DNA of 64,000 nt from Gammaproteobacteria bacterium (GTDB taxonomy: Bacteria > Pseudomonadota > Gammaproteobacteria > HK1), in contig JAJFJT010000004.1 of assembly GCA_021773795.1 (NCBI GenBank), positions 17,204-81,203 on the forward strand, written 5' to 3'. The notes under the pieces are model-generated. The model worked only from the letters and a program-made list of their open reading frames with translations. It had not been told where the DNA came from and made no database searches. This document shows, one piece after another, positions 1-64,000 of the stretch. Numbering within the stretch: position 1 is the first letter of the stretch; each line of letters starts with the position of its first letter. The position numbers and the translations under genes were made by a program.

Positions 1-2
1 AG

Positions 3-566
3 ATGTCTAAGCCGTTACCCGAGATAGTGGGTGAGATCTATGCCTTACTGGAACCGTTGGAGTCTGAAGATCGGAAAAAAGTTGTTTCATCTGCTTTGAC
101 TCTTATGGGCGAACAGTCCACACCTAAAAACCCAGTCACCGGCTCTAGTGGATTAAATGAATCAGACGACACCGGAGAATCTGAGTGCGGGCCAAAAGTA
201 AAACGCTGGATGAAACGGAATAATATTTCGTTGGAGCATATTGAAGAACTTTTTCATATCGAAAATGGCGTTGTTGAGATTATCGCTGGAGATATCCCAG
301 GTTCTGGAAAAAAACAACAGACTGAACGTTGTTATCTCCTTTCCGGGATTCGTTCTTATCTTGAAACAGACGAGCCAAAATTTACAGAATCGGAAGTAGT
401 AGAGCTTTGCAAGCACATGGGATGCCATGATTCTGCAAATCACTACAAGACCCGAGGCGGGCTCGGCAAGTATGTTGCAGGGAAAAAGCAGACCGGCTTT
501 ACACTGCCAGCGCCTGGGCTGAAGGCCGCAGCAGCTCTTGTCGTCCAGCTGTCAAATGCGAGCTGA
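3..566 (+). CDS. hypothetical protein (187 aa), first gene of a + strand pair; could extend upstream of the window
   Basis: ORF from ATG at 3 to TGA at 564-566. 26-nt gap to the next ORF. Two small domains joined by an acidic/Ser-rich linker. No motif recognised. Confidence 0.4.
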   Translation: MSKPLPEIVGEIYALLEPLESEDRKKVVSSALTLMGEQSTPKNPVTGSSGLNESDDTGESECGPKVKRWMKRNNISLEHIEELFHIENGVVEIIAGDIPGSGKKQQTERCYLLSGIRSYLETDEPKFTESEVVELCKHMGCHDSANHYKTRGGLGKYVAGKKQTGFTLPAPGLKAAAALVVQLSNAS

Positions 567-592
567 GTTAACTTGTAAGGAAATGAAGTTAA

Positions 593-1318
593 GTGCTACC
601 AGAAGACACCCTTAAAGATCTCTTGTCACAAAAGTTGGTTGATACCGAGAAGGCATTGATATGCCTAGCTATAGAACCTGCCTCGCCCCGAAAGATTAGT
701 GAAATTACTTCGATGGCATTTTCTGCAGGGTGGCGGCAAGTAAAAAGGAAAAACTTGTCTACCCTATACTCGCGCACTCCTGAATTCGCTGTCAGAGTAG
801 ATGGCGGTTGGGAATTGACCTCAACCGGTCTACAACATGTCGCAAAGTTAGCCGGACCTCTCATGAACTCGCCAATTCCGCGAGTAGCCTCATCTCTTAG
901 AAGTCATCTCGCACAGATTGCCAATTCAAATACTCAATCGTTCGTTGAAGAGTCCATAACTTGCTTTGAGACTAGACAGTATCGTGCAGCGGTCGTTCTT
1001 TCTTGGGTGGGAGCTGTCTCGGTACTGCACGATTACGTGGTTATTCATAAGCTATCCGCTTTTAACACAGAGGCATGTCGAAGAAACCAAAACTGGAAAC
1101 CCGCCAAGAACGCTGATGGTCTTGGGCTTATGAAGGAAGATACCTTTTTAGACGTGTTACAGGTCATCGGCGTTATCGGAAAGAATGTAAAACTTGAATT
1201 GAAGAAGGCGCTCACCTTACGTAACGGCTGTGGTCACCCAAATTCACTTCAACTAGCTGAACATAAAGTATCTGCCCATATCGAGGATTTAATGCTCAAT
1301 ATATTCTCAAACTTTTGA
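593..1318 (+). CDS. winged-helix + HEPN-like protein (241 aa)
   Basis: GTG start ~12 nt after AAGGA. The N-terminus reads like a wHTH (LICLAIEPASPRKISEITS...GWELTSTGLQHV). The C-terminus has LRNGCGHP, an R-x4-H (RN...H) HEPN-type motif. Confidence 0.5.
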   Translation: MLPEDTLKDLLSQKLVDTEKALICLAIEPASPRKISEITSMAFSAGWRQVKRKNLSTLYSRTPEFAVRVDGGWELTSTGLQHVAKLAGPLMNSPIPRVASSLRSHLAQIANSNTQSFVEESITCFETRQYRAAVVLSWVGAVSVLHDYVVIHKLSAFNTEACRRNQNWKPAKNADGLGLMKEDTFLDVLQVIGVIGKNVKLELKKALTLRNGCGHPNSLQLAEHKVSAHIEDLMLNIFSNF

Positions 1319-1487
1319 GTACCGCCGTTATGCATACTAAATAGGATTTGCACATAACGCCGCAATTCACCGGCGGCAAAAAGCAGAGTGAGCGATAGCG
1401 AACAGGGCTTTTTGACGTGAGAGTTCCTACGAAAAAGTGGACACCCGCTAGTTTGTTGCATTGCCTTATTATGCGATAGCAGCACGT

Positions 1488-2300
1488 CTACTCCGGCGGA
1501 CTGCCCGAATGATGCGTGCGGACATAGTGTTGAAGGTCGATGAGATCAACATCTTCCTCAAGCAGCTTTCGAAGCTCATCAGATACAGGGGCGTATCCTC
1601 GTTGGAATCCATAGCCACCAACGTAGACATCACTTGGGTCCGGCTCATCTCTCGAGTCACTAAATTCGATTCCATCAAAATCATATTTCATGAGCACTCG
1701 CATAAGATCTACAACTGGTCGACCTTGGAGATTATCACCTATCGTAACGATAAACTTCTCTGGAGGATTAGTATCATTGACAGCACCGAATATTTCACCT
1801 ATCTCAAACTTCTCTGCTTTCAAATCTGTTCGCAGAGCCTTAAACCAAGGCAGATGATCGTTGATCGCTATCCCCAGTGGAAAAGTTCTGAGGCGATCTC
1901 GTTCTTTTGCTAACCCTGCTTCCTGCCCGCCAGGTTCAAGCGTTTTCATGGTGCGTGTCAATGTGAGGAGTTCGGCCTCAATTCGTTCGAGAGGAATTAG
2001 ATCGCGCTCAGAATGGGACACCTCAACGTACTTGTTTGTTTTTCGATCAAGGTACTTCGCATAGAACGCATCCTCTTGCATCTCGGGCCGATATTTAGTC
2101 TGCAAAAGAAAAATAGCCGCAATGAACAGTGGTACATTCAACGCAGCGGCAACTACCAGCACCCCTTGGAGCCAGTCAACGGAAATGGTGGTTGCAGCGG
2201 TGAGGAAGGTTCCATTGACTACACATAGTCCAACAAGCCAAGCAGCCAAGAGCTGAATCGGCTTCGTTACCTTGTGTGCAGTTATTCTCTCGTCAGCCAT
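1488..2300 (-). CDS. 2-TM membrane protein with unknown ~200-aa C-terminal domain
   Basis: ATG at 2300 is preceded by GAGGT; the longer ORF-track start at 2384 is TTG. Hydrophobic helices LLAAWLVGLCVVNGTFLTAA and VLVVAAALNVPLFIAAIFLL. Lies 20-100 nt downstream of the 297-aa ORF on the same strand. Confidence 0.6.
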   Translation of the reverse strand: MADERITAHKVTKPIQLLAAWLVGLCVVNGTFLTAATTISVDWLQGVLVVAAALNVPLFIAAIFLLQTKYRPEMQEDAFYAKYLDRKTNKYVEVSHSERDLIPLERIEAELLTLTRTMKTLEPGGQEAGLAKERDRLRTFPLGIAINDHLPWFKALRTDLKAEKFEIGEIFGAVNDTNPPEKFIVTIGDNLQGRPVVDLMRVLMKYDFDGIEFSDSRDEPDPSDVYVGGYGFQRGYAPVSDELRKLLEEDVDLIDLQHYVRTHHSGSPPE

Positions 2301-2404
2301 GCCGACCTCAATATTTCCCATAACGACCAAAATCACTGGGAACTTTGAGTTGCATAACGGAGTGAAGTGGCTTAACTTTTTCAATATGCATTTGACTTGT
2401 CACC

Positions 2405-3298
2405 TTATCTAAATATGGTTTTATACACAAAAGAGCCTGGATCAATTTCCCTTCCATCAGGATATTGCGGTGAATATGAACCTTCATAATTTCGAAACTC
2501 ATCAACAAAATGCTCAAACTCAATCAAAAATGATATTGGTTGAGGGTATTCAAAAGCCTCCCTCATTCTAACTTCGTCCGTGTAATGTAAAATATATTGA
2601 TCTGTATTTGGATGTTTAGGACAATTTAACACCTTGTACCATTGTTCAACATCATTTTTGTATTGATATCTATCACTAGTTATTTTGTGATGCCTTGAAG
2701 TACATGTTTCAATTATCTCCGAATGTAGACTTGCCAGTTGGCTACATGATCTAATGAAAAAAGGAATGGCCATATCAGGCTTAATATCATCATTCAGCTC
2801 ATACAAAAAGTCATTTGGCGGCATGTTATAGGAGTAATACTCTCTCATGTATTTCAGCATAAAAAATAACTCATCAACATCGTCCCGTATAATATTTGGT
2901 TTTTGATCGCAGAACGTAGACTTAAATACTTTAATAAGTTTTGTATGCGTTAATTGTGACAACTTTTCAATACTTTCACTTGGAATTAGCACCACACAAG
3001 ACAAAAGAGAGTGGAATAATGAGTAGTAGCTTAGGAAGAAAAATGCTGACCAAGACTTTGATTCTTTTGCTATTAGGGATTCCTGATAAAAGGAAACTGA
3101 TGTAAAAACCTCTTTTAGTGATTTATGAACTCTTATATTCCATTTAAAAAGCTCCTCTGGGCCGGAGTTTTTTATTGACTTTATGTAGTGTTGATTCCAT
3201 CTGTTGACGTATTTTTCCTGCTCTGATTTATCTTTAACTCGATACAACAGATGACCAAAATTGGCTATATCACTATCTATAAAGGCATTATTATTCAA
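2405..3298 (-). CDS. hypothetical protein (297 aa), strongly AT-rich gene
   Basis: Long uninterrupted ORF in the most AT-rich stretch of the window. ATG start. Directly upstream of the 2-TM protein gene. No motif recognised. Confidence 0.6.
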   Translation of the reverse strand: MNNNAFIDSDIANFGHLLYRVKDKSEQEKYVNRWNQHYIKSIKNSGPEELFKWNIRVHKSLKEVFTSVSFYQESLIAKESKSWSAFFFLSYYSLFHSLLSCVVLIPSESIEKLSQLTHTKLIKVFKSTFCDQKPNIIRDDVDELFFMLKYMREYYSYNMPPNDFLYELNDDIKPDMAIPFFIRSCSQLASLHSEIIETCTSRHHKITSDRYQYKNDVEQWYKVLNCPKHPNTDQYILHYTDEVRMREAFEYPQPISFLIEFEHFVDEFRNYEGSYSPQYPDGREIDPGSFVYKTIFR

Positions 3299-3332
3299 TG
3301 CAGTATCTCCAGTTTCCTAAAGATCACTAAAA

Positions 3333-3454
3333 GATCAGGGTCAGGTCTAGGATCGAAGCCTTATATACGGGTGAATTTGCCTGCGGCTGTCTGTCTTAGG
3401 TCACAGAAGAATAGAATATTCAAGAAAGCTATGAATCTAGACCTGACCCTAATC
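3333..3454 (+). mobile_element. MITE-like element, copy 1 (~122 bp)
   Basis: Terminal inverted repeats GATCAGGGTCAGGTCTAG ... CTAGACCTGACCCTAATC. The internal sequence is shared with copies at 6659-6760 and 11503-11601. No coding capacity. Confidence 0.6.
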
Positions 3455-3633
3455 TCACTTTGCTATCGCATCATCCATCCGTGCGGCCAGGCCTGAGCAG
3501 GTAATGTCCATGTCCATACCTAGTCACGAGGTTTCGGAGGTGGCAACCAAACGGTACGACAGCGAAGTAAGAGAGTGGTCAAGCGTCAGATTCATTGCTT
3601 TATTAGCGAGTGCTATTTTGATTCCTGACAAAC

Positions 3634-5955
3634 TCAGTGCTGAATGTGAAGAGCAGGCCAAAAAGCGGGGTTGAGCATGTACATTATCGCGTTCAGATTC
3701 TTCGCTATGCGAGTTTTAAATATTTCCATGTTATAACCAACGTCGTAAATGTACTGAGGGTCCTGTCCCGCGCAGCGAATGCCTAGGAACCCGTAATACA
3801 GGAGAAATTCTATAGCCCGATCAATTTCTTCGGCTGTTAATCCGTTTACATCAAACAATATTCTCAAATCATCATTAGAAAATTCGTTACTTTCACCGAG
3901 AAACTGATACATAAGGCGATTGGCTTTTTCTTCAATGTCCGTCAATTCTTGATCCGCATCGATCAGTAGATCGTTCGAATAAGTGATTAGGCCCTTTTCT
4001 ATATCTTCGGCCTGGATCTTTTCATGCTGTAAGTTAACCGCGAATCCTTTGCAAGCGCCAACAAGTTTCAACCAGTTTCGAGGGCGCATTAAGGAACGCT
4101 CAATCATAAACTGAGAGGTTTCCTCTCCGTCTATGTGAGAAATACAGATAGCATTCCATACCTCATCAAACGACGCACCTATAGGAAAATCATTCTGAAT
4201 GAGGCGCATCCGCATCATCGTTCGAAGCATATCCGGATCGCGCCAGTCCAAGTCTGCCCGGGTTTCTTTTCCGAAGTCGGAGGTCTCGTCCATTAGAAGT
4301 TGATAAATGTCGTTCCGCACGAATACAATCGCATGGAACTCTAGTCGATCACGACTCATCTCTCGCTGAATCTTTCTCGCGGCGTCAATCAGACAGCGCA
4401 ATATAGTTATATCACCAGTGGTAGGTCCGTGGCTCGACCACCCTTTGTCCAAATTATCGAACAACAGCCAGACTTCATCTTTATACCCGAGATAGCTAGA
4501 TAAGCATTCCCGAAGCTCACGAATATTTCCCGAATGAATAAGGCCCGTGATCTCGTCTACCGCCAAAGTTGTTCCATCATTTTGTTGGCGTCGGGTATCA
4601 AAATCCTGGACAATCGAAGTGGTTAGCGTGAGTAACCGCTCAGAAAAATCGCCTTCTGTAATGTGAGCGCTTTCGCCGTATAATTTCTCCAGTTTTACAT
4701 ATCGCTCATAAAGCCGATGATCCCTCAAATGGCGTTCGCGGTCTTTTTCTAAGACCTTGTAGCAGATTTCGGCATATAGCAAATACTCCCAAAGAGCCGT
4801 AACTAAATGTTGTTTTGCTCCAGCTGACAGATAGTTTAGAACTTCTTCTTTCAGCTTCAAAAGCTGGTAACCTTCTGGCTTTAGGTCAACGACTATATTG
4901 TTTTTATTGCTTCGTTTTCGGTTACGTACTTGTGAGAATAGAGCAGTTTTTCCGGTGCCTTTTCTTCCCACGACTAAATTCACTTCTCCGCGCAAAGCAC
5001 GATTGAATTCGTCGGTTTGCAAATAGTAGTCGCCTAAACTTTGAAATTCATTTTCAGCCATGGGATCTCCAATGGATAATGTGCTAAGCAAATTACCCAT
5101 TGGAAGTTCGAGATTCTTCGTTTCTTGAATTCGTTCGAAAACAGACAACGAAAACTCGTGAATTAAATCTCTAAGGTCTTCTGGCCGGGCATAAGATTTA
5201 ACAAAATCACGAACGTCGAGCGGAGCAAAAGGCGCGGCCTCATCTTGAAGAATGAGAGTTGGAAGCTCTAGCCCTAAACTTAATCCAGCAACGAAAGCCG
5301 CGCGGATATTATGTACGGAAGCATCCTTCATGCCAGGAGAAATCAATGGGATTACGACACCGTAGGAAGAAGCAACGTGCGCGATTGCTTCGGGAGCAGA
5401 CAACCTTGCGGCCTCTGAGGGCACAAAGCTCCGATAAAATAAACGAGCTTTCTTTATCCTAGAAATGATGTGCGACATTACGCCGCCACGAACAGGTGTC
5501 TCAAGGATATATACGGGCGTTGTAACGTTGAGCTTTGCAGTAGAGTCTATCGGGTGTAGGTCTCTAATATTTGAGATTAAACGTGTAAGTTCCCTTGCAT
5601 TCTTGTAGCGCTCGTAACCTAGCGTGTCGAATATTCCGATGCGGTTTATCAAGTCATCGTCAGCAACATACTCGGCCGATTTCGTTAGAAAAACTCTTCG
5701 GCCGATTCCTATCGCATATCCGATCTCGAAGGTGACATTAAAATTCAGTGTTGTGATATCAGCCACGAGGACATTTGCATTCTCTAATCCCTCGAAAATT
5801 GGAGCCGTTAACGGCCTACCCGCAATGTCGTTTTCTTCCCACGTCGTGTAATGGCATCCGCCAGAATGATTAGCAGATTCTACTGCCTCTTGTATTACTC
5901 TGGTAAGTTGATGCGGCTGAGACGCGTAGGCGAAGAACCCTTCTATTTTGTCCAT
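3634..5955 (-). CDS. 773-aa fusion: nucleoside 2-deoxyribosyltransferase/TIR-like module(s) + P-loop NTPase; candidate defence protein
   Basis: N-terminal FFAYAS...LVADITTLNFNVTFEIGYAIGIGRRVFL resembles the NDT-type Rossmann fold with a catalytic-type Glu. A second, degenerate copy follows (HNIRAAFVAGLSLGLELPTLIL). Walker A GRKGTGKT; Walker B-like VWLLFDNLD. Long helical C-terminal region. Confidence 0.7.
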   Translation of the reverse strand: MDKIEGFFAYASQPHQLTRVIQEAVESANHSGGCHYTTWEENDIAGRPLTAPIFEGLENANVLVADITTLNFNVTFEIGYAIGIGRRVFLTKSAEYVADDDLINRIGIFDTLGYERYKNARELTRLISNIRDLHPIDSTAKLNVTTPVYILETPVRGGVMSHIISRIKKARLFYRSFVPSEAARLSAPEAIAHVASSYGVVIPLISPGMKDASVHNIRAAFVAGLSLGLELPTLILQDEAAPFAPLDVRDFVKSYARPEDLRDLIHEFSLSVFERIQETKNLELPMGNLLSTLSIGDPMAENEFQSLGDYYLQTDEFNRALRGEVNLVVGRKGTGKTALFSQVRNRKRSNKNNIVVDLKPEGYQLLKLKEEVLNYLSAGAKQHLVTALWEYLLYAEICYKVLEKDRERHLRDHRLYERYVKLEKLYGESAHITEGDFSERLLTLTTSIVQDFDTRRQQNDGTTLAVDEITGLIHSGNIRELRECLSSYLGYKDEVWLLFDNLDKGWSSHGPTTGDITILRCLIDAARKIQREMSRDRLEFHAIVFVRNDIYQLLMDETSDFGKETRADLDWRDPDMLRTMMRMRLIQNDFPIGASFDEVWNAICISHIDGEETSQFMIERSLMRPRNWLKLVGACKGFAVNLQHEKIQAEDIEKGLITYSNDLLIDADQELTDIEEKANRLMYQFLGESNEFSNDDLRILFDVNGLTAEEIDRAIEFLLYYGFLGIRCAGQDPQYIYDVGYNMEIFKTRIAKNLNAIMYMLNPAFWPALHIQH

Positions 5956-5980
5956 GGCATCCTCTGCTTAAAATAATAGG

Positions 5981-6075
5981 GGCTGGCTTAGCTCGTCCAA
6001 AGCATAGCAATCGTTCCCTGGCAAAAAACTTAAACCCTGGACCCTGATGTTTCAAGGTTTTTCCGAACCCCGGGG
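5981..6075. repeat. short intergenic repeat family 2, copy A
   Basis: GGCAAAAAACTTAAACCCTG.ACCCTG...TTTCAAGGTTTTTCC core recurs at 6789-6878 and 12548-12600. Copies A and B also share the upstream GGCTTRGCTCGTCCRAAGCATAGCAATCGTTCCCT. Confidence 0.7.
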
Positions 6076-6107
6076 TACGTCCCGATATTAAAGCGGCTCT
6101 GAATAAA

Positions 6108-6629
6108 TCAGGCTTTCCTTAGCTGCAAGCGCTGATCAATCCATTTCTCCATTCCCACCACTGCGTAAATGGTGGCGGCAAGGGCGATGATGCGCACCCA
6201 GGCATCGAGTCCGATAGGCGCGCCGTGGAAGGCAACATTCATTGCTGGGGTATAGGTAAAGGCGAGTTGTAGCAAAATCATGCCGGTCACTCCGGCGAGT
6301 AGCCAGCGGTTGCTCCACAGCCCAAGCACGAACATAGAACGGCTGAGTGAGCGGCAATTAAACAGGTAAAACAGCTCCCCCATCACCAGCATGTTGACCG
6401 CCACGGTGCGGGCAGCTGCCTCGCTGGCGCCACTGGCAAGCGCCCATTCGAAAAGCCCGAAGCAGGCTGCGGCCAACATCAAGCCGACCAGGACTATGCG
6501 CAACACCAGGCGAAAGTGGAGAATTGTCTGCCGCGGATTGCGGGGTGGGCGCGACATGATGCCGGGTTCGCCTGATTCAAAGGCAAGGGTGAGTCCCAAA
6601 AGCAGTGCCGTGGTCATGTTAATCCACAC
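6108..6629 (-). pseudogene. displaced 3' fragment (C-terminal ~172 codons) of a P-type ATPase gene
   Basis: The translation aligns end-to-end with the C-terminus of the intact ATPase at 12638-15346. My manual alignment gives 21 mismatches in 172 residues. The downstream flank 6076-6107 is also homologous to 12601-12637. Homology stops abruptly at 6628/6629 next to a MITE copy. Confidence 0.85.
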
Positions 6630-6668
6630 AAAACATCAGCAAAACATCAGGGTCAAAACATCAGGGTC
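6630..6668 (+). repeat. tandem AAAACATCAG(GGTC) junction repeats
   Basis: AAAACATCAG occurs three times in a row, the last two as AAAACATCAGGGTC. They run directly into the left terminal repeat of MITE copy 2. Confidence 0.6.
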
Positions 6669-6760
6669 AGGTCTAGGATCGAAGCCTTTATACGGCTATC
6701 TGTCTTAGGTCGCACAGAGGAATAGAATATTCAAGAAAGCTATGAATTTAGACCCTGATC
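6659..6760 (+). mobile_element. MITE-like element, copy 2 (~102 bp, right end degenerate)
   Basis: Same left TIR and internal sequence (AATAGAATATTCAAGAAAGCTATGAAT) as copy 1. Lacks ~17 bp present inside copy 1. The right TIR carries a small deletion. Confidence 0.55.
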
Positions 6761-6788
6761 TCTATTGGGCATACCATTTCTGGATAGA

Positions 6789-6878
6789 CTGGCTTGGCTC
6801 GTCCGAAGCATAGCAATCGTTCCCTGGCAAAAAACTTAAACCCTGAACCCTGGCATTTCAAGGTTTTTCCTAACCCCA
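6789..6878. repeat. short intergenic repeat family 2, copy B
   Basis: Near-identical to 5981-6075 over ~90 bp. Confidence 0.7.
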
Positions 6879-7045
6879 ACGTAATCTGTTCCCATCAAAT
6901 CCAGGGCCATCTCCCTGCCAACCCCAATCAAAACGGCTTGGCTACCCCGATGCTTATAGCCAACGGGACCAAGTCTTGATTTGCGTTGATCGTCATCATG
7001 AAAGACAGGTATATCACCAGAGTCTTCTCGATTTCACCCGCCTAT

Positions 7046-8341
7046 TTAACCAGTTAATAACATCGTTCGCTTGATCACGCCGGCAATGATCGGCTCCAAC
7101 GTTGACTCGGGCATGCCCGCTTTGGCTGCCAGAGCAGCTGCCTTTGCTATCGCAGCATCCATCTGTGTGGCCAGACCTGAGACAATACTATCCACGTCCT
7201 GCCTGGGCAGCCCGAACTTTTGGGCCGTCTGATAAAAATGCCTGAGTTGGATTTGATTGAGGCGATAATAGCCCTTGTTTCCTATGGCCATCGGCAATTT
7301 AATTTTCTGAGCCGGGAATTCTGCATAGGGTTCGGCAGACATCACGTCATAGAGTGGTGTCAGTTGGTAACCACCCGGCGTGAGAAATATAGAGAAGTTC
7401 TTGGCGTGGCCGTCGATGGCGGCCAGCAGCCAAAACACAATCTGCGCCTTCATGAAGCTCAGGCGGTCTTCATGGGGGGCTGCGGCACCGTTAAGGAAGT
7501 CCAAAACATCCATGATGCCGGGACCGCCATGGCTTTGATATTTCCGTATCAGCGGGATACCCAGAGCCTGACAGATATCCTCTTGGGGCAGCCGGTACAG
7601 TACGCCATCCTGCCAGACCCGATCAAAACGCTCCGCGACTATCACTGGCTTGCCGTTAAATATCAGCACCTCGGCATTTGCTGTCTTAAGATTCAGGGCT
7701 CGACACAGTACAAGACAAAACCATTCATTCCAGGGTGTATCGGAAAAGTCGGCGCCGCTTGGGCCTGCTTTCATGGCCGGTTTGAAGATGTGGGACGTGG
7801 GTGTCGGTCCAAGTGGAAGTTGCCACTGTCCATCGGCATAAAGAAAGGCAGTCTTTTCCTGCACCCCCGCAATGGAGATACGAAAGTCATCTCCATTGCC
7901 ATGGATACCCAGGGGGGTGGTCGCCAAGGAAGCAATCCGGGTTGCGATCTCGTTATCACTGACAGGCCGGTAGGCCATTTTTTCCGGATCGCCAGGCTCA
8001 AGGCCCTCGGGAACAAAACGCAGGGCTCCCACACAATCCCGCCCAATGACGGCCAAGAGGTCAAAAACACCCGCACTATCGGCATGCTCGCGCGCAGCAA
8101 TTTTTTCTCTTACGCTGCGATCATCGGGCAATAGGCCATCAAAGTAGGCATTCGCCTTCTCTCCCGACCAGACGCGATCAGATAGCGGCATGGACAAGGA
8201 AATAGGAAATGAGCGCTCTGATGATAGCCACTCCAGATCATAGCGAAACGAAGTTGCGCCGCCAGGCTCACGGGAATACTTGCCGACTCTGCTTGAGCCA
8301 ACATAAACATCCAGCACGCGTCCTTGACGTCTACGTCCCAT
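7046..8341 (-). CDS. hipA: HipA-family Ser/Thr kinase toxin (431 aa)
   Basis: Full-length HipA architecture. Motifs IAGVQEKTAF, TSHIFKP and catalytic DGHAKNFS. Confidence 0.85.
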   Translation of the reverse strand: MGRRRQGRVLDVYVGSSRVGKYSREPGGATSFRYDLEWLSSERSFPISLSMPLSDRVWSGEKANAYFDGLLPDDRSVREKIAAREHADSAGVFDLLAVIGRDCVGALRFVPEGLEPGDPEKMAYRPVSDNEIATRIASLATTPLGIHGNGDDFRISIAGVQEKTAFLYADGQWQLPLGPTPTSHIFKPAMKAGPSGADFSDTPWNEWFCLVLCRALNLKTANAEVLIFNGKPVIVAERFDRVWQDGVLYRLPQEDICQALGIPLIRKYQSHGGPGIMDVLDFLNGAAAPHEDRLSFMKAQIVFWLLAAIDGHAKNFSIFLTPGGYQLTPLYDVMSAEPYAEFPAQKIKLPMAIGNKGYYRLNQIQLRHFYQTAQKFGLPRQDVDSIVSGLATQMDAAIAKAAALAAKAGMPESTLEPIIAGVIKRTMLLTG

Positions 8342-8373
8342 TTGACCCCACTGCTGTGCCGTTAACTAAAATC

Positions 8374-8402
8374 CGTCATACCGGTTCAAGCCCGGTATGA
8401 CG
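8374..8402. other. perfect 11-bp-stem hairpin in the hipB-hipA spacer
   Basis: CGTCATACCGG-TTCAAGC-CCGGTATGACG. Short T-rich tracts follow on both strands. Confidence 0.4.
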
Positions 8403-8517
8403 AAACCCTCTTTTATTTTCATGTCTCCCAAGCTCCTACGCATCCTTCTGGCCTTTACGAACAAGGTATCTGGCCGAACGCGCCAAAAGTTAGCGGGACA
8501 GCAGTAATTTGGCCCCT

Positions 8518-8763
8518 CTAATACTTTGTGGGATCGAAGCTGGCTATGTGGCGCGGGACGATGGACAGGTCCAGATCCAGAGCAGCCACGATCTTGATAA
8601 CTGTGTCGAGCTTTGCCGTTGTCGCGCCGTTCTCAAGTTCTGAGATCAGAGCCTGTCGGACAGACGCTTTTTGGGCAACGTCAACCTGCCGCAGATCCTT
8701 GGCCTTGCGTGCCCGGCGTATTGCCTCACCGAGATCTTTACTGTTACGTATGAATTTCCCCAT
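8518..8763 (-). CDS. hipB: XRE-family HTH antitoxin/repressor (HipB-like, 81 aa)
   Basis: Cro/C1-type HTH (LRQVDVAQKASVRQALISELENG). Upstream of hipA on the same strand. Confidence 0.75.
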   Translation of the reverse strand: MGKFIRNSKDLGEAIRRARKAKDLRQVDVAQKASVRQALISELENGATTAKLDTVIKIVAALDLDLSIVPRHIASFDPTKY

Positions 8764-8777
8764 AATTACAGCCTATT

Positions 8778-8822
8778 TATCCGCTGCGCCGTATAGACTA
8801 TATATATGCGATTTAGCGGATA
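8778..8822 (-). promoter_or_regulatory. two HipB-type operator half-site pairs upstream of hipB
   Basis: TATCC-N8-GTATA (8778-8795) and TATGC-N8-GGATA (8805-8822). Each differs by one base from the E. coli hipBA operator pattern TATCC-N8-GGATA. The outer arms also form TTATCCGCT...AGCGGATAA. Confidence 0.45.
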
Positions 8823-9094
8823 ATATCGATTCCAGATGCTTAGCGGCGAACAACTACCACGAATCTGTTAGCAGGGATAACTCTACTGATTCAATGGCTT
8901 AATACGGGTTAGCACAGTCAAGATAAACTAAGAGCACACCAATAACTCAACCCCATTGTCTAGTACCCACGTCAAAAACAATCCAACTTCATGCACCACC
9001 TCCTCGCCCCTTTTATGCTATATTTAATTCACCCAATGGGTGAACGATATTCAATGCTCTAACGACCCCTTCGTGATGCCAAAAGGATTTCACC

Positions 9095-9397
9095 TTGATC
9101 GTTGTTTTCAGGACCAGGCAGCTGGAACGCCAATACAAGGATCATCGGAAGGCCGTTAGAGCATACGGCGAGGTTGTTGCCAAACGATACATATTGCGCA
9201 TCAACACAATCAAGCAAGCCCGGGATATTGAAGAATTGATGAAACTACCCGTGTTGCGATGCCACCAACTGAAAGGGAATCGGGCGGAGCAATATGCTGT
9301 CAATATCACCAGTTTCTATCGACTGATTTTTTCCCTTGAGGGTGAGATGCTGGAGATTGTCCGCATTGAGGAGATAAGCAAACACTATGGCAACTAA
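9095..9397 (+). CDS. HigB/plasmid-maintenance-killer family toxin (RelE/ParE superfamily, 100 aa)
   Basis: TTG start. Size and sequence (…LKGNRAEQYAVNITSFYRLIF…IVRIEEISKHY) are typical of HigB-type toxins. Overlaps the downstream HTH gene by 11 nt. Confidence 0.65.
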   Translation: MIVVFRTRQLERQYKDHRKAVRAYGEVVAKRYILRINTIKQARDIEELMKLPVLRCHQLKGNRAEQYAVNITSFYRLIFSLEGEMLEIVRIEEISKHYGN

Positions 9398-10469
9398 CCA
9401 GGAAATTTATTCGGATCTGGCAGTAGCGCCCGGCGTGTACCTGACTGAGGTCACTGAAGAAATGAGCATGAGCCACGCTGAGCTCGCGCGGCGCATGGGC
9501 CGGCCGGTCCAGGCAATCAGTGAGATTGCCAACGGTATCAAGTCCATTACACCGGATACTGCATTGCAGCTGGAGCAGGTGCTTGGCGTACCGGCTCATA
9601 TCTGGACCGGGCTGGAGGCAGAGTATCAATTGACAAGGGCACGGCGTGCAGCTGCGGAGCAGGTGGAACATGAAACTGATCTGGCCGTCCACTTCCCATA
9701 CCCCGAAATTGCAAAACTCGGCTGGGTAAAGCCAACGCGCAAACGCTCTGAAAAGGTATTGGAACTGCGTCAGTTTTTTGGTGTGGCCTCACTACACAAT
9801 TTGCAGGGGGTACGCGCCTATGCGCCCGCATTTCGCCAATCTGCCAAAGCAGAAGTCTCTCATGAGGCATTGGTCGCCTGGTTGCGTGGAGGTTCGCTGG
9901 AGGCCGACAAGGTCGATACCAAATCATTTGACCGTGTAAAAGCACGTGCGACACTGCAAATGCTCCGTCACCTGACTCGAATGGAACCCGAGGTCTTTCT
10001 GCCAGCACTCAGACAGCAACTGGCGGAAGTGGGAATTGCGTTCGTGCTGCTTCCTCACTTTTCCAAAACCTATACCAATGGCGCGACCTTCTGGCCAACC
10101 TCAAATAAGGCCGTTTTAATGATGACCATCCGGGGAAGCTGGGCGGATATTTTCTGGTTCAGCCTGTTCCACGAGCTGGGGCACATCCTGCTGCATGACA
10201 AGCGCCATACCTTTCTGGAAAATGGCCTTGACGATCCCGACTGGAAGAAACAGGAAGAAGAAGCCGACGACTTCGCCCAGAAAACACTCATCCCGGCGGC
10301 AGCCTGGCGAGCATTCATTAAAACAGACGATTTCAGTGCAACACATATTGTGTCATTCGCGGATGAAATAGATATTGCTCCCGGAATCATCGTTGGCCGA
10401 TTGCAGCATGATGGCGTAATTCCTCCTAACCATCATATTCATCGAACTCGATATAAGTGGGCAAATTGA
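9387..10469 (+). CDS. HigA-like XRE HTH fused to ImmA/IrrE-type zinc metallopeptidase (360 aa)
   Basis: N-terminal HTH (MSHAELARRMGRPVQAISEIANG). C-terminal HExxH motif FHELGHILLHD. Confidence 0.75.
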   Translation: MATNQEIYSDLAVAPGVYLTEVTEEMSMSHAELARRMGRPVQAISEIANGIKSITPDTALQLEQVLGVPAHIWTGLEAEYQLTRARRAAAEQVEHETDLAVHFPYPEIAKLGWVKPTRKRSEKVLELRQFFGVASLHNLQGVRAYAPAFRQSAKAEVSHEALVAWLRGGSLEADKVDTKSFDRVKARATLQMLRHLTRMEPEVFLPALRQQLAEVGIAFVLLPHFSKTYTNGATFWPTSNKAVLMMTIRGSWADIFWFSLFHELGHILLHDKRHTFLENGLDDPDWKKQEEEADDFAQKTLIPAAAWRAFIKTDDFSATHIVSFADEIDIAPGIIVGRLQHDGVIPPNHHIHRTRYKWAN

Positions 10470-10502
10470 TAAACTTCTATGCAAACTGAAAGGAGAGCGA
10501 CC

Positions 10503-10664
10503 ATGAGCAAGAAACCAAGCAAACCGTCGCGCCGAAATCCTGTTGCCCAATATGCAGCACGATTTCAGCGGGCATCGGCATTTCGTGACCGTACCAAGTA
10601 CTGCCGTCACAACAAGCACAGGGGAAGGGAATCCTGGCCAGTGGGCACTGTACTCAGTGCATAG
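10503..10664 (+). CDS. small basic protein, ArfA-like (alternative ribosome-rescue factor candidate, 53 aa)
   Basis: ATG 8 nt after AAGGAG. NPVAQY..RF.R..FRDR..Y.R.NKHRGRESW loosely parallels the ArfA pattern (…LFRQRVE…GSY.RKGKH…NW). The stop codon sits inside a long hairpin, as in arfA. Confidence 0.4.
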   Translation: MSKKPSKPSRRNPVAQYAARFQRASAFRDRTKYCRHNKHRGRESWPVGTVLSA

Positions 10665-10678
10665 TGGCCAGGATTCCC
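10627..10678 (+). promoter_or_regulatory. 14-bp perfect-stem hairpin enclosing the 3' end and stop codon of the ArfA-like ORF
   Basis: GGGAATCCTGGCCA (10627-10640) pairs with TGGCCAGGATTCCC (10665-10678). The 24-nt loop has an inner GCAC/GTGC stem. TAG occupies the last three loop bases. Confidence 0.6.
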
Positions 10679-10861
10679 GCCCGGGAGGGCCCGCCTAATT
10701 CAGGGGCTCATGGCGAGGGGAGGCTTACGACCTCACCCTGGTTTAGCTCCGCCGCATTTTTCTTCTTAATTCCTATCGTTAAAACAGCCGTAAACACCCG
10801 GGACGACCTTCATTTTTTGTGCCCCATGTTAATTTGCCATGTTAGGGCCTCGCGACTATGA

Positions 10862-10880
10862 TGTACGGAAATGCCGTACG
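10862..10880 (+). promoter_or_regulatory. possible YefM-YoeB operator (paired GTAC cores)
   Basis: TGTACGGAAATGCCGTACG forms a dyad with two GTAC cores 13 bp apart, ~20 nt upstream of the yefM start. It resembles the TGTACA-core operators of E. coli yefM-yoeB. Confidence 0.3.
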
Positions 10881-10898
10881 TTGTTGAGGACTCCCCCA

Positions 10899-11180
10899 AT
10901 GGACACAGTTAGTGTGAATAAATTCAGGGATAACCTGAAAAACTTTGTGGAGCAGGTGGTTAGCCAACACATGCCGATCAAGATTACCCGTAGAGCTGGG
11001 GATGATTTTATTGTAGTAAGCGCCGATGACTGGGAGCGCGAGCAAGAAACGCTATATATATTACAAAACAGTGACTTAATGCGACAAATTGCTGCTTCGA
11101 TGGACACTCATCTGGACGGAGATGGATATAGGCCTACAGCCGAGGAAGCCGAGGAAGCCGATGAGATCATTGGCGTTTGA
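10899..11180 (+). CDS. yefM: Phd/YefM-family antitoxin (93 aa)
   Basis: MDTVSVNKFRDNLKNFVEQV… is a typical Phd/YefM N-terminus, with an acidic C-terminal tail. The ATG at 10899 is preferred over the longer ORF-track start. Confidence 0.8.
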   Translation: MDTVSVNKFRDNLKNFVEQVVSQHMPIKITRRAGDDFIVVSADDWEREQETLYILQNSDLMRQIAASMDTHLDGDGYRPTAEEAEEADEIIGV

Positions 11181-11430
11181 AGGTAATACATGGGCTGCTT
11201 ACAAAGAACTCCGAAAGAAAGATAGAAAGCTGCAGAAAGCACTTTGCCGTGTGCTGAAAGAAATGCTTCGTGATGACCCCGCCACTGGTACCGGTAAACC
11301 GGAGCCATTGAAACACACTCTCTCTGGATTATGGTCTCGCCGTATTAGCCAGAAAGACCGTGTTATTTATAAATATGACGGCAAATACGTTTATATTTTT
11401 GCGATTGGCGGGCACTACGACCAATTTTGA
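11161..11430 (+). CDS. yoeB: YoeB/Txe-family mRNA interferase toxin (89 aa)
   Basis: …GTGKPEPLKHTLSGLWSRRISQKDRVIYKY…IGGHY. Overlaps yefM by 20 nt. Confidence 0.8.
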   Translation: MRSLAFEGNTWAAYKELRKKDRKLQKALCRVLKEMLRDDPATGTGKPEPLKHTLSGLWSRRISQKDRVIYKYDGKYVYIFAIGGHYDQF

Positions 11431-11502
11431 TTGCCCTAATGCCACGCTCAGCAGTAGCAAAAAGCGGGGCTTCATCAAATCGTGTGGGTGAAATCTCAGA
11501 AA

Positions 11503-11601
11503 GATCGCAGTCAGGTCTAGATTCATAGCTTTCTTGAATATTCTATTTCCCTGCGAGCTAAGACAGATAGCCGTATAAAGGCTTCAATCCTAGACCTGGG
11601 C
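11503..11601 (-). mobile_element. MITE-like element, copy 3 (inverted orientation)
   Basis: The internal ATTCATAGCTTTCTTGAATATTCTATT is the reverse complement of the core of copies 1 and 2. TIR-like ends GATCGCAGTCAGGTCTAG / CTAGACCTGGGC. Confidence 0.55.
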
Positions 11602-11642
11602 CCGCTCCTGTGGGCCCCGCTCCTGTGGGCCCCGCTCCTGTG
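11599..11642 (+). repeat. 15-bp tandem repeat x3 (GGCCCCGCTCCTGTG)
   Basis: Three consecutive units, the first lacking one C, starting inside the right end of MITE copy 3. Confidence 0.8.
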
Positions 11643-11690
11643 GCCCTCAGATTTATACGGACCCGTATATCCAAGCCGGTTCGTCGCTAT

Positions 11691-11852
11691 TCAGTGCGAC
11701 AGGTTTTCATTACCTTCTTTCCATCCTTGATCCCAGGATTTCGCTAGTTCAGAGGATTTCCCCATATACGGGTTACTCGCTTGAGAAGCACCCTTTTTTC
11801 CCGCCGCATATCCCTCGGCCCAAGCGGCATTGATGGATGCTCGCTCTTCCAT
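11691..11852 (-). CDS. rmf: ribosome modulation factor-like protein (53 aa; absent from the ORF track)
   Basis: My manual translation gives MEERASINAAWAEGYAAGKKGASQASNPYMGKSSELAKSWDQGWKEGNENLSH. It matches the RMF pattern GY.AG..G.S...PY…W..GW.E seen in E. coli RMF (RGYQAGIAGRSKEMCPY…WLGGWREA). Confidence 0.55.
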   Translation of the reverse strand: MEERASINAAWAEGYAAGKKGASQASNPYMGKSSELAKSWDQGWKEGNENLSH

Positions 11853-11922
11853 ACTTCCCCTATTCGTGTGCTCTTACGCACGAATTGTATGGTAATAGGG
11901 AACTGCCCCTGATTTCCTTTCC

Positions 11923-12027
11923 TTATCTTCTATTGGCTTTTTTTTCCTTTCTTTCCTTTCGTTTTTCTTTCATCGTTTTTACAGGTTGCTTTTTCGCTGC
12001 TTTTTTTGCATCTCGCCCTTTAGCCAT
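11923..12027 (-). CDS. possible 34-aa Lys/Arg-rich peptide
   Basis: ATG preceded by AAAGGAGAAAATC. Translation MAKGRDAKKAAKKQPVKTMKEKRKERKEKKANRR. Purine-rich low-complexity DNA, so chance ORFs are plausible. Confidence 0.3.
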   Translation of the reverse strand: MAKGRDAKKAAKKQPVKTMKEKRKERKEKKANRR

Positions 12028-12097
12028 GATTTTCTCCTTTTTAATAGTTGAACCTTAAACATCTGCTAAGAAGATTGTGTTTAGAACGTAACGCTTA

Positions 12098-12142
12098 CAG
12101 CAGAGGCGCGAGCTTGCGAGCGTCCTGCTGCCTGTTTTTGTT
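12098..12142 (+). terminator. hairpin + T-run oriented as a + strand intrinsic terminator
   Basis: CAGCAG.GGCGC…GCGTCCTGCTG stem followed by CCTGTTTTTGTT on the + strand. On the - strand no U-run follows the stem. Confidence 0.35.
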
Positions 12143-12389
12143 ATGCATTTTTATCTTCAGTCTTCTTAACTCGTATTTTATTTCTGCCGACAGTTTTGTT
12201 GTTTAGATTTTTGATTGCAGCTTTTGCTTCACCGGACTTTGGCATCTCAACGAAACCAAAACCTTTAGACGCTCCACTATCCCGATCCATTACTAAATCA
12301 CAGGATTGAACTGTACCGAATTCTTGAAACAAAGCTTTCAACTCTTCTTCTCTGGTTGATCGATCTAAGTTACGTATTAATAATTTCAT
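12141..12389 (-). CDS. RRM-type RNA-binding protein (82 aa)
   Basis: RNP2 LLIRNL and RNP1 KGFGFVEM motifs. Confidence 0.85.
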   Translation of the reverse strand: MKLLIRNLDRSTREEELKALFQEFGTVQSCDLVMDRDSGASKGFGFVEMPKSGEAKAAIKNLNNKTVGRNKIRVKKTEDKNA

Positions 12390-12547
12390 ATATATTCCGA
12401 GCAGGATTTATGTGGAAAATTTCTCATTTAATGAGAAATACCGATTCGGCATCAAACGGGTGGTGTATGCGGCCCAAGTGTTCACGCTTTTCCCCATAAC
12501 GACAATACACTATATTTATCAACATTTTACAACCCAACCCGCCTTCC

Positions 12548-12600
12548 TTGGCAAAAACTTAAACCCTGAATCCTGGCGTTTCAAGGTTTTCCCGAACTCC
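12548..12600. repeat. short intergenic repeat family 2, copy C
   Basis: GGCAAAAACTTAAACCCTGAATCCTGGCGTTTCAAGGTTTTCCCGAAC, immediately downstream of the intact ATPase gene. Confidence 0.65.
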
Positions 12601-12637
12601 AAGGTCACGTCCCGGTATTAAAGCGGATCTGAATAAA

Positions 12638-15346
12638 TCAGACCGTCTTTAGCCGCAAGCGCTGATCAATCCATTTCTCCATCCCCACCACCGCATAGAT
12701 GGCGGCGGCGAGCGCGATAATGCGGCCCCAGGCATCCAGACCAATGGGGGCGCCGTGGAAGGCAATATTCATGGCCGGGGTATAGGTAAAGGCAAGTTGC
12801 AGCAAAATCATTCCGGCCACACCGGCCAATAGCCAGCGGTTGCTCCATACGCCCAGCGCAAACATCGAGTGACTGAGTGAGCGGCAGTTGAACAGATAAA
12901 AAAGCTCCCCCATCACCAGCATATTGACTGCCACGGTGCGCGCGGCGGCCTCGCTCGCACTATTGCTGAGCGCCCACTCATAGAGCCCGAAGCAGGCCGC
13001 AGCCAGCATCACGCCCACCAGAACAATGCGCAGCACCAGACGAAGATGGAGCATGGCCTGACGGGGATTGCGCGGTGGCCGCGCCATGATGCCGGGTTCC
13101 CCCGGTTCGAAGGCCAGGGTGAGGCCAAGCAGCAGTGCTGTGGTCATGTTAATCCACAGAATCTGGACCGGGAGTATGGGCAGGCTGACGCCCGCGAGCA
13201 CCGCCACCATAATGACCAGGGCCTCACCGAGATTGGTGGGCAAGGTCCAGGTGATAAATTTCACCAGATTGTCGTAAACGCCCCGCCCTTCTTCCACCGC
13301 TGCCTCAATGGAGGCAAAGTTATCGTCCGTGAGCACCATCTCCGCCGCCTCCTTGGCCACCTCGGTGCCCACACGGCCCATGGCGACCCCGATATCCGCC
13401 TGCCGGAGCGCTGGGGCATCGTTGACGCCATCGCCAGTCATAGCCACCACATGGCCATGGTTTTGCAGCGCCTCTACCAGGCGCAGCTTTTGTTCCGGGC
13501 TCACTCGGGCGAACACTGTCGTCGTCTCGACGGCATCGATAAATTCGGCATCGGCAAGCCGGGCGATAGCCTCTCCCGATAACACCCGGGTTTCCCCGGC
13601 GGGAGCGAGGCCTATATGGCGGGCGATGGCGAGTGCTGTCGCGGCGTGATCTCCGGTGACCATTTTCACCTGGATGCCCGCGGCTCGGCAGGCAGCCACT
13701 GCGGTGAGTGCATCGGAGCGCGGCGGGTCGCTCATGCCTTGCAGGCCCAGGAAAACAAGATTCTCCAATGGATTGTGTGCCCCCCAGTTGGCAGCCTCCA
13801 CCGGCAAATTGCCGCGGGCGAAGAGCAGTACCCGCAAACCTTGCTGCGCCATCGCGTGGGCTCGTTGCTCGATCGCCTTACTGTCCACCGGAACCAGCTC
13901 ACCCGCCGCATCCAGGGCATTCCGACAGTGCGGCAACAACGCCTCCATGGAGCCCTTGAGATAGCTCACCCGTGGCTGGTCGATGCCGCCATCGTGCAGG
14001 GTGGCCATATAACGATGGCGGGCATCGAAGGGCCAAAGGTCGATGCGTGGCAACGTCTCGCTCACCCCATCTTGAAGCAGGCTGGCCTTGGTCGCGGCAA
14101 CGATGAGGGCGCCCTCGGTGGGATCGCCCTCGATACGCCACCCATCCTCCGCCTGCTGCAGACGGGAATCGTTGCACAACAGACCGGCGGTCAGACATTC
14201 CATCAGGGCGGGGTGCCCCTGCGGATCGACTGATTGCTCTCCCAAACTGAACATACCCTCCGGCGTATAGCCTCCACCGGAAAGGGTGAAGGTCTTCCCC
14301 CCTGCCATCACCTCCCGCACCGTCATCTGGTTTTTGGTCAGGGTGCCGGTCTTGTCGGAGCAGATAACGGTGGTGCTGCCCAGAGTCTCCACCGCCGGCA
14401 ATTTGCGGATAATCGCGTGCTTCTTTGCCATCCGCCCGACCCCGATGGCAAGGGTGATGGTGAGCGCCGCGGGCAAGCCCTCGGGAATGGCGCCCACGGC
14501 CAGGGCCACCGCGGCCATGAACATATCGGACCAGGGTTCGCCGTAGAGGGCGCCGACCACAAAGGTCATGGAGGCAAGACCGAGAATCACGTAGAGGAGG
14601 ACCCGGCTGAAAGCGCCGATCTTCCGGGTCAGGGGGGTTTCCGGAATACTCGCCTCGGAAATCAACGTCGAAATACGTCCGATTTCGGTATCATCGCCGG
14701 TGGCGACCACCACCCCCAGGGCGCTGCCGGTGGTTACCAGCGTGGATGAATAGGCCATGTTCCGGCGGTCGGCGAGCAAAGTATCGTGCTTGAGGGTACC
14801 CGCATGTTTTTCAGCGGGGAGTGACTCGCCGGTGAGGGCCGATTCGTCCACTTTCAACTGATGGGCGTGGAGCAGGCGCAGATCGGCGGCCACCTTGTCC
14901 CCTGGCTGCATACTGACGACATCACCCGGAACCAGATCCAGAGATTCCACCACCTGCTTGCGGCCGCCACGGATCACGGTAGCCTCGCGGGTCATGATAC
15001 GAGCCAGCGCCTTGATAGCCTGGATGGCGCGGCTCTCCTGGATGCTCCCCAACAGCGCATTCACCAGCACCACGCCGAAAATTACCCCGGTATCGACCCA
15101 TTCACCCAGCAGCGCCGTGACGAGACATGCGGCGAGCAGAATATAGACCAGCGGCTGGTGGAACTGGAGCAGAAAGCGCAGCAAGGGGCCGCGGCCCGGT
15201 CGTTCACTAAGGGCATTGGGACCAAAACGCGCCCGCCGCTCCCCGGCCTCAAGTATATCGAGGCCCTTCTCCGGATCGGTTTCCAGTAGCTCCAGAACCT
15301 CGCGGCTCGGCAAATGATGCCAGTGCCGACTCAAGATGCTCGCCAT
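12638..15346 (-). CDS. cation-transporting P-type ATPase (P2-like, 902 aa)
   Basis: DKTGTLT phosphorylation site, TGES-type actuator (TGESLP), TGDGVNDAPAL hinge, and multiple C-terminal TM helices. Confidence 0.9.
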   Translation of the reverse strand: MASILSRHWHHLPSREVLELLETDPEKGLDILEAGERRARFGPNALSERPGRGPLLRFLLQFHQPLVYILLAACLVTALLGEWVDTGVIFGVVLVNALLGSIQESRAIQAIKALARIMTREATVIRGGRKQVVESLDLVPGDVVSMQPGDKVAADLRLLHAHQLKVDESALTGESLPAEKHAGTLKHDTLLADRRNMAYSSTLVTTGSALGVVVATGDDTEIGRISTLISEASIPETPLTRKIGAFSRVLLYVILGLASMTFVVGALYGEPWSDMFMAAVALAVGAIPEGLPAALTITLAIGVGRMAKKHAIIRKLPAVETLGSTTVICSDKTGTLTKNQMTVREVMAGGKTFTLSGGGYTPEGMFSLGEQSVDPQGHPALMECLTAGLLCNDSRLQQAEDGWRIEGDPTEGALIVAATKASLLQDGVSETLPRIDLWPFDARHRYMATLHDGGIDQPRVSYLKGSMEALLPHCRNALDAAGELVPVDSKAIEQRAHAMAQQGLRVLLFARGNLPVEAANWGAHNPLENLVFLGLQGMSDPPRSDALTAVAACRAAGIQVKMVTGDHAATALAIARHIGLAPAGETRVLSGEAIARLADAEFIDAVETTTVFARVSPEQKLRLVEALQNHGHVVAMTGDGVNDAPALRQADIGVAMGRVGTEVAKEAAEMVLTDDNFASIEAAVEEGRGVYDNLVKFITWTLPTNLGEALVIMVAVLAGVSLPILPVQILWINMTTALLLGLTLAFEPGEPGIMARPPRNPRQAMLHLRLVLRIVLVGVMLAAACFGLYEWALSNSASEAAARTVAVNMLVMGELFYLFNCRSLSHSMFALGVWSNRWLLAGVAGMILLQLAFTYTPAMNIAFHGAPIGLDAWGRIIALAAAIYAVVGMEKWIDQRLRLKTV

Positions 15347-15452
15347 GGCCTTACCTGCTTATTATCACTCTAGCGCACTACACCTAATTTTCTCGGGAAC
15401 ACCTGCACAGATCTCTCCTTCTGCCCAGCCCCATGCCAGAATCCTTCTACCA

Positions 15453-16793
15453 CTACAACCCATACCTGTCGATGAGGCGGTAGATACTTCGCTCGCTAAC
15501 ACCCAGTCGCTCGGCCACAGTGGCGCGATGCCCTGAGTATTTCTTCAATAAGTTCGAAAGATATCTTGCTTCTATCTCTGCAAAAGTCGGCTCGTGATCA
15601 AAACTTAAATTAACGCCATGCACGGAGTTTCCCGCAGTCAGCGATGCGGTCAAATGCCGGCGCCTAATTTTCTTTTCATCCTGGGACAGGATGATGGCTC
15701 GCTCGACTGCATTTTTCAGTTCTCGCACATTGCCGGGCCAGTCATAGGTAGTCAGTGCACGCATGGCGTTGCGGGACACGACCGTATTGATCCGGCGGGA
15801 AAAATCATGATTACAAATAAAATGATCGACCAGTTCCCGGATATCTTCCCGGCGCTCTCGTAACGGCGGCACCGTGATAACAAAGGCGCTCAAGCGGTAG
15901 AACAGATCAGAGCGAAATCTCCCCTCTTCAACCGCCTTTTCCAGATCGCAGTTAGTGGCGGCTACGATGCGTACATTGGCCCGCAGATCTTTGGTTCCAC
16001 CCACCCTGCGAAACATGTTTGTCTCGATCAGCCGGAGCAATTTGGCTTGAACCGGGAGATCGATCTCGCCGATTTCGTCCAGAAACAGTGTTCCGTCCTT
16101 CCCGCCTTCTACCAGCCCCTTCTTCTGCCTGTCCGCCCCCGTAAAAGCACCGCGTTCAAAACCGAAGAGTTCTGATTCGAAAAGCTTCTCCGGCAAAGTA
16201 CAGCAGTCCACTGCAACGAAATTCCCCCCGGATCGGTCGCTGTGCTCATGAACGGTTTTTGCAACCAGCTCCTTGCCCACACCACTTTCTCCCTGGATCA
16301 GCACCGTCATATCGGTTGCCGCGACCATATTGATTAGGTGATGAACATCCTGTAACGCCCGACTGTGCCCAATCAGGAGCTTCCTGCCCTCGCTCGCCTG
16401 TAAACGCTGCTTACAGAACAGATGTTCTGCACGCAGGCTGATACGGGCCAGAGCACGCTGTACGACGATCTCCATCTCGTCGAGACTGACTGGCTTGGCG
16501 AGATAGTCCTCAACCCCCACCTTCGTGGCTCTTACCGCATCTTTTACCGAGGCAAAGGCCGTCATCACCACCACTGGATAGTCGCTGAGCAACTGCGGTA
16601 ACAACTCCATACCATCGGCATCGGGCAAACACACGTCCATGAGCACCAGATCAGGTTCATGGGCATCAAGATATTGCTTGGCCTCCGCCCAGGAATGAGC
16701 GATCTCCGCGGTGCAGCCAATATGCTTCAAGTGTTCAATGATGAGGCCACCCAGGGCCTTATCGTCTTCGATGACCAGCAGTTCCTTCTTCAC
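15453..16793 (-). CDS. sigma54-dependent response regulator (NtrC family, 446 aa)
   Basis: REC domain, AAA+ sigma54-interaction domain (GESGVGKE, ESELFGFERGAFTGA), and a C-terminal Fis-type HTH. Confidence 0.9.
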   Translation of the reverse strand: MKKELLVIEDDKALGGLIIEHLKHIGCTAEIAHSWAEAKQYLDAHEPDLVLMDVCLPDADGMELLPQLLSDYPVVVMTAFASVKDAVRATKVGVEDYLAKPVSLDEMEIVVQRALARISLRAEHLFCKQRLQASEGRKLLIGHSRALQDVHHLINMVAATDMTVLIQGESGVGKELVAKTVHEHSDRSGGNFVAVDCCTLPEKLFESELFGFERGAFTGADRQKKGLVEGGKDGTLFLDEIGEIDLPVQAKLLRLIETNMFRRVGGTKDLRANVRIVAATNCDLEKAVEEGRFRSDLFYRLSAFVITVPPLRERREDIRELVDHFICNHDFSRRINTVVSRNAMRALTTYDWPGNVRELKNAVERAIILSQDEKKIRRRHLTASLTAGNSVHGVNLSFDHEPTFAEIEARYLSNLLKKYSGHRATVAERLGVSERSIYRLIDRYGL

Positions 16794-18694
16794 TGCAATA
16801 CCTCACTATCGTTGTCGGCATCGGAAAGCAAAACGCTAAACCGACTGCCCTCCCCCGACTTACTCTCCGCCGTCACACTGCCGTGATAGCGATCAACAAT
16901 GGAACGAAGGATGGCGAGCCCAAGACCAGTGCCCCGCACGCTGTCCGCTCGCCGGCTAAAAAAGGGATGAAAAATATAAGGCAAATCCTGGGGGGCAATA
17001 CCGACTCCTGTATCCTTCACTATAAGTTCCACTTTTCCATCCATCCTCCGCGTGCTGACATAAAGGTTCCCACCCTCCGGCATTGCATGAAAGGCATTCT
17101 GGAGCAAATTGAAAATGATCGTACGAAATTCACTTTCGGTCGCCAGCACGCGTAGCTCTGTCGACGCCAAGCTCTGCACCACGGATACACCGTGCGCTTC
17201 AGCCTCCCAAACGAGCAGTGATAGGGTCTCCCGAATCGCCTTGTTTACCTCTACCAATTCGGGACTTCCGGGGGCAGCACTAAGCTTGAGCAAGCGCTTG
17301 GTGATATCAATGCACCGATCAATCTGATCGTCGATTATCTGTAGATAATTCCCAAATACAGAAATATCCACGCCGGAGCGATCCGCCGTATTTACCATCG
17401 AATTCAGGGCCATCCGGAGCGCTGTGAGCGGATTGTAGATTTCATGGGCGACACCAGCAGCCAGGCGACCCAAATCCGCCAACCGCTGCTCCTGTGAAAA
17501 TTGGGTTTTTTCCTCCAGATCGCGCACCGATTCAACGATAAGATCCTGGCCCATAGCGCCACCACACCCACGTAGCGGAATAGCCATTATCTCCACCGGG
17601 AATGTCTGACCGTCGGCCCGCACAAAGCGGTCAAGGTATTTCACCGGCCCATCTTCCTTGCGGGCTTCATACAGCGGGCAGCGGACGAGAGTGGGCGGAC
17701 AGGGTTCATTTCTCTGGTGACTCGAAGCATAACAGGGGCTACCAATGTCCGATTTGTCACCGAGCCCGACCTGCCTGCGGTAGGCAACATTGGACAACAC
17801 CACTCGATACTGTCCATCAATAACGCGAATACCATCTGGAAAGGTGTCCACCAATGCCTGCAGGAACCGGTCACGTTCCTCCATCTCACGCATGTTTCGC
17901 TCAAGACTCTCTGCCATGTGATTGAAGCTTTGGCCCAGTTCACCCAATTCATCGTGGCCGAGGATGGCCACCCGCGCATCAAGGCGCCCCTCGGCTATCG
18001 CCCGGCTGGCCTCACGCAATTGCCACACTGGCAGTAGTATGAAACGCCTCATAAACCACCACCCACCAGCGACCACAATCAGCAATACCACAGCACCAGA
18101 ACCCAGTAGTAACAGGGTGGTTCGCCACGCCTGCATACGGATCGGTGCGGCATCGTAATCAACGAACAGAACCCCGTTGAAAGGATGGCTCCGTACATCC
18201 CCGTGGCAACCGGTGCATGGAACTTTATTCCGCACCGGATTGACGCCTCTTACAATCTCTCTCCCCTGTTCGTTTACCAGGAAGATGGTTGTGCGCTCCT
18301 CGTGCTCGCCATCCTGATGGCATTCCATACAGCCAGTATTCCGATCGCGAGCATAACGGCGACCAAGCATTTCAGGGTTGGATGCGAATCGTACTTCTCC
18401 CTCAGTATTGAGAATCATGACGTTCACGACCCCCGGCTGACGGCCCAATTTGGCAACGATATCGCGCAGACCATCCAGGTCTCGTTTTAGCATTGCATTC
18501 TCCAGAGAGGTCTGTAGCAGCCGATTGATATCCCCCACGATCTGACCGCGTTCCGCCTCCAGTTGTGCCCGGTACATGGTGAGAAACAAGATCAACAATA
18601 CAAAAGAGCTCGTGATCAGGCCCGCTACGGTCCCGAGCATAAACTTACGGCTGAGGCCACTCTCGACCCACCGCCTGCCCTCCGAAAACAACAT
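16790..18694 (-). CDS. sensor histidine kinase with periplasmic dihaem-c-type sensor, HAMP, Cys-rich PAS, HisKA and HATPase (634 aa)
   Basis: Two TM segments flank a loop carrying CMECH and CTGCH. The PAS region has SPCYASSHQRNEPCPPTLVRCPLY. H-box AHEIYNPL. 4-nt overlap with the regulator gene. Confidence 0.85.
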   Translation of the reverse strand: MLFSEGRRWVESGLSRKFMLGTVAGLITSSFVLLILFLTMYRAQLEAERGQIVGDINRLLQTSLENAMLKRDLDGLRDIVAKLGRQPGVVNVMILNTEGEVRFASNPEMLGRRYARDRNTGCMECHQDGEHEERTTIFLVNEQGREIVRGVNPVRNKVPCTGCHGDVRSHPFNGVLFVDYDAAPIRMQAWRTTLLLLGSGAVVLLIVVAGGWWFMRRFILLPVWQLREASRAIAEGRLDARVAILGHDELGELGQSFNHMAESLERNMREMEERDRFLQALVDTFPDGIRVIDGQYRVVLSNVAYRRQVGLGDKSDIGSPCYASSHQRNEPCPPTLVRCPLYEARKEDGPVKYLDRFVRADGQTFPVEIMAIPLRGCGGAMGQDLIVESVRDLEEKTQFSQEQRLADLGRLAAGVAHEIYNPLTALRMALNSMVNTADRSGVDISVFGNYLQIIDDQIDRCIDITKRLLKLSAAPGSPELVEVNKAIRETLSLLVWEAEAHGVSVVQSLASTELRVLATESEFRTIIFNLLQNAFHAMPEGGNLYVSTRRMDGKVELIVKDTGVGIAPQDLPYIFHPFFSRRADSVRGTGLGLAILRSIVDRYHGSVTAESKSGEGSRFSVLLSDADNDSEVLQ

Positions 18695-18965
18695 TTTTCA
18701 GTTCCTCCCCTAGCCCGCCAAACGACGTCGAGAACCCTTATTTCCTCCGCATCATATCCCGTCCGGTCACATAATCCACCACCCCAAAAGCAGGTCATGC
18801 CAACTTGGCGCTTAACTATTTCCAAATTATTCAAGTAGTTAGGATTAGCGTGCCAATATAGCCGCCATTTTGTCAGATCTTTGTTACAGAAAAACCCTAC
18901 CGCGCTCCTACGCACTAAATAAAAATAACTTAAATATCCGTTACTTAGGTTGATTTCAAACACCT

Positions 18966-18981
18966 TGGCACCGTACTTGCT
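18966..18981 (+). promoter_or_regulatory. sigma54 (-24/-12) promoter
   Basis: TGGCAC-CGTAC-TTGCT is an exact match to the TGGCAC-N5-TTGCW consensus. It points at the 19105 gene and lies in the divergent region next to the sigma54 activator operon. Confidence 0.75.
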
Positions 18982-19018
18982 TAGGAGAATGACAGTCGAG
19001 TGCTGAACTCCTAATTAA

Positions 19019-19077
19019 CTTGAAGGGCCCGCTGTACCGGGGCCCCGAGCTTGAAGGGCCCGTCGTACCGGGCCCCC
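19019..19077 (+). repeat. two direct 28-bp GC-rich palindromic repeats in the predicted leader
   Basis: CTTGAAGGGCCCGCTGTACCGGGGCCCC and CTTGAAGGGCCCGTCGTACCGGGCCCCC. Each can fold as GGGCCC…GGGCCC. Confidence 0.7.
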
Positions 19078-19104
19078 GGGGCTGCTGACTTGGGTATCAC
19101 AACT

Positions 19105-19410
19105 TTGAAAAAATGGCGTTGGTGGATAGAGACGGGTACAGCGGCCCTTTTCCTCATCACCCTGACAGGTATCACGCGTGCGGACTACCCAGTGGCCGGA
19201 GTAGAGCCATCCGCACGACCTGCAGGCGCACCCACCATAACCGAGCCAGAAAAAGGTCCAGGCTGGTACCAGCAAGCCTTGACCGGAGTAAGTAAACCTT
19301 ACCCTTACAGCCTTCGCTTTCTCGAAGATCAGGGCAATTGGTATACGCCCTTCACCCAACCAGGCATGACTGCGCCTTACGACATCCGCAGTTGGCACCA
19401 CGAACCATGA
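19105..19410 (+). CDS. small secreted protein (101 aa), unknown function
   Basis: TTG start gives MKKWRWWIETGTAALFLITLTGITRA|DYP, a signal-peptide-like N-terminus. The C-terminus is aromatic-rich (PYPYSLRFLEDQGNWYTPFTQPGMTAPYDIRSWHH). The start codon is uncertain. Confidence 0.45.
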   Translation: MKKWRWWIETGTAALFLITLTGITRADYPVAGVEPSARPAGAPTITEPEKGPGWYQQALTGVSKPYPYSLRFLEDQGNWYTPFTQPGMTAPYDIRSWHHEP

Positions 19411-19486
19411 CAATCAATACGACCCGCTGAATGAGCGGGGTGATTCCATGTACTTAGTAATAACCTTAAATCAGGAGATAAGATCG

Positions 19487-20932
19487 ATGATTCGAATGCG
19501 TAGCTTCAAACGAGCAGCAGGATTGGCAGTGGTGATCGGCGCCCTCGTCGCCGCACCACAAGCCCAATCTCAGATGTCCGGCATGGGCGGTATGTCCGGC
19601 ATGGGCGGAATGTCCGGCATGGGCGGAATGTCCGGCATGGGCGGTATGTCCGGTATGGGCGGTATGTCCGGTATGGGCGGTATGTCCGGTATGGGCGGTA
19701 TGTCCGGTATGGGCGGTATGTCCGGCATGGGCGGTATGTCCGGCATGGGCGGTATGTCCGGCATGGGCGGAATGTCCGGCATGGGCGGTATGTCCGGCAT
19801 GGGCGGCATGTCCGGTATGCGCGGCATGGGCGGAATGAGTGGCATGGGCGGTATGTCCGGCATGGGCGGAATGTCCGGCATGCGTGGCATGGGCGGAATG
19901 TCCGGCATGCGTGGCATGGGCGGTATGTCCGGCATGCGTGGCATGGGCGGAATGTCCGGCATGGGCGGCATGTCCGGTATGCGCGGCATGGGCGGCATGT
20001 CCGGCATGCGTGGCATGGGCGGTATGTCCGGCATGCGTGGCATGGGCGGTATGTCCGGTATGCATGGCATGGGCGGCATGTCCGGCATGCGTGGCATGGG
20101 CGGTATGTCCGGCATGCATGGCATGGGCGGTATGTCCGGCATGCATGGCATGGGCGGCATGTCCGGCATGCGTGGCATGGGCGGCATGTCCGGCATGCGT
20201 GGTATGGGCGGAATGTCCGGCATGCGTGGCATGGGCGGCATGTCCGGCATGCGTGGTATGGGCGGTATGTCCGGCATGCGTGGCATGGGCGGTATGTCCG
20301 GCATGCGTGGCATGGGCGGAATGTCCGGCATGGGCGGTATGTCCGGCATGCGTGGCATGGGCGGAATGTCCGGCATGGGCGGCATGTCCGGTATGCGCGG
20401 CATGGGCGGAATGAGTGGCATGGGCGGTATGTCCGGCATGCATGGCATGGGCGGAATGTCCGGCATGCGTGGCATGGGCGGTATGCGCGGCATGGGCGGT
20501 ATGTCCGGCATGCATGGCATGGGCGGAATGTCCGGCATGCGTGGTATGGGCGGTATGTCCGGCATGCGTGGTATGGCCGGAATGCATGGCATGGGCGGAA
20601 TGGCCGGGATGCAAGGTATGGGCGGTCACCGCCAGCCTGTTAATACCGAAGGCAAGGCACGGAAACAGAGCGAGAGATGGCTGCGTGCCACCGGTCTGCC
20701 CGGTTATAGCATTGGCAAGATCCGCAAAGTTAACAACATTTATGTTGTCAGCGTAGTGGGCGCCAAACCACCGCATGCGCTAGCCAATCAGCTTGTCATC
20801 CGCCAGGCCGACGGAGCCATCGTGCCGATCAATCCGGTGCGTATCGCCCGCATGTCTGGAATGGGTGGCATGTCTGGAATGGGTGGTATGTCCGGTATGC
20901 AGGGCCGTAAAGGCTGGACACCCCCACGCTGA
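19487..20932 (+). CDS. secreted methionine-rich repeat protein (481 aa)
   Basis: ATG 10 nt after AGGAG. Signal peptide MIRMRSFKRAAGLAVVIGALVAAPQAQS. About 350 residues of GMGGMS and GM(R/H)GMGGMS units, then a ~75-aa non-repeat domain (…WLRATGLPGYSIGKIRKVNNIYVVSVV…LVIRQADGAIVPI), then three more MSGMGG units. Confidence 0.8.
   Translation: MIRMRSFKRAAGLAVVIGALVAAPQAQSQMSGMGGMSGMGGMSGMGGMSGMGGMSGMGGMSGMGGMSGMGGMSGMGGMSGMGGMSGMGGMSGMGGMSGMGGMSGMGGMSGMRGMGGMSGMGGMSGMGGMSGMRGMGGMSGMRGMGGMSGMRGMGGMSGMGGMSGMRGMGGMSGMRGMGGMSGMRGMGGMSGMHGMGGMSGMRGMGGMSGMHGMGGMSGMHGMGGMSGMRGMGGMSGMRGMGGMSGMRGMGGMSGMRGMGGMSGMRGMGGMSGMRGMGGMSGMGGMSGMRGMGGMSGMGGMSGMRGMGGMSGMGGMSGMHGMGGMSGMRGMGGMRGMGGMSGMHGMGGMSGMRGMGGMSGMRGMAGMHGMGGMAGMQGMGGHRQPVNTEGKARKQSERWLRATGLPGYSIGKIRKVNNIYVVSVVGAKPPHALANQLVIRQADGAIVPINPVRIARMSGMGGMSGMGGMSGMQGRKGWTPPR
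19574..20626 (+). repeat. 1,053-bp in-frame tandem array of 18-bp and 27-bp units
   Basis: ATGTCCGGCATGGGCGGT and ATGTCCGGCATGCGTGGCATGGGCGGT units. Variation is mostly at third codon positions. Confidence 0.95.
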
Positions 20933-20970
20933 TAAGGATTACAGCGCACCTAAGAAGCGTTAAAGGGGGC

Positions 20971-21001
20971 AGGGATACACGGATGTATCCCTTTTTCTTT
21001 T
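20971..21001 (+). terminator. rho-independent terminator after the Met-rich gene
   Basis: AGGGATACA-CGGA-TGTATCCCT stem-loop followed by TTTTCTTTT. Confidence 0.7.
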
Positions 21002-21044
21002 GCTTACCCAACCTACCCGAATTCAGAAAACAGGAGCATAGATT

Positions 21045-21851
21045 GTGCGGCTTGGCAGACTGGAGATCCTGGCGACACTGCTACTTGCAGCAGGCATCAC
21101 AACAATGGCCATCGCGGATACTGCCGAAATAGCCCGGCAGCAATATCATGCGGAACAGTGGAATCCTATCCACTTCAAGCCAGACATTGAACACGCGACT
21201 GACGAACAATGCCTGGGCTGTCATCAGCAAATACTTAAACGCAGAGTACTGAAGCAGTCACCTGCAGGGGTCAAGGCCAGCGAGTCGCTGGCGTGGTATC
21301 AGACACTCAGTACCTACGAAGGTGGCCAGGAAACCTTTCACCGACGCCATCTTTTAAGCAAGCTGGCAAAAAAAACAATGGACCTCAAATGCGTCACCTG
21401 CCACCAGGGCAACGATCCCCGTGAGGAGGCGCCTCCCCCGAATACAACGGACGCCGGATTTACCCTGCGCAAGATGGTGGATCCCAATACCTGTCTTATG
21501 TGTCACGGCAAGTTCAATTATCAACTCATGGGATTACCCGGACCGTGGCCGGAAGTCAGTAAGATATTTGGTGATTCCTGCCTGACTTGTCACATAGCCA
21601 TTCGCACCAACCGTCACCAGGTAAATTTCCTTCGTTCAGAAAACATCGAAAAAGCCGGCAAAGAAAATGCCGACGTTTGCTACGGCTGTCATGGAGGACG
21701 CGCCTGGTATCGCACCAGCTACCCCTATCCACGCCACAGTTGGCCGAGCATGGCCAAACAGGTCCCTGAATGGGCTAAGGATCGAGCAACAAAATCATTG
21801 CCGCGTTTCCTTCCGGCCACAACCCGAAAACAAGGCATGGAGGCACGGTGA
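21045..21851 (+). CDS. pentahaem c-type cytochrome (268 aa)
   Basis: GTG start after AGGAG. N-terminal signal or anchor peptide. Five CxxCH motifs: CLGCH, CVTCH, CLMCH, CLTCH, CYGCH. Confidence 0.85.
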   Translation: MRLGRLEILATLLLAAGITTMAIADTAEIARQQYHAEQWNPIHFKPDIEHATDEQCLGCHQQILKRRVLKQSPAGVKASESLAWYQTLSTYEGGQETFHRRHLLSKLAKKTMDLKCVTCHQGNDPREEAPPPNTTDAGFTLRKMVDPNTCLMCHGKFNYQLMGLPGPWPEVSKIFGDSCLTCHIAIRTNRHQVNFLRSENIEKAGKENADVCYGCHGGRAWYRTSYPYPRHSWPSMAKQVPEWAKDRATKSLPRFLPATTRKQGMEAR

Positions 21852-24436
21852 AAGACAAAAAATCAGATGGCGTAAAGACCATGGCCCACGACTCAATGAA
21901 ATTTATCTCATCCCGCCTGAATGTGAACAGGCGCTCGTTCCTCAAGGCCTCGGCCGCGACGACTACGGCGCTTACAGCCGGGGGATTGATCAATCTCGTG
22001 GGGGCCACAAAAGCCAAGGCCTTTGCCTACGAGCCCTATCCTGGCGACGATGAACTGGAGACAGTCGTCACCAGTTGCGCCCATAACTGTGGGTCCCGCC
22101 ACGTACTGGTAGCCCACAAAAAGGGAGACGTCATCGTACGCCTGTCAACGGACGACGGAAGCTATCAGCGTGCGGGGGAATTTGGCAAAGATACCCTGGA
22201 GGAACCCCAGTTGCGGGCCTGCTTGCGCGGCCGCTCCTATCGCCAGCGGATCTATTCCGCCGAACGCTTGCTGTACCCGATGATACGGGTCGGCAAACGT
22301 GGCGAGGGAAGATTCAAGCGTGCGTCCTGGGACGCTGTGCTTGATCACGTAGCTGGCAAAATGATCGCTTTGAAAGAAAAGTACGGGCCTACCGCCCTGC
22401 TGGATCAAAGCTACGCCGGCGCCTCCTATGGTGTCCTGCATAAATCCGACCAGATCGACGGCCTGCTTGGGCGGTTTCTCGGCATGTTTGGATCCAGGAC
22501 CAACTCCTGGTCCGTGCCATCCTATCAGGGCACCACCTTCAGCTCGCGCATGACCTTCGGCACCATTGAAGACGGCAACGAAGACGACGCCTTCGCTCAC
22601 TCCAAGCTGATCATCATGTGGGGCTGGAATCCCGCCTACACTTTTCACGGTGGCAATACGTTCTATTACATGCGGGTGGCAAAACAACGGGGCTGCAAGT
22701 TTGTTCTGATCGATCCGCAATATACGGATTCTGCAGCAGCCTACGATGCCTGGTGGATTCCCATTCGCCCCAATACTGACGCCGCAATGATGGCGGCCAT
22801 GGCCTATCACATCTTCACCAATAACCTTCAGGATCAGGATTTTATCGATCGTTTTTCCCAGGGAGTGGATGCGGGAAGCATGCCAGGTTGGGCCAAGGGC
22901 CAGGAAAATTTCAAGGACTATATCCTCGGAAAATACGACGACACTCCGAAGACCCCCGAATGGGCCGAAAAAATTTGTGGCGTCAAGGCTAGCGACATTC
23001 GAAAACTGGCGCAGATGTATACGGCCACCAAACCAGCGGCCCTCAAGGCCTCCTGGGCACCGGGACGCGCAGCCTACGGCGAACAGTACAATCGCATGGC
23101 TGCAGCCCTGCAAACCATGACAGGCAATATCGGCGTCCTCGGTGGATGCGCCGAGGGCGTGGGGAAGGCCTGGCACCCCGAGGGGACAGCCGGTCCCTAT
23201 GATGGAAACAACAATATCTGGTTCCAGTCCATCAAATCCGACCGCTGGGCGCACTGCGTCTTGAACTACCCCAATTTGCGGCGCGAGGAAATCGGTCTGT
23301 GGCCGCGTTCGGATAACACCGATGGACAGATCCCCAACATCCGCGGGATCTTCTGGCAAGGCTCAAACTGGTTCAATCAGCTTACTAACATCAACAAGGA
23401 GATCCAGGCCATTGCCAAGCTGGATTTCGTCGTGTGTATGGATTCCACCATTACCTCGTCAGGAATCTGGGCAGATGTGCTGCTGCCGGTTGCATCTCAT
23501 TTCGAGCGACATGACGTGGCACTTCCCTGGTACAAGGGGCATTACTACATCCATCGCCCAAAGGTCATTGAACCCCTGGGTGAGAGCAAAACCGATCTCC
23601 AGATCTTCACCGAACTCGCACGCCGTATCGACCCGCGATTCGCACAGCGTTACAACCCCAAGGCCGATCGGAATTATTTCCACTATAACGACGATGTTGA
23701 TGAGGCCTACCTGAACGAATGGTGGGACCAAAGGGTCATGGGCCATCAGGGGGTGACCATGCCTTGGGAAGAATTCAAGCAAAATGGTATCTACAAGTTC
23801 AAGCTGCCACGGCCCCATGTCGCGTTTCAGGATCAAATTGAAAAGGGTATCCCGTTCCAAACCGCTTCTGGAAAAATCGAGATTTTCTCGGGCCAGCTCG
23901 CCCAGATCACTGACTGGACCAAAACCAGTTATGGATATCCCATCCCCTCCATTCCCAAATGGATAGAGCCGTGGGAGTCACTCAACAGTCCGGAGGCCGC
24001 GAAACATCCATTCCATCTGATCTCACCCCATCCGCGCTGGCGCACCCACTCCATATTCAACAACTGTAGTTGGCTGCGGGAAACCTACGAACACGAAGTC
24101 ACCATCAGCACCACCGATGCTCGGAAACTGGGGCTCAAGACCGGTGACATCGTGGAAGTATGGAATGATCGCGGCAGGGTGGTGGTTCCGGTGTACGTTA
24201 GTGAACGCTGCATGCCCCGGGTTGCGGTGCTCTATGAAGGCGCATGGATGTACCTCGACAAAAATGGGGTGGATCGTGGTGGTAATCCTGATTTCCTGAC
24301 ACTGGATAAACCCAGCCCGGCAGGAGCCTTTGCCTACAACACGGTACTGGCCAGCATCCGCAAGACCCGCCTTACCCATCGGCCTGGCTGGGACAAGCTC
24401 AGCACCTCCCGTGCCCGGACCTTCCGGCACAAATAA
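21848..24436 (+). CDS. Tat-exported molybdopterin (bis-PGD) oxidoreductase catalytic subunit, DmsA/YnfE-like (862 aa)
   Basis: GTGA overlap with the cytochrome gene, with GGAGG upstream. Twin-arginine motif NRRSFLK. DmsA-like blocks SCAHNCGSRH, RACLRGRSYRQRIYSAERLLYPM, IDPQYTDSAA…WIPIRPNTDAA, TASGKIEIFS. Confidence 0.85.
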   Translation: MKDKKSDGVKTMAHDSMKFISSRLNVNRRSFLKASAATTTALTAGGLINLVGATKAKAFAYEPYPGDDELETVVTSCAHNCGSRHVLVAHKKGDVIVRLSTDDGSYQRAGEFGKDTLEEPQLRACLRGRSYRQRIYSAERLLYPMIRVGKRGEGRFKRASWDAVLDHVAGKMIALKEKYGPTALLDQSYAGASYGVLHKSDQIDGLLGRFLGMFGSRTNSWSVPSYQGTTFSSRMTFGTIEDGNEDDAFAHSKLIIMWGWNPAYTFHGGNTFYYMRVAKQRGCKFVLIDPQYTDSAAAYDAWWIPIRPNTDAAMMAAMAYHIFTNNLQDQDFIDRFSQGVDAGSMPGWAKGQENFKDYILGKYDDTPKTPEWAEKICGVKASDIRKLAQMYTATKPAALKASWAPGRAAYGEQYNRMAAALQTMTGNIGVLGGCAEGVGKAWHPEGTAGPYDGNNNIWFQSIKSDRWAHCVLNYPNLRREEIGLWPRSDNTDGQIPNIRGIFWQGSNWFNQLTNINKEIQAIAKLDFVVCMDSTITSSGIWADVLLPVASHFERHDVALPWYKGHYYIHRPKVIEPLGESKTDLQIFTELARRIDPRFAQRYNPKADRNYFHYNDDVDEAYLNEWWDQRVMGHQGVTMPWEEFKQNGIYKFKLPRPHVAFQDQIEKGIPFQTASGKIEIFSGQLAQITDWTKTSYGYPIPSIPKWIEPWESLNSPEAAKHPFHLISPHPRWRTHSIFNNCSWLRETYEHEVTISTTDARKLGLKTGDIVEVWNDRGRVVVPVYVSERCMPRVAVLYEGAWMYLDKNGVDRGGNPDFLTLDKPSPAGAFAYNTVLASIRKTRLTHRPGWDKLSTSRARTFRHK

Positions 24437-24466
24437 CACCTTGAATTCAGGAGATAGATAGGCGCT

Positions 24467-25132
24467 ATGGGTACGCTTAAAGATCGAGCAAAAATCAAGG
24501 CGGCGGTTATCCGGCGCAAAAAAGAAACCTATGTCCCGGTCATCCCGGAAAAGCAGCTGGGATTCATCCACCACAATGTGGATTGTATCGGCTGCCGGGC
24601 CTGTGAGATTGCATGCAAAGACAAAAATGGCCTGCCTCCCGGTCCCCGATTCCGGAGAGTGCAGTATATCGAAGGTGGGACCTATCCAGAGGTTTACGCC
24701 TATAAGCTGAACATGTCCTGTAATCACTGCGCTGAGCCGGCATGCCTCCCTGTTTGCCCCACCGGCGCCATCTTCAAGCGCAAGAGAGACGGCATCGTCG
24801 ACATAGACTCTACGCTCTGTATCGGATGCCGCCGCTGCGAGGCGGCCTGTCCCTACGGTGCGCCACAATTCGATCCGATCGCGCGTATAGTCAAAAAATG
24901 CAACCTTTGCGTGGATGAGATTGATGCCGGACGGCAGCCTTACTGCGTGATGGCCTGCATGATGCGGGTGCTTGACGTCGGGCCTATCGACCAGATCTGG
25001 AAAAACAAATTGGTTACCAAGGCAACAGGCCCCACTGACAAGGTAGTACGTCAGGTTAAACACATGGCCGATCCTGAGTTGACCAAACCATCTATTGGAT
25101 TTATTCCCCACAGCAAGGGAAAAGTTGAGTGA
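24467..25132 (+). CDS. 4x[4Fe-4S] electron-transfer subunit, DmsB-like (221 aa)
   Basis: Four Cys clusters: CIGCRACEIAC, CNHCAEPACLPVCP, CIGCRRCEAACP, CNLC…CVMAC. Confidence 0.85.
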   Translation: MGTLKDRAKIKAAVIRRKKETYVPVIPEKQLGFIHHNVDCIGCRACEIACKDKNGLPPGPRFRRVQYIEGGTYPEVYAYKLNMSCNHCAEPACLPVCPTGAIFKRKRDGIVDIDSTLCIGCRRCEAACPYGAPQFDPIARIVKKCNLCVDEIDAGRQPYCVMACMMRVLDVGPIDQIWKNKLVTKATGPTDKVVRQVKHMADPELTKPSIGFIPHSKGKVE

Positions 25133-25896
25133 CCGCTGTTTCCAAGGCCGTTCCCGACCATCGGCTAGTGGAATTCCGTACGGCGGTGGCGGCAGACTTG
25201 ACCGTGCTTGCAATCCTGCACGAACGGGAAGCCGACAATGATCTGATCCAATCGCTAAAGACCACAGGCTTTCCGAAATCGCTGGGCCTCAAACTGATAT
25301 CAAGGCAAGGATGCGATGCCACACGGATGATGCAAAATGCCTTGACTGAATTGTCGGACCCATTGGCTCCAGATGATACCGACGAACTTGCGGCGGATTA
25401 CGCTGCCATCTATCTTCTCCATGCCCTTGCCGCCTCTCCTAACGAATCCTTTTGGGTGGATGAAGATCACCTTGAGCGGCAACTGTCCATGTTTCAGGTC
25501 CGTGCCTGCTACAAACGCCACGGACTGGCGGCGGCCGACTGGCGAAAGCGCTCCGACGATCACCTGACACTACAGCTTCAGTTTCTCACCCGTCTCATTG
25601 AACCGGAGAAACCGGGCGACGCCTGGAGCGAAATGGCACAGTTCATGGATGAACACCTGCTCCGCTGGCTGGAAAAATTTGCACTCAGAGTGGCAAACCG
25701 TTGCACAACCGAATTCTATGGCGGCGCTGTATTACTCACCAATGCTTACTGTGAGGAGCTGCGGGAGCTGCTAGCCCGGATCCTTGAAACTCCCCGTCCT
25801 TCCCGTGAAGAAATCGAGACGCGCATGAAAACCACCACGCCAGCACCGGTGGTCTCCGTAAAATTCATGCCCGGAGCTGATGGCCCGTCCTGGTAA
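25129..25896 (+). CDS. TorD/DmsD-family redox-enzyme maturation chaperone (255 aa)
   Basis: GTGA overlap with the FeS subunit gene. Position and helical, acidic sequence (…ELAADYAAIYLLH…) are typical of TorD-like REMPs. Confidence 0.6.
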   Translation: MTAVSKAVPDHRLVEFRTAVAADLTVLAILHEREADNDLIQSLKTTGFPKSLGLKLISRQGCDATRMMQNALTELSDPLAPDDTDELAADYAAIYLLHALAASPNESFWVDEDHLERQLSMFQVRACYKRHGLAAADWRKRSDDHLTLQLQFLTRLIEPEKPGDAWSEMAQFMDEHLLRWLEKFALRVANRCTTEFYGGAVLLTNAYCEELRELLARILETPRPSREEIETRMKTTTPAPVVSVKFMPGADGPSW

Positions 25897-26016
25897 ACAA
25901 AGCCTTGGAAAGGCAGGTCAGAGTTGAGAAAGGTCTGAATAATTTCATCCTGGAATTTTCCAGACCAGACCAAAGAAATGCGGGCTAGCCAGGTAGACTC
26001 AGCCACCAACCGCAGC

Positions 26017-26742
26017 CTAGCCTGCTGCGACCTCCCCCGCCATCAGGAATACCCTGCCATCAACCAGCACCTTGGCCGCCGCGCAAAGACTCTGCCGCGC
26101 TTTGTGAAACTCCCAAGCCAAACCTGGCAGCACGCCAATGTCCGCGGGGTGGTGCAGCAGACCTTTACAGACTGAACTTGGCCGCAACCCACCGTCTTCA
26201 TCAAGTGCCGAGGCGATCCACGGTGGCAAGGTTCGCGCCAAGGGATCCACCACTGCACGCACCACCAGAAAGGGTAGACCCGCATTAAAGGCAACGGCAG
26301 CAACCGCCGCACTTTCCATATCGGCCGCCACCGCGTTGCCAGTGCTCACGAGGGTTTGTTTGGCCAGCGGTGTGGCGAGTATCCCCGGGGTATGCGCCAT
26401 CGCGCCAACGGCAAAGTCCAGACCACTGGACGCCAGCATGTTGCTGACCCGCGTGTGCCATGCGGCATTTACGGGCAGTACGCTGTGTTCAGCGTAAACA
26501 TCCGTGGGAAGCAGCAGACTGCCGGCGGATAGATCCGGGGAAAGGCCCGCGGCAACCCCCCAACTCAGCAGCGCCTGAACGCCCTCTTCCAGCAATGCCT
26601 CCGCGCACTGCCGGGCAGCCTCAGCACCGGGACCCGAGACACCGATGCGGATATCGTGGCCGCCTGGAAGGCCGGATGCGATTACTTTATTCAGGCAATC
26701 CGCCTCGATGGCCAGAGCGCAAACAATGCCTGTAGTGGTCAA
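26017..26742 (-). CDS. hpnG: hopanoid-associated phosphorylase-family protein (PNP/UDP fold)
   Basis: Nucleoside-phosphorylase-like sequence (GIVCALAIEA…ADMESAAVA). 4-nt overlap with shc. Confidence 0.65.
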   Translation of the reverse strand: MTTTGIVCALAIEADCLNKVIASGLPGGHDIRIGVSGPGAEAARQCAEALLEEGVQALLSWGVAAGLSPDLSAGSLLLPTDVYAEHSVLPVNAAWHTRVSNMLASSGLDFAVGAMAHTPGILATPLAKQTLVSTGNAVAADMESAAVAAVAFNAGLPFLVVRAVVDPLARTLPPWIASALDEDGGLRPSSVCKGLLHHPADIGVLPGLAWEFHKARQSLCAAAKVLVDGRVFLMAGEVAAG

Positions 26743-28718
26743 CCCAAACGCCGGTAACGTGCCAGGGCCCAGAGTGGAAAGTAGCTGGAATAGCCGTGGT
26801 ATTTAAGATAGAAGACCCGCGGAAACCCGGGTGCGTTGAATTCGGTGTCATTCCACTGCCCACCGGGTTGCTGAGTGTGCTGAAGATAGTTGGCAGCAGC
26901 GGCAAGCGCCCCATCCTGCGGCTCACCCGCCGCCATCAGCGCCAGCATTGCCCAGGCCGTTTGCGCGGATGTGCTCGGCGCACCCCGGCCAGCTAGTGAG
27001 GCATCAGCGTAACTGTCGTTCGTCTCACCCCATCCGCCATCGACTTGCTGCACCGATTTCAGCCACGCTACGGCCCGCTCCACAAGGGTACGCTCCCCCT
27101 CTTCACCAGTCACTTCCAGGGCCAACAGGACGCACCAGGTTCCATAGATATAGTTACTACCCCAGCGCCCGTACCAGCACCCATCATCGGTCTGTTCCCG
27201 ACGCAGAAACTCGACACCACACCGGATCTGTGGGCGGTAACGCACCTCGTCCAATTCTGCGAGAAAGGTGACACAACGGGCAGTGACATCACTGGTGGGA
27301 GGATCCAGCAAAGCGCCGTGGTCGGCAAAGGGTATTTCGTTCAGGTATTCGTAGCAGTTATCCACATCGAAGGCACCCCAGCCGCCGTTGGAAGACTGCA
27401 TCCCGCAAATCCACTCCGCCGCACGCTCAATGGCACGGTGATAACGGCGAGGCTCTGCCCGTAACAAAGCCAGAGCCACGGCCGAGGTATCGTCCACATC
27501 CGGATAATAAGGATTGTCGAACTGGAAGGACCAACCGCCGCCGCGCAGGTGGGGGCGGTCAATCCGCCAGTCTCCTGGCTCATCGAGCAATTGCCGGTCC
27601 CGCAGCCAGTCCAAGCCGCGAAAAATGGCGGTCTGATCTGCGCTATCGCCACACTCGGTCAGTGCAAGGCTGGCGAGCGCCGTATCCCACACCGGAGAGA
27701 CGCAAGGCTGGCAATAGGCATCCTGCTCCCGCTCTATCAACAACCGTTGGAGAGCCATGCGGGTAGCTACCTGTTCGGGGGCATCCTGGGCATAACCCAG
27801 TACCGCCAACGCCTCATAACTATTTACGATGGCGGGAAAAATGGCGCCCAGGCCATCCGCACCGATAAGCCGTTGTGCTATCCAGCGCTCTGCCCTGCGG
27901 AGGGCAATGGGTCGTATCAGTCGGGCAACCCATGGCTCCACCTTGCGCGCTATTTCCTCCAGGTAGAGAAAGGCACTATTCAAACGGGTGCGCACGGGAA
28001 ACCAGTTGCTCTCCTCCTCGGGCGGCACGGTGAATAACTCGCTGATACCAAAACCGCGCGGATTGCGGGCACGGGCCTTGAGACTCACCAGGATAGAGAG
28101 CGGCACCGCCACCGTGCGCGACCAATAAGAAACCTTGTGGATGGTAACGGGGAACCAACGTGGCATGAAGATCAGCTCCACCGGCACGAAGGGCACGCCA
28201 TGCCAGGGAATCTGTTGAAACAGGGCGAGGGTAATGCGGGTAAATACATTAGCCCGGGCAGCGCCGCCAAGACCGAGAATTGCCTCTCGTGCTGCACGCA
28301 TGTGCGGTGCGTCCATATCGTCGCCCACCAATTTGAGCGCATAGTAAACCTTCACCGAGCAACTCACATCGGTTTTGCCACCGTAATACAGCGACCAGCC
28401 GCCCGTACTGTTTTGGCGAGCACGCAGGTAGCAAGCCAACTTGGCCTCCAGGCCGGCATCCAATTCATCCATAAAATGGAGCATGAGAATGTATTCGGCG
28501 GGGATGGTGCAGTCCGCCTCCAGCTCGTAGCTCCAGCATCCGTCCGTCCACTGGTCAGTCAACAGGGCCTGGCGGGCATGCTCAAGGCTATCTGACTCAC
28601 TGGCCGAACGAGATTTCGGAGACGCCTCCTCCGACGACACCAGAAAAAGTGCTGTCCTCCCTTCCGGCTGACGCTCGCCATATGGCTGTGGGCTGCGCGA
28701 AGAAACCCCCTCGGTCAT
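26739..28718 (-). CDS. shc: squalene-hopene cyclase (659 aa)
   Basis: DVDDTS (DxDD) catalytic motif and repeated QW motifs (GGWGE…, DGCWYGRWG). Confidence 0.9.
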   Translation of the reverse strand: MTEGVSSRSPQPYGERQPEGRTALFLVSSEEASPKSRSASESDSLEHARQALLTDQWTDGCWSYELEADCTIPAEYILMLHFMDELDAGLEAKLACYLRARQNSTGGWSLYYGGKTDVSCSVKVYYALKLVGDDMDAPHMRAAREAILGLGGAARANVFTRITLALFQQIPWHGVPFVPVELIFMPRWFPVTIHKVSYWSRTVAVPLSILVSLKARARNPRGFGISELFTVPPEEESNWFPVRTRLNSAFLYLEEIARKVEPWVARLIRPIALRRAERWIAQRLIGADGLGAIFPAIVNSYEALAVLGYAQDAPEQVATRMALQRLLIEREQDAYCQPCVSPVWDTALASLALTECGDSADQTAIFRGLDWLRDRQLLDEPGDWRIDRPHLRGGGWSFQFDNPYYPDVDDTSAVALALLRAEPRRYHRAIERAAEWICGMQSSNGGWGAFDVDNCYEYLNEIPFADHGALLDPPTSDVTARCVTFLAELDEVRYRPQIRCGVEFLRREQTDDGCWYGRWGSNYIYGTWCVLLALEVTGEEGERTLVERAVAWLKSVQQVDGGWGETNDSYADASLAGRGAPSTSAQTAWAMLALMAAGEPQDGALAAAANYLQHTQQPGGQWNDTEFNAPGFPRVFYLKYHGYSSYFPLWALARYRRLG

Positions 28719-28801
28719 CGCACGTGCTCCCCGTCATAAATCCAGTTGCTGAAATCCATATACGGCACCTCGATCACTTCAACTCAAATGTTTATTCCAC
28801 C

Positions 28802-29890
28802 CTATGGATCACCCTGAAGCAGATAAGCTGGCACGGGCGGCAACCCGTGGCTTAGTGCGACAAAAACCCATCGCAAACCGGTATCTCGTTGCACCAGTAA
28901 ATTACTGACTAACACCGTCGCCTTAACGCTACGCCGGCTGATCTTGACGTCCACACCCGTCGAAAAATCCAGTCGCCCGTGGATCTTGCGCAGGGTCAAT
29001 ACCGCCATGCCCAATGCCCATAAGCAGAACTTGCGGATTCCGGTTTCATCTGGCGGCAGCAGCAGGGTGTACTCCAGCGCCCTTTCCAGATGGTAACGCG
29101 CCACTCCGATTAGCTCCTGCATACCCTTGGCAAAGCCCTCGTGATGCTGCCCGGATTGCAGCTTCGAGAGATCAAATTCGTGACGTGCGAACAACTCCTG
29201 CGGCAACCAGCACACCCCACGCTCATGATCTTCCCACACGTCCTTGAGGATATTGGTCATCTGCAGACCCTGGCCGAAGGAAACAGACAAGGGCATGAGT
29301 TTTTCCCGTTGTCGGTTTATCTCGACCGAGCTGTCGCAAAAAAGTTCGGTGAGCATCTCTCCCACCACCCCGGCCACGTGATAACAATAGCGGTCCAGAT
29401 CGGAAAGCCGGGCAAGTCCCTCCATGCTGGCACTTTCCTGATAGTAGGCCATGCCCTCGGCCATGATGCGGATGCAGCGCTTCAGAGCGGCCTGCTGCAC
29501 ACTGTTGAAGGCATGGGTAATGCGCAGCACCGCATCGGTGTGGCGAACCAGGTCTCTTTCTTCATCCAGCGTCTGAGCGGAAAGCAGGGGATAAAGCTCA
29601 TGGGCAAACTCGGAAGCCGGGATCTCCCCCGCCACCACCGCAACGAATTGCTCTGAGAAGCGCTTTTTATCTGCCAGTTTCAGGGTGGCCTCATCCTCTA
29701 CCGTGTCGACGATGCGGCAAAGCAGATAGGCATTTCCCACCACCGCGCGCAGTTGTGGACCTAACTGGGGAATGGTCAGGGCAAAGGTGCGGGAAACGCC
29801 TTGCAGGATATGGTGCTGGTAACGTTCGTCTGCAGCGCGTTCGCCAGCCAGATCAGCCTCCCCAAGCGCTGCCACGTTCAATGCAGACAT
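28802..29890 (-). CDS. squalene synthase-type (Sqs-like) squalene/phytoene synthase family protein (362 aa)
   Basis: SRTFAL motif and Asp-rich CRIVDTVEDE and YCYHVAGVVG regions. Sits next to shc. Confidence 0.75.
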   Translation of the reverse strand: MSALNVAALGEADLAGERAADERYQHHILQGVSRTFALTIPQLGPQLRAVVGNAYLLCRIVDTVEDEATLKLADKKRFSEQFVAVVAGEIPASEFAHELYPLLSAQTLDEERDLVRHTDAVLRITHAFNSVQQAALKRCIRIMAEGMAYYQESASMEGLARLSDLDRYCYHVAGVVGEMLTELFCDSSVEINRQREKLMPLSVSFGQGLQMTNILKDVWEDHERGVCWLPQELFARHEFDLSKLQSGQHHEGFAKGMQELIGVARYHLERALEYTLLLPPDETGIRKFCLWALGMAVLTLRKIHGRLDFSTGVDVKISRRSVKATVLVSNLLVQRDTGLRWVFVALSHGLPPVPAYLLQGDP

Positions 29891-30229
29891 GGGAAAAGAC
29901 CGGACAGTAAAAAATAGCGGGAGGCCGGTCGGAAAAGCCAGTACTTAGCCTTGCCGTGCCGCCTTGATTCCGTCATGGATTGGATAAATGCCCTATTCAT
30001 ATTGGTCTTGTTCTGTGGTTTAACGGTACAATTCTCGCACGCAGTAACGAATACTGAAAGGCACGCCACAGCACCCGAATTTCCGAATACCACCAGCATT
30101 TCTCTTGGTATTTTACAGACCAGTGCATTATGCAGTGCGCTGCATGCTACGACCGACGACGGCGACCAGCGTTCCCGACCCAAGGGCGCGAGCGCTATCC
30201 CGCCAAACTGTTTTTATTAAGGAGCAAAC

Positions 30230-31483
<1,254 letters not shown>

Positions 31484-31504
31484 GACGCTAACATCAAGCT
31501 AAAA

Positions 31505-31538
31505 GGCCGGTACGGCAATGCCGTCCCGGCCTTTTTTT
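31505..31538 (+). terminator. rho-independent terminator after icd
   Basis: GGCCGGTACGGC-AAT-GCCGTCCCGGCC stem followed by TTTTTTT. Confidence 0.8.
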
Positions 31539-31614
31539 ATGCTTCCCGTCATTACCCGCGGAACCTGCCCCGTACCCGATACGGGGGCGGGTAATCCAGA
31601 TTCGGTAGGTCGGG

Positions 31615-32592
31615 TTAGGGCAGCAACACCGTTGAGCCGGTAGTCTTTCGGCCCTCCAGGGCGCGATGGGCATCCGCTGCATCTGCAAGCGTGAAACGCT
31701 GCTTCACTTCGATCTTTACCGCACCGCTTTCCACCACACCAAAGAGCGACTTCGCCGAGGCCACCAAATCCGCACGCTCGGCGTTGTAGGTCATCAGCGT
31801 CGGACGGGTCAGATAGAGGGAGCCCTTAGCACTCAGGATGCCGGGGTCAAATGAAGGCACCAAGCCTGATGACTGGCCGAAGCTGACCATCAGGCCACGG
31901 GTCTGGAGGCAATCCAGGGAGATATCGAAGGTGTCCTTGCCCACCCCGTCATAGACTACCCGCACCCCCTTGCCATCGGTGATTTCCTGCACCCGCTCCA
32001 CCACATTTTCCTCGTTATAGAGAATGGTGTGATCACAACCATGAGCGGCAGCGAGTACCGCCTTTTCTTCGCTGCCCACGGTGCCGATGACGGTGGCGCC
32101 AAGGTGCTTTGCCCACTGACAGGCAATGAGGCCCACACCACCCGCCGCGGCATGGAACAAAATCGTGTCCCCCGCTTGTACATCGTAAACCCGGCGCAGC
32201 AGATATTCGGCACTCATACCCTTAAGCATCATGCCCGCCAACCGATCGTCCGGGAGCCCGTCTGGCGCCTTTACCACGCGATCCGCGGGCATCAGGCGCG
32301 CCTCGGCGTAGGCACCCAGCGGCGGTGTAGCATAGGCCACGCGATCCCCCTCCTTCAACTCCGACACGCCGGCACCCACCGCCTCGACGATTCCCGCTGC
32401 CTCCATGCCTGGAATAAAGGGAACATCCGGCCCCCTGTAAACGCCAGTGCGGAAATACACATCGATGAAGTTGAGCCCGATGGCCGTGTGCCTGATGCGA
32501 ATCTCTCCCGCCCCCGGCTCCCCCACCGCCACATCCACCTGACGCAAGACCTCGGGGCCACCGAAATCCGATACCTGTATCGCCTTTGCCAT
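31615..32592 (-). CDS. qor: NADPH:quinone oxidoreductase (zeta-crystallin type, 325 aa)
   Basis: MDR family. AAAGGVG nucleotide motif. Typical N-terminus MAKAIQVSDFGGPEVL. Confidence 0.85.
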   Translation of the reverse strand: MAKAIQVSDFGGPEVLRQVDVAVGEPGAGEIRIRHTAIGLNFIDVYFRTGVYRGPDVPFIPGMEAAGIVEAVGAGVSELKEGDRVAYATPPLGAYAEARLMPADRVVKAPDGLPDDRLAGMMLKGMSAEYLLRRVYDVQAGDTILFHAAAGGVGLIACQWAKHLGATVIGTVGSEEKAVLAAAHGCDHTILYNEENVVERVQEITDGKGVRVVYDGVGKDTFDISLDCLQTRGLMVSFGQSSGLVPSFDPGILSAKGSLYLTRPTLMTYNAERADLVASAKSLFGVVESGAVKIEVKQRFTLADAADAHRALEGRKTTGSTVLLP

Positions 32593-32775
32593 GTTCTTGT
32601 CTCCTGATAGTGCAGATTTCTCAGTCTATCTGCCGAACTCTGGGTGCACCACCATCCGTGGCACGGATATATACTGGGGCGCAGCGAATAATCCAGGGAA
32701 TTGCTTACACTGCCCCGTTTACTGGATTCCGGCTTTCGCCGGCATGACGAAAGGTTAAGGTTTTAGAATCGGTCT

Positions 32776-35700
32776 ATGAGCAAACAATGGGAATTCTGGA
32801 TCGACCGGGGCGGCACCTTTACCGATATCGTGGCCCGCCCACCCCACGGCCCGTTGCTGACGCGCAAGCTGCTGTCGGAAGATCCCGAGCATTACACCGA
32901 TGCCGCCATCCACGGTATACGTGATCTCCTCGGGCTCGCCCCCCATGAACCCATGCCGGGAGCCCGTATCAAGGGCGTAAAGATGGGCACCACGGTGGCC
33001 ACCAACGCGCTGCTGGAGCGCAAGGGAGAACCCACTGCGCTGGCCATTACCCGCGGCCACCGGGACGCCTTGCGCATCGGCTATCAGCACCGCCCGCAGC
33101 TGTTTGCTCGTCATATCGTGCTGCCCGAACTGCTCTATAGCGAAGTCGTAGAGATTGATGAGCGCCTGGGTGCCCGTGGGGAATGCCTGAAATCCATTGA
33201 TATAGGTGCCGTAGGTGATGCCTTACAGGCCATTTTTGATAGCGGCATACGCTCGCTTGCGGTGGCCTTTTTGCACGCTTGGCGCTTTCCCCAACACGAA
33301 CAGGCAGTGGGGAAACTGGCCAGGGAAATCGGCTTTAGCCAGATCTCACTATCTCATCAGGTTAGCCCGCTGATGAAGCTGGTGAGCCGTGGTGAAACCA
33401 CCGGGGTGGATGCCTATCTAAGCCCGGTGCTTCGGCGTTATGTGGACCAGGTTGCGGCCGAACTAAACGGTGCCCGCCTGCTGTTCATGCAGTCCAACGG
33501 CGGCTTGGTGGATGCCCATCGCTTTCAGGGCAAAGACAGTATCCTCTCGGGCCCCGCCGGGGGCGTGGTAGGAGTGGTAAAAACCTGCGCCCTGGCCGGC
33601 TTCGATCACATCATCGGCTTTGATATGGGCGGCACCTCCACCGATGTCTGTCATTACGCTGGTGAATACGAGCGTGCCTTTGATACCGAGGTGGCCGGGG
33701 TACGTATGCGCGTGCCGATCATGCGCATCCATACCGTAGCCGCCGGGGGTGGTTCCATACTGCGTTTCGACGGTGGCCGCTATCGCGTCGGCCCGGCATC
33801 CGCCGGAGCCATTCCCGGGCCCGCCGCCTATCGCCGTGGTGGCCCACTCACGGTAACCGACTGCAATCTCTTGCTGGGGCGGCTCCAGGCCGATTTTTTT
33901 CCGACTATTTTTGGCCCTGACGGCACCCTGCCACTGGATCTCGACGCGGTCCGTAGCCGTTTTTCCAATTTGGCCACAGAGATTTTCACCGCCACTGGAG
34001 AACCCGGCACTGGCCACGCCGTAGCTGCTGGTTTCCTGCGTATTGCAGTCGCCAATATGGCCAATGCCATCAAGAAGATATCGGTGCAGCGGGGCTACGA
34101 TGTCACCGCCTACACCCTGTGCTGCTTTGGTGGTGCCGGTGGTCAGCACGCCTGCCTGGTGGCCGATGAGCTCGGGATGAAGCAAGTGCTGCTCCATCCC
34201 CAGGCAGGGGTGCTTTCGGCACTTGGCATGGGCCTCGCCGAGCTGCGTGGCTACCGTGAGGAAACGGTTGAAATCCTGCTTTCCACCGCCTCGCTATCCG
34301 CACTGGAGCCTCGATTTCTGGAACTGGAAGATGAACTTCGGCAGGAGATGCAGATGCAGGGCGTGGCGCCGGAAATGCTCCGACTTCAGCGCAAGCTGCA
34401 AGTCCGCTATACCGGTACAGACATCGCACTGGAAGTCGCGCATGCCACGCTGTCTGCCATAGAGACCGAGTTCAACCGGCTGCATCAGACCCGTTATGGC
34501 TTCGTCATGAGTGACCGGGAATTGCTCATCGAGACCCTGCTGCTGGAGGCCATTGCTGACGAGGCTTCAGAAAGTTTAGCGATGCCAAACAAGTCTTCCC
34601 GGACCTCAGCACCACTCGACCCAGTGACCGAAGTGCAGATGTACTCTGACGGGCGCCTGCGCCCCAGCCCGGTTTACCAGCGTGCCGCGCTGCCTCCAGG
34701 CCAGCAACTAAACGGTCCCGCTATCATTGCCGAGTCCACTGGCACCACGGTGGTTGAATCGGGCTGGCATGCCCGCGTATGCACCGGGGGTGAACTGCTG
34801 CTGGAGCGTAGTGAGCCCCTTCAGCGCACCCCGGCACTCGGCACCCGCGCAGATCCGATCTTGCTGGAGGTGTTCAACAACCTGTTCATGTCCATCGCCG
34901 AACAGATGGGTGCGGTGCTGGCCAACACCGCTTATTCGGTAAACATCAAGGAACGGCTGGATTTCTCCTGCGCCATTTTTAGCCGCGCAGGCCGGTTGGT
35001 AGCCAATGCACCGCACATGCCGGTGCATCTGGGCTCCATGAGCGAATCCATCCGCACGGTGCTGCAGCGCCGCAAGCAAATGTATCCGGGGGAAGTCTAC
35101 GTCCTCAACAACCCCTATGCCGGCGGTACCCACCTTCCCGACATTACCGTGATCACGCCGGTATTTTCTGCCCATGAAAAGGAATTGCTGTTTTTCGTTG
35201 CCTCCCGTGGCCACCATGCCGACATTGGCGGTATCACCCCCGGCTCCATGCCACCTTTAAGCCGCCATATTGACGAAGAAGGGGTGCTTATCGACGACCT
35301 GCTGCTGGTGAGAGACGGGAAATTCCTGGAACGAGAGATACGCGAGTTGCTCGCATCGGGACCTCATCCAGCGCGTAATCCAGACCAGAATATTGCCGAT
35401 CTGCGCGCCCAGATTGCCGCCAATGCCAAAGGAGTCCATGAACTAGAGGCCATGGTCGAACACTATGGCCGTGCTGTGGTAGAGGCCTACATGGGACATG
35501 TGCAGGACAATGCCGAAGAGGCGGTACGCCGGGTACTCAAAACGCTGAAAAACGGGCACTTTGTTTATGCTCTGGACGATGGTAGCCAGATCGCCGTCAC
35601 TATCACCGTAGACCCTGAAGCAAGGCGCGCAAGCATTGACTTCCGTGGCACCTCTTCCCAACACCGGGGTAATTTTAACGCCCCATCCGCTATCTGCCGT

Positions 35701-36384
35701 GCCGCGGTGCTGTACGTCTTCCGCACCCTGGTAGATGACGATATCCCCCTCAATGAGGGCTGTCTCAAGCCCCTTGATATCCATATTCCTGAAGGGTCCC
35801 TGCTCAATCCCAGCCATCCCGCAGCGGTGGTAGCTGGCAATGTCGAAACCTCCCAATACATTACCGACGCCCTCTACGGCGCCCTCGGCACCATGGCGGC
35901 TTCCCAAGGCACCATGAATAACCTGAGCTTTGGCAATGAACGCTATCAGTACTATGAAACCCTGTGCGGCGGCACCGGTGCTGGCCCCGGTTTCCCCGGC
36001 ACCGATGCCGTCCACAGCCACATGACCAACTCGCGCCTGACCGATCCCGAGGTACTGGAGTGGCGTTTTCCGGTACGCCTGGAGCGCTTCGAAATCCGTA
36101 AAGGCAGTGGGGGTGCGGGAAAATATACCGGGGGCAATGGTGTCATCCGGGAAATTCGTTTCCTGGAGCCTATGACCGCCGCCATCCTCTCCAGTCATCG
36201 TATTGATCCACCCTTTGGCATGGCACGAGGCGAACCGGGGGCTATCGGGCACAATCGGGTCATACGTGCCGATGGCACCGTTGAGGAGCTCGGAGGAATA
36301 GCAGAGTGTCAGATGAAGTCGGGGGATCGGCTGATTATCGAAACACCGGGAGGCGGCGGCTTCGGTAAACTTTCCCACACTTAA
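32776..36384 (+). CDS. fused hydantoinase A/B family protein, 5-oxoprolinase-like (1202 aa)
   Basis: N-terminal HyuA-type ([13 protein letters not shown]) and C-terminal HyuB-type domains in one ORF. Confidence 0.85.
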
Positions 36385-36504
36385 TTGGCAGGCAACTACC
36401 CCGCCCTTCCGGCTCGGGCAAGCCCGAGTACAGCAACTGCAGATTTATAATACAAGGGTGGGCCGTGCCCACCGATTGCTTTTTCCAAGCCCCCATATGA
36501 AAAA

Positions 36505-36537
36505 AGCCCCACACGGTTTCCCGTGCGGGGCTTTTTC
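36505..36537. terminator. bidirectional terminator between the oxoprolinase gene and ppdK
   Basis: AAAAAAGCCCCACACGG-TTTC-CCGTGCGGGGCTTTTT. Confidence 0.75.
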
Positions 36538-36567
36538 TTAAAACAGACTACTTTTCTAAACTACGAC

Positions 36568-39357
36568 TTAGTAGTTAGTCCAGTTACCGGGACGGTAGTC
36601 TTTCTCCAGCAGCTTCGCATGGGCCACCGCCAAACGCGCGATCGGCACCCGGGGCGGGGAGCAGGAGACATAGGTCAGCCCGAGATAATGGCAGAAGTGG
36701 ATGGAGGCCGGATGACCGCCATGCTCGCCACAGATCCCGATCTTGAGGTCCTTTTTAACCCCTCGACCACCATCGACGGCAATCTTCATCAGCTTGCCGA
36801 TACCGTTGATGTCCAGCACCTCGAAGGTGTTGTCCTTGAGGATCCCTGCATCCATATACTGGGGCAGGAATTTGTTCTCCGCATCCTCGCGGGAGAAGGA
36901 GAAGGTCGCTTGGGACAAATCGTTGGTACCGAAGGAGAAGAACTCAGCATTCTCGGCCAGACCATCGGCGCGTACACAAGCCCGTACTACTTCGATCATG
37001 CTGCCGAATTTCACCTCGGTCTCAACTCCGTATTCACCTTCCACCTCGGATTTCACCTGCTCGAAGATGCCACGAATGAACTTCAGTTCCTGAGCGGTAC
37101 AAACCTGGGGAATCATCAGTTCCGGCAGGGCTCTGATGCCCTCCTTCACACACTCGGCAGCCGCCTGGAAAACCGCCCGGATCTGCATTTCGTAGATTTC
37201 CGGGAAGGTCACACCCAAACGCACACCGCGATGGCCCAGCATCGGGTTCACTTCCATCAGGTCACGAACCTTGGCGAGCATGACTTCCTTACGCTCGATG
37301 ACGTCTGCAATTACTTCCTCGCGCATGCCGGCAACTGCTTCACTACCAGCACTGCCAGTGGCTTCACCACCCGCAGCCTCATTGGCCTGAAGGGCCAGCT
37401 GCAGGCTGTTGGCACCCTGCACCGTGGTACGCAGGTGACGCAGATAGACCAGATCATCACGTAACTGCTCTTCTGTCGGCAGAAACTCGTGAATCGGCGG
37501 ATCCAGCAAACGGATGGTCACGGGATAAGGCGCCAGGGTCTTGAACAGCACCTTGAAATCCTCACGCTGGAACGGTACCAGCTTGTCCAGCAACTCAACC
37601 CGCTGTGCGGTAGTGTCGGACAGGATCATGTCCACCATGATGGGCAGGCGATCGGTGTCGTTGAACATACGCTCGGTACGGCACAGACCAATACCCTTGG
37701 CGCCATATTCCAGCGCCTTGATGGCGCCATCGGCGGTATCCGCATTGGCCAACACCTTAAGAGTGGCTACCTCATCAGCCCAGGACAACAGGGTCTTGAG
37801 ATCGTCGGAGAAAACCGGCGGCAGTGTGGGCACTTCGCCCAGATACACGTCACCAGTACCACCATCGATAGTGATGACGTCACCCTCAATGATGACGGTA
37901 TCGCCAATCACCGCACGACGCTTGTTCACATCGACGGTGATGCCTTCGGCACCGGCCACACAGGGCTTGCCCATTCCACGGGCAACCACTGCCGCGTGAG
38001 AGGTCTTGCCACCGCGGCTGGTGAGAATACCGGAGGAAGCGAAGAAGCCGTGGATATCTTCTGGCTTGGTCTCTTCCCGCACCAGGATGATGGCTTCGCC
38101 ACCGTCACGGCCACGCTCTTCGGCACGATCGGCGTCGAACACCGCCCGGCCAGAGGCCGCACCCGGAGAGGCTGACAGGCCCTGAGCCACGGGCGTTGCA
38201 TCAGCGTTGGGATCCAAATGGGGATGCAGTAACTGATCAAGAATCTCGGGTTCGATACGTAACAGGGCCTGATTCTTGGTGATAAGCCCCTGTTCTGCCA
38301 TCTCTACCGAGGTTCGCACCATGGCTGCGGCATTCATCTTGCCGTTGCGGGTCTGGAGGCAATAAAGAATGCCTTCCTCAATGGTGTACTCGAAATCCTG
38401 TACCTCATTGTAGTGGCTCTCAAGGCGATCCCGCAGGGCGCTCAATTCCTTGAACAGACCCGGGAATTCCTGCTCCATCTCATCCACGGTCTTGGGGGTG
38501 CGCACACCGGCCACCACATCCTCACCCTGGGCATTGACCAGGTACTCGCCAAACATCTTGTTCTCACCGGTGCCCGGGTCACGGGAAAAGCCCACGCCAG
38601 TAGCACTGGTGTCACCCATATTGCCAAACACCATGGCCTGCACGTTCACTGCGGTGCCATTGGCCATATCCGGGGTGATTTTGAATTCGCGACGATAATC
38701 GACGGCACGACGTCCACCCCAGGAGCCGAATACCGCCTTGATGGCGATCTCCAGCTGCTCGTACACGTCCTCCGGGAAAGGTCGGCCGGTGTACTCCAGC
38801 ACGACGTCGAGGAAGCGTTCACCGGCCTCCTTGAGGTGTGCGGCAGTCAAATCCAGATCTGCGGTAACACCTTCACGTACTTTCAGGGCGTTGAAGTGCT
38901 CGTCAAAATGCTCGTCGTCAACACCGAGAGCAACCTTGCCAAAGAGCTGGATGAAACGGCGATAGGCGTCATAGCCCGCGCGCTCGTTCTTCGTCTGGGC
39001 GATAAAGCCCGCGAGGGTCCCGGCATTGAGGCCGAGATTAAGAATGGTGTCCATCATCCCCGGCATGGAGATAGCGGAACCAGAGCGCACGGAAACCAGC
39101 AATGGATTCTTGGCATCACCAAAACCACGACCGCTCTTCTTCTCGATGTAGGTGATGCTTTTGCGAACCTCATCCATGAGCCCTTTGGGGAAGCTCTTGT
39201 CAGCATCGAGATAGCTCAGGCAGGCCTCGGTGCTCACCACAAAGCCTGGCGGTACATTCAGGCCTATCTGTGTCATCTCGCTAAGGTTGGCGCCCTTGCC
39301 GCCCAGCAGAGCCCTGTTCTGGCCATCCCCTTCATCGAACGTGTAACAAAATTTCAT
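36568..39357 (-). CDS. ppdK: pyruvate, phosphate dikinase (929 aa)
   Basis: GGKGANLSEM ATP-grasp start, phospho-His loop GGKTSHAAVVARG, C-terminal FFSFGTNDLSQ. Confidence 0.92.
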   Translation of the reverse strand: MKFCYTFDEGDGQNRALLGGKGANLSEMTQIGLNVPPGFVVSTEACLSYLDADKSFPKGLMDEVRKSITYIEKKSGRGFGDAKNPLLVSVRSGSAISMPGMMDTILNLGLNAGTLAGFIAQTKNERAGYDAYRRFIQLFGKVALGVDDEHFDEHFNALKVREGVTADLDLTAAHLKEAGERFLDVVLEYTGRPFPEDVYEQLEIAIKAVFGSWGGRRAVDYRREFKITPDMANGTAVNVQAMVFGNMGDTSATGVGFSRDPGTGENKMFGEYLVNAQGEDVVAGVRTPKTVDEMEQEFPGLFKELSALRDRLESHYNEVQDFEYTIEEGILYCLQTRNGKMNAAAMVRTSVEMAEQGLITKNQALLRIEPEILDQLLHPHLDPNADATPVAQGLSASPGAASGRAVFDADRAEERGRDGGEAIILVREETKPEDIHGFFASSGILTSRGGKTSHAAVVARGMGKPCVAGAEGITVDVNKRRAVIGDTVIIEGDVITIDGGTGDVYLGEVPTLPPVFSDDLKTLLSWADEVATLKVLANADTADGAIKALEYGAKGIGLCRTERMFNDTDRLPIMVDMILSDTTAQRVELLDKLVPFQREDFKVLFKTLAPYPVTIRLLDPPIHEFLPTEEQLRDDLVYLRHLRTTVQGANSLQLALQANEAAGGEATGSAGSEAVAGMREEVIADVIERKEVMLAKVRDLMEVNPMLGHRGVRLGVTFPEIYEMQIRAVFQAAAECVKEGIRALPELMIPQVCTAQELKFIRGIFEQVKSEVEGEYGVETEVKFGSMIEVVRACVRADGLAENAEFFSFGTNDLSQATFSFSREDAENKFLPQYMDAGILKDNTFEVLDINGIGKLMKIAVDGGRGVKKDLKIGICGEHGGHPASIHFCHYLGLTYVSCSPPRVPIARLAVAHAKLLEKDYRPGNWTNY

Positions 39358-39575
39358 AAGCCTGATTTCCTGATTGTGGTTAGGTGCGGAAAGGCCCTGG
39401 TGACGAAGCCACTGGTTCCCCTCCGACGAAATTTACCGCCCGAAACTCCGGCGGAAAACGCGGCCCACGGGGGGCCAAAAAAAGAGCGGAATGTTAGCGG
39501 ATTTGCCGGTTTTCTGCAAGCATGGCTATCAGGTTCCACCTTCTTTCGGCAGGACTAAAATCTTGCGACGACGCT

Positions 39576-39602
39576 TAAAGTTTGCTCCATAACGACCGCT
39601 AT
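39576..39602 (+). promoter_or_regulatory. sigma28 (FliA)-like promoter upstream of MCP 1
   Basis: TAAAGTTT-N11-ACCGCTAT compared with the TAAAGTTT-N11-GCCGATAA consensus. The -35 element is exact; the -10 matches 5 of 8. Confidence 0.45.
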
Positions 39603-39696
39603 AAAAGCACGTGAGCAGAAAATCAGGCCATCGCCCAAGGGACCAGGCGCAACGCACTGCCACAAGATGCATTACACCAAGCCCACGGAGACCCCC

Positions 39697-41739
39697 ATGA
39701 ATGCCCTGCTTTTACCCGCGCTTCGGTTGATGAACCAGCTTAGCTACTCACGCAAAATGCTGCTCATTTCCATTGTCTTCATTGCCCCCCTGGTGCTGGT
39801 AATCTCACTGCTCATTAGCGACCTCAATCGTCAGATAGCGGCTACCAAGGCGGAGAGCCAGGGCCTGAAATACATTGTGGCACTCACTCCGCTGCTAAAA
39901 CATGTTCCCCAACACCGTGGCATAACCGCCACCTATCTCGGGGGTGACAAGAGCTTCCTGGGCAAGCTCCAGGCCAAGCGTAACGCCATCAGCACCGACA
40001 TCCAGGCTATTGACACAATCAACCGTAAGTTTGGCTCCGCCTTCAAGGCCGCGGCTCACTGGAACCGCATCAAACTGTCATGGAAGGCCCTCGCAAGCGG
40101 ACAACACGCAAATGAGGACCCGGCGAACATTTTCCAGTGGCATAGCGCCCTCATTGCAGATGTCATCGGGCTCATACAACGGGTGGCCGACAAATCCAAT
40201 CTCACCCTGGACCCGGAGTTGGACAGCTCTTATCTCATGGACACCATCATCACCAAGCTGCCATCAACCATTGAGGCACTGGCTCAACTGCGCGGCCTTG
40301 CCAGCAGTCTGCTGGCCAGCAAACTGGTTACCGCGGATGATAAACAAAAGCTGCTGGCTCTGGCCGCCAGCACCACCATCAAGCGAGACACATTAACGAC
40401 CGGACTGGAAAGTGCTTTTGAGGCCAATGCCGGACTTCGCTCACAGCTCTCGAAAGAGCTGGCGCAGTTTGGTGCGACCCAGCAAGCACTTATCGACGCT
40501 GTGAGCACCAACATTCTCAATACTGAAAACATCTACGAAGTGGAGATGGAACCCACTGAGCTCTTTGCTATCGGCAGCAAGGCGGTCAACGCCGGCTTCG
40601 GACTCATGGAAGTGACTGGAATCGAGTTGGAAAAACTCCTCGCGCAACGCGTTGGAGAAAAACAGGGGGAACTTAATCTGGCGGCAACTGGCAGCCTAGT
40701 TGCCCTGGTCATTGCCATCTATTTGCTCATTGCCTTCTACCGTTCGGTGAGCAACACCATTACTAGCCTGCAACAGGCATCGAACAGACTGGCCAATAGT
40801 GACCTCACGGTGGATTTCCCTTGTGACAGCCAGGATGAACTGGGCAATGTCGCTGCTGCCTTCAACACCGTGACCCAAAACTTTCACGCCCTGATCGGGC
40901 AGATCGGCCAATCCACCACACAACTGGCTAGCGCCTCCGCGCAGCTCCAGTCATCCACAGCACAAGCTCGGGACGGCGCAGAACAACAGCGTGGGCAAAC
41001 CGAACAAATCGCCAACGTCATGAATGAAATGTCCTCGGCGGTACGCGATGTGGCACATAGCACTCAAGAGGCGGAGCAAGCGGCTAACCAGGCTCATGAG
41101 GAAACCAGTAACGGCCAACAAGTGGTCGGTCACACCATTAACACCATAGACAAGCTGGCCGATGAAGTAGAAAAAGCCGCCGGGGTTATTAAAGACCTGG
41201 AAACCGATAGCGACAAAATCGGTTCAGTGGTAGATGTGATTCGAGGTATTGCGGCACAGACCAATTTACTGGCCCTCAATGCCGCCATCGAAGCTGCTCG
41301 TGCAGGGGAACAAGGGCGAGGTTTTGCCGTGGTTGCCGACGAGGTACGTACCCTGGCAAGCCGCACCCAGTCGTCCACTGAAGAGATTCAGAGCATGATT
41401 CAGCGCCTGCAAACGGGTATTAGTGAAGCGGTCAAGGTTATGGAAGAGAGCCGGAGTGGAGCCCAGGACAGCGTTGAACAGGCAGCCAGGGCGGGCGAAT
41501 CCCTTAGCTCCATCTCCAGTGTCGTTGCCACCATCACCGATATGAACGCCCAGATTGCCAGTGCCTCAGAGGAGCAGAGCGTGGTGGCCGAGGATATCAA
41601 CACCAACCTGTCGTCCATCCGTGAGGTGGCCGACACCGCCGCCTCCGGAGCCCGGCAATCAGCACAAAGCAGTCAGGATCTATCAACCATAGCCGATGAA
41701 CTGCAGCAGCTGGTGGGACGCTTTAAACTTCATTCCTGA
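39697..41739 (+). CDS. methyl-accepting chemotaxis protein with NIT-like periplasmic sensor
   Basis: ATG after GGAGA. N-terminal TM. A sensor motif [19 protein letters not shown] resembles the NIT domain (ERG.s..yl). HAMP and a highly conserved MCP signalling domain follow. Confidence 0.85.
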
Positions 41740-41958
41740 AAAACGACTGGGAGTCTGTGGGATTTAGGCGCTCGTGCTATTTCGTGCATCCCTGCACAAA
41801 ATGGCCTTCTGTCGCAAAGTACATCCCCGCGGGAGCTCCCCCAGCAGAAATTAATGAAGCGAGGTGTTGCGTACCCCTCTTAAGCCCATTGGCAACATCA
41901 CTCGTCTGCATCTATCAAGTAGCTTCTTGGCACCACCACAAGCTATTCGATTAAGCGA

Positions 41959-41985
41959 TTAAAGATATTTCCATTTCGACCGATA
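41959..41985 (+). promoter_or_regulatory. sigma28 (FliA)-like promoter upstream of MCP 2
   Basis: TAAAGATA-N11-ACCGATAC. Same spacing as the promoter upstream of MCP 1. The -10 matches 6 of 8. Confidence 0.45.
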
Positions 41986-42069
41986 CTTCACGCGGGAGTA
42001 TGCGATGGAATAAACCGTACTACCCGGAGCAAAGAAACATCGCCTCAGCGCTTGTTTGGAGTTAGCCAA

Positions 42070-44103
42070 ATGAATTCATTCGTTGCACCCGCCATGCACC
42101 TCATGGATCGACTGAGTTATTCGTACAAGATGACCTTGGTCTCGGTCATCTTCATCCTGCCTCTAGTCCTGGTGATGAGCCTGCTTATCAGCGATGTCAG
42201 CGATCAACGAGCGACGGCCGAGCGTGAGCAAATGGGGCTTGAATATATTCAAGCGCTAAAACCCCTGCTGCAACATGTGCCCGAACATCATGGCCTGTCG
42301 GTAGGATTTCTTGAGGGGGCCAAGTCCTTTCAGTCCAGGCTCACTACCAAGCAGGCCACTATTGCCAAAGATATTCGGGCCATAGAGCAATTGAACTTAG
42401 CCCTCGCCGGCCCGCTGGCGTTAGATGCAAAGTGGGAGGAAGTCAAAAACAGCTGGAGCCAATTGGCCGGTAGCCACCTCCAACTAAAGACAGAGGGCAG
42501 CCTGCAAGCCCATAGTAAACTCATCACATCAATCATTGCCCTGGTCCAGCAAACTGCCGATAACTCTACCCTCATGCTCGACTCGGAGCTGGACAGCTTT
42601 TATCTCATGGACACCGTGGTCACCAAGCTGCCGGCCACAACTGAAAGCCTGGGCTTCCTGCGCGCAAAGGCCACTGGTCTGGTAAGCAGCCGCTGGATCA
42701 CCCAGGAAGACAAGCAGGCCGTCCAGATTATCTCTGGACAAATTCAGACTGGCCTGCAACGCACCCAGCAGTCATTGGATGCCATCACGCAGGCTAACCC
42801 GGTACTCAAGGAGCGCCTCGCCCCTTTGCTTGTGGAATTTGACGATCATACTCAGCATTTTCTTGCTCTGGTGCAAAAAAATATTATTAACATCGAGGGC
42901 ATGACCGAGATCAATGTTGGTGGGCCAGCGATGTTCGCCACCGCCAGCAAGGCAGTGGACGCGGGCTTTGCACTGTTTGACGGTGCCGCTGTCGAGCTGA
43001 ATGTGCTTCTTGCTCAACGCACCAGCCGCCTCGGCAACAAACTTACCCTGGTTGCCGGGGCCTGCCTTGGCGCCCTCGCCCTCGCCCTTTATCTTTTTAT
43101 CGGCTTTTACAATTCGGTAATTCGAGCCATTGGCCGATTACAATGGGGAGCGAAGCAACTATCCAGTGGCAACTTGGCCATGACGGTACGGTGCTCCAGC
43201 CAGGATGAGCTGGGCGAAGTTGCCCAGGCCTTTAATACCATTGCCACTAGTCTGCGACAGATGGTTGGCGGCATTGGCCAATCCACCACCCAGCTGGCCA
43301 GTGCCGCCACACAACTGCGTGATTCTACCGGACAGGCACTGGATGGTGCCGAACAGCAACGCGGCCAAACCGAACAAATCGCCAATGTCATGAACGAAAT
43401 GTCCTCGGCGGTACGCGATGTCGCCCACAGCACCCAGGAAGCAGAACAGGCGGCCAACCAGGCCAAGGATGATGCCGATAATGGCCAACAGGTGGTTGGC
43501 CAGGCCATTGATACCATAGACCGACTGGCTGCCGAGGTGGAAAAGGCCTCTGGTGTTATCAAGGAGTTGGAGACCGACAGCGACAAGATTGGCTCTGTAG
43601 TGGATGTCATCCGTGGCATCGCGGAACAAACCAATTTGCTGGCGCTGAATGCCGCTATCGAGGCTGCACGTGCAGGCGAACAGGGTCGGGGCTTTGCTGT
43701 GGTAGCCGACGAGGTACGCACGCTGGCGAGCCGCACCCAGCAATCCACCGAAGAAATTCAGAATATGATCCAGCGCCTGCAAACCGGCATCAGTGAAGCG
43801 GTCAAGGTCATGGGGGAGAGTCAGCGAGGCACCCAAGACAGTGTGGAACAGGCAGCCAAGGCCGGTGAATCACTCACTGCCATCGGCAATGCAGTCCATA
43901 CCATTACCGACATGAATGCCCAGATCGCCAGTGCCTCAGAGGAACAAAGCGTGGTGGCTGAGGACATCAACTCTAATTTATCTTCCATCCGTGAGGTAGC
44001 TGACTCCGCCGCCTCCGGAGCCCAGCAATCGGCTCAGAGCAGCCAGGAATTAGCCTCGGTAGCGGGAGAACTCCAGCAGCTGGTAGGTCGCTTCCAGCTC
44101 TGA
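42070..44103 (+). CDS. methyl-accepting chemotaxis protein, paralogue of MCP 1
   Basis: Same architecture as MCP 1. The signalling hairpin is identical at protein level over long stretches ([39 protein letters not shown]) but carries synonymous DNA differences. Confidence 0.85.
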
Positions 44104-44133
44104 TTCTGGTCGTTCATTGGACAGCATCGCCTG

Positions 44134-47100
44134 TCAATGAAAATCCCGGGAACGGGTTTCCAGTTGTCCCAGCAGGGCATCGTGGTTGGCCAGCCCGCTG
44201 GCTAACACGTGAATAACCCGCCCCTCGCGGGCGATCTTTCCCCTAATTTCCAGTAACCGCCCACCCAGCACTAGACTGCGCTCACGCTCCACCAGTTGCG
44301 GGCGTAACACCACATTCACATGTCCGGTTTCATCCTCCAGTGTCATGAAGACCGTTCCGGCCGCAGTGGAGGGCCGCTGCCGGTTGATCACCAGACCCAC
44401 CACTCGTATCCGTTGTCCATGACGACTCTTGTCTATACGAGCTGCGTTATATACATCCCGATGGAAATGCCCACGCAATAACGCCAGCGGATGCCGCCCC
44501 AGGGAAAACCCCAGGTTGGCGTAATCCATCACCAGATCCGCACCCTCGGTAGGTACCGGTAACAGTGGCGAGGCCTCGGCAAAGGCACTGTGCCGCAACA
44601 ATGGTGGCATCGCATCCGTACCCAGCACAGCCCACTGCGCCTGATGGCGATTCCCAGCGAGTCCGGCCAGTGCACCGACCGCAGCTAGGCATTGCAGTTT
44701 CTTGCGTGGCAATCCGCTTTGCCGGGCCAATACCTCCACGGATCTCCAGGATGCTGCCGGACCCCGACTATTTATCAACCGATCTGCACTACTTCGGGAA
44801 AATCCCTTGACCATACAAAGCCCCAGGCGCAGGGCGGGCCCTCCCTTATCCGCCGCCCGTATCAGCGTGCAGTCCCAATCGCTGTAACGCACATCTACTG
44901 CAAGTACGGCCACCCCATGAGTGCGAAGGTCCTGAATAATCTGTGCCGGGGCATAAAAACCCATGGGCTGGCTGTTTAATAAAGCACAGGTAAAAGCCGC
45001 CGGATGGTGGCATTTTAGCCAGGCCGACACATAAACCAGCAGGGCAAAACTGGCGGCATGGGACTCGGGAAAACCGTATTCCCCAAAACCCTGGATCTGC
45101 TGAAAAACACGCTGAGAAAACTCCGCGGAATATCCCCGGGCACGCATGCCCTCTATCAAACGGGCCTCGAAGGGCCCCAATCCACCCTTGCGGCGCCAGG
45201 CCGCCATGGCACGGCGCAACTGATCCGCCTCCCCCGGACTGAAACCCGCGGCCACCACCGCAAGTTGCATCACCTGTTCCTGAAAAATTGGAATGCCCAG
45301 AGTTCGCTCCAGCACCTTGCGTACCGCTGGCGAGGGATAATCTATCGCCTCCTTACCCTGTCGACGGCGTAGATAGGGATGCACCATCCCGCCCTGAATG
45401 GGACCGGGACGCACAATGGCGATCTCAATGACAAGATCATAAAAACAGCGGGGCAGCAGGCGCGGCAGCATGGCCATTTGTGCCCGTGATTCGATCTGAA
45501 AAACTCCAAGGGTATCGGCGCGACAAATCATCCGGTACACCGCCGGATCCTCTGCTGGAATATCCACCAGATCCATTGGCTGGCTGCGAGCATGGCTCAC
45601 AAGTTTGAGCGCGCGGCGAATGACACTCAGCATGCCAAGCCCCAGCACATCTACCTTGAGTAGACCCAGGGTATCCAGATCATCCTTATCCCACTGGATA
45701 ACGGTGCGATTCGCCATAGCGGCATTCTCAATGGGTACCAGCTGGGACAGCCGATCCCGTGCAATGACGAAGCCACCCACATGCTGCGAGAGATGGCGGG
45801 GAAAGCCGATGAGCTGCTCCACCAGCACCATGAGCTGGTGTATGACCGGATTGTCCGGTTCAAAACCAGCCTCACGCAGGCGCTCCGCGAGCATCTGGCT
45901 GCCATCCCACCAAGCCACCGAGGCAGCAAGGCGTTCTAACTGAGCACCATCCAACCCCAGCGCCTTGCCCACATCACGCAATGCACTACGGGGACGATAG
46001 CTGATCACAGTAGCGGTCAGCGCGGCCCGATGGCGACCATATTTCTGATAGATATACTGGATTACCTCCTCGCGCCGCTCATGCTCAAAATCCACATCAA
46101 TATCCGGTGGCTCATCACGCTCACGGGAGATGAAGCGCTCGAACAGCATTTCCATGCGGGCCGGGTCCACCGCGGTGATTCCAAGGCAATAACACACCGC
46201 AGAATTAGCCGCGGAGCCCCGCCCCTGGCACAAGATGCCGCGACGGTGAGCAAAGCACACGAGATCATGAACGGTAAGGAAATAAGGCTCATAACCAAGC
46301 TCTGAAATAAGTTCGAGCTCCCGCGCCACCAGCTTGCGTACCCGCTCTGGCGCGCCGGCGGGCCAGCGCCGTTTCATCCCGGCACGGGTTAATGCTCTCA
46401 GGTGACTCGCTGGCGTTTTTCCCGATGGCACCAGCTCTTCCGGATATTCATAACGCAGCTCATCCAGGGAGAAATCACAACGCTCTGCCACTGCAACGCT
46501 TGCTTCCAGAAGTTCCTGCGGATAGAACTGCGCCAGCTGTTGGCGACCGCGCAAATGGCGTTCGCCGTTGGCATGCAAGGCGTCCCCGGCCCCGGATACC
46601 GGGCAACCCAGACGAATGGCAGTGAGGGTATCCTGCAGTGGGCGTCGGGCAGGGCTGTGCATGTGAATATCGCCCGCCGCCACCAGCGGTAATTTGGTCC
46701 GTTGGCCCAGTTCCCGCAATCGGGCAAGTCGCACTTTGTCCTGGCCGTCCTGGAGCAATTCCACCGCCAACCACAAGCGTTTGGGAAAACACCTTGCCGC
46801 CCAGCGCAACTGTCGATACGCCGTACTTTCCCCGTGTAACAGCAACGCAAGGCAATCAGGAAGCCCACCCTCAAGATCGGCACAGCTCAGGCGATAGGCA
46901 CCCTTTCCTGCCGCCCACCGTCCCCGGCTAATGAGCTCGGAAAGTGCTCCATAGCCATTCCGGCTGCTCGCCAGCAGGACCAGCTGGGGGCCATCCACGA
47001 GATGTAACTCGGTGCCGATAATCAACTTGAACGCATGCTCCTTTGCCGCTACATGGGCTCGCACCACGCCAGCGAAGGAGCATTCATCAGTCAGTGCCAA

Positions 47101-47259
47101 AGCCGTGTAACCCAGCTCTGCGGCCCGTGCGACCAGTTCCTCGGGATGGGAAGCACCGCGGAGAAAACTGAAATTGCTGATGCCGTGCAGCTCTGCGTAG
47201 GCAGGTGTGCCACTTCCCCGGACCGACACCTCCCGCGAATGCGCCTGTATACTGTTCAT
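44134..47259 (-). CDS. dnaE2: error-prone DNA polymerase III alpha-like subunit DnaE2/ImuC (1041 aa)
   Basis: PHP-domain start YAELHGISNFSFLRGAS. Size and sequence class of DnaE2. C-terminal OB fold region. Confidence 0.88.
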   Translation of the reverse strand: MNSIQAHSREVSVRGSGTPAYAELHGISNFSFLRGASHPEELVARAAELGYTALALTDECSFAGVVRAHVAAKEHAFKLIIGTELHLVDGPQLVLLASSRNGYGALSELISRGRWAAGKGAYRLSCADLEGGLPDCLALLLHGESTAYRQLRWAARCFPKRLWLAVELLQDGQDKVRLARLRELGQRTKLPLVAAGDIHMHSPARRPLQDTLTAIRLGCPVSGAGDALHANGERHLRGRQQLAQFYPQELLEASVAVAERCDFSLDELRYEYPEELVPSGKTPASHLRALTRAGMKRRWPAGAPERVRKLVARELELISELGYEPYFLTVHDLVCFAHRRGILCQGRGSAANSAVCYCLGITAVDPARMEMLFERFISRERDEPPDIDVDFEHERREEVIQYIYQKYGRHRAALTATVISYRPRSALRDVGKALGLDGAQLERLAASVAWWDGSQMLAERLREAGFEPDNPVIHQLMVLVEQLIGFPRHLSQHVGGFVIARDRLSQLVPIENAAMANRTVIQWDKDDLDTLGLLKVDVLGLGMLSVIRRALKLVSHARSQPMDLVDIPAEDPAVYRMICRADTLGVFQIESRAQMAMLPRLLPRCFYDLVIEIAIVRPGPIQGGMVHPYLRRRQGKEAIDYPSPAVRKVLERTLGIPIFQEQVMQLAVVAAGFSPGEADQLRRAMAAWRRKGGLGPFEARLIEGMRARGYSAEFSQRVFQQIQGFGEYGFPESHAASFALLVYVSAWLKCHHPAAFTCALLNSQPMGFYAPAQIIQDLRTHGVAVLAVDVRYSDWDCTLIRAADKGGPALRLGLCMVKGFSRSSADRLINSRGPAASWRSVEVLARQSGLPRKKLQCLAAVGALAGLAGNRHQAQWAVLGTDAMPPLLRHSAFAEASPLLPVPTEGADLVMDYANLGFSLGRHPLALLRGHFHRDVYNAARIDKSRHGQRIRVVGLVINRQRPSTAAGTVFMTLEDETGHVNVVLRPQLVERERSLVLGGRLLEIRGKIAREGRVIHVLASGLANHDALLGQLETRSRDFH

Positions 47260-47269
47260 TTAAACAGTA
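47250..47269 (-). promoter_or_regulatory. LexA (SOS) box overlapping the dnaE2 start codon
   Basis: TACTGT-TCATTTAA-ACAGTA is a perfect CTGT-N8-ACAG palindrome, with arms extendable to TATACTGT/ACAGTATA. The ATG complement at 47257-47259 lies inside the spacer. Confidence 0.7.
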
Positions 47270-47396
47270 TACCTGAACCGCAGAAGAGCTGGAGAGTTGT
47301 CTACCTTGGAAAACGCGACAACAGGGGGGGAATGTAAATAGCCTGATTCCGACCGGAACCAGGCGCTGGGAAGGACCCGGGAAAATGCATACTCGC

Positions 47397-48803
47397 CTAC
47401 TCGGCCACTATTTCCCCCTCCTCTCTCTGGACATAGTAGACAAAGCGCCGATCGGCATCGTGCTCGAATTCGTGCAGCCGCTGAATCTGTGCTGTGGTCA
47501 GACAGTTGCCCACGGGTAACAATAGTATCCCAGAAGGATTGACCACCTCTCGCATCAACACCATGCCCTCCCGCAAAGATCCGGAGTCAATACGTATTTC
47601 CCCACCGGTGTCCACCTGAAAGCGCCCCTTTTCACTCTCCAGCACCTCCAGGGCCACCACTGCCACCTCGGGATCGTAGAGCTGCCCGCTGTGCTTCTCG
47701 ATCAGTGCGCGCGCTTCCGCCGCCGAGACCGTACGTTCCACCAGGTGACCCACCTGCGCCGCGTCGAAATCATTGGCGACCCGCAGGATACGCGCACCCA
47801 GAGGGATCTTCTCGCCCGCCAGCCGATCCGGATAGCCGGTACCGTTATAGCTCTCGTGGTGCCCACGAATAAGCCTTGCGGTGTCGTGCAGGGGCTCAAG
47901 CGCCAGCAAGACCGCCTCACCCAGCACGGAATGCGCCTCCAGTTGCTTGCGCTCCTTCGAATTCAGGGCTGAAAAGGGCTTTTCTACCACCGGGTCCGGC
48001 AGACCGATCTTGCCCGCGTCGTGGAGTAGGCCCGCATGGTAGATATCCTGGACAAGCTGCGGCTTAAGCTCCATACGTTCAGCAATACAGCGCGCCAGAT
48101 CGGCCACCCGCCGGCCATGCCCCTTGGATGCCCCTTCGCGCATATCCACGAGGTTTGCAAAAACCGGTATCGCAGTCAGATAACTGTCTTTCAACTCCTG
48201 GTGGCTCATGTCCTCGAAGGAAGCACTTTGTGCCGCCTCCTCCCTGCGTGCCACAACCTCCCGCGCAAGACGCTGGTTAAGGGTCTTGAGTTCCTCGTTG
48301 TACTGCGCGATACGCTTTACCAGCCGCCGCCGCTCCAGTTCTGAATAACGCTGTTCCAGCCCTCGTTGCACGGTCGTTACGAGTTCTTCATCGTCCCACG
48401 GCTTGGAGACGTAGCGAGATATATGCCCCTCATTCACTACTCTGATAGTGGCATCCAGATCCGCCTGCCCGGTCAGCAGGATACGGATCATATCGGGCCA
48501 TCTCCGAGCTGCCTGGCTCAGGAATTCAGCCCCATCCATGCCCGGCATGCGCATGTCCGAAATAACCAGGTCCACATTGGATTCGCTCAATATTTCGAGC
48601 GCTTTCTTGCCACTTTCGGCAAGCAGAATCTGATAGCCATGGGGGCGGAAAAGTCGCCGCAAGGCACTCAGGACATTAGGCTCATCATCGACGATCAGTA
48701 GAGTGCCTGGAGAAGCGACCGATTTCCCGGCTCCGGAGCTATTTTTTGAAGTCATTTTCCCCCCCGATTTCCATTGAATAGCAGACACGGGCCAGGATGA
48801 CAT
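47397..48803 (-). CDS. response regulator with HD-GYP phosphodiesterase domain
   Basis: REC domain (LIVDDEPNVL…DMRMPGMDG), HDAGK, and HHESYNGTGYP. The start either overlaps the kinase stop (TGATG) or is the ATG at 48755 after a G-rich RBS. Confidence 0.85.
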   Translation of the reverse strand: MSSWPVSAIQWKSGGKMTSKNSSGAGKSVASPGTLLIVDDEPNVLSALRRLFRPHGYQILLAESGKKALEILSESNVDLVISDMRMPGMDGAEFLSQAARRWPDMIRILLTGQADLDATIRVVNEGHISRYVSKPWDDEELVTTVQRGLEQRYSELERRRLVKRIAQYNEELKTLNQRLAREVVARREEAAQSASFEDMSHQELKDSYLTAIPVFANLVDMREGASKGHGRRVADLARCIAERMELKPQLVQDIYHAGLLHDAGKIGLPDPVVEKPFSALNSKERKQLEAHSVLGEAVLLALEPLHDTARLIRGHHESYNGTGYPDRLAGEKIPLGARILRVANDFDAAQVGHLVERTVSAAEARALIEKHSGQLYDPEVAVVALEVLESEKGRFQVDTGGEIRIDSGSLREGMVLMREVVNPSGILLLPVGNCLTTAQIQRLHEFEHDADRRFVYYVQREEGEIVAE

Positions 48804-50137
48804 CAGCTAGTGGAGCGAAGCTCCTGCTGCGCCACTGGCAACCACACCCGAAAACGCGTCCCCCTGCCCGGTTTGCTATCCACTTCGATGCGGCCACCAT
48901 GGTCGGAAACAATACCATGGGAGAGGGAAAGCCCAAGGCCGGTACCCTGCCCCACCGCCTTGGTGGTGAAAAAGGGGTCGAAAATTTTACCGATTTCATC
49001 GACAGGGATTCCCTTGCCCGTATCTTCCACCTCAACCCAAACCCACTCCGGTTCAACGCCGGTGCGTACGGTAATTGTGCCCGGTTTATCCATCGCCTGA
49101 GCCGCATTGACCAGCAGATTCAGAAAGACCTGATTCAGCCTGGTGGCCCGACATTGAATTTCTGGCAAGGCCCCGAATTCCTTGACCAATTCCGCCTTAT
49201 GCTTGAGTTCGTTGTGAGCGACATTCAAGGTGCTATCCAGACCATCATGAAGATCTGCCCACTGCCACTCGGCATCATCCACGCGGGAGAAGTTTTTCAG
49301 ATCCTGGATAATCCCGGTTACGCGTGTTACCCCCTCCCGGGATTCCCGGCACAAATCACGCGTATCCTCACGCAGAAACTCAAGATCCACGCTGGCCTTA
49401 ACCTCGGCGAGGGTCTCCAGGGTATCCGCATCCATCCCCGTCTCGGCTCGCTGATAAGCCTCCAGCACCCGAAACAAATCTTTCAGATAGTTATCAAGCG
49501 TACCCAGATTGGAATTGATATAGCCTACGGGATTGTTAATTTCATGGGCCACCCCGGCGGCCAGCTGCCCCAGCGAAGCCAGTTTTTCGGATTGCAGTAA
49601 CTGATTCTGTGCCTCACTCAGGCGCTGGTTCAGTTCGTGCAGCTTGGCGTTGCTTGCGCGTAAGGCCTCCTCGGTCTCCTTCAGGCGAGTGATATCTGTA
49701 CGCACGGCCACGTACTGATACGGCTCACCATCAGAACCAACAACCGGTACGATGGTCGACTCGGACCACTGGTACCCACCATCCTTTCTGCGATTGCAAA
49801 GGGTCCCATGCCAAACCTTCCCGGCCTTGACGGTATTCCACAGATCGGCAAAAAATTCAGGTGGATGGATGCCAGAGTTGAGAATCCGGTGATTCGCACC
49901 AATCAATTCCTGGCTCGTATACCCGGTCGCCTCACAAAAACGCTCGTTGGCGTACAAAATGACGCCCTCTGCATCGGCAATGGTCATAATGACATGCTGA
50001 TCGAGCGCGAACATCTGCATTGCCAGTTCAGTGGTCAGCTGCGTCGGCGCGGACTTCTCCGTCGGGGTAGCGCGACGCTCAGTCTCCACGCTGGCCAGAT
50101 TGTTATCAGACATCTTTTGTCTCTCCACCGCTATCAA
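48803..50137 (-). CDS. cytoplasmic PAS-domain histidine kinase (444 aa)
   Basis: PAS domain, H-box AHEINNPVGY, and HATPase N/G boxes (DTGKGIP, GTGLGL). No TM segment. Confidence 0.85.
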   Translation of the reverse strand: MIAVERQKMSDNNLASVETERRATPTEKSAPTQLTTELAMQMFALDQHVIMTIADAEGVILYANERFCEATGYTSQELIGANHRILNSGIHPPEFFADLWNTVKAGKVWHGTLCNRRKDGGYQWSESTIVPVVGSDGEPYQYVAVRTDITRLKETEEALRASNAKLHELNQRLSEAQNQLLQSEKLASLGQLAAGVAHEINNPVGYINSNLGTLDNYLKDLFRVLEAYQRAETGMDADTLETLAEVKASVDLEFLREDTRDLCRESREGVTRVTGIIQDLKNFSRVDDAEWQWADLHDGLDSTLNVAHNELKHKAELVKEFGALPEIQCRATRLNQVFLNLLVNAAQAMDKPGTITVRTGVEPEWVWVEVEDTGKGIPVDEIGKIFDPFFTTKAVGQGTGLGLSLSHGIVSDHGGRIEVDSKPGRGTRFRVWLPVAQQELRSTS

Positions 50138-50297
50138 CTTCCCTTACCTCCGGCATGCCCGGGCGAATACCGAGGGAGCCGCTATAGTTAATAGCGGCAG
50201 GCTGGGGGTATAGCTTGAGTGAAATCCGGTAGTTCGGACGCCAACTGGCTGGCTGAGACTAGACCGGTCCAGAGGAATAGAAAAGCCGGAGCAGGCG

Positions 50298-50912
50298 TCA
50301 GGACCAGATGGTGCGTAACCTAGCTCGGTTGAGCGCAAGCCACTGCAGGGGAATTACCGAGTAACCATTTGATATATGGCCACTTTCAAGCTGTGCAAAG
50401 GCCTCTTTTACTGGTACAACCCGCGCTTTGATATCCTCATCCTCGTGGGCCAGCCCGTGGATACCACCGAGTTCACGGCTATCCACCCGCGCGCAGAACA
50501 TGGCGGCAGTTTCAGTGCAACTGCCCGGGCTCATGAGCACGGTGCCGATAGACTCCATTTCGGTAAGCGTACATCCCGCCTCCTCCATGGCCTCGCGATG
50601 CGCCACTTCCTCGGCACTTTCGCCGGGCTCAATGGTGCCTGCGACAGGCTCGGTAAGCCAAGGTTCCAGACCTGCCGCATAGGCCCCGATACGGAACTGT
50701 TCCACCAGCACCACCGTATCCTGCCACGGGTCGTAGGGGAGTACGATGGCCACATGACCACGCTCGAAAACCTCACGCTGAATGGGGGGTGTCCAGTCCC
50801 CTTCGTGGGTGCGGTGCTCAAGGGTGTACTGCCGTACCTTGAAATAACCTTCGAATGAGGTTGAACGCTTTACGTTACGAACCCGGTGATGTATTGCGGT
50901 AGAGCGATTCAT
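50298..50912 (-). CDS. Nudix hydrolase, ADP-ribose pyrophosphatase-like (204 aa)
   Basis: Nudix box GTIEPGESAEEVAHREAMEEAG. Confidence 0.8.
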   Translation of the reverse strand: MNRSTAIHHRVRNVKRSTSFEGYFKVRQYTLEHRTHEGDWTPPIQREVFERGHVAIVLPYDPWQDTVVLVEQFRIGAYAAGLEPWLTEPVAGTIEPGESAEEVAHREAMEEAGCTLTEMESIGTVLMSPGSCTETAAMFCARVDSRELGGIHGLAHEDEDIKARVVPVKEAFAQLESGHISNGYSVIPLQWLALNRARLRTIWS

Positions 50913-50945
50913 GGGCCGTCTCCCGTAGAAGTCTGAAACGTGCGC

Positions 50946-51638
50946 TTATGCCTCAAGAGCATCCGCCAGAGCAGCTAAATCAGCTACGCTAAGATCCGGC
51001 TCGAAACCCAGTTCTTCCAACACCTTCTCGTGACGATTGACCCAATAGCTCTGCAATCCGAAAACCTTGGCACCCACCACATCATAGGAATTGGCGGATA
51101 CAAATGCAGCCTGCTCCCTGGTGCAATTCAGTGCCCTGAGCCCATGCCGGTAGGCGCGAATCCCGGGCTTGTAGGCCTGAACCGGCTCGGTGCTGATGAT
51201 CTTGCTGAAATATTTCTCCAGGCCGGAATGGGCTAGTGATGCGTGCACGATCTCGTCCGAGGCCATACTGAGAACAGCCAATTTATATTTGTTCGCCAGC
51301 CGCACCAGCCCCTCCTCCACATCGGGGAATGGTGGCAATTGGCGGTCTGCCGCCAGCAGCTTGTCCTGGAGATCGTCCGGCACCAGGATTCCAAGTTTCT
51401 TGCCGGCATAATCCAGCGCCCGCTCCGAGATTTCCGCCCAGTCCCGGAACTCATTCATCAACCCATAGAGCCAGCAATACTCCTTGCTTTTCGCAAACCA
51501 CAGCTCAGCCAACTCCAGCCCGGCAGTACCGTGGGCGGGCAGGGCCTGTTCAAAAAGTGTGGCGACGGATAGTTTGTCAAACAGGGTTCCGTAATGATCG
51601 AAGATCAGAACCTCGATGGGCGCATGGGCTGAGCTCAT
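50946..51638 (-). CDS. HAD-superfamily hydrolase, haloacid dehalogenase type II-like (230 aa)
   Basis: Nucleophile motif IFDHYGTLFD. The remaining HAD motifs are consistent. Confidence 0.7.
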   Translation of the reverse strand: MSSAHAPIEVLIFDHYGTLFDKLSVATLFEQALPAHGTAGLELAELWFAKSKEYCWLYGLMNEFRDWAEISERALDYAGKKLGILVPDDLQDKLLAADRQLPPFPDVEEGLVRLANKYKLAVLSMASDEIVHASLAHSGLEKYFSKIISTEPVQAYKPGIRAYRHGLRALNCTREQAAFVSANSYDVVGAKVFGLQSYWVNRHEKVLEELGFEPDLSVADLAALADALEA

Positions 51639-51680
51639 AAGAAAGACTCCTTAAGTTCCGGGGATTTTCGAGGCTACCAC

Positions 51681-51712
51681 AAAAAAAAGGCTGCCCGAAG
51701 GCAGCCTTTTTT
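51681..51712 (-). terminator. rho-independent terminator downstream of the reductase gene
   Basis: AAAAAAAAGGCTGCC-CGAA-GGCAGCCTTTTTT has runs on both sides. Confidence 0.8.
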
Positions 51713-51737
51713 ACACCCATTTAAAGGGCAAAGGTGA

Positions 51738-52757
51738 CTAGGACAGATCCAGCACCAGCTTCTCGCTACTACAACGCGAAACACAGGGAAGGATATAGTT
51801 CGCCTTTTCCTCGTCACGCAAGACCAGGTCCCTGTGATCAACAATACCCGCCACATACCGGGTCTTGCAGGCACCGCACATGCCGGCGCCACAGGATTTC
51901 TCGACCTTGTGACCATTTTCGATCAACACATCCAGGATGGAGCGATCCGGTGGTACTTCATAGCTTTTGTCGGTACCGGCAATCGCAACCTGGAAACCAA
52001 CGCCAATGGCAAGATCACCAATATGTTCTTCTACCTTGGTGGGCTGACCTGCCTTCGGCACCGGAGGCTCGCTGGCAGGCGGCGCACCAAAGTATTCATA
52101 ATGCACCGTGCCCGAGGGCCAATGGCTGGAAAATTTCTTGATGGCGCCCATTAATCCGGGCGGGCCACAGAAATAGAGGTGAGTTCCTTCCTCTGGATCG
52201 GCAAGCTCTTTTTTGAGATTAATGCCACGCTTGGGATCCCCGCCATCAAGATGGAAAATCACCTTGCCATCAGCCTCAAATTTTTTCAGTTCCTTGCTGA
52301 AAGCTACATTTTTCTTCGCCTTGGCGCAGTAGTGCAGCACAAAGTCGGCGCCGATGTCTTCCAGACGATGCAGCATGCACAGCAAGGGTGTGATGCCAAC
52401 ACCACCAGCAATGAACATACTCTTCTTGGCAGTCTCATCCAGCAGAAAATTGTTGCGCGGTCCGCCAATAGAGACCACTCGGCCCACATGCACGCGTTCA
52501 AATACCGCCATGGACCCGCCACGACCATTGGGCGGGCGAATCTTCAGCACACCGATGCGATAGCGCATGCGATCGGATGACGGGCTGCTGATGGAGTACT
52601 GACGTACCCGACCATCACGGAAATTGATGTCCAGATGGGCGCCAGGAGTGAATTCTGGCAGTTCGCCACCATCTGGATCCACCAATTCGTAGGAGTTGAT
52701 ATCTTCTGCTTCGTAGGTCACTCGCCTCACGAAGAGAGGCATGACTTGCTTAACCAT
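51738..52757 (-). CDS. PDR/VanB-family flavin reductase with C-terminal [2Fe-2S] ferredoxin domain (339 aa)
   Basis: RQYS flavin motif, GGVGITP, and C-terminal CGAGMCGACKTRY…C. Confidence 0.85.
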   Translation of the reverse strand: MVKQVMPLFVRRVTYEAEDINSYELVDPDGGELPEFTPGAHLDINFRDGRVRQYSISSPSSDRMRYRIGVLKIRPPNGRGGSMAVFERVHVGRVVSIGGPRNNFLLDETAKKSMFIAGGVGITPLLCMLHRLEDIGADFVLHYCAKAKKNVAFSKELKKFEADGKVIFHLDGGDPKRGINLKKELADPEEGTHLYFCGPPGLMGAIKKFSSHWPSGTVHYEYFGAPPASEPPVPKAGQPTKVEEHIGDLAIGVGFQVAIAGTDKSYEVPPDRSILDVLIENGHKVEKSCGAGMCGACKTRYVAGIVDHRDLVLRDEEKANYILPCVSRCSSEKLVLDLS

Positions 52758-53059
52758 AACTCTGGAGTCCCCTTAGTATTGTAAGTCTACGGATATGTCC
52801 AAACGCCAGAGCGGTAAAATCCTTTGCCAATCACCGCAGGCATCTGATTGAAAATTGATGTTCCGGGAGCTCATGCATTCCCCGGAGATATTGCCAGACA
52901 ACGCCTTATTCTCTACACAACGGCGTCCAGTACTTGGGGGCCAATGCTTTCATAGCCAGTGAAGTAGCGTCCAATTCAATTATCATATGCAATGCATTGG
53001 AAATATGTATTACCCTTGAAACCCAAGCTGGAAACTTTATCAGGAGTTGGCGCGAGCAC

Positions 53060-53974
53060 GTGAACAGAAATACTAACGATTCTTTTTCGCGCCTGAATTT
53101 CAAGCAGTTGCGTTGTTTCCATACGGTGGCTATCGAGGGCAGCTTCACGCGAGCCGCGCAGACGCTCAATGTCGGTCAGCCGAGCATTACCACCCACGTC
53201 CGCGCTTTGGAGAACTACTATGGCGTCGAGCTATTCGCCCGCCACGGACATAGCGTCCAACTGACCGATATAGGCGGGGAATTACTCAAATTCACCCACC
53301 GGATTTTCTCGCTGGAAAAAGAATCCGTCGATCTCATGCAGGCCGCCAGCAATCGCAAGGTGGGCAGCTTGAAAATTGCGGCCATTGGTCCGCTACAGGT
53401 AACCGATATAGCCCTCGCCTTCGGTCGACTGTATCCGGATGTCGAGTTGTCCATCACTCTGGGCAACTCCCAGCAAGTATTGAGCAACCTGTTGGAACTT
53501 AAATGTGACGTGGGTATCCGCGTACAAGCCAAGGATGATCCGCGCTTCTATTCCATCCCCTTCAGCCGTGACGAAGTCGTCATCCTGGTAAGTCGCCGCC
53601 ATCGCTGGACCGGGCGAAAAATCATAAACATTGAAGAGTTACAGGACCAACGCATGGTTCTGCGGGAGGTCGGCTCTGCCACTCGCGAGGCCTTTGATGA
53701 CGCCATCAGTGCTGCTGGCGTCGAGGTTCGTCAGGTGCTGTCTATTGGAAGCCGTGAGGCAGTGCGCGAGGCAGTTGCTCGCGGGGTGGGCATCGGCATC
53801 GCCCTGGAGGAAGAGCGGGTGCCCGATAAACGCATACACACCCTCAAGGTCGCCAATACCAAAATCTACCTCAATGCGCACGTGTTGTGTTTACAAGAGC
53901 GTCGGCAAGCCCCATTAGTCGATGCTTTTCTGCAGGTAGCAAAAAAGGCCACCCGTCTGTCCTTAGAACAGTAA
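53060..53974 (+). CDS. LysR-family transcriptional regulator (304 aa)
   Basis: HTH FKQLRCFHTVAIEGSFTRAAQTLNVGQPSITTHVRALE. GTG at 53060 after CAGGAG is preferred over the longer ORF-track start. Divergent from the reductase gene. Confidence 0.85.
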   Translation: MNRNTNDSFSRLNFKQLRCFHTVAIEGSFTRAAQTLNVGQPSITTHVRALENYYGVELFARHGHSVQLTDIGGELLKFTHRIFSLEKESVDLMQAASNRKVGSLKIAAIGPLQVTDIALAFGRLYPDVELSITLGNSQQVLSNLLELKCDVGIRVQAKDDPRFYSIPFSRDEVVILVSRRHRWTGRKIINIEELQDQRMVLREVGSATREAFDDAISAAGVEVRQVLSIGSREAVREAVARGVGIGIALEEERVPDKRIHTLKVANTKIYLNAHVLCLQERRQAPLVDAFLQVAKKATRLSLEQ

Positions 53975-54082
53975 TCTTCCTCGGGGCATTGCACAGAAGC
54001 CACCTAGCCTTCTAAAATAGGCACCTTCCTAATCAACCCTGCTTACGTGGTTGCACGTTCTTTTCGTTAGAGGAAAATTAAG

Positions 54083-54946
54083 ATGCCATTGAAGGATATG
54101 CTCGTTCACCTGGACGGCGGCCGCGATGATAATCGCCGCCTTGAGGCTGCTGTAAACCTGGCCAAGGAACACGGTTCCTTCCTTACCGGCCTCTATGTAG
54201 CCCCGGAAGTCCATGGTCGCTCGTATTCCGGACAACTGCTTCAAGGCGCCTCCGCCGCGATGTCAGCGACCGTTGCCAAGGCCGAAAAAGCGCTGCAAAC
54301 GCTGGCCGATGCAGCTGAACGGATTTCGGACGAGGCCCGCGCCAACTTCGAACAGACTGCCACCAAGGCAGGCATCAGCCATGCTTGGCACGACATTGAG
54401 GGAAATCTCTATGACGCCCTCTCCGTCCACGGCCGCTTTTGTGATGTCGCTGTTGTTGGCCAAGGGGGAGAAGCAAAGAAGCGTTTTGGTGAAACCGCCA
54501 CCGAGCACCTGTTACTGTCTGTTGGCCATCCCATCATGCTGATTCCGCGGACCGGTCATTTCCCGATCATTGGCAAACGGATACTTATCGCCTGGGACCG
54601 CAGCCCATTGGCTGCCCGCGCGGTACACAACGCCCGTCCCTTCCTGCGCAGTGCAGATGAAGTCAAGGTTTTGGCCATCAATCTTGAATCCGAGGTTCAC
54701 GGTGGCGTACCTGGCTCTGGTATATGCGAACATCTGTCCCACCATGGCATTAAGGCAAATCCGGAGCATATTGATGTGCGCAATCGGGATCTGTCCGACG
54801 TGCTGCTTTCCAAGGCCACAGAGATGGATGCCGATCTGATCATCATGGGCGCCTATGGTCACTCACGCCTACGTGAGCGGATTTTGGGTGGTGTCACTCA
54901 CAACATCCTTCATCACACGGCTGTTCCGGTGTTGATGAGCCACTAG
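54083..54946 (+). CDS. tandem-domain universal stress protein (287 aa)
   Basis: Two UspA-like halves. C-terminal G-x2-G-x9-G(S/T)-type motif (MGAYGHSRLRERILGGVT). Confidence 0.8.
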   Translation: MPLKDMLVHLDGGRDDNRRLEAAVNLAKEHGSFLTGLYVAPEVHGRSYSGQLLQGASAAMSATVAKAEKALQTLADAAERISDEARANFEQTATKAGISHAWHDIEGNLYDALSVHGRFCDVAVVGQGGEAKKRFGETATEHLLLSVGHPIMLIPRTGHFPIIGKRILIAWDRSPLAARAVHNARPFLRSADEVKVLAINLESEVHGGVPGSGICEHLSHHGIKANPEHIDVRNRDLSDVLLSKATEMDADLIIMGAYGHSRLRERILGGVTHNILHHTAVPVLMSH

Positions 54947-54988
54947 GCATAATATCCAGCAAGGCCCGAAAGGGCCTTGCGATTTAAA

Positions 54989-55021
54989 AGCCGGGCGCAA
55001 AAAGATGTCCGGCTTTTTTTT
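54989..55021. terminator. bidirectional terminator between the usp and MBL genes
   Basis: AAAAGCCGG…CCGGCTTTTTTTT, preceded by a second 9-bp hairpin GCAAGGCCC-GAAA-GGGCCTTGC. Confidence 0.7.
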
Positions 55022-55058
55022 GTGCATCTGGTGGGAAATTCGGGTTAGGGTTCCAGCG

Positions 55059-56426
55059 TTATTCGAGCAGGCACTCCTCTCCATATTCCGGTACCACGCA
55101 CGGCCATTCCAACCCCTCCTCTATCGCGTGCCGTAGAGCATCCGAAGCCTGTGGTTCCCCATGGCTCACAAAGGTAGTCCGTGGTGGCCGCTTAAGGTAG
55201 CTAAGCCAGCTCATTATCTCGTCGTGATCGGCGTGGGCCGAAAGCATGTCCAGATTAATAACCTCCGCACGTACCGGCACATATTCCCCAAAAATTTTCA
55301 CCCGTTCAGCCCCGTCGACCATGGCAGATCCACGCGTACCACCGGCCTGATACCCGGTAAACAGAATGGTGTTGCGACTATCCGGAGCAAAATGCTTGAT
55401 ATGGTGAAGCACCCGACCACCACTCGCCATGCCACTGGCAGAAATAATAACTGTCGGCATGCGTGAATGGTTGAGTCCCTCGGATTCCTCAACATCCCGC
55501 ACGTAATGCGCCACGCCACAGGTAGCCTTTGCTTCGAAAGCATTGAGACGGTGTTCATCGGGATGGGCACAAAAGATTTCGCTGGCATTAATCGCCATCG
55601 GGCTATCGAGAAAGATGGGGAGATTAGGGATTCTTTTTGCGTCTTTCAAACGCCGTAGATGAAAGAGTAATAGCTGGGCACGTCCTACGGCAAAGGCTGG
55701 AATAAGCACCATGCCACCCCGTGAAGCTGTCCGCGTAATGATCTCTGCAAGGATATCTTCCGGATCCTTGGAACCGTGCAGGCGACCCCCGTAGGTTGAC
55801 TCCACCACCAGATAATCGGCATCTCGGATGGGGGTTGGAGGCAACATCAGCGGGCAATCCAGGCGCCCAAGGTCGCCGGAAAATACGAGCTTTCGTCCGC
55901 CTATGTGCAGACTCACCAAGGCAGCACCGAGGATATGTCCGGCCGGATCCAGCCTCACCTCTATGCCCTTATTCAGCCTTTCGGAATGCCCGAACTCAAT
56001 GGGACGGAAGCGTGACAATGCTGCCTCACCTTCCAACTGAGTGTAGAGCGGACGCGCGGGATGGTGCCTGGTATAGCCGTAGCGATTGGCCAATGCGGCA
56101 CCGCGTTCCTGTAAAAAACCGCTGTCCGACAGCAAGATGGCACACAAATCCCGGGTGCCAGAGCTGCACACCACCTCACCAGAAAAACCGTTACGAATCA
56201 GTACCGGCAGGTAACCGGAGTGGTCAAGGTGAGCATGGCTAAGGATGACCACATCAATGGTCGCCGGGTCCACGGGCAACGATGCCCAATTGCGCAGGCG
56301 TAGCTGCTTATAGCCCTGGAATAATCCACAATCCACCAGGATCCGGTAACCATCCACCTCCACCAGATACTTGGAGCCGGTCACCGTACCTACTCCTCCT
56401 AGAAATCTGATCCGCACTTTCATCAT
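55059..56426 (-). CDS. MBL-fold metallo-hydrolase of the beta-CASP (RNA-metabolising) type
   Basis: HAHLDHSG motif and beta-CASP-like C-terminal half. ATGATG start 5 nt after GAGG. Confidence 0.8.
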   Translation of the reverse strand: MMKVRIRFLGGVGTVTGSKYLVEVDGYRILVDCGLFQGYKQLRLRNWASLPVDPATIDVVILSHAHLDHSGYLPVLIRNGFSGEVVCSSGTRDLCAILLSDSGFLQERGAALANRYGYTRHHPARPLYTQLEGEAALSRFRPIEFGHSERLNKGIEVRLDPAGHILGAALVSLHIGGRKLVFSGDLGRLDCPLMLPPTPIRDADYLVVESTYGGRLHGSKDPEDILAEIITRTASRGGMVLIPAFAVGRAQLLLFHLRRLKDAKRIPNLPIFLDSPMAINASEIFCAHPDEHRLNAFEAKATCGVAHYVRDVEESEGLNHSRMPTVIISASGMASGGRVLHHIKHFAPDSRNTILFTGYQAGGTRGSAMVDGAERVKIFGEYVPVRAEVINLDMLSAHADHDEIMSWLSYLKRPPRTTFVSHGEPQASDALRHAIEEGLEWPCVVPEYGEECLLE

Positions 56427-56605
56427 TGCTACCTCGCGAAATTTTGGCCATTCATTTACCCATAGTCTATGCAACGTGAAGGAAATATGGGCATGTGCTG
56501 AATTTAGTGTTATAAATTACGCCAGTGAGCTGTAGCCGGTGGTACTTTCCAAACGCCACCGGATCCACGGAAAATCTTGATTCACACAAGAAAAGGGGAA
56601 CACTC

Positions 56606-57613
56606 ATGCGCCATCTTCACCTCCTTCGAGGCTTTGCTACCTGCCTCTCCCTGGTCATTGCGGCCGGCTTGTTGACCATTCCAACCGCCCAAGCCAAGGA
56701 AATCGTCATCAAGTTCAGCCACGTCACCAGTGGCAAGAAACATCCCAAATATCTGGCCGCCGAGGAGTTTGCCAAGCGTGTGAACGAACGCCTGGCGGGC
56801 AAGGTCCGGGTGGAAGTCTATCCGGGTGGCCAACTCTTCAACGATAAAGCGGTCCTTGTCGAACTCATCAAGGGAAAATCGGTACAGATGGCCGCTCCCT
56901 CACTTTCGAAGTTTGAGGCCATTACCAAGAAATTCCGCATCTTTGACCTGCCCTTCCTGTTTAACGATATCAACGCGGTCAATGCTTTCCAGGGCTCAGC
57001 ACACGGCAAGGCCCTGCTCCGCTCCATGGAGAAAAAGGGTATTCTCGGACTCGCCTATTGGCATAACGGCATGAAGCAGATGTCCGCCAACAAACCGCTA
57101 ATCAAACCTGCTGATGCCAAGGGCCTGAAGTTCCGTGTGCAGCAGTCCGACGTGCTGGTGGCCCAGTTCAAGCAGTTGGATGCCACCCCTCAGAAAATGG
57201 CCTTCAAGGAAGTCTACGGTGCGCTCCAGACGGGTGTCGTCGATGGTCAGGAAAATACCTGGTCCAACATCTACTCAAAGAAGTTTTTTGAGGTCCAGGA
57301 TGGCGTAACCGAGACCGACCACGGTGTTATCGATTACGCAGTTGTCGTTTCCAAGCGCTTTTGGAACGGCTTGCCCAAAGATATCCGGGTGGAACTCAAT
57401 GCCATCATGGCAGAGGTCACCTCTGACCGGAACGGCATGGCCCGCAGCCTGAACTTGGCCAACAGAAAGAAGATTCTGGATTCAGGAAGCACTATTAACA
57501 CCCTGACCAAGGCCCAACGTGAAGCCTGGCGCGCGGCCATGAAGCCGGTCTGGAGCCAGTTTGCTGGCCAGATTGGACACGACCTGCTGAAAGCAGCGCA
57601 AGCTGCAAAATAG
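56606..57613 (+). CDS. dctP: TRAP transporter substrate-binding protein
   Basis: Signal peptide MRHLHLLRGFATCLSLVIAAGLLTIPTAQA. DctP-family sequence. Followed by Q and M subunit genes. Confidence 0.88.
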   Translation: MRHLHLLRGFATCLSLVIAAGLLTIPTAQAKEIVIKFSHVTSGKKHPKYLAAEEFAKRVNERLAGKVRVEVYPGGQLFNDKAVLVELIKGKSVQMAAPSLSKFEAITKKFRIFDLPFLFNDINAVNAFQGSAHGKALLRSMEKKGILGLAYWHNGMKQMSANKPLIKPADAKGLKFRVQQSDVLVAQFKQLDATPQKMAFKEVYGALQTGVVDGQENTWSNIYSKKFFEVQDGVTETDHGVIDYAVVVSKRFWNGLPKDIRVELNAIMAEVTSDRNGMARSLNLANRKKILDSGSTINTLTKAQREAWRAAMKPVWSQFAGQIGHDLLKAAQAAK

Positions 57614-57619
57614 TCATGA

Positions 57620-58228
57620 TTGGCATTCACTCCACTCGTGCCAGGCAGCTGGACCAAGCGGTTGCCTAGGCTTATAGCCTTTCTGCACCGTCTGGAGGAA
57701 GGCACCCTCGCCTTCCTCCTTGCGGCCATGACCTTGGTGACCTTTGGTCAAGTCATGGCCCGTTATCTGTTCAATACCGGCGCCATCTGGGCGCTAGAAC
57801 TCACCTCCTTTCTGTTTGCCTGGCTGGTCATCCTTGGTATGGCCTACGGCGTACGCATCCACTCCCATATTGGCGTCGATGCCTTCATTAAGCTGTTCGA
57901 CAAACCCAAGCAACGCATACTCGGGGTGATCGCCATACTGGCAGGATTGTCATACGCCGTGCTGCTGTTGTACGGCTCATGGGAACAGACCTTTGGCATC
58001 ATCTACGAATATGAAATTGAAGCCGAGGATCTGAAGATCCCGCTCTGGATTCCGCTTAGCGTACTGATCATCGGCTTTTCCACCATGATCGTGCGCCTGT
58101 TACTCATTACCTGGCGTGTCATCATGCTGGGAGAATCTCCAGAACTGATTGCTGATGAAAGTCGTGAGGCCGTAGACCAGTTTGCAGAGCTTGAAGAAGA
58201 GAGCGAACGACAGGAGCCAAAAGCATGA
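57620..58228 (+). CDS. dctQ: TRAP transporter small permease
   Basis: Four hydrophobic helices. 4-nt overlap with dctM. The TTG start is uncertain. Confidence 0.8.
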   Translation: MAFTPLVPGSWTKRLPRLIAFLHRLEEGTLAFLLAAMTLVTFGQVMARYLFNTGAIWALELTSFLFAWLVILGMAYGVRIHSHIGVDAFIKLFDKPKQRILGVIAILAGLSYAVLLLYGSWEQTFGIIYEYEIEAEDLKIPLWIPLSVLIIGFSTMIVRLLLITWRVIMLGESPELIADESREAVDQFAELEEESERQEPKA

Positions 58229-59583
58229 CTATCGCCTTCCTGTTCATCGCGCTGTTCTCTCTACTCTTTATTGGTGCGCCCATCGCCGTTGCCCTTGGGC
58301 TATCCAGCGTCTCCACCATGCTCTTCTTTGCCGATGACGACCTGGCCTCGCTGGCCGGCAAGCTATTCGACACCATGCACCATTACACGTTGATGGCGAT
58401 TCCGTTCTTCGTCCTGTCATCGGCCTTTCTTTCCACTGGGGGTGTTGCACGCCGGCTAATCCGCTTTGCCACTAACATAGTTGGGCATTTACCGGGGGGG
58501 CTGGCCATGGCCAGCGTCGTTGCCTGCATCCTGTTTGCGGCCGTCTCCGGGTCATCGCCAGCTACCGTGGTGGCCATCGGCTCTATCGTTATCATCGGGA
58601 TGGTAAAGGCGGGTTACAGCCAGGATTTCGCAGCGGGTCTGATCGCCAATGCAGGCACTCTGGGCATTCTGATTCCGCCGTCCATCGTCATGGTGGTCTA
58701 CGCAGCAGCAACCGAGGTCTCCGTAGGCCGCATGTTCATGGCGGGTGTCATCCCAGGCATCGTTGCCGGCGCCATGCTGATGATTACCATCTACATCATT
58801 GCCCGGGTCAAGAACCTGCCGCGCCAGCCCGTACCCACCTTCCGGGAATTCCGGGAATCTTTTACTGACGCCATCTGGGGATTGTTGCTCATCGTCATCA
58901 TCATGGGGGGTATCTACGGGGGTATCTTCACCCCCACGGAAGCGGCCGCAGTGGCTGCGGTATACGCCTATTTCATCGCCATTTTCGTGTACAAGGACAT
59001 GGGCCCCCTGAAAGAAGGCGCACCAAAGCTTCCTTTACATAAGTTGGCAGTCCAGGTTTTCGTTCACGAAGATGTCGTAAAAACCCTGCTGGATGCCGCC
59101 CGCGTGACCATCATGCTGATGTTCATCATTGCCAACGCAATGCTGTTCGCTCACGTGCTGACCGCTGAACGAATTCCCCATGCAATCACCGACTTGATCG
59201 TTGGCGCAGGTCTTGGGCCCATCTCCTTCCTGCTCATCGTCAACCTGATCCTGATCCTTGCCGGTGACTTTATGGAGCCCTCGGCGATCCTGCTCATCAT
59301 GGCACCGATCCTGTTTCCCATTGCGGTACGGCTGGGTATCGACCCCATCCACCTGGGTATCATCATGGTGGTCAATATGGAGATCGGCATGGTTACCCCA
59401 CCGGTGGGCCTCAACCTTTTTGTCACCGCCAGTATCACCAATATGCCCTTGGTGCGGGTGCTCAAAGCGGCTATACCGTGGATGAGTATCCTGTTGGTCT
59501 TCCTCGGAATCGTGACCTATGTACCCGCCTTGTCCACCTGGTTACCGAACCTGCTGATGGGCCCGGAGATCGTCAGCCAGTAA
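58225..59583 (+). CDS. dctM: TRAP transporter large permease (452 aa)
   Basis: Polytopic membrane protein of DctM size and sequence class. Confidence 0.9.
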   Translation: MTIAFLFIALFSLLFIGAPIAVALGLSSVSTMLFFADDDLASLAGKLFDTMHHYTLMAIPFFVLSSAFLSTGGVARRLIRFATNIVGHLPGGLAMASVVACILFAAVSGSSPATVVAIGSIVIIGMVKAGYSQDFAAGLIANAGTLGILIPPSIVMVVYAAATEVSVGRMFMAGVIPGIVAGAMLMITIYIIARVKNLPRQPVPTFREFRESFTDAIWGLLLIVIIMGGIYGGIFTPTEAAAVAAVYAYFIAIFVYKDMGPLKEGAPKLPLHKLAVQVFVHEDVVKTLLDAARVTIMLMFIIANAMLFAHVLTAERIPHAITDLIVGAGLGPISFLLIVNLILILAGDFMEPSAILLIMAPILFPIAVRLGIDPIHLGIIMVVNMEIGMVTPPVGLNLFVTASITNMPLVRVLKAAIPWMSILLVFLGIVTYVPALSTWLPNLLMGPEIVSQ

Positions 59584-59654
59584 GGCCCCTTGTCGCACCC
59601 AGGCGACGTAACCTCCCCTTCTCGTACTGCCACTTTTGTTGAGCGCATTTTTTA

Positions 59655-59691
59655 ATATATGCTTGACCACATATATGTAGATCCGTATATT
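59655..59691 (+). promoter_or_regulatory. putative arsR promoter with embedded dyad operator
   Basis: ATATATG-N8-CATATAT dyad (59655-59676) spans a TTGACC -35 (59663-59668). TATATT -10 (59686-59691) sits at 17-bp spacing. The ATG at 59699 is only ~8 nt downstream. Confidence 0.45.
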
Positions 59692-59698
59692 GCTCTGC

Positions 59699-60052
59699 AT
59701 GTATCCCGATACCGATCTGTTTTTCCGCATGATTGCCGATAACACCCGCCTGCGTGCGCTGATGCTGCTCCAGCACGAAGGGGAGTTATGCGTTTGCGAG
59801 CTGACGCAGGCCTTGGGTTTGTCCCAACCAAAGATCTCCCGACACCTGGCTCATCTGCGGGAGGCCGGTATTCTGCTTACGCAGCGCACCGGGCAGTGGA
59901 TGTATTACCGCCTCAATCCTGAACTTCCTGCATGGATGCACACCATCCTCGGAAACACCCTGGATGGTATTGGCAACTCCACCCCATTTGCATCCGACCA
60001 CTGCTTGCTCAAAGCCATGCCGAATCGGCCTGCCACCAGTTGTTGCACCTGA
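59699..60052 (+). CDS. arsR: ArsR/SmtB-family transcriptional repressor
   Basis: ELCVCEL motif in the HTH region. C-terminal Cys pair (TSCC). Confidence 0.85.
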   Translation: MYPDTDLFFRMIADNTRLRALMLLQHEGELCVCELTQALGLSQPKISRHLAHLREAGILLTQRTGQWMYYRLNPELPAWMHTILGNTLDGIGNSTPFASDHCLLKAMPNRPATSCCT

Positions 60053-60080
60053 CTCCATTCCTAAACTAAAGAGAGTTCCC

Positions 60081-60518
60081 ATGTCCCGTTTACACATTCA
60101 TATTTCCGTCGATACACTCGATCCCAGCATCCAGTTTTATTCAGCCCTGTTTGGTTCTGAACCCAGTGTCCTGAAAGAAGACTACGCAAAATGGGACCTT
60201 CAGGAGCCCGCTGTCAACTTCGCCATCTCGGCGCGAGGAAAGAAAACTGGACTGGATCATGTGGGTATCCAGACTGAGTCAGAAGAGGAACTGGCAGCAG
60301 TACAGGCCAGACTGGATGCGGCAGGCATCTCCGGCATTTCCCAGGACGGCACCTGCTGCTATGCCAGTTCACAGAAATACTGGAGCATCGATCCCCAGGG
60401 CATTGCCTGGGAGGGCTTCCACACTCTGGATTCGATTCCAACCTTTAATGATGCCGACACCCAGGCTCCTGAGAATAGTTGCTGTGTGCCTGATAGTGCA
60501 GCTTCATGCTGTAGCTAA
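60081..60518 (+). CDS. ArsI/CadI-like VOC-fold metalloenzyme (145 aa)
   Basis: Glyoxalase/dioxygenase fold. Candidate metal ligands are His in MSRLHIH, His in LDHVGIQ and Glu in AWEGF. Vicinal Cys pair GTCCYA as in ArsI C-As lyases. Cys-rich tail CCVPDSAASCC. Confidence 0.6.
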   Translation: MSRLHIHISVDTLDPSIQFYSALFGSEPSVLKEDYAKWDLQEPAVNFAISARGKKTGLDHVGIQTESEEELAAVQARLDAAGISGISQDGTCCYASSQKYWSIDPQGIAWEGFHTLDSIPTFNDADTQAPENSCCVPDSAASCCS

Positions 60519-60575
60519 GAGACTGTTAATGTTAACCTTTATCTCATTAAATCAAACCCTTTGGGGAGGCTCCAC

Positions 60576-61685
60576 ATGAAAGCACGCGCCGCAGTTGCAT
60601 GGGGGCCTAAACAACCTCTATCCATTGAAGAAATCGATGTGGAGGGCCCCAGGGACGGCGAGGTCCTGTTAAAAGTCATCGCTTCCGGGGTATGCCATAC
60701 CGATGCCTTCACCCTGTCCGGCAATGATCCGGAAGGTGCCTTCCCTTGCGTCCTTGGCCATGAGGGTGGTTGCGAGGTGGTGGAGTGCGGCCCGGGGGTC
60801 AAGGACCTCAAGCCGGGCGATCACGTTATTCCCCTCTATATTCCTGAATGTGGTAAATGCGAATACTGCCACTCCGATCAGACCAATCTATGCCAATCCA
60901 TCGCCTCCACGGTGTGGACTGGCTACATGCCCGATGGCACCCGGCGCTTTTCACACAAAGGTAAGCCGATTTATCACTACATGGGCTGCTCCACCTTCTC
61001 CGAATACACCGTGGTGCCAGAAATTGCGCTGGCCAAGATCAATCCGGCAGCGCCGCTGGAAAAGGTTTGCCTGCTCGGTTGCGGTATCACTACCGGCATC
61101 GGTGCGGTGCTCAATACTGCCAAGGTAAAACCCGGTTCCACGGTGGCCATTTTTGGCCTCGGCGGCATCGGTCTATCGGTGATTCAGGGCGCAGTCATGG
61201 CCAAAGCCGGGCGAATTATTGTCATCGATACCAACACTGATAAATTCAACATGGCCCGCGACCTCGGAGCCACCGACTTCATCAATCCGCGGGAGCTGGA
61301 TGTGAGTGTCACCGAGGCGGTGGTCGATATGACCAATGGCGGTGTGGATTACTCTTTCGAATGCATCGGCAACGTCGATGTGATGAGAGAGGCACTGGAG
61401 TGCTGCCATATGGGCTGGGGAGTCGCCACTATCATCGGTGTGGCCGGTGCCGGACAGGAGATTCATACCCGCCCCTTCCAGTTAGTGACCGGCAGAACCT
61501 GGAAAGGTACCGCCTTCGGAGGCGTCAAGGGCCGCAGCCAGCTACCCGGCTACGTGGACCGCTATCTCTCCGGCGAGATCGAACTCGATGCCATGATCAC
61601 CCACACCCTGCCACTGGAAGAGATCAATACCGCCTTTGATCTCATGCACGCAGGCAAGAGCATCCGCTCGGTAATCATTTTCTAG
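60576..61685 (+). CDS. frmA: S-(hydroxymethyl)glutathione dehydrogenase / class III alcohol dehydrogenase (369 aa)
   Basis: GVCHTD and GHEGG zinc-ADH motifs. Class III hallmarks and length. ATG after GGGGAGG. Confidence 0.9.
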
Positions 61686-61707
61686 CAGGCCAGGGAATAT
61701 ACCCATC

Positions 61708-62544
61708 GTGAAACAAATAGAACGTATCAAAGAGGCTGGGGGCTGGCTCGAACGCTACCAGCACGAGTCCGAGACCTGTCACTGCACCATGACCTTTTCA
61801 GTATTCCTGCCCCCGCGAGCACACAAGGAAAATGTACCCGCGGTCTACTGGCTCTCAGGTCTGACCTGCAACGACGATAACTTCCGCACCAAGGCAGGCG
61901 CACAACGCTACGCTGCAGAGCTGGACATCGCCCTGATCATTCCGGATACCAGTCCTCGGGGAGAAAAGGTGCCAGATGCGGCCGAGCGCTACGATCTTGG
62001 CCACGGCGCTGGCTTCTATGTCAACGCTACCCGACAGCCTTGGTCCAAGCATTACCGGATGTATGACTATGTTACCCGCGAACTACCGGCACTAGTGGAG
62101 CGTTGGCTGCCCATAACCCCAGGCCTGAAGTCCATCAGCGGCCACTCTATGGGCGGTCACGGCGCACTCATCGCTGCGTTACGGGAACCCGGGGCCTACC
62201 GCTCTGTATCCGCCTTCGCGCCAATCTGTCATCCGGTGGACTGCGGCTGGGGGCAAGGCTGCTTTGGCTCCTATCTGGGTGACGATCAGCAGACCTGGAA
62301 AGCTTACGATGCGAGTTGCCTGATTGAAGGGGGTGCCGCGGAGATCCCCTTGCTCATCGATCAAGGCACCACCGATGAATTTCTGCAGGATCAGCTACAC
62401 CCCGAGCAACTGGAAAATATCTGTAGCGAACGCAATTTTCCGCTTACGCTGCGCCGACAGGAAGGCTACGATCATAGCTATCACTTTATCGCCAGTTTCA
62501 TCGGTGAACACCTCGCCTATCACGCAGCCGCATTGCGCGCCTGA
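61708..62544 (+). CDS. frmB: S-formylglutathione hydrolase (esterase D family, 278 aa)
   Basis: GHSMGGHGA nucleophile elbow. Typical FghA N-terminus (…HCTMTFSVFLPP). Confidence 0.9.
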   Translation: MKQIERIKEAGGWLERYQHESETCHCTMTFSVFLPPRAHKENVPAVYWLSGLTCNDDNFRTKAGAQRYAAELDIALIIPDTSPRGEKVPDAAERYDLGHGAGFYVNATRQPWSKHYRMYDYVTRELPALVERWLPITPGLKSISGHSMGGHGALIAALREPGAYRSVSAFAPICHPVDCGWGQGCFGSYLGDDQQTWKAYDASCLIEGGAAEIPLLIDQGTTDEFLQDQLHPEQLENICSERNFPLTLRRQEGYDHSYHFIASFIGEHLAYHAAALRA

Positions 62545-62593
62545 ATAAACCTTATAGCGGGGCATAGGCCCGACAAATAGAAGGTTGCCGACC

Positions 62594-63847
62594 ATGGACA
62601 AGAAGTCCACCTGGAGCATGACCCTGCCCGCCATCGTATTAACCATGGCGGGCTTTTTACTTGCCTATCAGTTTGTCGACCCGGCGCCACCAAAGCAGTT
62701 TCGATTATCCAGCGGCTCGGCGGGTGGTGCCTACCAGGCCTTTGCCCAACGCTATCGGGATATCCTGGCCAAACGCGGCATTGAGGTTATTCTTCAGCCC
62801 AGTGCCGGCTCGGTGCAAAACCTTGAGCGACTGCGTTCCAATAAAGCAGACGCCGCGCTGGTGCAAGGAGGTGTAGACAATACAGATGGTGGCGACCTGC
62901 TGTCCCTTGGCAGCCTGTACCTGGAACCTCTGTGGATTTTTTACCGTGCCGGGGATATTAACCTGCTGCCGGATCTGGCTGGCAAGCGTCTGGCCGTAGG
63001 TTCGCCTGGCAGCGGTACCCGTGCCTTGGCCCTGCGCCTGCTGGAGGACAATGAACTCTTGGCCGACGTTGCCCTGCAACCCCTTGGCGGTGATGCCGCG
63101 CACAAGGCCCTGATTGCCGGTGAAGTGGACGCGGCTTTCTTCGTCGCATCACCCCAATCGCCTCTCATCCGCGTGCTACTGCAAGACCAAAGCCTCACTC
63201 TCCTCAGCTTTCAGCGTGCCGAGGCCTATACCCGGCGCCTGCCCTATCTCTCCAGCGTCACACTGCCACGCGGCATGGTGGTCATGGCGGAGGATCTGCC
63301 GGGTGAAGACAAGGCACTGGTCGCTGCTACCGCCAATCTCGTCGTTCGTACTGACCTGCACCCGGCCTTGCAGCAAATCCTGCTACAGGCTGCCAGTGAA
63401 GTGCATCAAGGTGGCGGATGGTTTGAACGTGCCGGAGAATTTCCCAATGCGGACTTTGCAGAATACCCGGTCAGCCCCGAAGCGCGCCGTTTCTACAAGT
63501 ACGGCCCGCCGTTGTTACAGCGCTACATGCCTTTCTGGGCCGCCACCCTGCTCGACCGCCTGAAGGTGATGCTACTACCACTACTCATGCTGATGATTCC
63601 CCTCATCAAGGTCATGCCACCGCTTTACACCTGGCGGATGCGCTCACGCATTTATCGCTGGTACCAGTCATTGCGCGAAATTGACCTGGAGAGTGAAGAG
63701 ACCGGGGCCGACAAGACAGTATTGGCGCGGCGAGCGGAAGCGCTGGAGCAAGAGGTGGCCAAGGTACACGTACCGCTATCCTTTGCCGGTCAGCTATACG
63801 ATCTGCGCCAGCATATCGATTTGGTGAAACGCCGCCTGCAGCGCTAA
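62594..63847 (+). CDS. TAXI-family TRAP solute receptor-like protein with C-terminal TM/coiled-coil extension
   Basis: SGSAGGAYQAFAQRY…GSVQNLERLRSNKADAALVQGG is TAXI-like. An N-terminal TM or signal segment, a C-terminal hydrophobic helix (LLPLLMLMIPLIKVM), and a charged helical tail. Confidence 0.7.
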   Translation: MDKKSTWSMTLPAIVLTMAGFLLAYQFVDPAPPKQFRLSSGSAGGAYQAFAQRYRDILAKRGIEVILQPSAGSVQNLERLRSNKADAALVQGGVDNTDGGDLLSLGSLYLEPLWIFYRAGDINLLPDLAGKRLAVGSPGSGTRALALRLLEDNELLADVALQPLGGDAAHKALIAGEVDAAFFVASPQSPLIRVLLQDQSLTLLSFQRAEAYTRRLPYLSSVTLPRGMVVMAEDLPGEDKALVAATANLVVRTDLHPALQQILLQAASEVHQGGGWFERAGEFPNADFAEYPVSPEARRFYKYGPPLLQRYMPFWAATLLDRLKVMLLPLLMLMIPLIKVMPPLYTWRMRSRIYRWYQSLREIDLESEETGADKTVLARRAEALEQEVAKVHVPLSFAGQLYDLRQHIDLVKRRLQR

Positions 63848-64000
63848 CGCTAACTCCCGGATATTCTCAATAACGTGGCCGCTGCACCCTGGCGCGGGCG
63901 ATCTTCACCTCATTTTGCCTGCCATTGCGCCCCTTTCGGGTAAGCACTTCATAAAGCAGGCTGCGGGTTTTTCCTACGGCCAGCGAGGTGGAAAACTCCA

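What the first reader, a model, noticed from the sequence alone, without database searches (positions are those of the whole stretch)
15453..25896. Candidate new system: haem-sensor/sigma54-controlled Met-rich periplasmic protein with a cytochrome-linked DmsAB-type reductase
**Gene order**
- A haem-c sensor kinase and NtrC-type activator, transcribed divergently.
- A sigma54 promoter, then a small secreted protein and the giant Met-rich secreted protein.
- A pentahaem cytochrome c, a Tat-exported DmsA-like Mo enzyme, a DmsB-like FeS subunit and a TorD-like chaperone.

**Established knowledge**
- DMSO-reductase-family enzymes (E. coli DmsABC, Haemophilus MtsZ/TorZ) reduce methionine sulfoxide.
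- Azospira uses a Met-rich peptide plus a periplasmic MetSO reductase as a hypochlorite sink.

**Inference**
- The repeat protein is a high-capacity, rechargeable periplasmic oxidant buffer, or even an electron-acceptor store.
- Its Met-sulfoxides would be re-reduced by the adjacent cytochrome-fed molybdoenzyme, with expression set by a redox-sensing two-component system.

**Alternatives**
- A Cu(I)/Ag(I) sponge that is merely adjacent.
- An enzyme acting on an unrelated S-, N- or Se-oxide.
Basis: inference. Interest (0 to 1): 0.9.

Follow-up and report, generated by a model that had tools for sequence, protein, structure and literature searches.

The report
Methionine-rich protein paired with periplasmic reductase
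A secreted protein made of 117 unbroken Met-X-Gly triplets always sits directly upstream of one cytochrome-fed 'DMSO reductase' clade in sulfur-oxidising bacteria, so this enzyme probably recycles oxidised methionines on its own partner protein rather than respiring free DMSO.

Summary
- All eight genes are present, with a perfect sigma54 promoter.
- The 481-494 aa secreted protein has a core of 117 uninterrupted Met-X-Gly triplets (33% Met).

- Among the 80 closest DmsA relatives (75-82% identity; Thiodiazotropha, Sedimenticola, Thiothrix, Competibacter, Chromatiaceae and others), every locus with readable upstream sequence (68 of 68) has a secreted Met-rich gene directly before the cytochrome-DmsA-DmsB-TorD genes.
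- A 53%-identical relative keeps a Met-rich gene built from a different repeat, (GPGM)n.
- Relatives at 47% identity or less lack it.
- The small secreted protein, the haem-c kinase/NtrC pair, the sigma54 promoter and a hairpin between the Met-rich gene and the cytochrome gene are also conserved.

The enzyme has the Ser molybdenum ligand of S-/N-oxide reductases and no DmsC membrane anchor.

Best reading (about 0.5): a periplasmic methionine/methionine-sulfoxide cycle. It works like MrpX-MsrP but is built from unrelated parts. No activity was tested.

Main rival: similar Met-rich stretches occur in copper-handling proteins, so a Cu(I) role is not excluded.

I found no paper describing the pairing.

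The parts
15453..16793 (-). NtrC-type sigma54-dependent response regulator (receiver, AAA+ sigma54-interaction and Fis-type HTH domains)
   Evidence: Pfam PF00072, PF00158 (E 7.5e-66), PF25601 and PF02954. An orthologue lies beside the cluster in 37 of the 80 related loci, limited mainly by flank length.
16790..18694 (-). Sensor histidine kinase with a periplasmic Cache/PAS-like domain carrying CXXCH haem-c motifs (CMECH, CTGCH), then HAMP, a cytoplasmic PAS with a Cys triad, HisKA and HATPase_c
   Evidence: with weak sCache_3_2, Tll0287-like and Paired_CXXCH hits on the periplasmic part. One CXXCH is kept in 33 of 35 orthologues, the second in 5, and the PAS Cys motif in 14.
18966..18981 (+). 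Sigma54 -24/-12 promoter TGGCACCGTACTTGCT, reading towards the small gene and the Met-rich gene
   Evidence: Exact consensus match and the only one in the window. A similar motif lies about 60-260 nt upstream of the small gene in 30 of 41 related loci. About 30 of the 60 such + strand motifs in 1.3 Mb of loci lie there, and about 17 more lie further upstream, mostly before the PepSY-like gene.
19019..19080 (+). Two tandem 31-nt copies, each a GC-rich hairpin (GAAGGGCCCG..GTACCGGG), in the 5' leader; role unknown
   Evidence: two copies against 0.03 expected. The fold is not more stable than shuffled sequence (z = -0.55).
19105..19410 (+). Small secreted protein (about 27-residue signal peptide, about 75 mature residues, rich in Trp/Tyr/Pro/Phe); a family specific to this cluster; proposed partner or adaptor of the Met-rich protein
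   Evidence: 231 homologues, all about 100 aa, unnamed and without Pfam domains. 25 invariant columns in 33 sequences. Present in all 42 related loci that have enough upstream flank. AF2 model mostly coil, pLDDT 67.
19487..20932 (+). Secreted Met-rich repeat protein (mechanical ORF from 19448; likely start ATG 19487 behind AGGAG)
   Evidence: A Met-rich secreted gene occupies this position in 68 of 68 informative related loci.
19574..20626 (+). Repeat core: 117 consecutive M-X-G triplets (X = G, S, R or H), 33% Met
   Evidence: no phase break; TRF periods 27 and 72, score 1056.
20627..20857 (+). Non-repeat domain of the Met-rich protein (one helix plus four strands, PepSY-like). In many relatives it is the C-terminal domain of a separate secreted protein encoded upstream of the small gene
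   Evidence: tblastn gives 31-44% identity to that separate gene in 29 loci. Single-sequence AF2 model, pLDDT 64. Only suggestive Foldseek hit: YpeB C-terminal PepSY domains, prob 0.99 but E 0.098. No Pfam hit.
20858..20932 (+). C-terminal tail: a short second Met-rich run (6 M-X-G triplets) ending ...GWTPPR
   Evidence: The family ends in ...SGW[RK] or ...W[TNQS]PP.. in most loci.
20971..21001 (+). Terminator-like hairpin AGGGATACACGGATGTATCCCT plus TTTTCTTTT between the Met-rich gene and the cytochrome gene; proposed leaky terminator that sets a high ratio of substrate protein to enzyme
   Evidence: My scan found a hairpin plus T-rich tail at the same place in 44 of 77 related loci; about half of these share the AGGGCGCAGGGATGCGCCCT-TTTCT type, and some of the rest are weak matches. 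Only 44 nt separate it from the cytochrome start, and no promoter-like site was found there.
21045..21851 (+). Secreted pentahaem cytochrome c (5 CXXCH); proposed electron donor to the FeS subunit in place of the membrane anchor DmsC
   Evidence: only weak hits to NrfB, c7 and c3 models. Present in 79 of 80 related loci, directly before DmsA.
21848..24436 (+). Tat-exported molybdopterin catalytic subunit, a distinct clade near DmsA/YnfE
   Evidence: TIGR02166 scores 587.8 bits, below its cut-off of 777.7. 35% identical to E. coli DmsA. Ser225 aligns with the Mo-ligand Ser147 and Tyr189 with Tyr114 of Rhodobacter DorA. The FS0 motif is C77-x3-C81-x3-H85...C125, with His invariant in the clade. 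The clade has its own C-terminal extension.
24467..25132 (+). DmsB-type subunit with four [4Fe-4S] clusters and no signal peptide of its own
   Evidence: TIGR02951 E 3.1e-56 and PF13247. Present in 79 of 80 loci.
25129..25896 (+). TorD/DmsD-type Tat proofreading chaperone
   Evidence: PF02613 E 1.1e-18 and NF003442 TorD E 1.2e-18. Present in 78 of 80 loci.

Best explanation
This is one conserved periplasmic module that cycles protein-bound methionine between the thioether and sulfoxide states.

Proposed mechanism:
1. A kinase with a periplasmic haem-c sensor domain activates an NtrC-type regulator. The regulator fires a sigma54 promoter.
2. The first two genes are made in excess. They encode a small aromatic-rich secreted protein and a secreted, flexible chain of G-M-[S/G] units with 117 Met in the core.
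3. A leaky hairpin lets fewer transcripts continue into the genes for a soluble pentahaem cytochrome c, a Tat-exported Ser-ligated molybdoenzyme, its four-cluster FeS partner and a TorD-type chaperone.
4. Oxidants, or conceivably the enzyme running in reverse, convert the exposed thioethers to sulfoxides.
5. Electrons from the periplasmic cytochrome pool pass through the pentahaem cytochrome and the FeS subunit to the molybdenum site, which reduces the sulfoxides back.

The Gly or Ser residues flanking every Met would let each side chain reach a deep active-site funnel.

Shown here: gene content, domain and ligand features, the promoter, the hairpin, and the conserved, clade-specific linkage.
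Inferred: the substrate, the direction of the reaction, the sensed signal and the expression ratio.
For: 1. Linkage.
- Of 79 related loci with the cytochrome gene, 65 have a Met-rich ORF directly upstream by an automatic threshold.
- 11 contigs end less than 400 nt upstream and are uninformative.
- The 3 apparent exceptions hold shorter Met-rich secreted peptides on inspection.

2. Selection acts on Met content, not on one sequence.
- A relative with 53% DmsA identity has a (GPGM)n gene at the same place.
- Lengths range from about 56 to about 500 aa.

3. Specificity. Relatives at 47%, 45% and 41% identity lack Met-rich genes. The 41% one is a canonical Crp-controlled DmsABC-DmsD locus.

4. 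Enzyme class.
- The closest curated family is DmsA/YnfE.
- The Mo-ligand Ser and the Tyr114 equivalent are conserved.
- DMSO-reductase-family enzymes reduce free and protein-bound MetO, including in unfolded proteins (PMC7402097 abstract; PMC5122715; PMC8340005).

5. Shared control. The kinase and regulator are adjacent in 37-39 loci. A sigma54 motif precedes the small gene in 30 of 41 loci.

6. A hairpin between the 'substrate' and 'enzyme' genes was found in 44 of 77 loci.

7. Fusion. A domain that is a separate cluster gene elsewhere is fused to the Met-rich protein here.

8. Precedent. MrpX and YedY in Azospira form a Met-rich periplasmic sink with a Mo-dependent reductase (PMC4436054).

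9. No cop, cus or sil genes are conserved near the cluster or present in the window flanks I examined.

10. 'DMSO reductase-like' genes are among the most highly expressed in Thiodiazotropha symbionts, alongside aerobic oxidases, and this has been called intriguing (PMC6872982; PMC12172469). A defence or buffer role fits that better than strictly anaerobic DMSO respiration. I did not verify by sequence that those genes are this locus.
Against: - No activity, expression or phenotype data exist for this cluster.
- DmsA-type enzymes are promiscuous (DMSO, TMAO, selenate, N-oxides), so the sequence cannot fix the substrate.
- G-M-X runs of the same style occur in CusB-like adaptors, multicopper oxidases and an EfeO-type cupredoxin, so the chain could bind Cu(I) or Ag(I).
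- A full cytochrome-FeS-Mo enzyme expressed at respiratory level is heavy machinery for repair alone.
- The conserved C-terminal Trp motif, the interspersed GYFKITPQGQIFFYPA and GQWVWVP motifs in relatives, and the small protein are not explained.
- The natural oxidant in sulfur oxidisers is unknown.
- The TIGR02166 cut-off is not reached, and the FS0 motif is atypical.
- Only one relative in the 50-75% identity range and four outgroups were sampled.
Confidence: 0.5

Rival explanations
1. Free-substrate respiration. The enzyme respires a small soluble S-, N- or Se-oxide (DMSO, methionine sulfoxide from the medium, TMAO, selenate). The Met-rich protein has an accessory role, for example shielding the enzyme and cytochromes from oxidants or acting as a scaffold.
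For: - Closest curated family is DmsA/YnfE.
- The literature annotates the gene as DMSO reductase and reports very high expression in symbionts living where DMSP and DMSO are abundant (10.64898/2025.12.05.692423; PMC6872982).
- Relatives at 41-47% identity work without any Met-rich partner.
Against: - It does not explain why a Met-rich secreted gene is kept at the same position in every informative locus, and through a change of repeat unit.
- It does not explain why that gene comes first behind the shared sigma54 promoter.
- The clade also occurs in freshwater and activated-sludge lineages (Competibacter, Thiothrix, soil and lake MAGs), where DMSO is not an obvious major acceptor.
Confidence: 0.2
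2. Copper or silver handling. The Met-rich chain is a periplasmic Cu(I)/Ag(I) buffer or store. The reductase is either unrelated or only keeps the copper-binding thioethers reduced, as MsrP does for CusF in E. coli.
For: - M-x-x-M spacing throughout.
- Similar G-M-X runs occur in CusB-like adaptors (P0251, P0256), multicopper oxidases (P0276, P0279) and an EfeO-type cupredoxin (P0260).
- MsrP maintains CusF during copper stress (PMC9302797).
- Disordered periplasmic metal sponges exist, such as SilE (PMC5008109).
Against: - No cop, cus, pco or sil genes and no copper-type regulator are conserved with the cluster. The neighbouring P-type ATPase is type II, not a copper pump.
- The sensor is a haem-c kinase, not a CusS/CopS type.
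- His is almost absent from the X position across the family: 3 of about 3600.
- The hosts live in sulfidic habitats where free copper should be scarce (my own knowledge).
- The strict pairing with one Mo-enzyme clade is unexplained unless the 'maintenance' version holds, and that version merges with the best explanation.
Confidence: 0.15
3. Sulfur handling. The thioether-rich chain solubilises or carries hydrophobic zero-valent sulfur or polysulfide in the periplasm of sulfur oxidisers, and the enzyme acts on an oxidised sulfur species.
For: - The clade is concentrated in sulfur-storing or sulfur-oxidising lineages.
- G-M-X tails are also fused to a NapC/CymA-type cytochrome encoded beside fccAB and soxYZ, and to a secreted DsrE-like domain.
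- In lucinid symbionts, dmsAB lies near soxY-S1c, yeeE/D and dsrAB (PMC11237559).
Against: - The Mo ligand is Ser, as in oxo-transfer S-/N-oxide reductases. Polysulfide, thiosulfate and tetrathionate reductases use Cys (established knowledge).
- No known chemistry links thioethers to sulfane-sulfur carriage.
- The cluster also occurs in Competibacter, Rhodocyclaceae and Hyphomicrobiales MAGs.
Confidence: 0.07

Closest known systems
MrpX with YedY/MsrP-MsrQ (Azospira suillum; PMC4436054)
   Same: A secreted Met-rich protein is co-transcribed with a periplasmic molybdenum enzyme that reduces methionine sulfoxide. The sink is sacrificial and recycled, and a dedicated envelope-stress regulator controls it.
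   Different: - No homology in any part.
- The enzyme is a bis-MGD DMSO-reductase-family heterodimer, not a sulfite-oxidase-fold MsrP.
- Electrons arrive through a soluble pentahaem cytochrome c, not the haem-b membrane protein MsrQ.
- Control is by a haem-c kinase, NtrC and sigma54, not SigF/NrsF.
- The sink has 117 Met in uncharged G-M-S/G triplets. MrpX is a small peptide with 20% Met and 44% charged residues.
E. coli / Haemophilus DmsABC, and Rhodobacter DorA
   Same: Tat-exported Ser-ligated molybdoenzyme with a DmsB-type FeS subunit and a TorD/DmsD chaperone. These enzymes reduce free MetSO, and DorA reduces protein-bound MetO (PMC7402097, PMC8340005).
   Different: - 35% identity to E. 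coli DmsA, and below the TIGR02166 cut-off.
- No DmsC quinol-oxidising anchor; a pentahaem cytochrome c takes its place.
- The third FS0 Cys is replaced by His.
- Clade-specific C-terminal extension.
- A dedicated Met-rich partner gene.
- Sigma54 control instead of Fnr/Crp-type control.
Periplasmic Met-rich metal binders (SilE/PcoE, CusF/CusB N-termini, the CueO Met-rich insert)
   Same: Secreted, Met-rich, partly disordered, with M-x-x-M spacing. Some CusB-like proteins carry nearly the same G-M-X runs.
   Different: Those proteins are encoded with copper or silver efflux and oxidase genes under metal-sensing regulators, and they are rich in His, Asp, Glu or Lys. This family is almost purely Gly, Met and Ser, and it is tied to a Mo-enzyme operon.
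Bacterial collagen-like proteins (Scl, Lcl)
   Same: Gly at every third position. This is why Pfam Collagen and the NCBIfam adhesin models give hits.
   Different: The hits are compositional and far below the cut-offs (61 bits against 500). The protein has no Pro- or charge-rich X-Y positions, no trimerisation domain and no cell-wall anchor.

Membership tests
DmsA/YnfE subfamily of the DMSO reductase family (TIGR02166) | Score at or above the curated model cut-off | tested here: not met
   587.8 bits against a cut-off of 777.7. It is still the best-scoring model.
DmsA/YnfE subfamily of the DMSO reductase family (TIGR02166) | Molybdopterin and MGD-binding domains plus a twin-arginine signal | tested here: met
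   PF00384 E 1.3e-44, PF01568 E 1.5e-20, PF10518 and the RRSFLK motif.
DmsA/YnfE subfamily of the DMSO reductase family (TIGR02166) | Serine ligand to molybdenum | tested here: met
   Ser225 aligns with DorA Ser147 and with the corresponding E. coli DmsA Ser. It is invariant in 10 sequences.
DmsA/YnfE subfamily of the DMSO reductase family (TIGR02166) | N-terminal four-Cys FS0 cluster motif (C-x3-C-x3-C...C in E. coli DmsA) | tested here: not met
   The motif is C77-x3-C81-x3-H85...C125. The third Cys is His in all clade members and in the 53% relative. The 47% relative has C-x3-H-x3-C. Whether a His-ligated cluster forms cannot be told from sequence.
DmsABC-type membrane-bound reductase | DmsC/NrfD-type quinol-oxidising anchor subunit in the operon | tested here: not met
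   No such gene lies in the window cluster or in the related loci; a pentahaem cytochrome gene precedes dmsA in 79 of 80 loci. The canonical DmsC gene appears only in the 41% outgroup.
MrpX-MsrPQ methionine redox-cycling system | Secreted Met-rich protein encoded with the reductase | tested here: met
   The two proteins are analogous, not homologous.
MrpX-MsrPQ methionine redox-cycling system | MsrP (sulfite-oxidase-fold Mo enzyme) and MsrQ (haem-b membrane partner) | tested here: not met
   None of the eight cluster proteins hits those families. The enzyme belongs to the DMSO reductase family.
MrpX-MsrPQ methionine redox-cycling system | Oxidation of the Met-rich protein in vivo and its re-reduction by the enzyme | not testable with these tools
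   Needs biochemistry and intact-mass spectrometry.
Periplasmic Cu(I)/Ag(I) Met-rich binders | Genomic association with cop/cus/pco/sil genes or a metal-responsive regulator | tested here: not met
   No such genes are among the conserved neighbours or in the window flanks I examined.
Periplasmic Cu(I)/Ag(I) Met-rich binders | Metal binding by Met or Met/His motifs | not testable with these tools
   M-x-x-M spacing is present, but His is nearly absent across the family.
NtrC-family two-component control of a sigma54 promoter | Receiver, AAA+ sigma54-interaction and HTH domains, a cognate kinase, and a -24/-12 promoter at the target | tested here: met
   The promoter motif is conserved in 30 of 41 loci.
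Bacterial collagen-like proteins | Gly-X-Y repeats rich in Pro or charged residues, with a trimerisation or anchor domain, scoring above the model cut-offs | tested here: not met
   Only Gly periodicity is shared. NF046116 scores 61 bits against 500; the Pfam Collagen hit has no stretch that passes on its own.

The most novel reading that the evidence does not exclude
The Met-rich protein is a rechargeable, protein-based electron-acceptor store in the periplasm.
- When oxygen or another oxidant is available, its roughly 120 thioethers per chain are converted to sulfoxides. This could happen chemically, or by the enzyme running in reverse towards the cytochrome c pool and terminal oxidases.
- During anoxic spells, the cytochrome-fed DmsAB complex discharges the sulfoxides as a terminal electron sink for sulfur oxidation.
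- The DMSO/DMS couple lies near +160 mV, between typical quinol and cytochrome c potentials (my own knowledge), so both directions are thermodynamically reasonable.
- About 1e5 chains per cell would hold about 2e7 electrons.
- This would add a new storage polymer to organisms already known for storing sulfur, nitrate, glycogen or polyhydroxyalkanoate in fluctuating redox zones.
Probability: 0.12. Interest if true: 0.95.

Novelty: new variant of a known kind. Interest (0 to 1): 0.78.

Why it matters
- The enzyme clade is spread across ecologically important sulfur oxidisers: lucinid and tubeworm symbionts, Sedimenticola, Thiothrix, Beggiatoa-like filaments and Competibacter.
- Genes annotated as DMSO reductase are among the most highly expressed in Thiodiazotropha symbionts, where their role has been called intriguing (PMC6872982). 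I did not verify by sequence that those genes belong to this clade.
- The clade is always paired with a secreted poly-methionine protein. This reframes the enzyme from 'DMSO respiration' to a dedicated protein-methionine redox cycle, and it makes that idea directly testable.
- It would be a second, independently evolved example of the Met-rich-sink strategy, with roughly ten times the capacity per chain and a respiratory-type electron supply.
- Practical point: the repeat breaks short-read assemblies. 33 of the 80 contigs end in or just after it, and the window's own Met-rich protein was not found in the large protein collection under either start tested. The partner gene is therefore systematically missed in MAG annotation and probably in proteomics.

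Tried and rejected
- Collagen and adhesin model hits on the Met-rich protein: rejected as compositional.
- Homology search with the whole Met-rich protein: it returned a mixed set of low-complexity matches rather than the family. It was useful only for showing where else G-M-X runs occur.
- AF2 model of the small protein from a 33-sequence alignment: pLDDT 67, mostly coil, so no fold search was justified.
- AF2 and Foldseek for the non-repeat domain: no match below E 0.001. The PepSY-like reading rests on topology and one weak YpeB hit.
- Rfam over the whole window and, with permissive thresholds, over the leader and intergenic regions: nothing, so no Moco or other riboswitch.
- The tandem leader hairpins are no more stable than shuffled sequence.
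- The NapF-like poly-FeS gene that follows TorD in about 65 relatives, and the thioredoxin-NHL gene of some relatives, are absent from the 64-kb window.
- An independent promoter for the cytochrome/dmsAB genes: none found in the 44 nt after the hairpin.
- The claim that the kinase has two conserved haems: only one CXXCH is conserved.
- Literature searches for the repeat motif itself and for Met-rich proteins in sulfur oxidisers found no description.

Full report
**What is in the window**

The finding's gene list is accurate. On the minus strand lie two regulator genes.
- 15453-16793 encodes an NtrC-type response regulator with receiver, sigma54-interaction AAA+ and Fis-type HTH domains.
- 16790-18694 encodes a histidine kinase. 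Its periplasmic loop carries CMECH and CTGCH and gives weak Cache, Tll0287-like and paired-CXXCH hits.

In the divergent intergenic region, TGGCACCGTACTTGCT at 18966-18981 matches the sigma54 -24/-12 consensus exactly. It is the only match in the 64 kb, even with one mismatch allowed.

Downstream on the plus strand come six genes.
- A small secreted protein. The homologue alignment favours TTG 19105 as its start.
- The Met-rich protein. Its likely start is ATG 19487, behind an AGGAG.
- A pentahaem cytochrome c (21045-21851).
- A Tat-exported molybdopterin subunit (21848-24436).
- A four-cluster DmsB-type subunit (24467-25132).
- A TorD/DmsD-type chaperone (25129-25896).

A 9-bp hairpin with a T-run lies at 20971-21001, between the Met-rich gene and the cytochrome gene. 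There is no DmsC/NrfD anchor gene. The flanks are unrelated: a type II P-type cation ATPase upstream and hopanoid genes downstream.

**The repeat protein**

After a signal peptide come 351 residues that are 117 M-X-G triplets without a single phase break (MGG 45, MSG 43, MRG 20, MHG 6). The core is therefore one-third methionine. TRF sees the DNA array at 19574-20625.

A non-repeat domain follows at residues 394-470, then a short second Met-rich run that ends in GWTPPR. The collagen and adhesin model hits come only from Gly at every third position.

**Is the adjacency meaningful?**

A scan of one genome per species returned 80 loci whose DmsA is 75-82% identical. They come from Thiodiazotropha, Sedimenticola, Thiothrix, Competibacter and Contendobacter, Chromatiaceae, Beggiatoa-like and Arenicellales MAGs, and from some beta- and alphaproteobacteria.

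Gene presence in those loci:
- cytochrome 79 of 80, DmsB 79, TorD 78;
- the small protein in all 42 loci with enough upstream flank;
- the kinase in 39 and the regulator in 37.

For the Met-rich gene:
- 65 loci have a Met-rich ORF that ends 50-600 nt before the cytochrome gene. 22 of these are cut by the contig end.
- 11 contigs end less than 400 nt upstream of the cytochrome gene and say nothing.
- 3 loci fell below my threshold. On inspection all three encode shorter or less dense secreted Met-rich peptides at that position.
- One AT-rich Beggiatoa-like contig has a DmsA match with no cytochrome gene upstream and is the only different context.

So 68 of 68 informative loci keep the pair.

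The family is nearly pure Gly, Met and Ser. X in M-X-G is Ser 1948 times and Gly 1309 times, and His only 3 times. Most members end in ...SGW[RK] or ...W[TNQS]PP...

**How far the association reaches**

A search of 50%-identity representatives gave more distant relatives.
- The 53% relative sits on a 4-kb contig. The contig begins inside a (GPGM)n ORF, followed by a multihaem cytochrome gene, DmsA and DmsB. The repeat unit is different but the methionine richness and the position are the same. That argues for selection on exposed, Gly-flanked Met rather than on one inherited sequence.
- The 47% relative has DmsA, TorD, DmsB and a small cytochrome with a dCache kinase and a sigma54 regulator. 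It has no Met-rich ORF in 15 kb.
- The 45% relative has neither a cytochrome nor a Met-rich gene.
- The 41% relative is a canonical Crp-controlled DmsABC-DmsD locus.

The link is thus specific to this clade. Only one relative in the intermediate range was sampled.

**Regulation**

- A sigma54-type motif with at most one mismatch lies about 60-260 nt upstream of the small gene in 30 of 41 loci. A second one often precedes an upstream PepSY-like gene. These sites account for most of the 60 such motifs found on the + strand of 1.3 Mb.
- My scan found a hairpin plus T-rich tail between the Met-rich and cytochrome genes in 44 of 77 loci. About half share a recognisable AGGGCGCAGGGATGCGCCCT-TTTCT form; some of the other matches are weak.
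- In the window only 44 nt separate this hairpin from the cytochrome start codon, and no promoter-like site was found there.
- I therefore read the cluster as one sigma54 operon with a leaky internal terminator. That would make the first two products more abundant than the enzyme. This is an inference.
- One periplasmic CXXCH is conserved in 33 of 35 kinase orthologues. The second is present only in the closest relatives.

**The enzyme**

- TIGR02166 (DmsA/YnfE) is the best model, but it scores below its cut-off: 587.8 bits against 777.7.
- Identity to E. coli DmsA is 35%.
- Ser225 aligns with the Mo-ligand Ser147 of Rhodobacter DorA, and Tyr189 aligns with Tyr114, the residue linked to S-oxide preference. 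Trp116 is replaced by Gly.
- The FS0 motif is C-x3-C-x3-H...C. The His is invariant in the clade and in the 53% relative.
- The clade has its own C-terminal extension.
- By established knowledge, a Ser ligand places it with the oxo-transfer S-/N-oxide (and YnfE-type selenate) reductases. Polysulfide, thiosulfate, tetrathionate and arsenate enzymes use Cys, and the Nar/Ser/Clr type uses Asp.
- With a soluble pentahaem cytochrome in place of DmsC, the complex should be a soluble periplasmic enzyme fed from the cytochrome c pool. This is an inference.

**Other cluster members**

- The small protein defines a family of 231 unnamed proteins of about 100 aa with no Pfam domain. It has 25 invariant positions, many of them aromatic or Pro. 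Its model is mostly coil.
- In about 26 relatives a secreted protein with PepSY-like repeats is encoded upstream of the small gene. In the window its last domain is fused to the Met-rich protein instead.
- About 65 relatives encode a NapF-like poly-[4Fe-4S] protein after TorD. Some add a monohaem cytochrome and a thioredoxin-NHL protein. None of these is present in the window.

**Best explanation and rivals**

The most economical reading is a methionine/methionine-sulfoxide cycle on a dedicated carrier protein. [quoted passage not shown] Azospira pairs the Met-rich peptide MrpX with the Mo enzyme YedY/MsrP as a hypochlorite sink (PMC4436054). The present module works like that pair but shares no homologous part with it.

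A possible natural oxidant in these hosts is the set of products of aerobic sulfite autoxidation, which oxidise thioethers. This comes from my own knowledge and was not tested.

Rivals:
- Free DMSO or other oxide respiration, with an accessory Met-rich protein (0.2).
- Cu(I)/Ag(I) handling (0.15). It is supported by G-M-X runs in CusB-like adaptors, multicopper oxidases and an EfeO-type cupredoxin. It is weakened by the absence of copper genes and copper regulators and by the lack of His.
- A sulfur-carrier role (0.07). It is suggested by G-M-X tails on a NapC/CymA-type cytochrome encoded beside fccAB and soxYZ and on a DsrE-like protein. The Ser ligand argues against it.

**Literature**

- 'DMSO reductase-like' genes are reported among the most highly expressed genes and proteins of Thiodiazotropha symbionts, together with aerobic oxidases (PMC6872982).
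- dmsB and dmsD are among the top transcripts during upwelling (PMC12172469).
- A 2025 preprint still treats the role as undemonstrated DMSO respiration (10.64898/2025.12.05.692423).
- I did not verify by sequence that those genes are this locus, although Thiodiazotropha endolucinida carries it (L027).
- No paper found mentions the Met-rich partner or its repeat motif.

**Verdict**

- The system-level linkage is strongly supported.
- The mechanism is plausible but untested.
- In function this is a new variant of the Met-rich-sink idea, built from different parts, widely conserved, and probably overlooked because the repeat breaks assemblies.

Noticed in passing
L001-L080 and L081, upstream ends of the contigs: Short-read assemblies break at the Met-rich repeat. 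22 contigs end inside it and 11 end just downstream of it. A second assembly of the window's own locus (L081) also starts right after it. The window's Met-rich protein was not found in the 15-billion-protein collection under either start tested. The gene is therefore systematically under-annotated.
   Followed up: partly
L082 10001-10873 and L084 10001-10879 (proteins P0249, P0248, P0257): Membrane-anchored NapC/CymA-type tetrahaem cytochromes carry a C-terminal (G-M-X)n tail of about 80-100 residues. They are encoded next to flavocytochrome c sulfide dehydrogenase (fccAB) and soxYZ. Met-rich tails also occur on a secreted DsrE-like protein (P0245), an OmpA-like protein (P0243) and as linkers in a dihaem cytochrome c (P0250).
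   Followed up: partly
window 22076-22102 (DmsA residues 77-85): The FS0 iron-sulfur motif reads C-x3-C-x3-H where E. coli DmsA has a third Cys. The His is invariant in the clade. A 47% relative has His at the second position instead. This suggests a His-ligated or otherwise altered cluster.
   Followed up: partly
window 19019-19080: Two tandem 31-nt GC-rich hairpin units lie in the leader between the sigma54 promoter and the small gene. They occur nowhere else in the window. Their function is unknown.
   Followed up: partly
window 17650-17730 (kinase residues about 322-348): The cytoplasmic PAS domain of the kinase has a Cys triad, C-x12-C-x6-C, with a nearby His (PCYASSHQRNEPCPPTLVRC). It is conserved in 14 of 35 orthologues and may be a second metal or redox sensing site.
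   Followed up: partly
L005 14079-15149 and equivalents in about 65 loci: A poly-[4Fe-4S] protein of about 340-356 aa follows TorD in most relatives; I read it as NapF-like from its cluster motifs. It may be a maturation factor for the unusual FS0 cluster. It is absent from the 64-kb window.
   Followed up: partly
L005, L006, L011, L028, L048, L052 and others (Met-rich ORFs): Many family members interrupt the Met runs with conserved aromatic motifs, GYFKITPQGQIFFYPA and GQWVWVP. The window's protein lacks them and has unusually many Arg and His at the X position.
   Followed up: no
window 1-11000: A low-GC stretch (0.40-0.46 between 1 and 6000) holds a HipA-type toxin kinase gene (7046-8341), an HTH plus IrrE-like peptidase gene (9387-10469) and a 773-aa ORF with no Pfam hit (3634-5955). 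It may be a mobile or defence island.
   Followed up: no
window 39667-44103: Two adjacent paralogous methyl-accepting chemotaxis protein genes, each with a large uncharacterised periplasmic region of about 350 residues before the HAMP domain.
   Followed up: no

What the first reader, a model, noticed from the sequence alone, without database searches (positions are those of the whole stretch)
19487..20932. Secreted 481-aa protein made almost entirely of GMGGMS / GM(R/H)GMGGMS repeats
A Sec-type signal peptide is followed by 351 codons of 6- and 9-residue units in which every third residue is Met (on the order of 115 Met), interspersed with Arg or His. A ~75-aa globular-looking domain and three further repeats complete the protein. 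I know of no characterised protein with this composition at this scale. Met-rich periplasmic segments are known in two settings. One is Cu(I)/Ag(I) binding (Mets motifs in CopA/PcoA, CusF, SilE/PcoE). The other is a sacrificial oxidant scavenger (the small MrpX peptide of Azospira suillum, which works with a periplasmic Met-sulfoxide reductase).
Basis: partly seen in the sequence, partly recalled or inferred. Interest (0 to 1): 0.85.

Follow-up and report, generated by a model that had tools for sequence, protein, structure and literature searches.

The report
Giant secreted methionine-glycine repeat protein
A secreted protein built from 117 back-to-back Met-x-Gly triplets is real. It is the extreme member of an undescribed gene family that always sits next to a periplasmic molybdenum sulfoxide-reductase operon in sulfur-oxidising bacteria, which suggests (untested) a rechargeable methionine "sponge" for oxidants.

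Summary
ORF 19487-20932 (+) encodes 481 aa with 125 Met and 179 Gly. Residues 30-380 are 117 uninterrupted M-x-G triplets, followed by a PepSY-like domain and a short repeat tail.

It is not an orphan. In 75 of 75 related loci with enough upstream DNA, an (MxG)n gene lies directly upstream of the same operon: pentahaem cytochrome c, Tat-exported DmsA-like molybdoenzyme, DmsB-like Fe-S subunit and TorD-like chaperone. A conserved ~100-aa secreted protein, sigma-54 promoter boxes and a haem-c sensor kinase with a sigma-54 regulator accompany it. Hosts include Sedimenticola, Ca. Thiodiazotropha, Competibacter, Thiothrix and Thiocapsa.

The reductase is closest to DorA, TorZ/MtsZ and TorA. DorA and E. 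coli DmsABC are published as methionine-sulfoxide reducers.

Best reading (about 0.45): a periplasmic sacrificial poly-methionine oxidant sink, recycled by a dedicated quinol-driven sulfoxide reductase. This is analogous to MrpX-MsrPQ, but I found no homology to it. Rivals are a Cu(I)/Ag(I) buffer (the array is a continuous MxxM motif), a "methionine-bristle" hydrophobic or sulfur binder, and a structural polymer.

I found no paper describing the family. The window copy is the longest array and is unusually cationic (pI ~12). Its length needs long-read confirmation.

The parts
15453..16793 (-). Sigma-54-dependent response regulator (receiver + AAA+ sigma-54 activator + Fis-type HTH), divergent from the operon
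   Evidence: Pfam Sigma54_activat 7.5e-66, Response_reg, HTH_8. Homologues at 50-71% identity lie next to the cluster in most loci with enough flank.
16790..18694 (-). Sensor histidine kinase with a periplasmic domain carrying two c-haem binding motifs (CMECH at residue 122, CTGCH at residue 160), then HAMP-PAS-HisKA-HATPase
   Evidence: Pfam hits. At least one CxxCH is kept in 34 of 35 homologous sensor domains.
18966..18980 (+). Sigma-54 -24/-12 promoter box TGGCACCGTACTTGC
   Evidence: It is the only exact match to TGGCAC-N5-TTGC in the 64-kb window. Similar boxes (at most 1 mismatch) lie 50-130 bp upstream of the 'small' gene in about 20 related loci.
19105..19410 (+). Small secreted protein (~100 aa, mature ~76 aa; motif ALTGxxxPYPxSLRFLEDQGNWYTPFxxPGMxxPYDIRxWH). 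First gene of the operon. The start codon is uncertain; TTG 19105 is proposed.
   Evidence: 231 homologues, all unnamed and without a Pfam family. 23 invariant columns in a 35-sequence alignment. 47-68% identical copies sit in the same position in nearly all related loci (one outlier at 39%). The AF2 model is poor (pLDDT 67).
19487..19573 (+). Start codon and Sec-type signal peptide of the Met-rich protein (residues 1-29)
   Evidence: SD AGGAGA 8 nt upstream. The sequence has n/h/c regions and an AQA/AQS site, read by eye. Signal-like N-termini are visible in the family members printed.
19574..20626 (+). (M-x-G)117 array: 43 units of MSGMGG, MSGM(R/H)GMGG and variants
   Evidence: It is the longest uninterrupted run among 75 sources; the others have a median of 21 and a maximum of 73 triplets.
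20636..20851 (+). PepSY-like alpha + 4-beta domain (residues ~384-455)
   Evidence: AF2 pLDDT 89.9. Best PDB fold match is the YpeB C-terminal PepSY domains, 5boi: probability 1.0, TMq 0.65, E 0.022. 191 homologous cluster representatives. No Pfam hit. In most relatives it is the C-terminus of a separate secreted protein in the same cluster.
20852..20932 (+). Terminal MSGMGG repeats plus the conserved tail ...QGRKGWTPPR, and the stop codon
   Evidence: Tails of the form ...W[TNQS]PP.. or ...GMSGW[RKN] end most family members.
20971..21002 (+). GC-containing hairpin (AGGGATACACGGATGTATCCCT) followed by TTTTCTTTTG, between the Met-rich gene and the cytochrome gene. Possible partial terminator or mRNA-stabilising element.
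   Evidence: Terminator-like site. A hairpin plus T tract is found in the same intergenic gap in 20 of 39 related loci. Its function is inferred.
21045..21851 (+). Pentahaem c-type cytochrome (5 CxxCH; N-terminal signal or anchor), the putative electron donor to the reductase
   Evidence: Pfam Cytochrome_C7, Cytochrom_NNT and Paired_CXXCH hits. Five CxxCH motifs. 51-67% identical and syntenic in 79 loci.
21848..24436 (+). Tat-exported DmsA/YnfE-like molybdopterin S-/N-oxide reductase catalytic subunit
   Evidence: TIGR02166 dmsA_ynfE 3e-176, 588 bits, below the 778-bit cut-off; Tat signal. Nearest structures: DorA 1eu1 1.5e-73, TorZ/MtsZ 7l5i, TorA. A Ser aligns with the DorA position I take, from memory, to be the Mo-ligand Ser147. 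Clade signature C-AHN-C-GSR-H in all 76 motif matches among the related loci. 75-82% identical in 80 genomes.
24467..25132 (+). DmsB-like 4x[4Fe-4S] electron-transfer subunit
   Evidence: TIGR02951 DMSO_dmsB 3.1e-56; Fer4_11. 70-82% identity in relatives.
25129..25896 (+). TorD/DmsD-type Tat-proofreading chaperone
   Evidence: Pfam Nitrate_red_del 1.1e-18; NCBIfam TorD 1.2e-18.

Best explanation
**Proposal.** The protein is a periplasmic, intrinsically flexible poly-methionine 'redox sponge', and it is the dedicated macromolecular substrate of the reductase encoded next to it.

**Proposed cycle (inferred unless marked otherwise):**
1. A haem-c-containing periplasmic sensor kinase and its sigma-54 activator switch on one operon.
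2. The small secreted protein and the Met-rich protein are made and exported by Sec. A hairpin after the Met-rich gene may let them be made in excess.
3. The ~120 exposed thioethers are oxidised to methionine sulfoxide by fast two-electron oxidants such as HOCl/HOBr, chloramines, chlorite-derived species or peroxynitrite. This spares the sulfur-oxidation and respiratory machinery of the periplasm.
4. In this particular protein, the 20 Arg and 6 His inside the array (pI ~12) would attract anionic oxidants.
5. The Tat-exported DmsA-like molybdoenzyme reduces the sulfoxides back to Met. Electrons would come from the quinol pool through the pentahaem cytochrome and the DmsB-like Fe-S subunit. The sink is thus recharged by the respiratory chain.
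6. The PepSY-like domain and the conserved W-containing tail may dock the polymer to its partners.

**Shown:** the sequence anatomy, secretion signals, operon structure, strict synteny, and the family assignment of the enzyme.
**Inferred:** Met oxidation in vivo, the enzyme's substrate, the direction of electron flow, and the identity of the oxidant.
For: **1. Strict gene linkage.**
- An (MxG)n ORF ends 60-470 bp upstream of the cytochrome/DmsA-like/DmsB-like/TorD-like genes in 75 of 75 related loci that have more than 160 bp of upstream DNA.
- The hosts span Gamma-, Beta- and Alphaproteobacteria.

**2. Shared regulation.**
- The only perfect sigma-54 box in the window precedes the operon. Such boxes recur in about 20 relatives.
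- A sigma-54 activator and sensor kinase are adjacent.
- The sensor keeps a CxxCH haem motif in 34 of 35 loci. This fits redox or oxidant sensing.

**3. The enzyme is an S-/N-oxide reductase type.**
- Best NCBIfam family is dmsA_ynfE.
- Nearest solved structures are DorA, TorZ/MtsZ and TorA, with a Ser aligned at the Mo-ligand position.
- DorA reduces protein-bound MetO as well as it reduces free MetO (PMC7402097).
- E. coli DmsABC reduces MetSO and is induced by HOCl (PMC12096835).

**4. Precedent for the logic.** MrpX, a secreted peptide with 20% Met, is oxidised by hypochlorite and recycled by a periplasmic Mo enzyme in one regulon (PMC4436054).

**5. Selection acts on the peptide, not the DNA.** Variation is at wobble positions only, and each unit has several synonymous versions.

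**6. Possible excess of substrate over enzyme.** A hairpin plus T tract follows the Met-rich gene here and in 20 of 39 loci. This would give excess 'substrate' over enzyme.

**7. Exposed, flexible chain.** 37% Gly and no hydrophobic core. MxG arrays also occur as tails on other periplasmic redox proteins.
Against: - There is no experimental datum on expression, on Met oxidation or on the enzyme's substrate. Synteny does not prove a substrate relationship.
- The enzyme could simply respire DMSO or another small oxide, as lucinid-symbiont papers annotate it (PMC11237559).
- Thioethers react slowly with H2O2 (my own knowledge). The sink only makes sense for HOCl-like or peroxynitrite-like oxidants, and their relevance in sediments and activated sludge is assumed.
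- MxG tails also occur next to fccAB/soxYZ sulfide-oxidation genes, without a sulfoxide reductase in view. That hints at a role tied to sulfur chemistry rather than to oxidants.
- The array is also a perfect MxxM Cu(I) motif.
- MrpX is rich in charged residues, whereas most family members here are nearly uncharged.
Confidence: 0.45

Rival explanations
1. Periplasmic Cu(I)/Ag(I) buffer or store. The array is a continuous run of MxxM thioether sites, about three Met per metal, so dozens of Cu(I) per chain. It would sequester Cu(I) under low-oxygen, reducing conditions. The reductase would at most keep the thioethers reduced so that they can bind metal.
For: - M-x-G-M is the MxxM spacing of 'Mets' motifs. 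Papers describe methionine-only MxMxxM and MxxM sites as Cu(I)/Ag(I)-selective (PMC9117721, PMC10669542; found, abstracts only).
- The k-mer search also pulled out Met-rich stretches in CusB-like adaptor proteins and an EfeO-type cupredoxin (P0009, P0013, P0014, P0018).
- The window protein carries 6 His inside the array.
Against: - No cop, cus, pco or multicopper-oxidase genes lie near the cluster. The adjacent P-type ATPase is Ca/Mg-type II (679 bits against 185 bits for the Cu type), and it is not conserved in relatives.
- In the family as a whole, x is S/G/N/Q, with H 3 and R 0 out of about 3,700 positions.
- In the window protein, 30 Arg give pI ~12. That should repel cations.
- Strict synteny with an S-oxide reductase is not explained by metal binding alone.
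Confidence: 0.18
2. 'Methionine-bristle' binder. The array would be a flexible, hydrophobic but soluble polymer that coats hydrophobic material in the periplasm. The material could be unfolded proteins (holdase, like the GGM tail of GroEL) or elemental sulfur/polysulfane in sulfur-storing bacteria. Its stickiness would be switched off by Met oxidation and restored by the reductase.
For: - The family is concentrated in sulfur-oxidising, sulfur-storing lineages: Thiodiazotropha, Sedimenticola, Thiothrix, Thiocapsa, Beggiatoa-like.
- MxG tails occur on a NapC/NirT cytochrome directly downstream of fccAB and near soxYZ, and on a DsrE-like protein.
- GroEL carries a conserved Gly-Met-rich tail (PMC11978752, found, abstract only).
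- Most members have interspersed aromatic beta-hairpin-like motifs, YFxITPxGxIxFYP and GxWVWxP. These could form a small folded core with MxG loops.
Against: - Carriers include Competibacter, Hyphomicrobiales and Rhodocyclaceae. As far as I know these do not store sulfur.
- No sgp-like or sulfur-globule genes were seen in the cluster.
- This reading needs the same untested MetSO reduction step to explain the synteny.
- The window protein is strongly cationic, not a typical holdase surface.
Confidence: 0.15
3. Structural Gly-every-third-residue polymer. It would form a collagen-like or polyglycine-II helix fibre, or a periplasmic gel or spacer, with Met only as a tolerated side chain. Its neighbourhood to the reductase would be for co-expression only.
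For: - Gly sits at every third position for 351 residues.
- Pfam Collagen scores 37.5 bits, above its 27.2-bit threshold. NCBIfam collagen-like adhesins give 26-61 bits.
- An OmpA-like peptidoglycan-binding protein carries an array (P0001).
Against: - The collagen hits have no single stretch that passes on its own, and they are far below the NCBIfam cut-offs of 325-500 bits.
- There is no Pro, and there are almost no charge pairs of the kind that stabilise bacterial collagens (established knowledge).
- Met is invariant at 117 of 117 positions, while the neighbouring x varies. So Met itself is selected, not only Gly.
Confidence: 0.07
4. Not a real gene product, or an assembly artefact. This would be a DNA microsatellite that happens to be open in several frames, or an array whose length is mis-assembled.
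For: - All six frames are open across the repeat.
- Short-read contigs break at these arrays.
- Some long-read MAG copies show frameshifts (L003, L066).
- The exact protein is not on record elsewhere.
Against: - The wobble-only variation pattern, the SD, the signal peptide, the folded C-terminal domain in the same frame, and conservation of that frame in 75 loci across three proteobacterial classes all argue for a real gene.
- Only the exact unit count remains open.
Confidence: 0.03

Closest known systems
MrpX - YedY1Z1 (MsrPQ) hypochlorite-scavenging system of Azospira suillum PS (PMC4436054)
   Same: A Sec-exported, Met-rich, probably unfolded protein is encoded with a Tat-exported periplasmic molybdoenzyme and a dedicated envelope-stress regulator. 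The proposed logic is the same: sacrificial Met oxidation followed by enzymatic recycling.
   Different: - MrpX is small, 20% Met and 44% charged residues. This protein is 481 aa, 26% Met and 37% Gly, with a strict M-x-G period, a folded PepSY-like domain and few acidic residues.
- The partner enzyme is a bis-MGD DmsA-type reductase with an Fe-S subunit and a pentahaem cytochrome. It is not the sulfite-oxidase-fold MsrP with MsrQ.
- The regulator is a haem-c sensor kinase with a sigma-54 activator, not SigF/NrsF.
- I found no sequence homology.
DorA / DmsABC / TorZ(MtsZ) S-oxide reductases that reduce methionine sulfoxide
   Same: - The catalytic subunit belongs to the same family. It has a Tat signal, a Ser aligned at the Mo-ligand position, a TorD/DmsD-type chaperone and a multihaem c-type cytochrome partner, as in Dor and Tor systems.
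- DorA reduces protein-bound MetO (PMC7402097). DmsABC reduces MetSO and responds to HOCl (PMC12096835).
   Different: - It is a distinct clade: 588 bits against the 778-bit cut-off of dmsA_ynfE.
- The FS0 motif is C-x3-C-x3-H, conserved in all 76 motif matches among the related loci.
- The architecture is hybrid: a DmsB-like subunit plus a soluble or anchored pentahaem cytochrome, and no DmsC.
- It is always accompanied by the Met-rich gene, the small secreted protein and, in most loci, a PepSY-like protein.
- Its substrate is unknown.
Mets-motif Cu(I)/Ag(I) sites (Ctr1 N-terminus, CopA/PcoA Met-rich loops, CusF, PcoE/SilE)
   Same: Thioether-only MxxM spacing, repeated. Periplasmic or extracellular location.
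   Different: - Those motifs are short (3-10 Met), usually mixed with His or Asp, and encoded in copper-resistance or copper-uptake loci.
- Here there are 117 Met in a row, no copper genes nearby, and Arg-rich spacers.
Gly-Met-rich C-terminal tail of GroEL, (GGM)4M (PMC11978752)
   Same: The G-G-M tripeptide repeat is chemically the same unit: flexible and weakly hydrophobic.
   Different: The GroEL tail is 13 residues, cytoplasmic and part of a chaperonin. The array here is 351 residues, secreted and free-standing.
Bacterial collagen-like proteins (Scl1/Scl2, Lcl) and polyglycine-II helix proteins
   Same: Gly at every third residue over hundreds of residues. It produces Pfam and NCBIfam collagen hits.
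   Different: There is no Pro and there are no stabilising charge pairs. The hits are compositional and far below the family cut-offs. Met, not only Gly, is invariant.

Membership tests
MrpX-type sacrificial Met-rich periplasmic peptide system | Secreted (signal peptide) Met-rich protein | tested here: met
   Signal-peptide-like N-terminus and 26% Met. The signal peptide was judged by eye; no predictor was run.
MrpX-type sacrificial Met-rich periplasmic peptide system | Encoded with an MsrP/YedY (sulfite-oxidase-fold Mo enzyme) and MsrQ/YedZ | tested here: not met
   The neighbouring enzyme is a DmsA/DmsB-type bis-MGD reductase with a pentahaem cytochrome. No YedY/YedZ-type gene was found in the cluster genes tested (12638-26742).
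MrpX-type sacrificial Met-rich periplasmic peptide system | Met residues oxidised by HOCl in vivo and re-reduced by the partner enzyme | not testable with these tools
   This needs biochemistry: a gel shift or MS of MetSO, as in PMC4436054.
MrpX-type sacrificial Met-rich periplasmic peptide system | Sequence similarity to MrpX, or MrpX-like composition (about 44% charged residues) | tested here: not met
   Composition is G 37%, M 26%, S 11%, with D+E 0.6% and R+K 8%. I had no MrpX sequence to align; the comparison is with the composition given in PMC4436054.
DMSO reductase family, DmsA/YnfE-type S-/N-oxide reductase (neighbouring gene 21848-24436) | Molybdopterin oxidoreductase and MGD-binding domains, Tat signal | tested here: met
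   PF00384 1.3e-44, PF01568 1.5e-20, TAT_signal.
DMSO reductase family, DmsA/YnfE-type S-/N-oxide reductase (neighbouring gene 21848-24436) | Score above the curated cut-off of TIGR02166 dmsA_ynfE | tested here: not met
   587.8 bits against a cut-off of 777.7. It is a related but separate clade.
DMSO reductase family, DmsA/YnfE-type S-/N-oxide reductase (neighbouring gene 21848-24436) | Ser ligand to Mo (S-/N-oxide reductase type) rather than Cys, SeCys or Asp | tested here: met
   In the phmmer alignment to DorA 1eu1, a Ser of the query (…SVPSY…) aligns with the Ser of DorA's …GDYST…. That this is the Mo-ligand Ser147 is from my memory of the DorA structure. The context NSWSVPSY recurs in 30 relatives.
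DMSO reductase family, DmsA/YnfE-type S-/N-oxide reductase (neighbouring gene 21848-24436) | Canonical DmsA FS0 motif (four Cys) | tested here: not met
   The motif is C-AHN-C-GSR-H…C, with His in place of the third Cys. It is conserved in all 76 motif matches among the related loci. The comparison with E. coli DmsA is from memory.
DMSO reductase family, DmsA/YnfE-type S-/N-oxide reductase (neighbouring gene 21848-24436) | Membrane anchor subunit DmsC | tested here: not met
   No NrfD/DmsC-like ORF is in the operon. A pentahaem cytochrome is present instead.
Mets-motif Cu(I)/Ag(I)-binding proteins | MxxM / MxM thioether motifs | tested here: met
   117 Met at i, i+3 spacing.
Mets-motif Cu(I)/Ag(I)-binding proteins | Genomic or regulatory association with copper/silver homeostasis genes | tested here: not met
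   None was found among the cluster genes tested (12638-26742), nor among the ten other large ORFs sampled elsewhere in the window. The ATPase at 12638-15346 is type II and is not syntenic in relatives.
Mets-motif Cu(I)/Ag(I)-binding proteins | Measured Cu(I)/Ag(I) binding | not testable with these tools
   Needs ITC, ICP-MS or XAS.
Collagen triple-helix repeat proteins (PF01391; Scl/Lcl) | Gly-X-Y periodicity | tested here: met
   Gly at every third residue for 351 residues.
Collagen triple-helix repeat proteins (PF01391; Scl/Lcl) | Family-level score, and Pro or charge-rich X/Y positions | tested here: not met
   NCBIfam 26-61 bits against cut-offs of 325-500. The Pfam hit has no individually significant stretch. 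There is no Pro in the array.
PepSY-like domain (C-terminal domain, residues ~384-455) | Alpha-helix packed on a 4-stranded sheet, ~60-70 aa | tested here: met
   AF2 elements H8-22, E27-35, E38-45, E52-59, E65-68, pLDDT 89.9. The top PDB fold hit is the YpeB PepSY domains, probability 1.0, TMq 0.65.
PepSY-like domain (C-terminal domain, residues ~384-455) | Sequence match to Pfam PepSY models | tested here: not met
   No Pfam hit, even at E = 5. The Foldseek E-value is only 0.022.

The most novel reading that the evidence does not exclude
Sulfur-oxidising and other redox-interface bacteria may possess a previously unrecognised periplasmic organ: a protein-based thioether/sulfoxide redox polymer wired to the quinol pool through its own clade of DmsA-type reductase. 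The polymer carries tens to more than a hundred Met per chain. Beyond passive scavenging, it could act in two further ways. It could be a rechargeable two-electron buffer, accepting oxidising equivalents in oxic pulses and passing them to the respiratory chain. Or it could be a redox switch of hydrophobicity that controls the handling of stored sulfur. The MxG module would be a portable 'tag' that is also fused to NapC/NirT cytochromes, DsrE-like proteins and OmpA-like proteins.
Probability: 0.15. Interest if true: 0.92.

Novelty: new variant of a known kind. Interest (0 to 1): 0.78.

Why it matters
- **A general strategy, if right.** The concept of a sacrificial methionine sink rests on one small peptide in one perchlorate reducer. 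This finding would make it a widespread, modular strategy of environmentally dominant sulfur oxidisers and animal symbionts (lucinid clams, tubeworms, activated-sludge Competibacter). The sink would be driven by a different, respiratory-chain-coupled molybdoenzyme.
- **A candidate substrate for an orphan enzyme clade.** It would give a physiological substrate to a conserved clade that genome papers currently label 'DMSO reductase' (PMC11237559).
- **Three unnamed families placed in a testable system.** These are the (MxG)n proteins, the ~100-aa secreted protein, and the PepSY-like domain with its RGW-repeat proteins.
- **A systematic blind spot explained.** The arrays break short-read assemblies: 29 of 75 contigs start inside them. 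That may be why the gene has gone unnoticed.
- **Material interest.** A natural 351-residue (M-x-G)n polymer is an unusual chain whose hydrophobicity can be switched by oxidation, and which may load metal.

Tried and rejected
- **K-mer homology search with the 75-aa globular domain:** nothing. The exhaustive HMMER search was needed.
- **Whole-protein k-mer search:** dominated by composition. It found only 26 hits, mostly other proteins with MxG stretches. That was useful for spotting fusions but not for delimiting the family.
- **Exact-sequence look-up of the Met-rich protein:** not on record.
- **Pfam and NCBIfam on the Met-rich protein:** only compositional collagen and adhesin hits, which I rejected as membership.
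- **Pfam on the small protein and on the C-terminal domain:** no family.
- **AF2 of the small secreted protein:** low confidence (pLDDT 67, pTM 0.33), so I ran no fold search on it.
- **RNA fold of the gap between the small gene and the Met-rich gene (19405-19490):** not different from shuffles (z = -0.58), so I make no claim about it.
- **Sigma-70 promoter scan:** fewer sites than in shuffles.
- **Literature searches** linking 'methionine-rich' to these taxa, to DMSO reductase in sulfur oxidisers, or to Met/Gly repeats found no description of this family.
- **'Energy-storage capacitor' as the main function:** considered and set aside. This is my own order-of-magnitude reasoning: about 250 electrons per chain is seconds of respiration at most.
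- **Link to the neighbouring P-type ATPase:** set aside, because it is type II and not syntenic in relatives.

Full report
**1. The observation**

ORF 19487-20932 (+) is present exactly as described.
- It encodes 481 aa with 125 Met (26%), 179 Gly (37%), 51 Ser, 33 Arg and 8 His.
- After a signal-peptide-like N-terminus (MIRMRSFKRAAGLAVVIGALVAAPQAQSQ), residues 30-380 are 117 uninterrupted M-x-G triplets. Here x = G 45, S 43, R 20, H 6, A 2, Q 1.
- The triplets parse into 19 MSGMGG, 17 MSGMRGMGG, 5 MSGMHGMGG and two composite units.
- TRF reports period 27 x 36.6 copies at 82% matches.
- A strong Shine-Dalgarno (AGGAGA) sits 8 nt before the ATG.
- The mature protein is about 454 aa and 43.6 kDa, with pI ~12 (R30, K6, H8 against D1, E2).

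**2. Is it a gene or a satellite?**

All six frames are open across the repeat, so openness is not evidence. Four things argue for this frame.
- Codon positions 1-2 of Met and Gly are invariant in 117 of 117 units. The Gly third position is C65/T36/A15/G1.
- Each peptide unit occurs in up to seven synonymous DNA versions.
- The same frame continues into a domain that AF2 folds with pLDDT 89.9.
- The same frame, with signal peptide, is conserved in 75 other loci.

The unit count is the weak point. The longest exact internal DNA repeat is 80-99 nt. The only public contig with the identical downstream genes starts just after the array (L001). The exact protein is not on record. 29 related contigs begin inside their arrays.

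**3. Context in the window**

Divergently upstream lie two regulators:
- a sigma-54-dependent response regulator (15453-16793, -);
- a sensor kinase (16790-18694, -) whose periplasmic domain has two CxxCH haem-c motifs.

The only perfect TGGCAC-N5-TTGC box in 64 kb is at 18966-18980 (+). It is followed by:
- a small secreted ORF (~19105-19410);
- the Met-rich gene;
- a hairpin plus T tract (20971-21002);
- a pentahaem cytochrome c (21045-21851);
- a Tat-exported DmsA/YnfE-like molybdoenzyme (21848-24436);
- a DmsB-like Fe-S protein (24467-25132);
- a TorD-like chaperone (25129-25896).

The upstream P-type ATPase is Ca/Mg-type II, not a copper pump.

**4. Comparative genomics**

A scan of species-representative genomes with the DmsA-like protein gave 592 relatives. 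The best 80 are 75-82% identical. They come from:
- Sedimenticola, Ca. Thiodiazotropha and other lucinid and tubeworm symbionts;
- Competibacter, Thiothrix, Thiocapsa/Chromatiaceae and Beggiatoa-like bacteria;
- some Beta- and Alphaproteobacteria.

tblastn of the window's proteins against these loci shows a conserved cluster. It holds the sensor kinase and sigma-54 regulator, a secreted PepSY-like protein, the small secreted protein, the (MxG)n protein, the cytochrome, DmsA-like, DmsB-like and TorD-like genes.

Every one of the 75 loci with more than 160 bp upstream of the cytochrome gene has an (MxG)n ORF ending 60-470 bp before it. The four loci without one simply lack upstream sequence.

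Further conserved features:
- Sigma-54 boxes recur upstream of the small gene in about 20 loci.
- A hairpin plus T tract recurs after the Met-rich gene in 20 of 39 loci.
- The sensor keeps a CxxCH in 34 of 35 loci.
- The reductase clade carries a private FS0 signature, C-AHN-C-GSR-H, in all 76 motif matches among the related loci.

**5. How the window protein differs from its family**
- Typical members are 170-500 aa, with x = S/G/N/Q. H is seen 3 times and R never in about 3,700 positions.
- Typical arrays are interrupted by aromatic motifs, YFxITPxGxIxFYP and GxWVWxP (79 and 47 occurrences). They end in ...GMSGW[RKN] or ...W[TNQS]PP...
- The window protein has none of the aromatic motifs. 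It has the longest uninterrupted run: 117 triplets against a median of 21 and a maximum of 73. It is polycationic.
- It carries, fused near its C-terminus, the PepSY-like domain that in most relatives ends a separate secreted protein with 'LRxLLEARGWRVERxADGSxLLYP' repeats.
- Only L007 and L036 (Sedimenticolaceae and Sedimenticola) show a similar (MxG)n-domain fusion, and they have it in addition to the standard gene.
- The domain has 191 homologous cluster representatives. Several are again flanked by MxG stretches (P0151, P0153, P0159). It has no Pfam family. Its best fold match is the YpeB PepSY domains.

**6. The other unnamed partner**

The small secreted protein has 231 homologues, all 'hypothetical' and without a Pfam family. 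A 35-sequence alignment has 23 invariant columns. AF2 does not fold it on its own. One reading, which is inference only, is that it binds in extended form to a partner such as the reductase.

**7. What the enzyme is**
- The best NCBIfam match is dmsA_ynfE, at 588 bits, below the 778-bit cut-off.
- The nearest solved structures are Rhodobacter DorA (1.5e-73), H. influenzae TorZ/MtsZ (7l5i) and TorA. A Ser aligns with the DorA position that I take, from memory, to be the Mo-ligand Ser147. So it is an S-/N-oxide reductase type.
- E. coli DmsABC reduces MetSO and is induced by HOCl (PMC12096835).
- Lucinid-symbiont genomics annotates these genes simply as dmsAB 'DMSO reductase'. The passages I retrieved do not mention the Met-rich neighbour (PMC11237559).

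**8. Best explanation**

A thioether-rich secreted polymer is strictly linked to, and co-regulated with, a periplasmic sulfoxide-type reductase. That is most simply explained if the oxidised polymer is the enzyme's substrate. The system would then be a sacrificial Met sink recharged from the quinol pool. This is the logic shown for MrpX-YedYZ in Azospira (PMC4436054). The parts here are unrelated to those, and the scale is far larger. I give this about 0.45.

**9. Rivals**
- **Cu(I)/Ag(I) buffering (0.18).** The array is a continuous MxxM motif (PMC9117721, PMC10669542). However, there is no copper context, His is almost absent from the family, and this copy is Arg-rich.
- **Methionine-bristle binder for unfolded proteins or elemental sulfur, possibly redox-switched (0.15).** MxG tails occur on a NapC/NirT cytochrome next to fccAB/soxYZ and on a DsrE-like protein. 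There is also the GroEL GGM-tail analogy (PMC11978752).
- **Structural Gly-x-y polymer (0.07).**
- **Artefact (0.03).**

**10. Novelty**

Seven literature searches found no description of this family or of its linkage. The library is incomplete, so absence there is not proof. I rate it a new variant of a known kind: a Met sink plus a molybdenum MetSO reductase, using different protein families, a different architecture and a different host range. The function is entirely untested.

Noticed in passing
L082 8001-8873, L085 8001-8879 (proteins P0007, P0006); also P0015, P0003, P0001 (L086 8001-9044): (MxG)n arrays also occur as C-terminal tails on NapC/NirT-type tetrahaem cytochromes. Those genes lie directly downstream of flavocytochrome-c sulfide dehydrogenase (fccAB) and near soxYZ. 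Arrays are also found on a DsrE-like protein and on an OmpA-like peptidoglycan-binding protein. The module looks portable among periplasmic proteins of sulfur oxidisers.
   Followed up: partly
window 21848-24436 (residues ~75-84); L002-L081: The DmsA-like clade has the N-terminal cluster motif C-AHN-C-GSR-H, with His where E. coli DmsA (from memory) has the third Cys. It is conserved in all 76 motif matches among the related loci. L005 holds two such genes.
   Followed up: partly
window 20971-21002; same gap in 20 of 39 related loci: A hairpin followed by a T-rich tract lies between the Met-rich gene and the cytochrome gene. Thiodiazotropha and Sedimenticola share GGGCGCAGGGATGCGCCC-TTTTCT. 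It may be a partial terminator or a stabiliser giving different amounts of the upstream and downstream products.
   Followed up: partly
L003 3782-4753, L004 3628-4707, L078 3907-5442, L047 13576-15432 and others: Secreted proteins made of 2-7 copies of a ~35-aa repeat, 'F(E/D)xLRxLLExRGW(R/H)VERxADGS(T/L)LLYP', ending in the PepSY-like domain. This is an unnamed family within the cluster. It is absent as a separate gene in the window, where the domain is fused to the Met-rich protein.
   Followed up: partly
L007 3110-4132: In the complete Sedimenticolaceae chromosome, a Cys-rich ferredoxin-like ORF (340 aa) lies between the (MxG)73-PepSY gene and the RGW-repeat gene. It is not present in the window cluster.
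   Followed up: no
L003 5558-7076, L066 5995-7093, L008 and L067 (runs of N/X): Several long-read or scaffolded MAG copies of the Met-rich gene show frameshifts or masked stretches inside the array. This illustrates how error-prone these loci are in assemblies.
   Followed up: no
window 16790-18694 (-), residues 122-164: The sensor kinase has two CxxCH motifs in its periplasmic domain. One is conserved in 34 of 35 homologues, and both only in the window's closest relatives. It is a candidate haem-c redox or gas sensor of unknown signal.
   Followed up: partly
window 26017-29890 (-): A hopanoid biosynthesis block (HpnG-like phosphorylase, squalene-hopene cyclase, squalene/phytoene synthase) lies immediately downstream of the operon. 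It is not syntenic with the cluster in relatives.
   Followed up: no
window 1-6000 and 7046-10469: There is a low-GC stretch (39-46% against ~55-60% elsewhere). A HipA-family toxin gene lies at 7046-8341 (-) and an HTH plus M78-peptidase (IrrE-like) gene at 9387-10469 (+). This looks like a mobile or accessory region. The 773-aa ORF at 3634-5955 (-) has no Pfam hit.
   Followed up: no
window 44134-47259 (-): A 1,041-aa DNA polymerase III alpha-type ORF. By its length it could be an error-prone DnaE2-type paralogue rather than the replicative DnaE. Not examined further.
   Followed up: no
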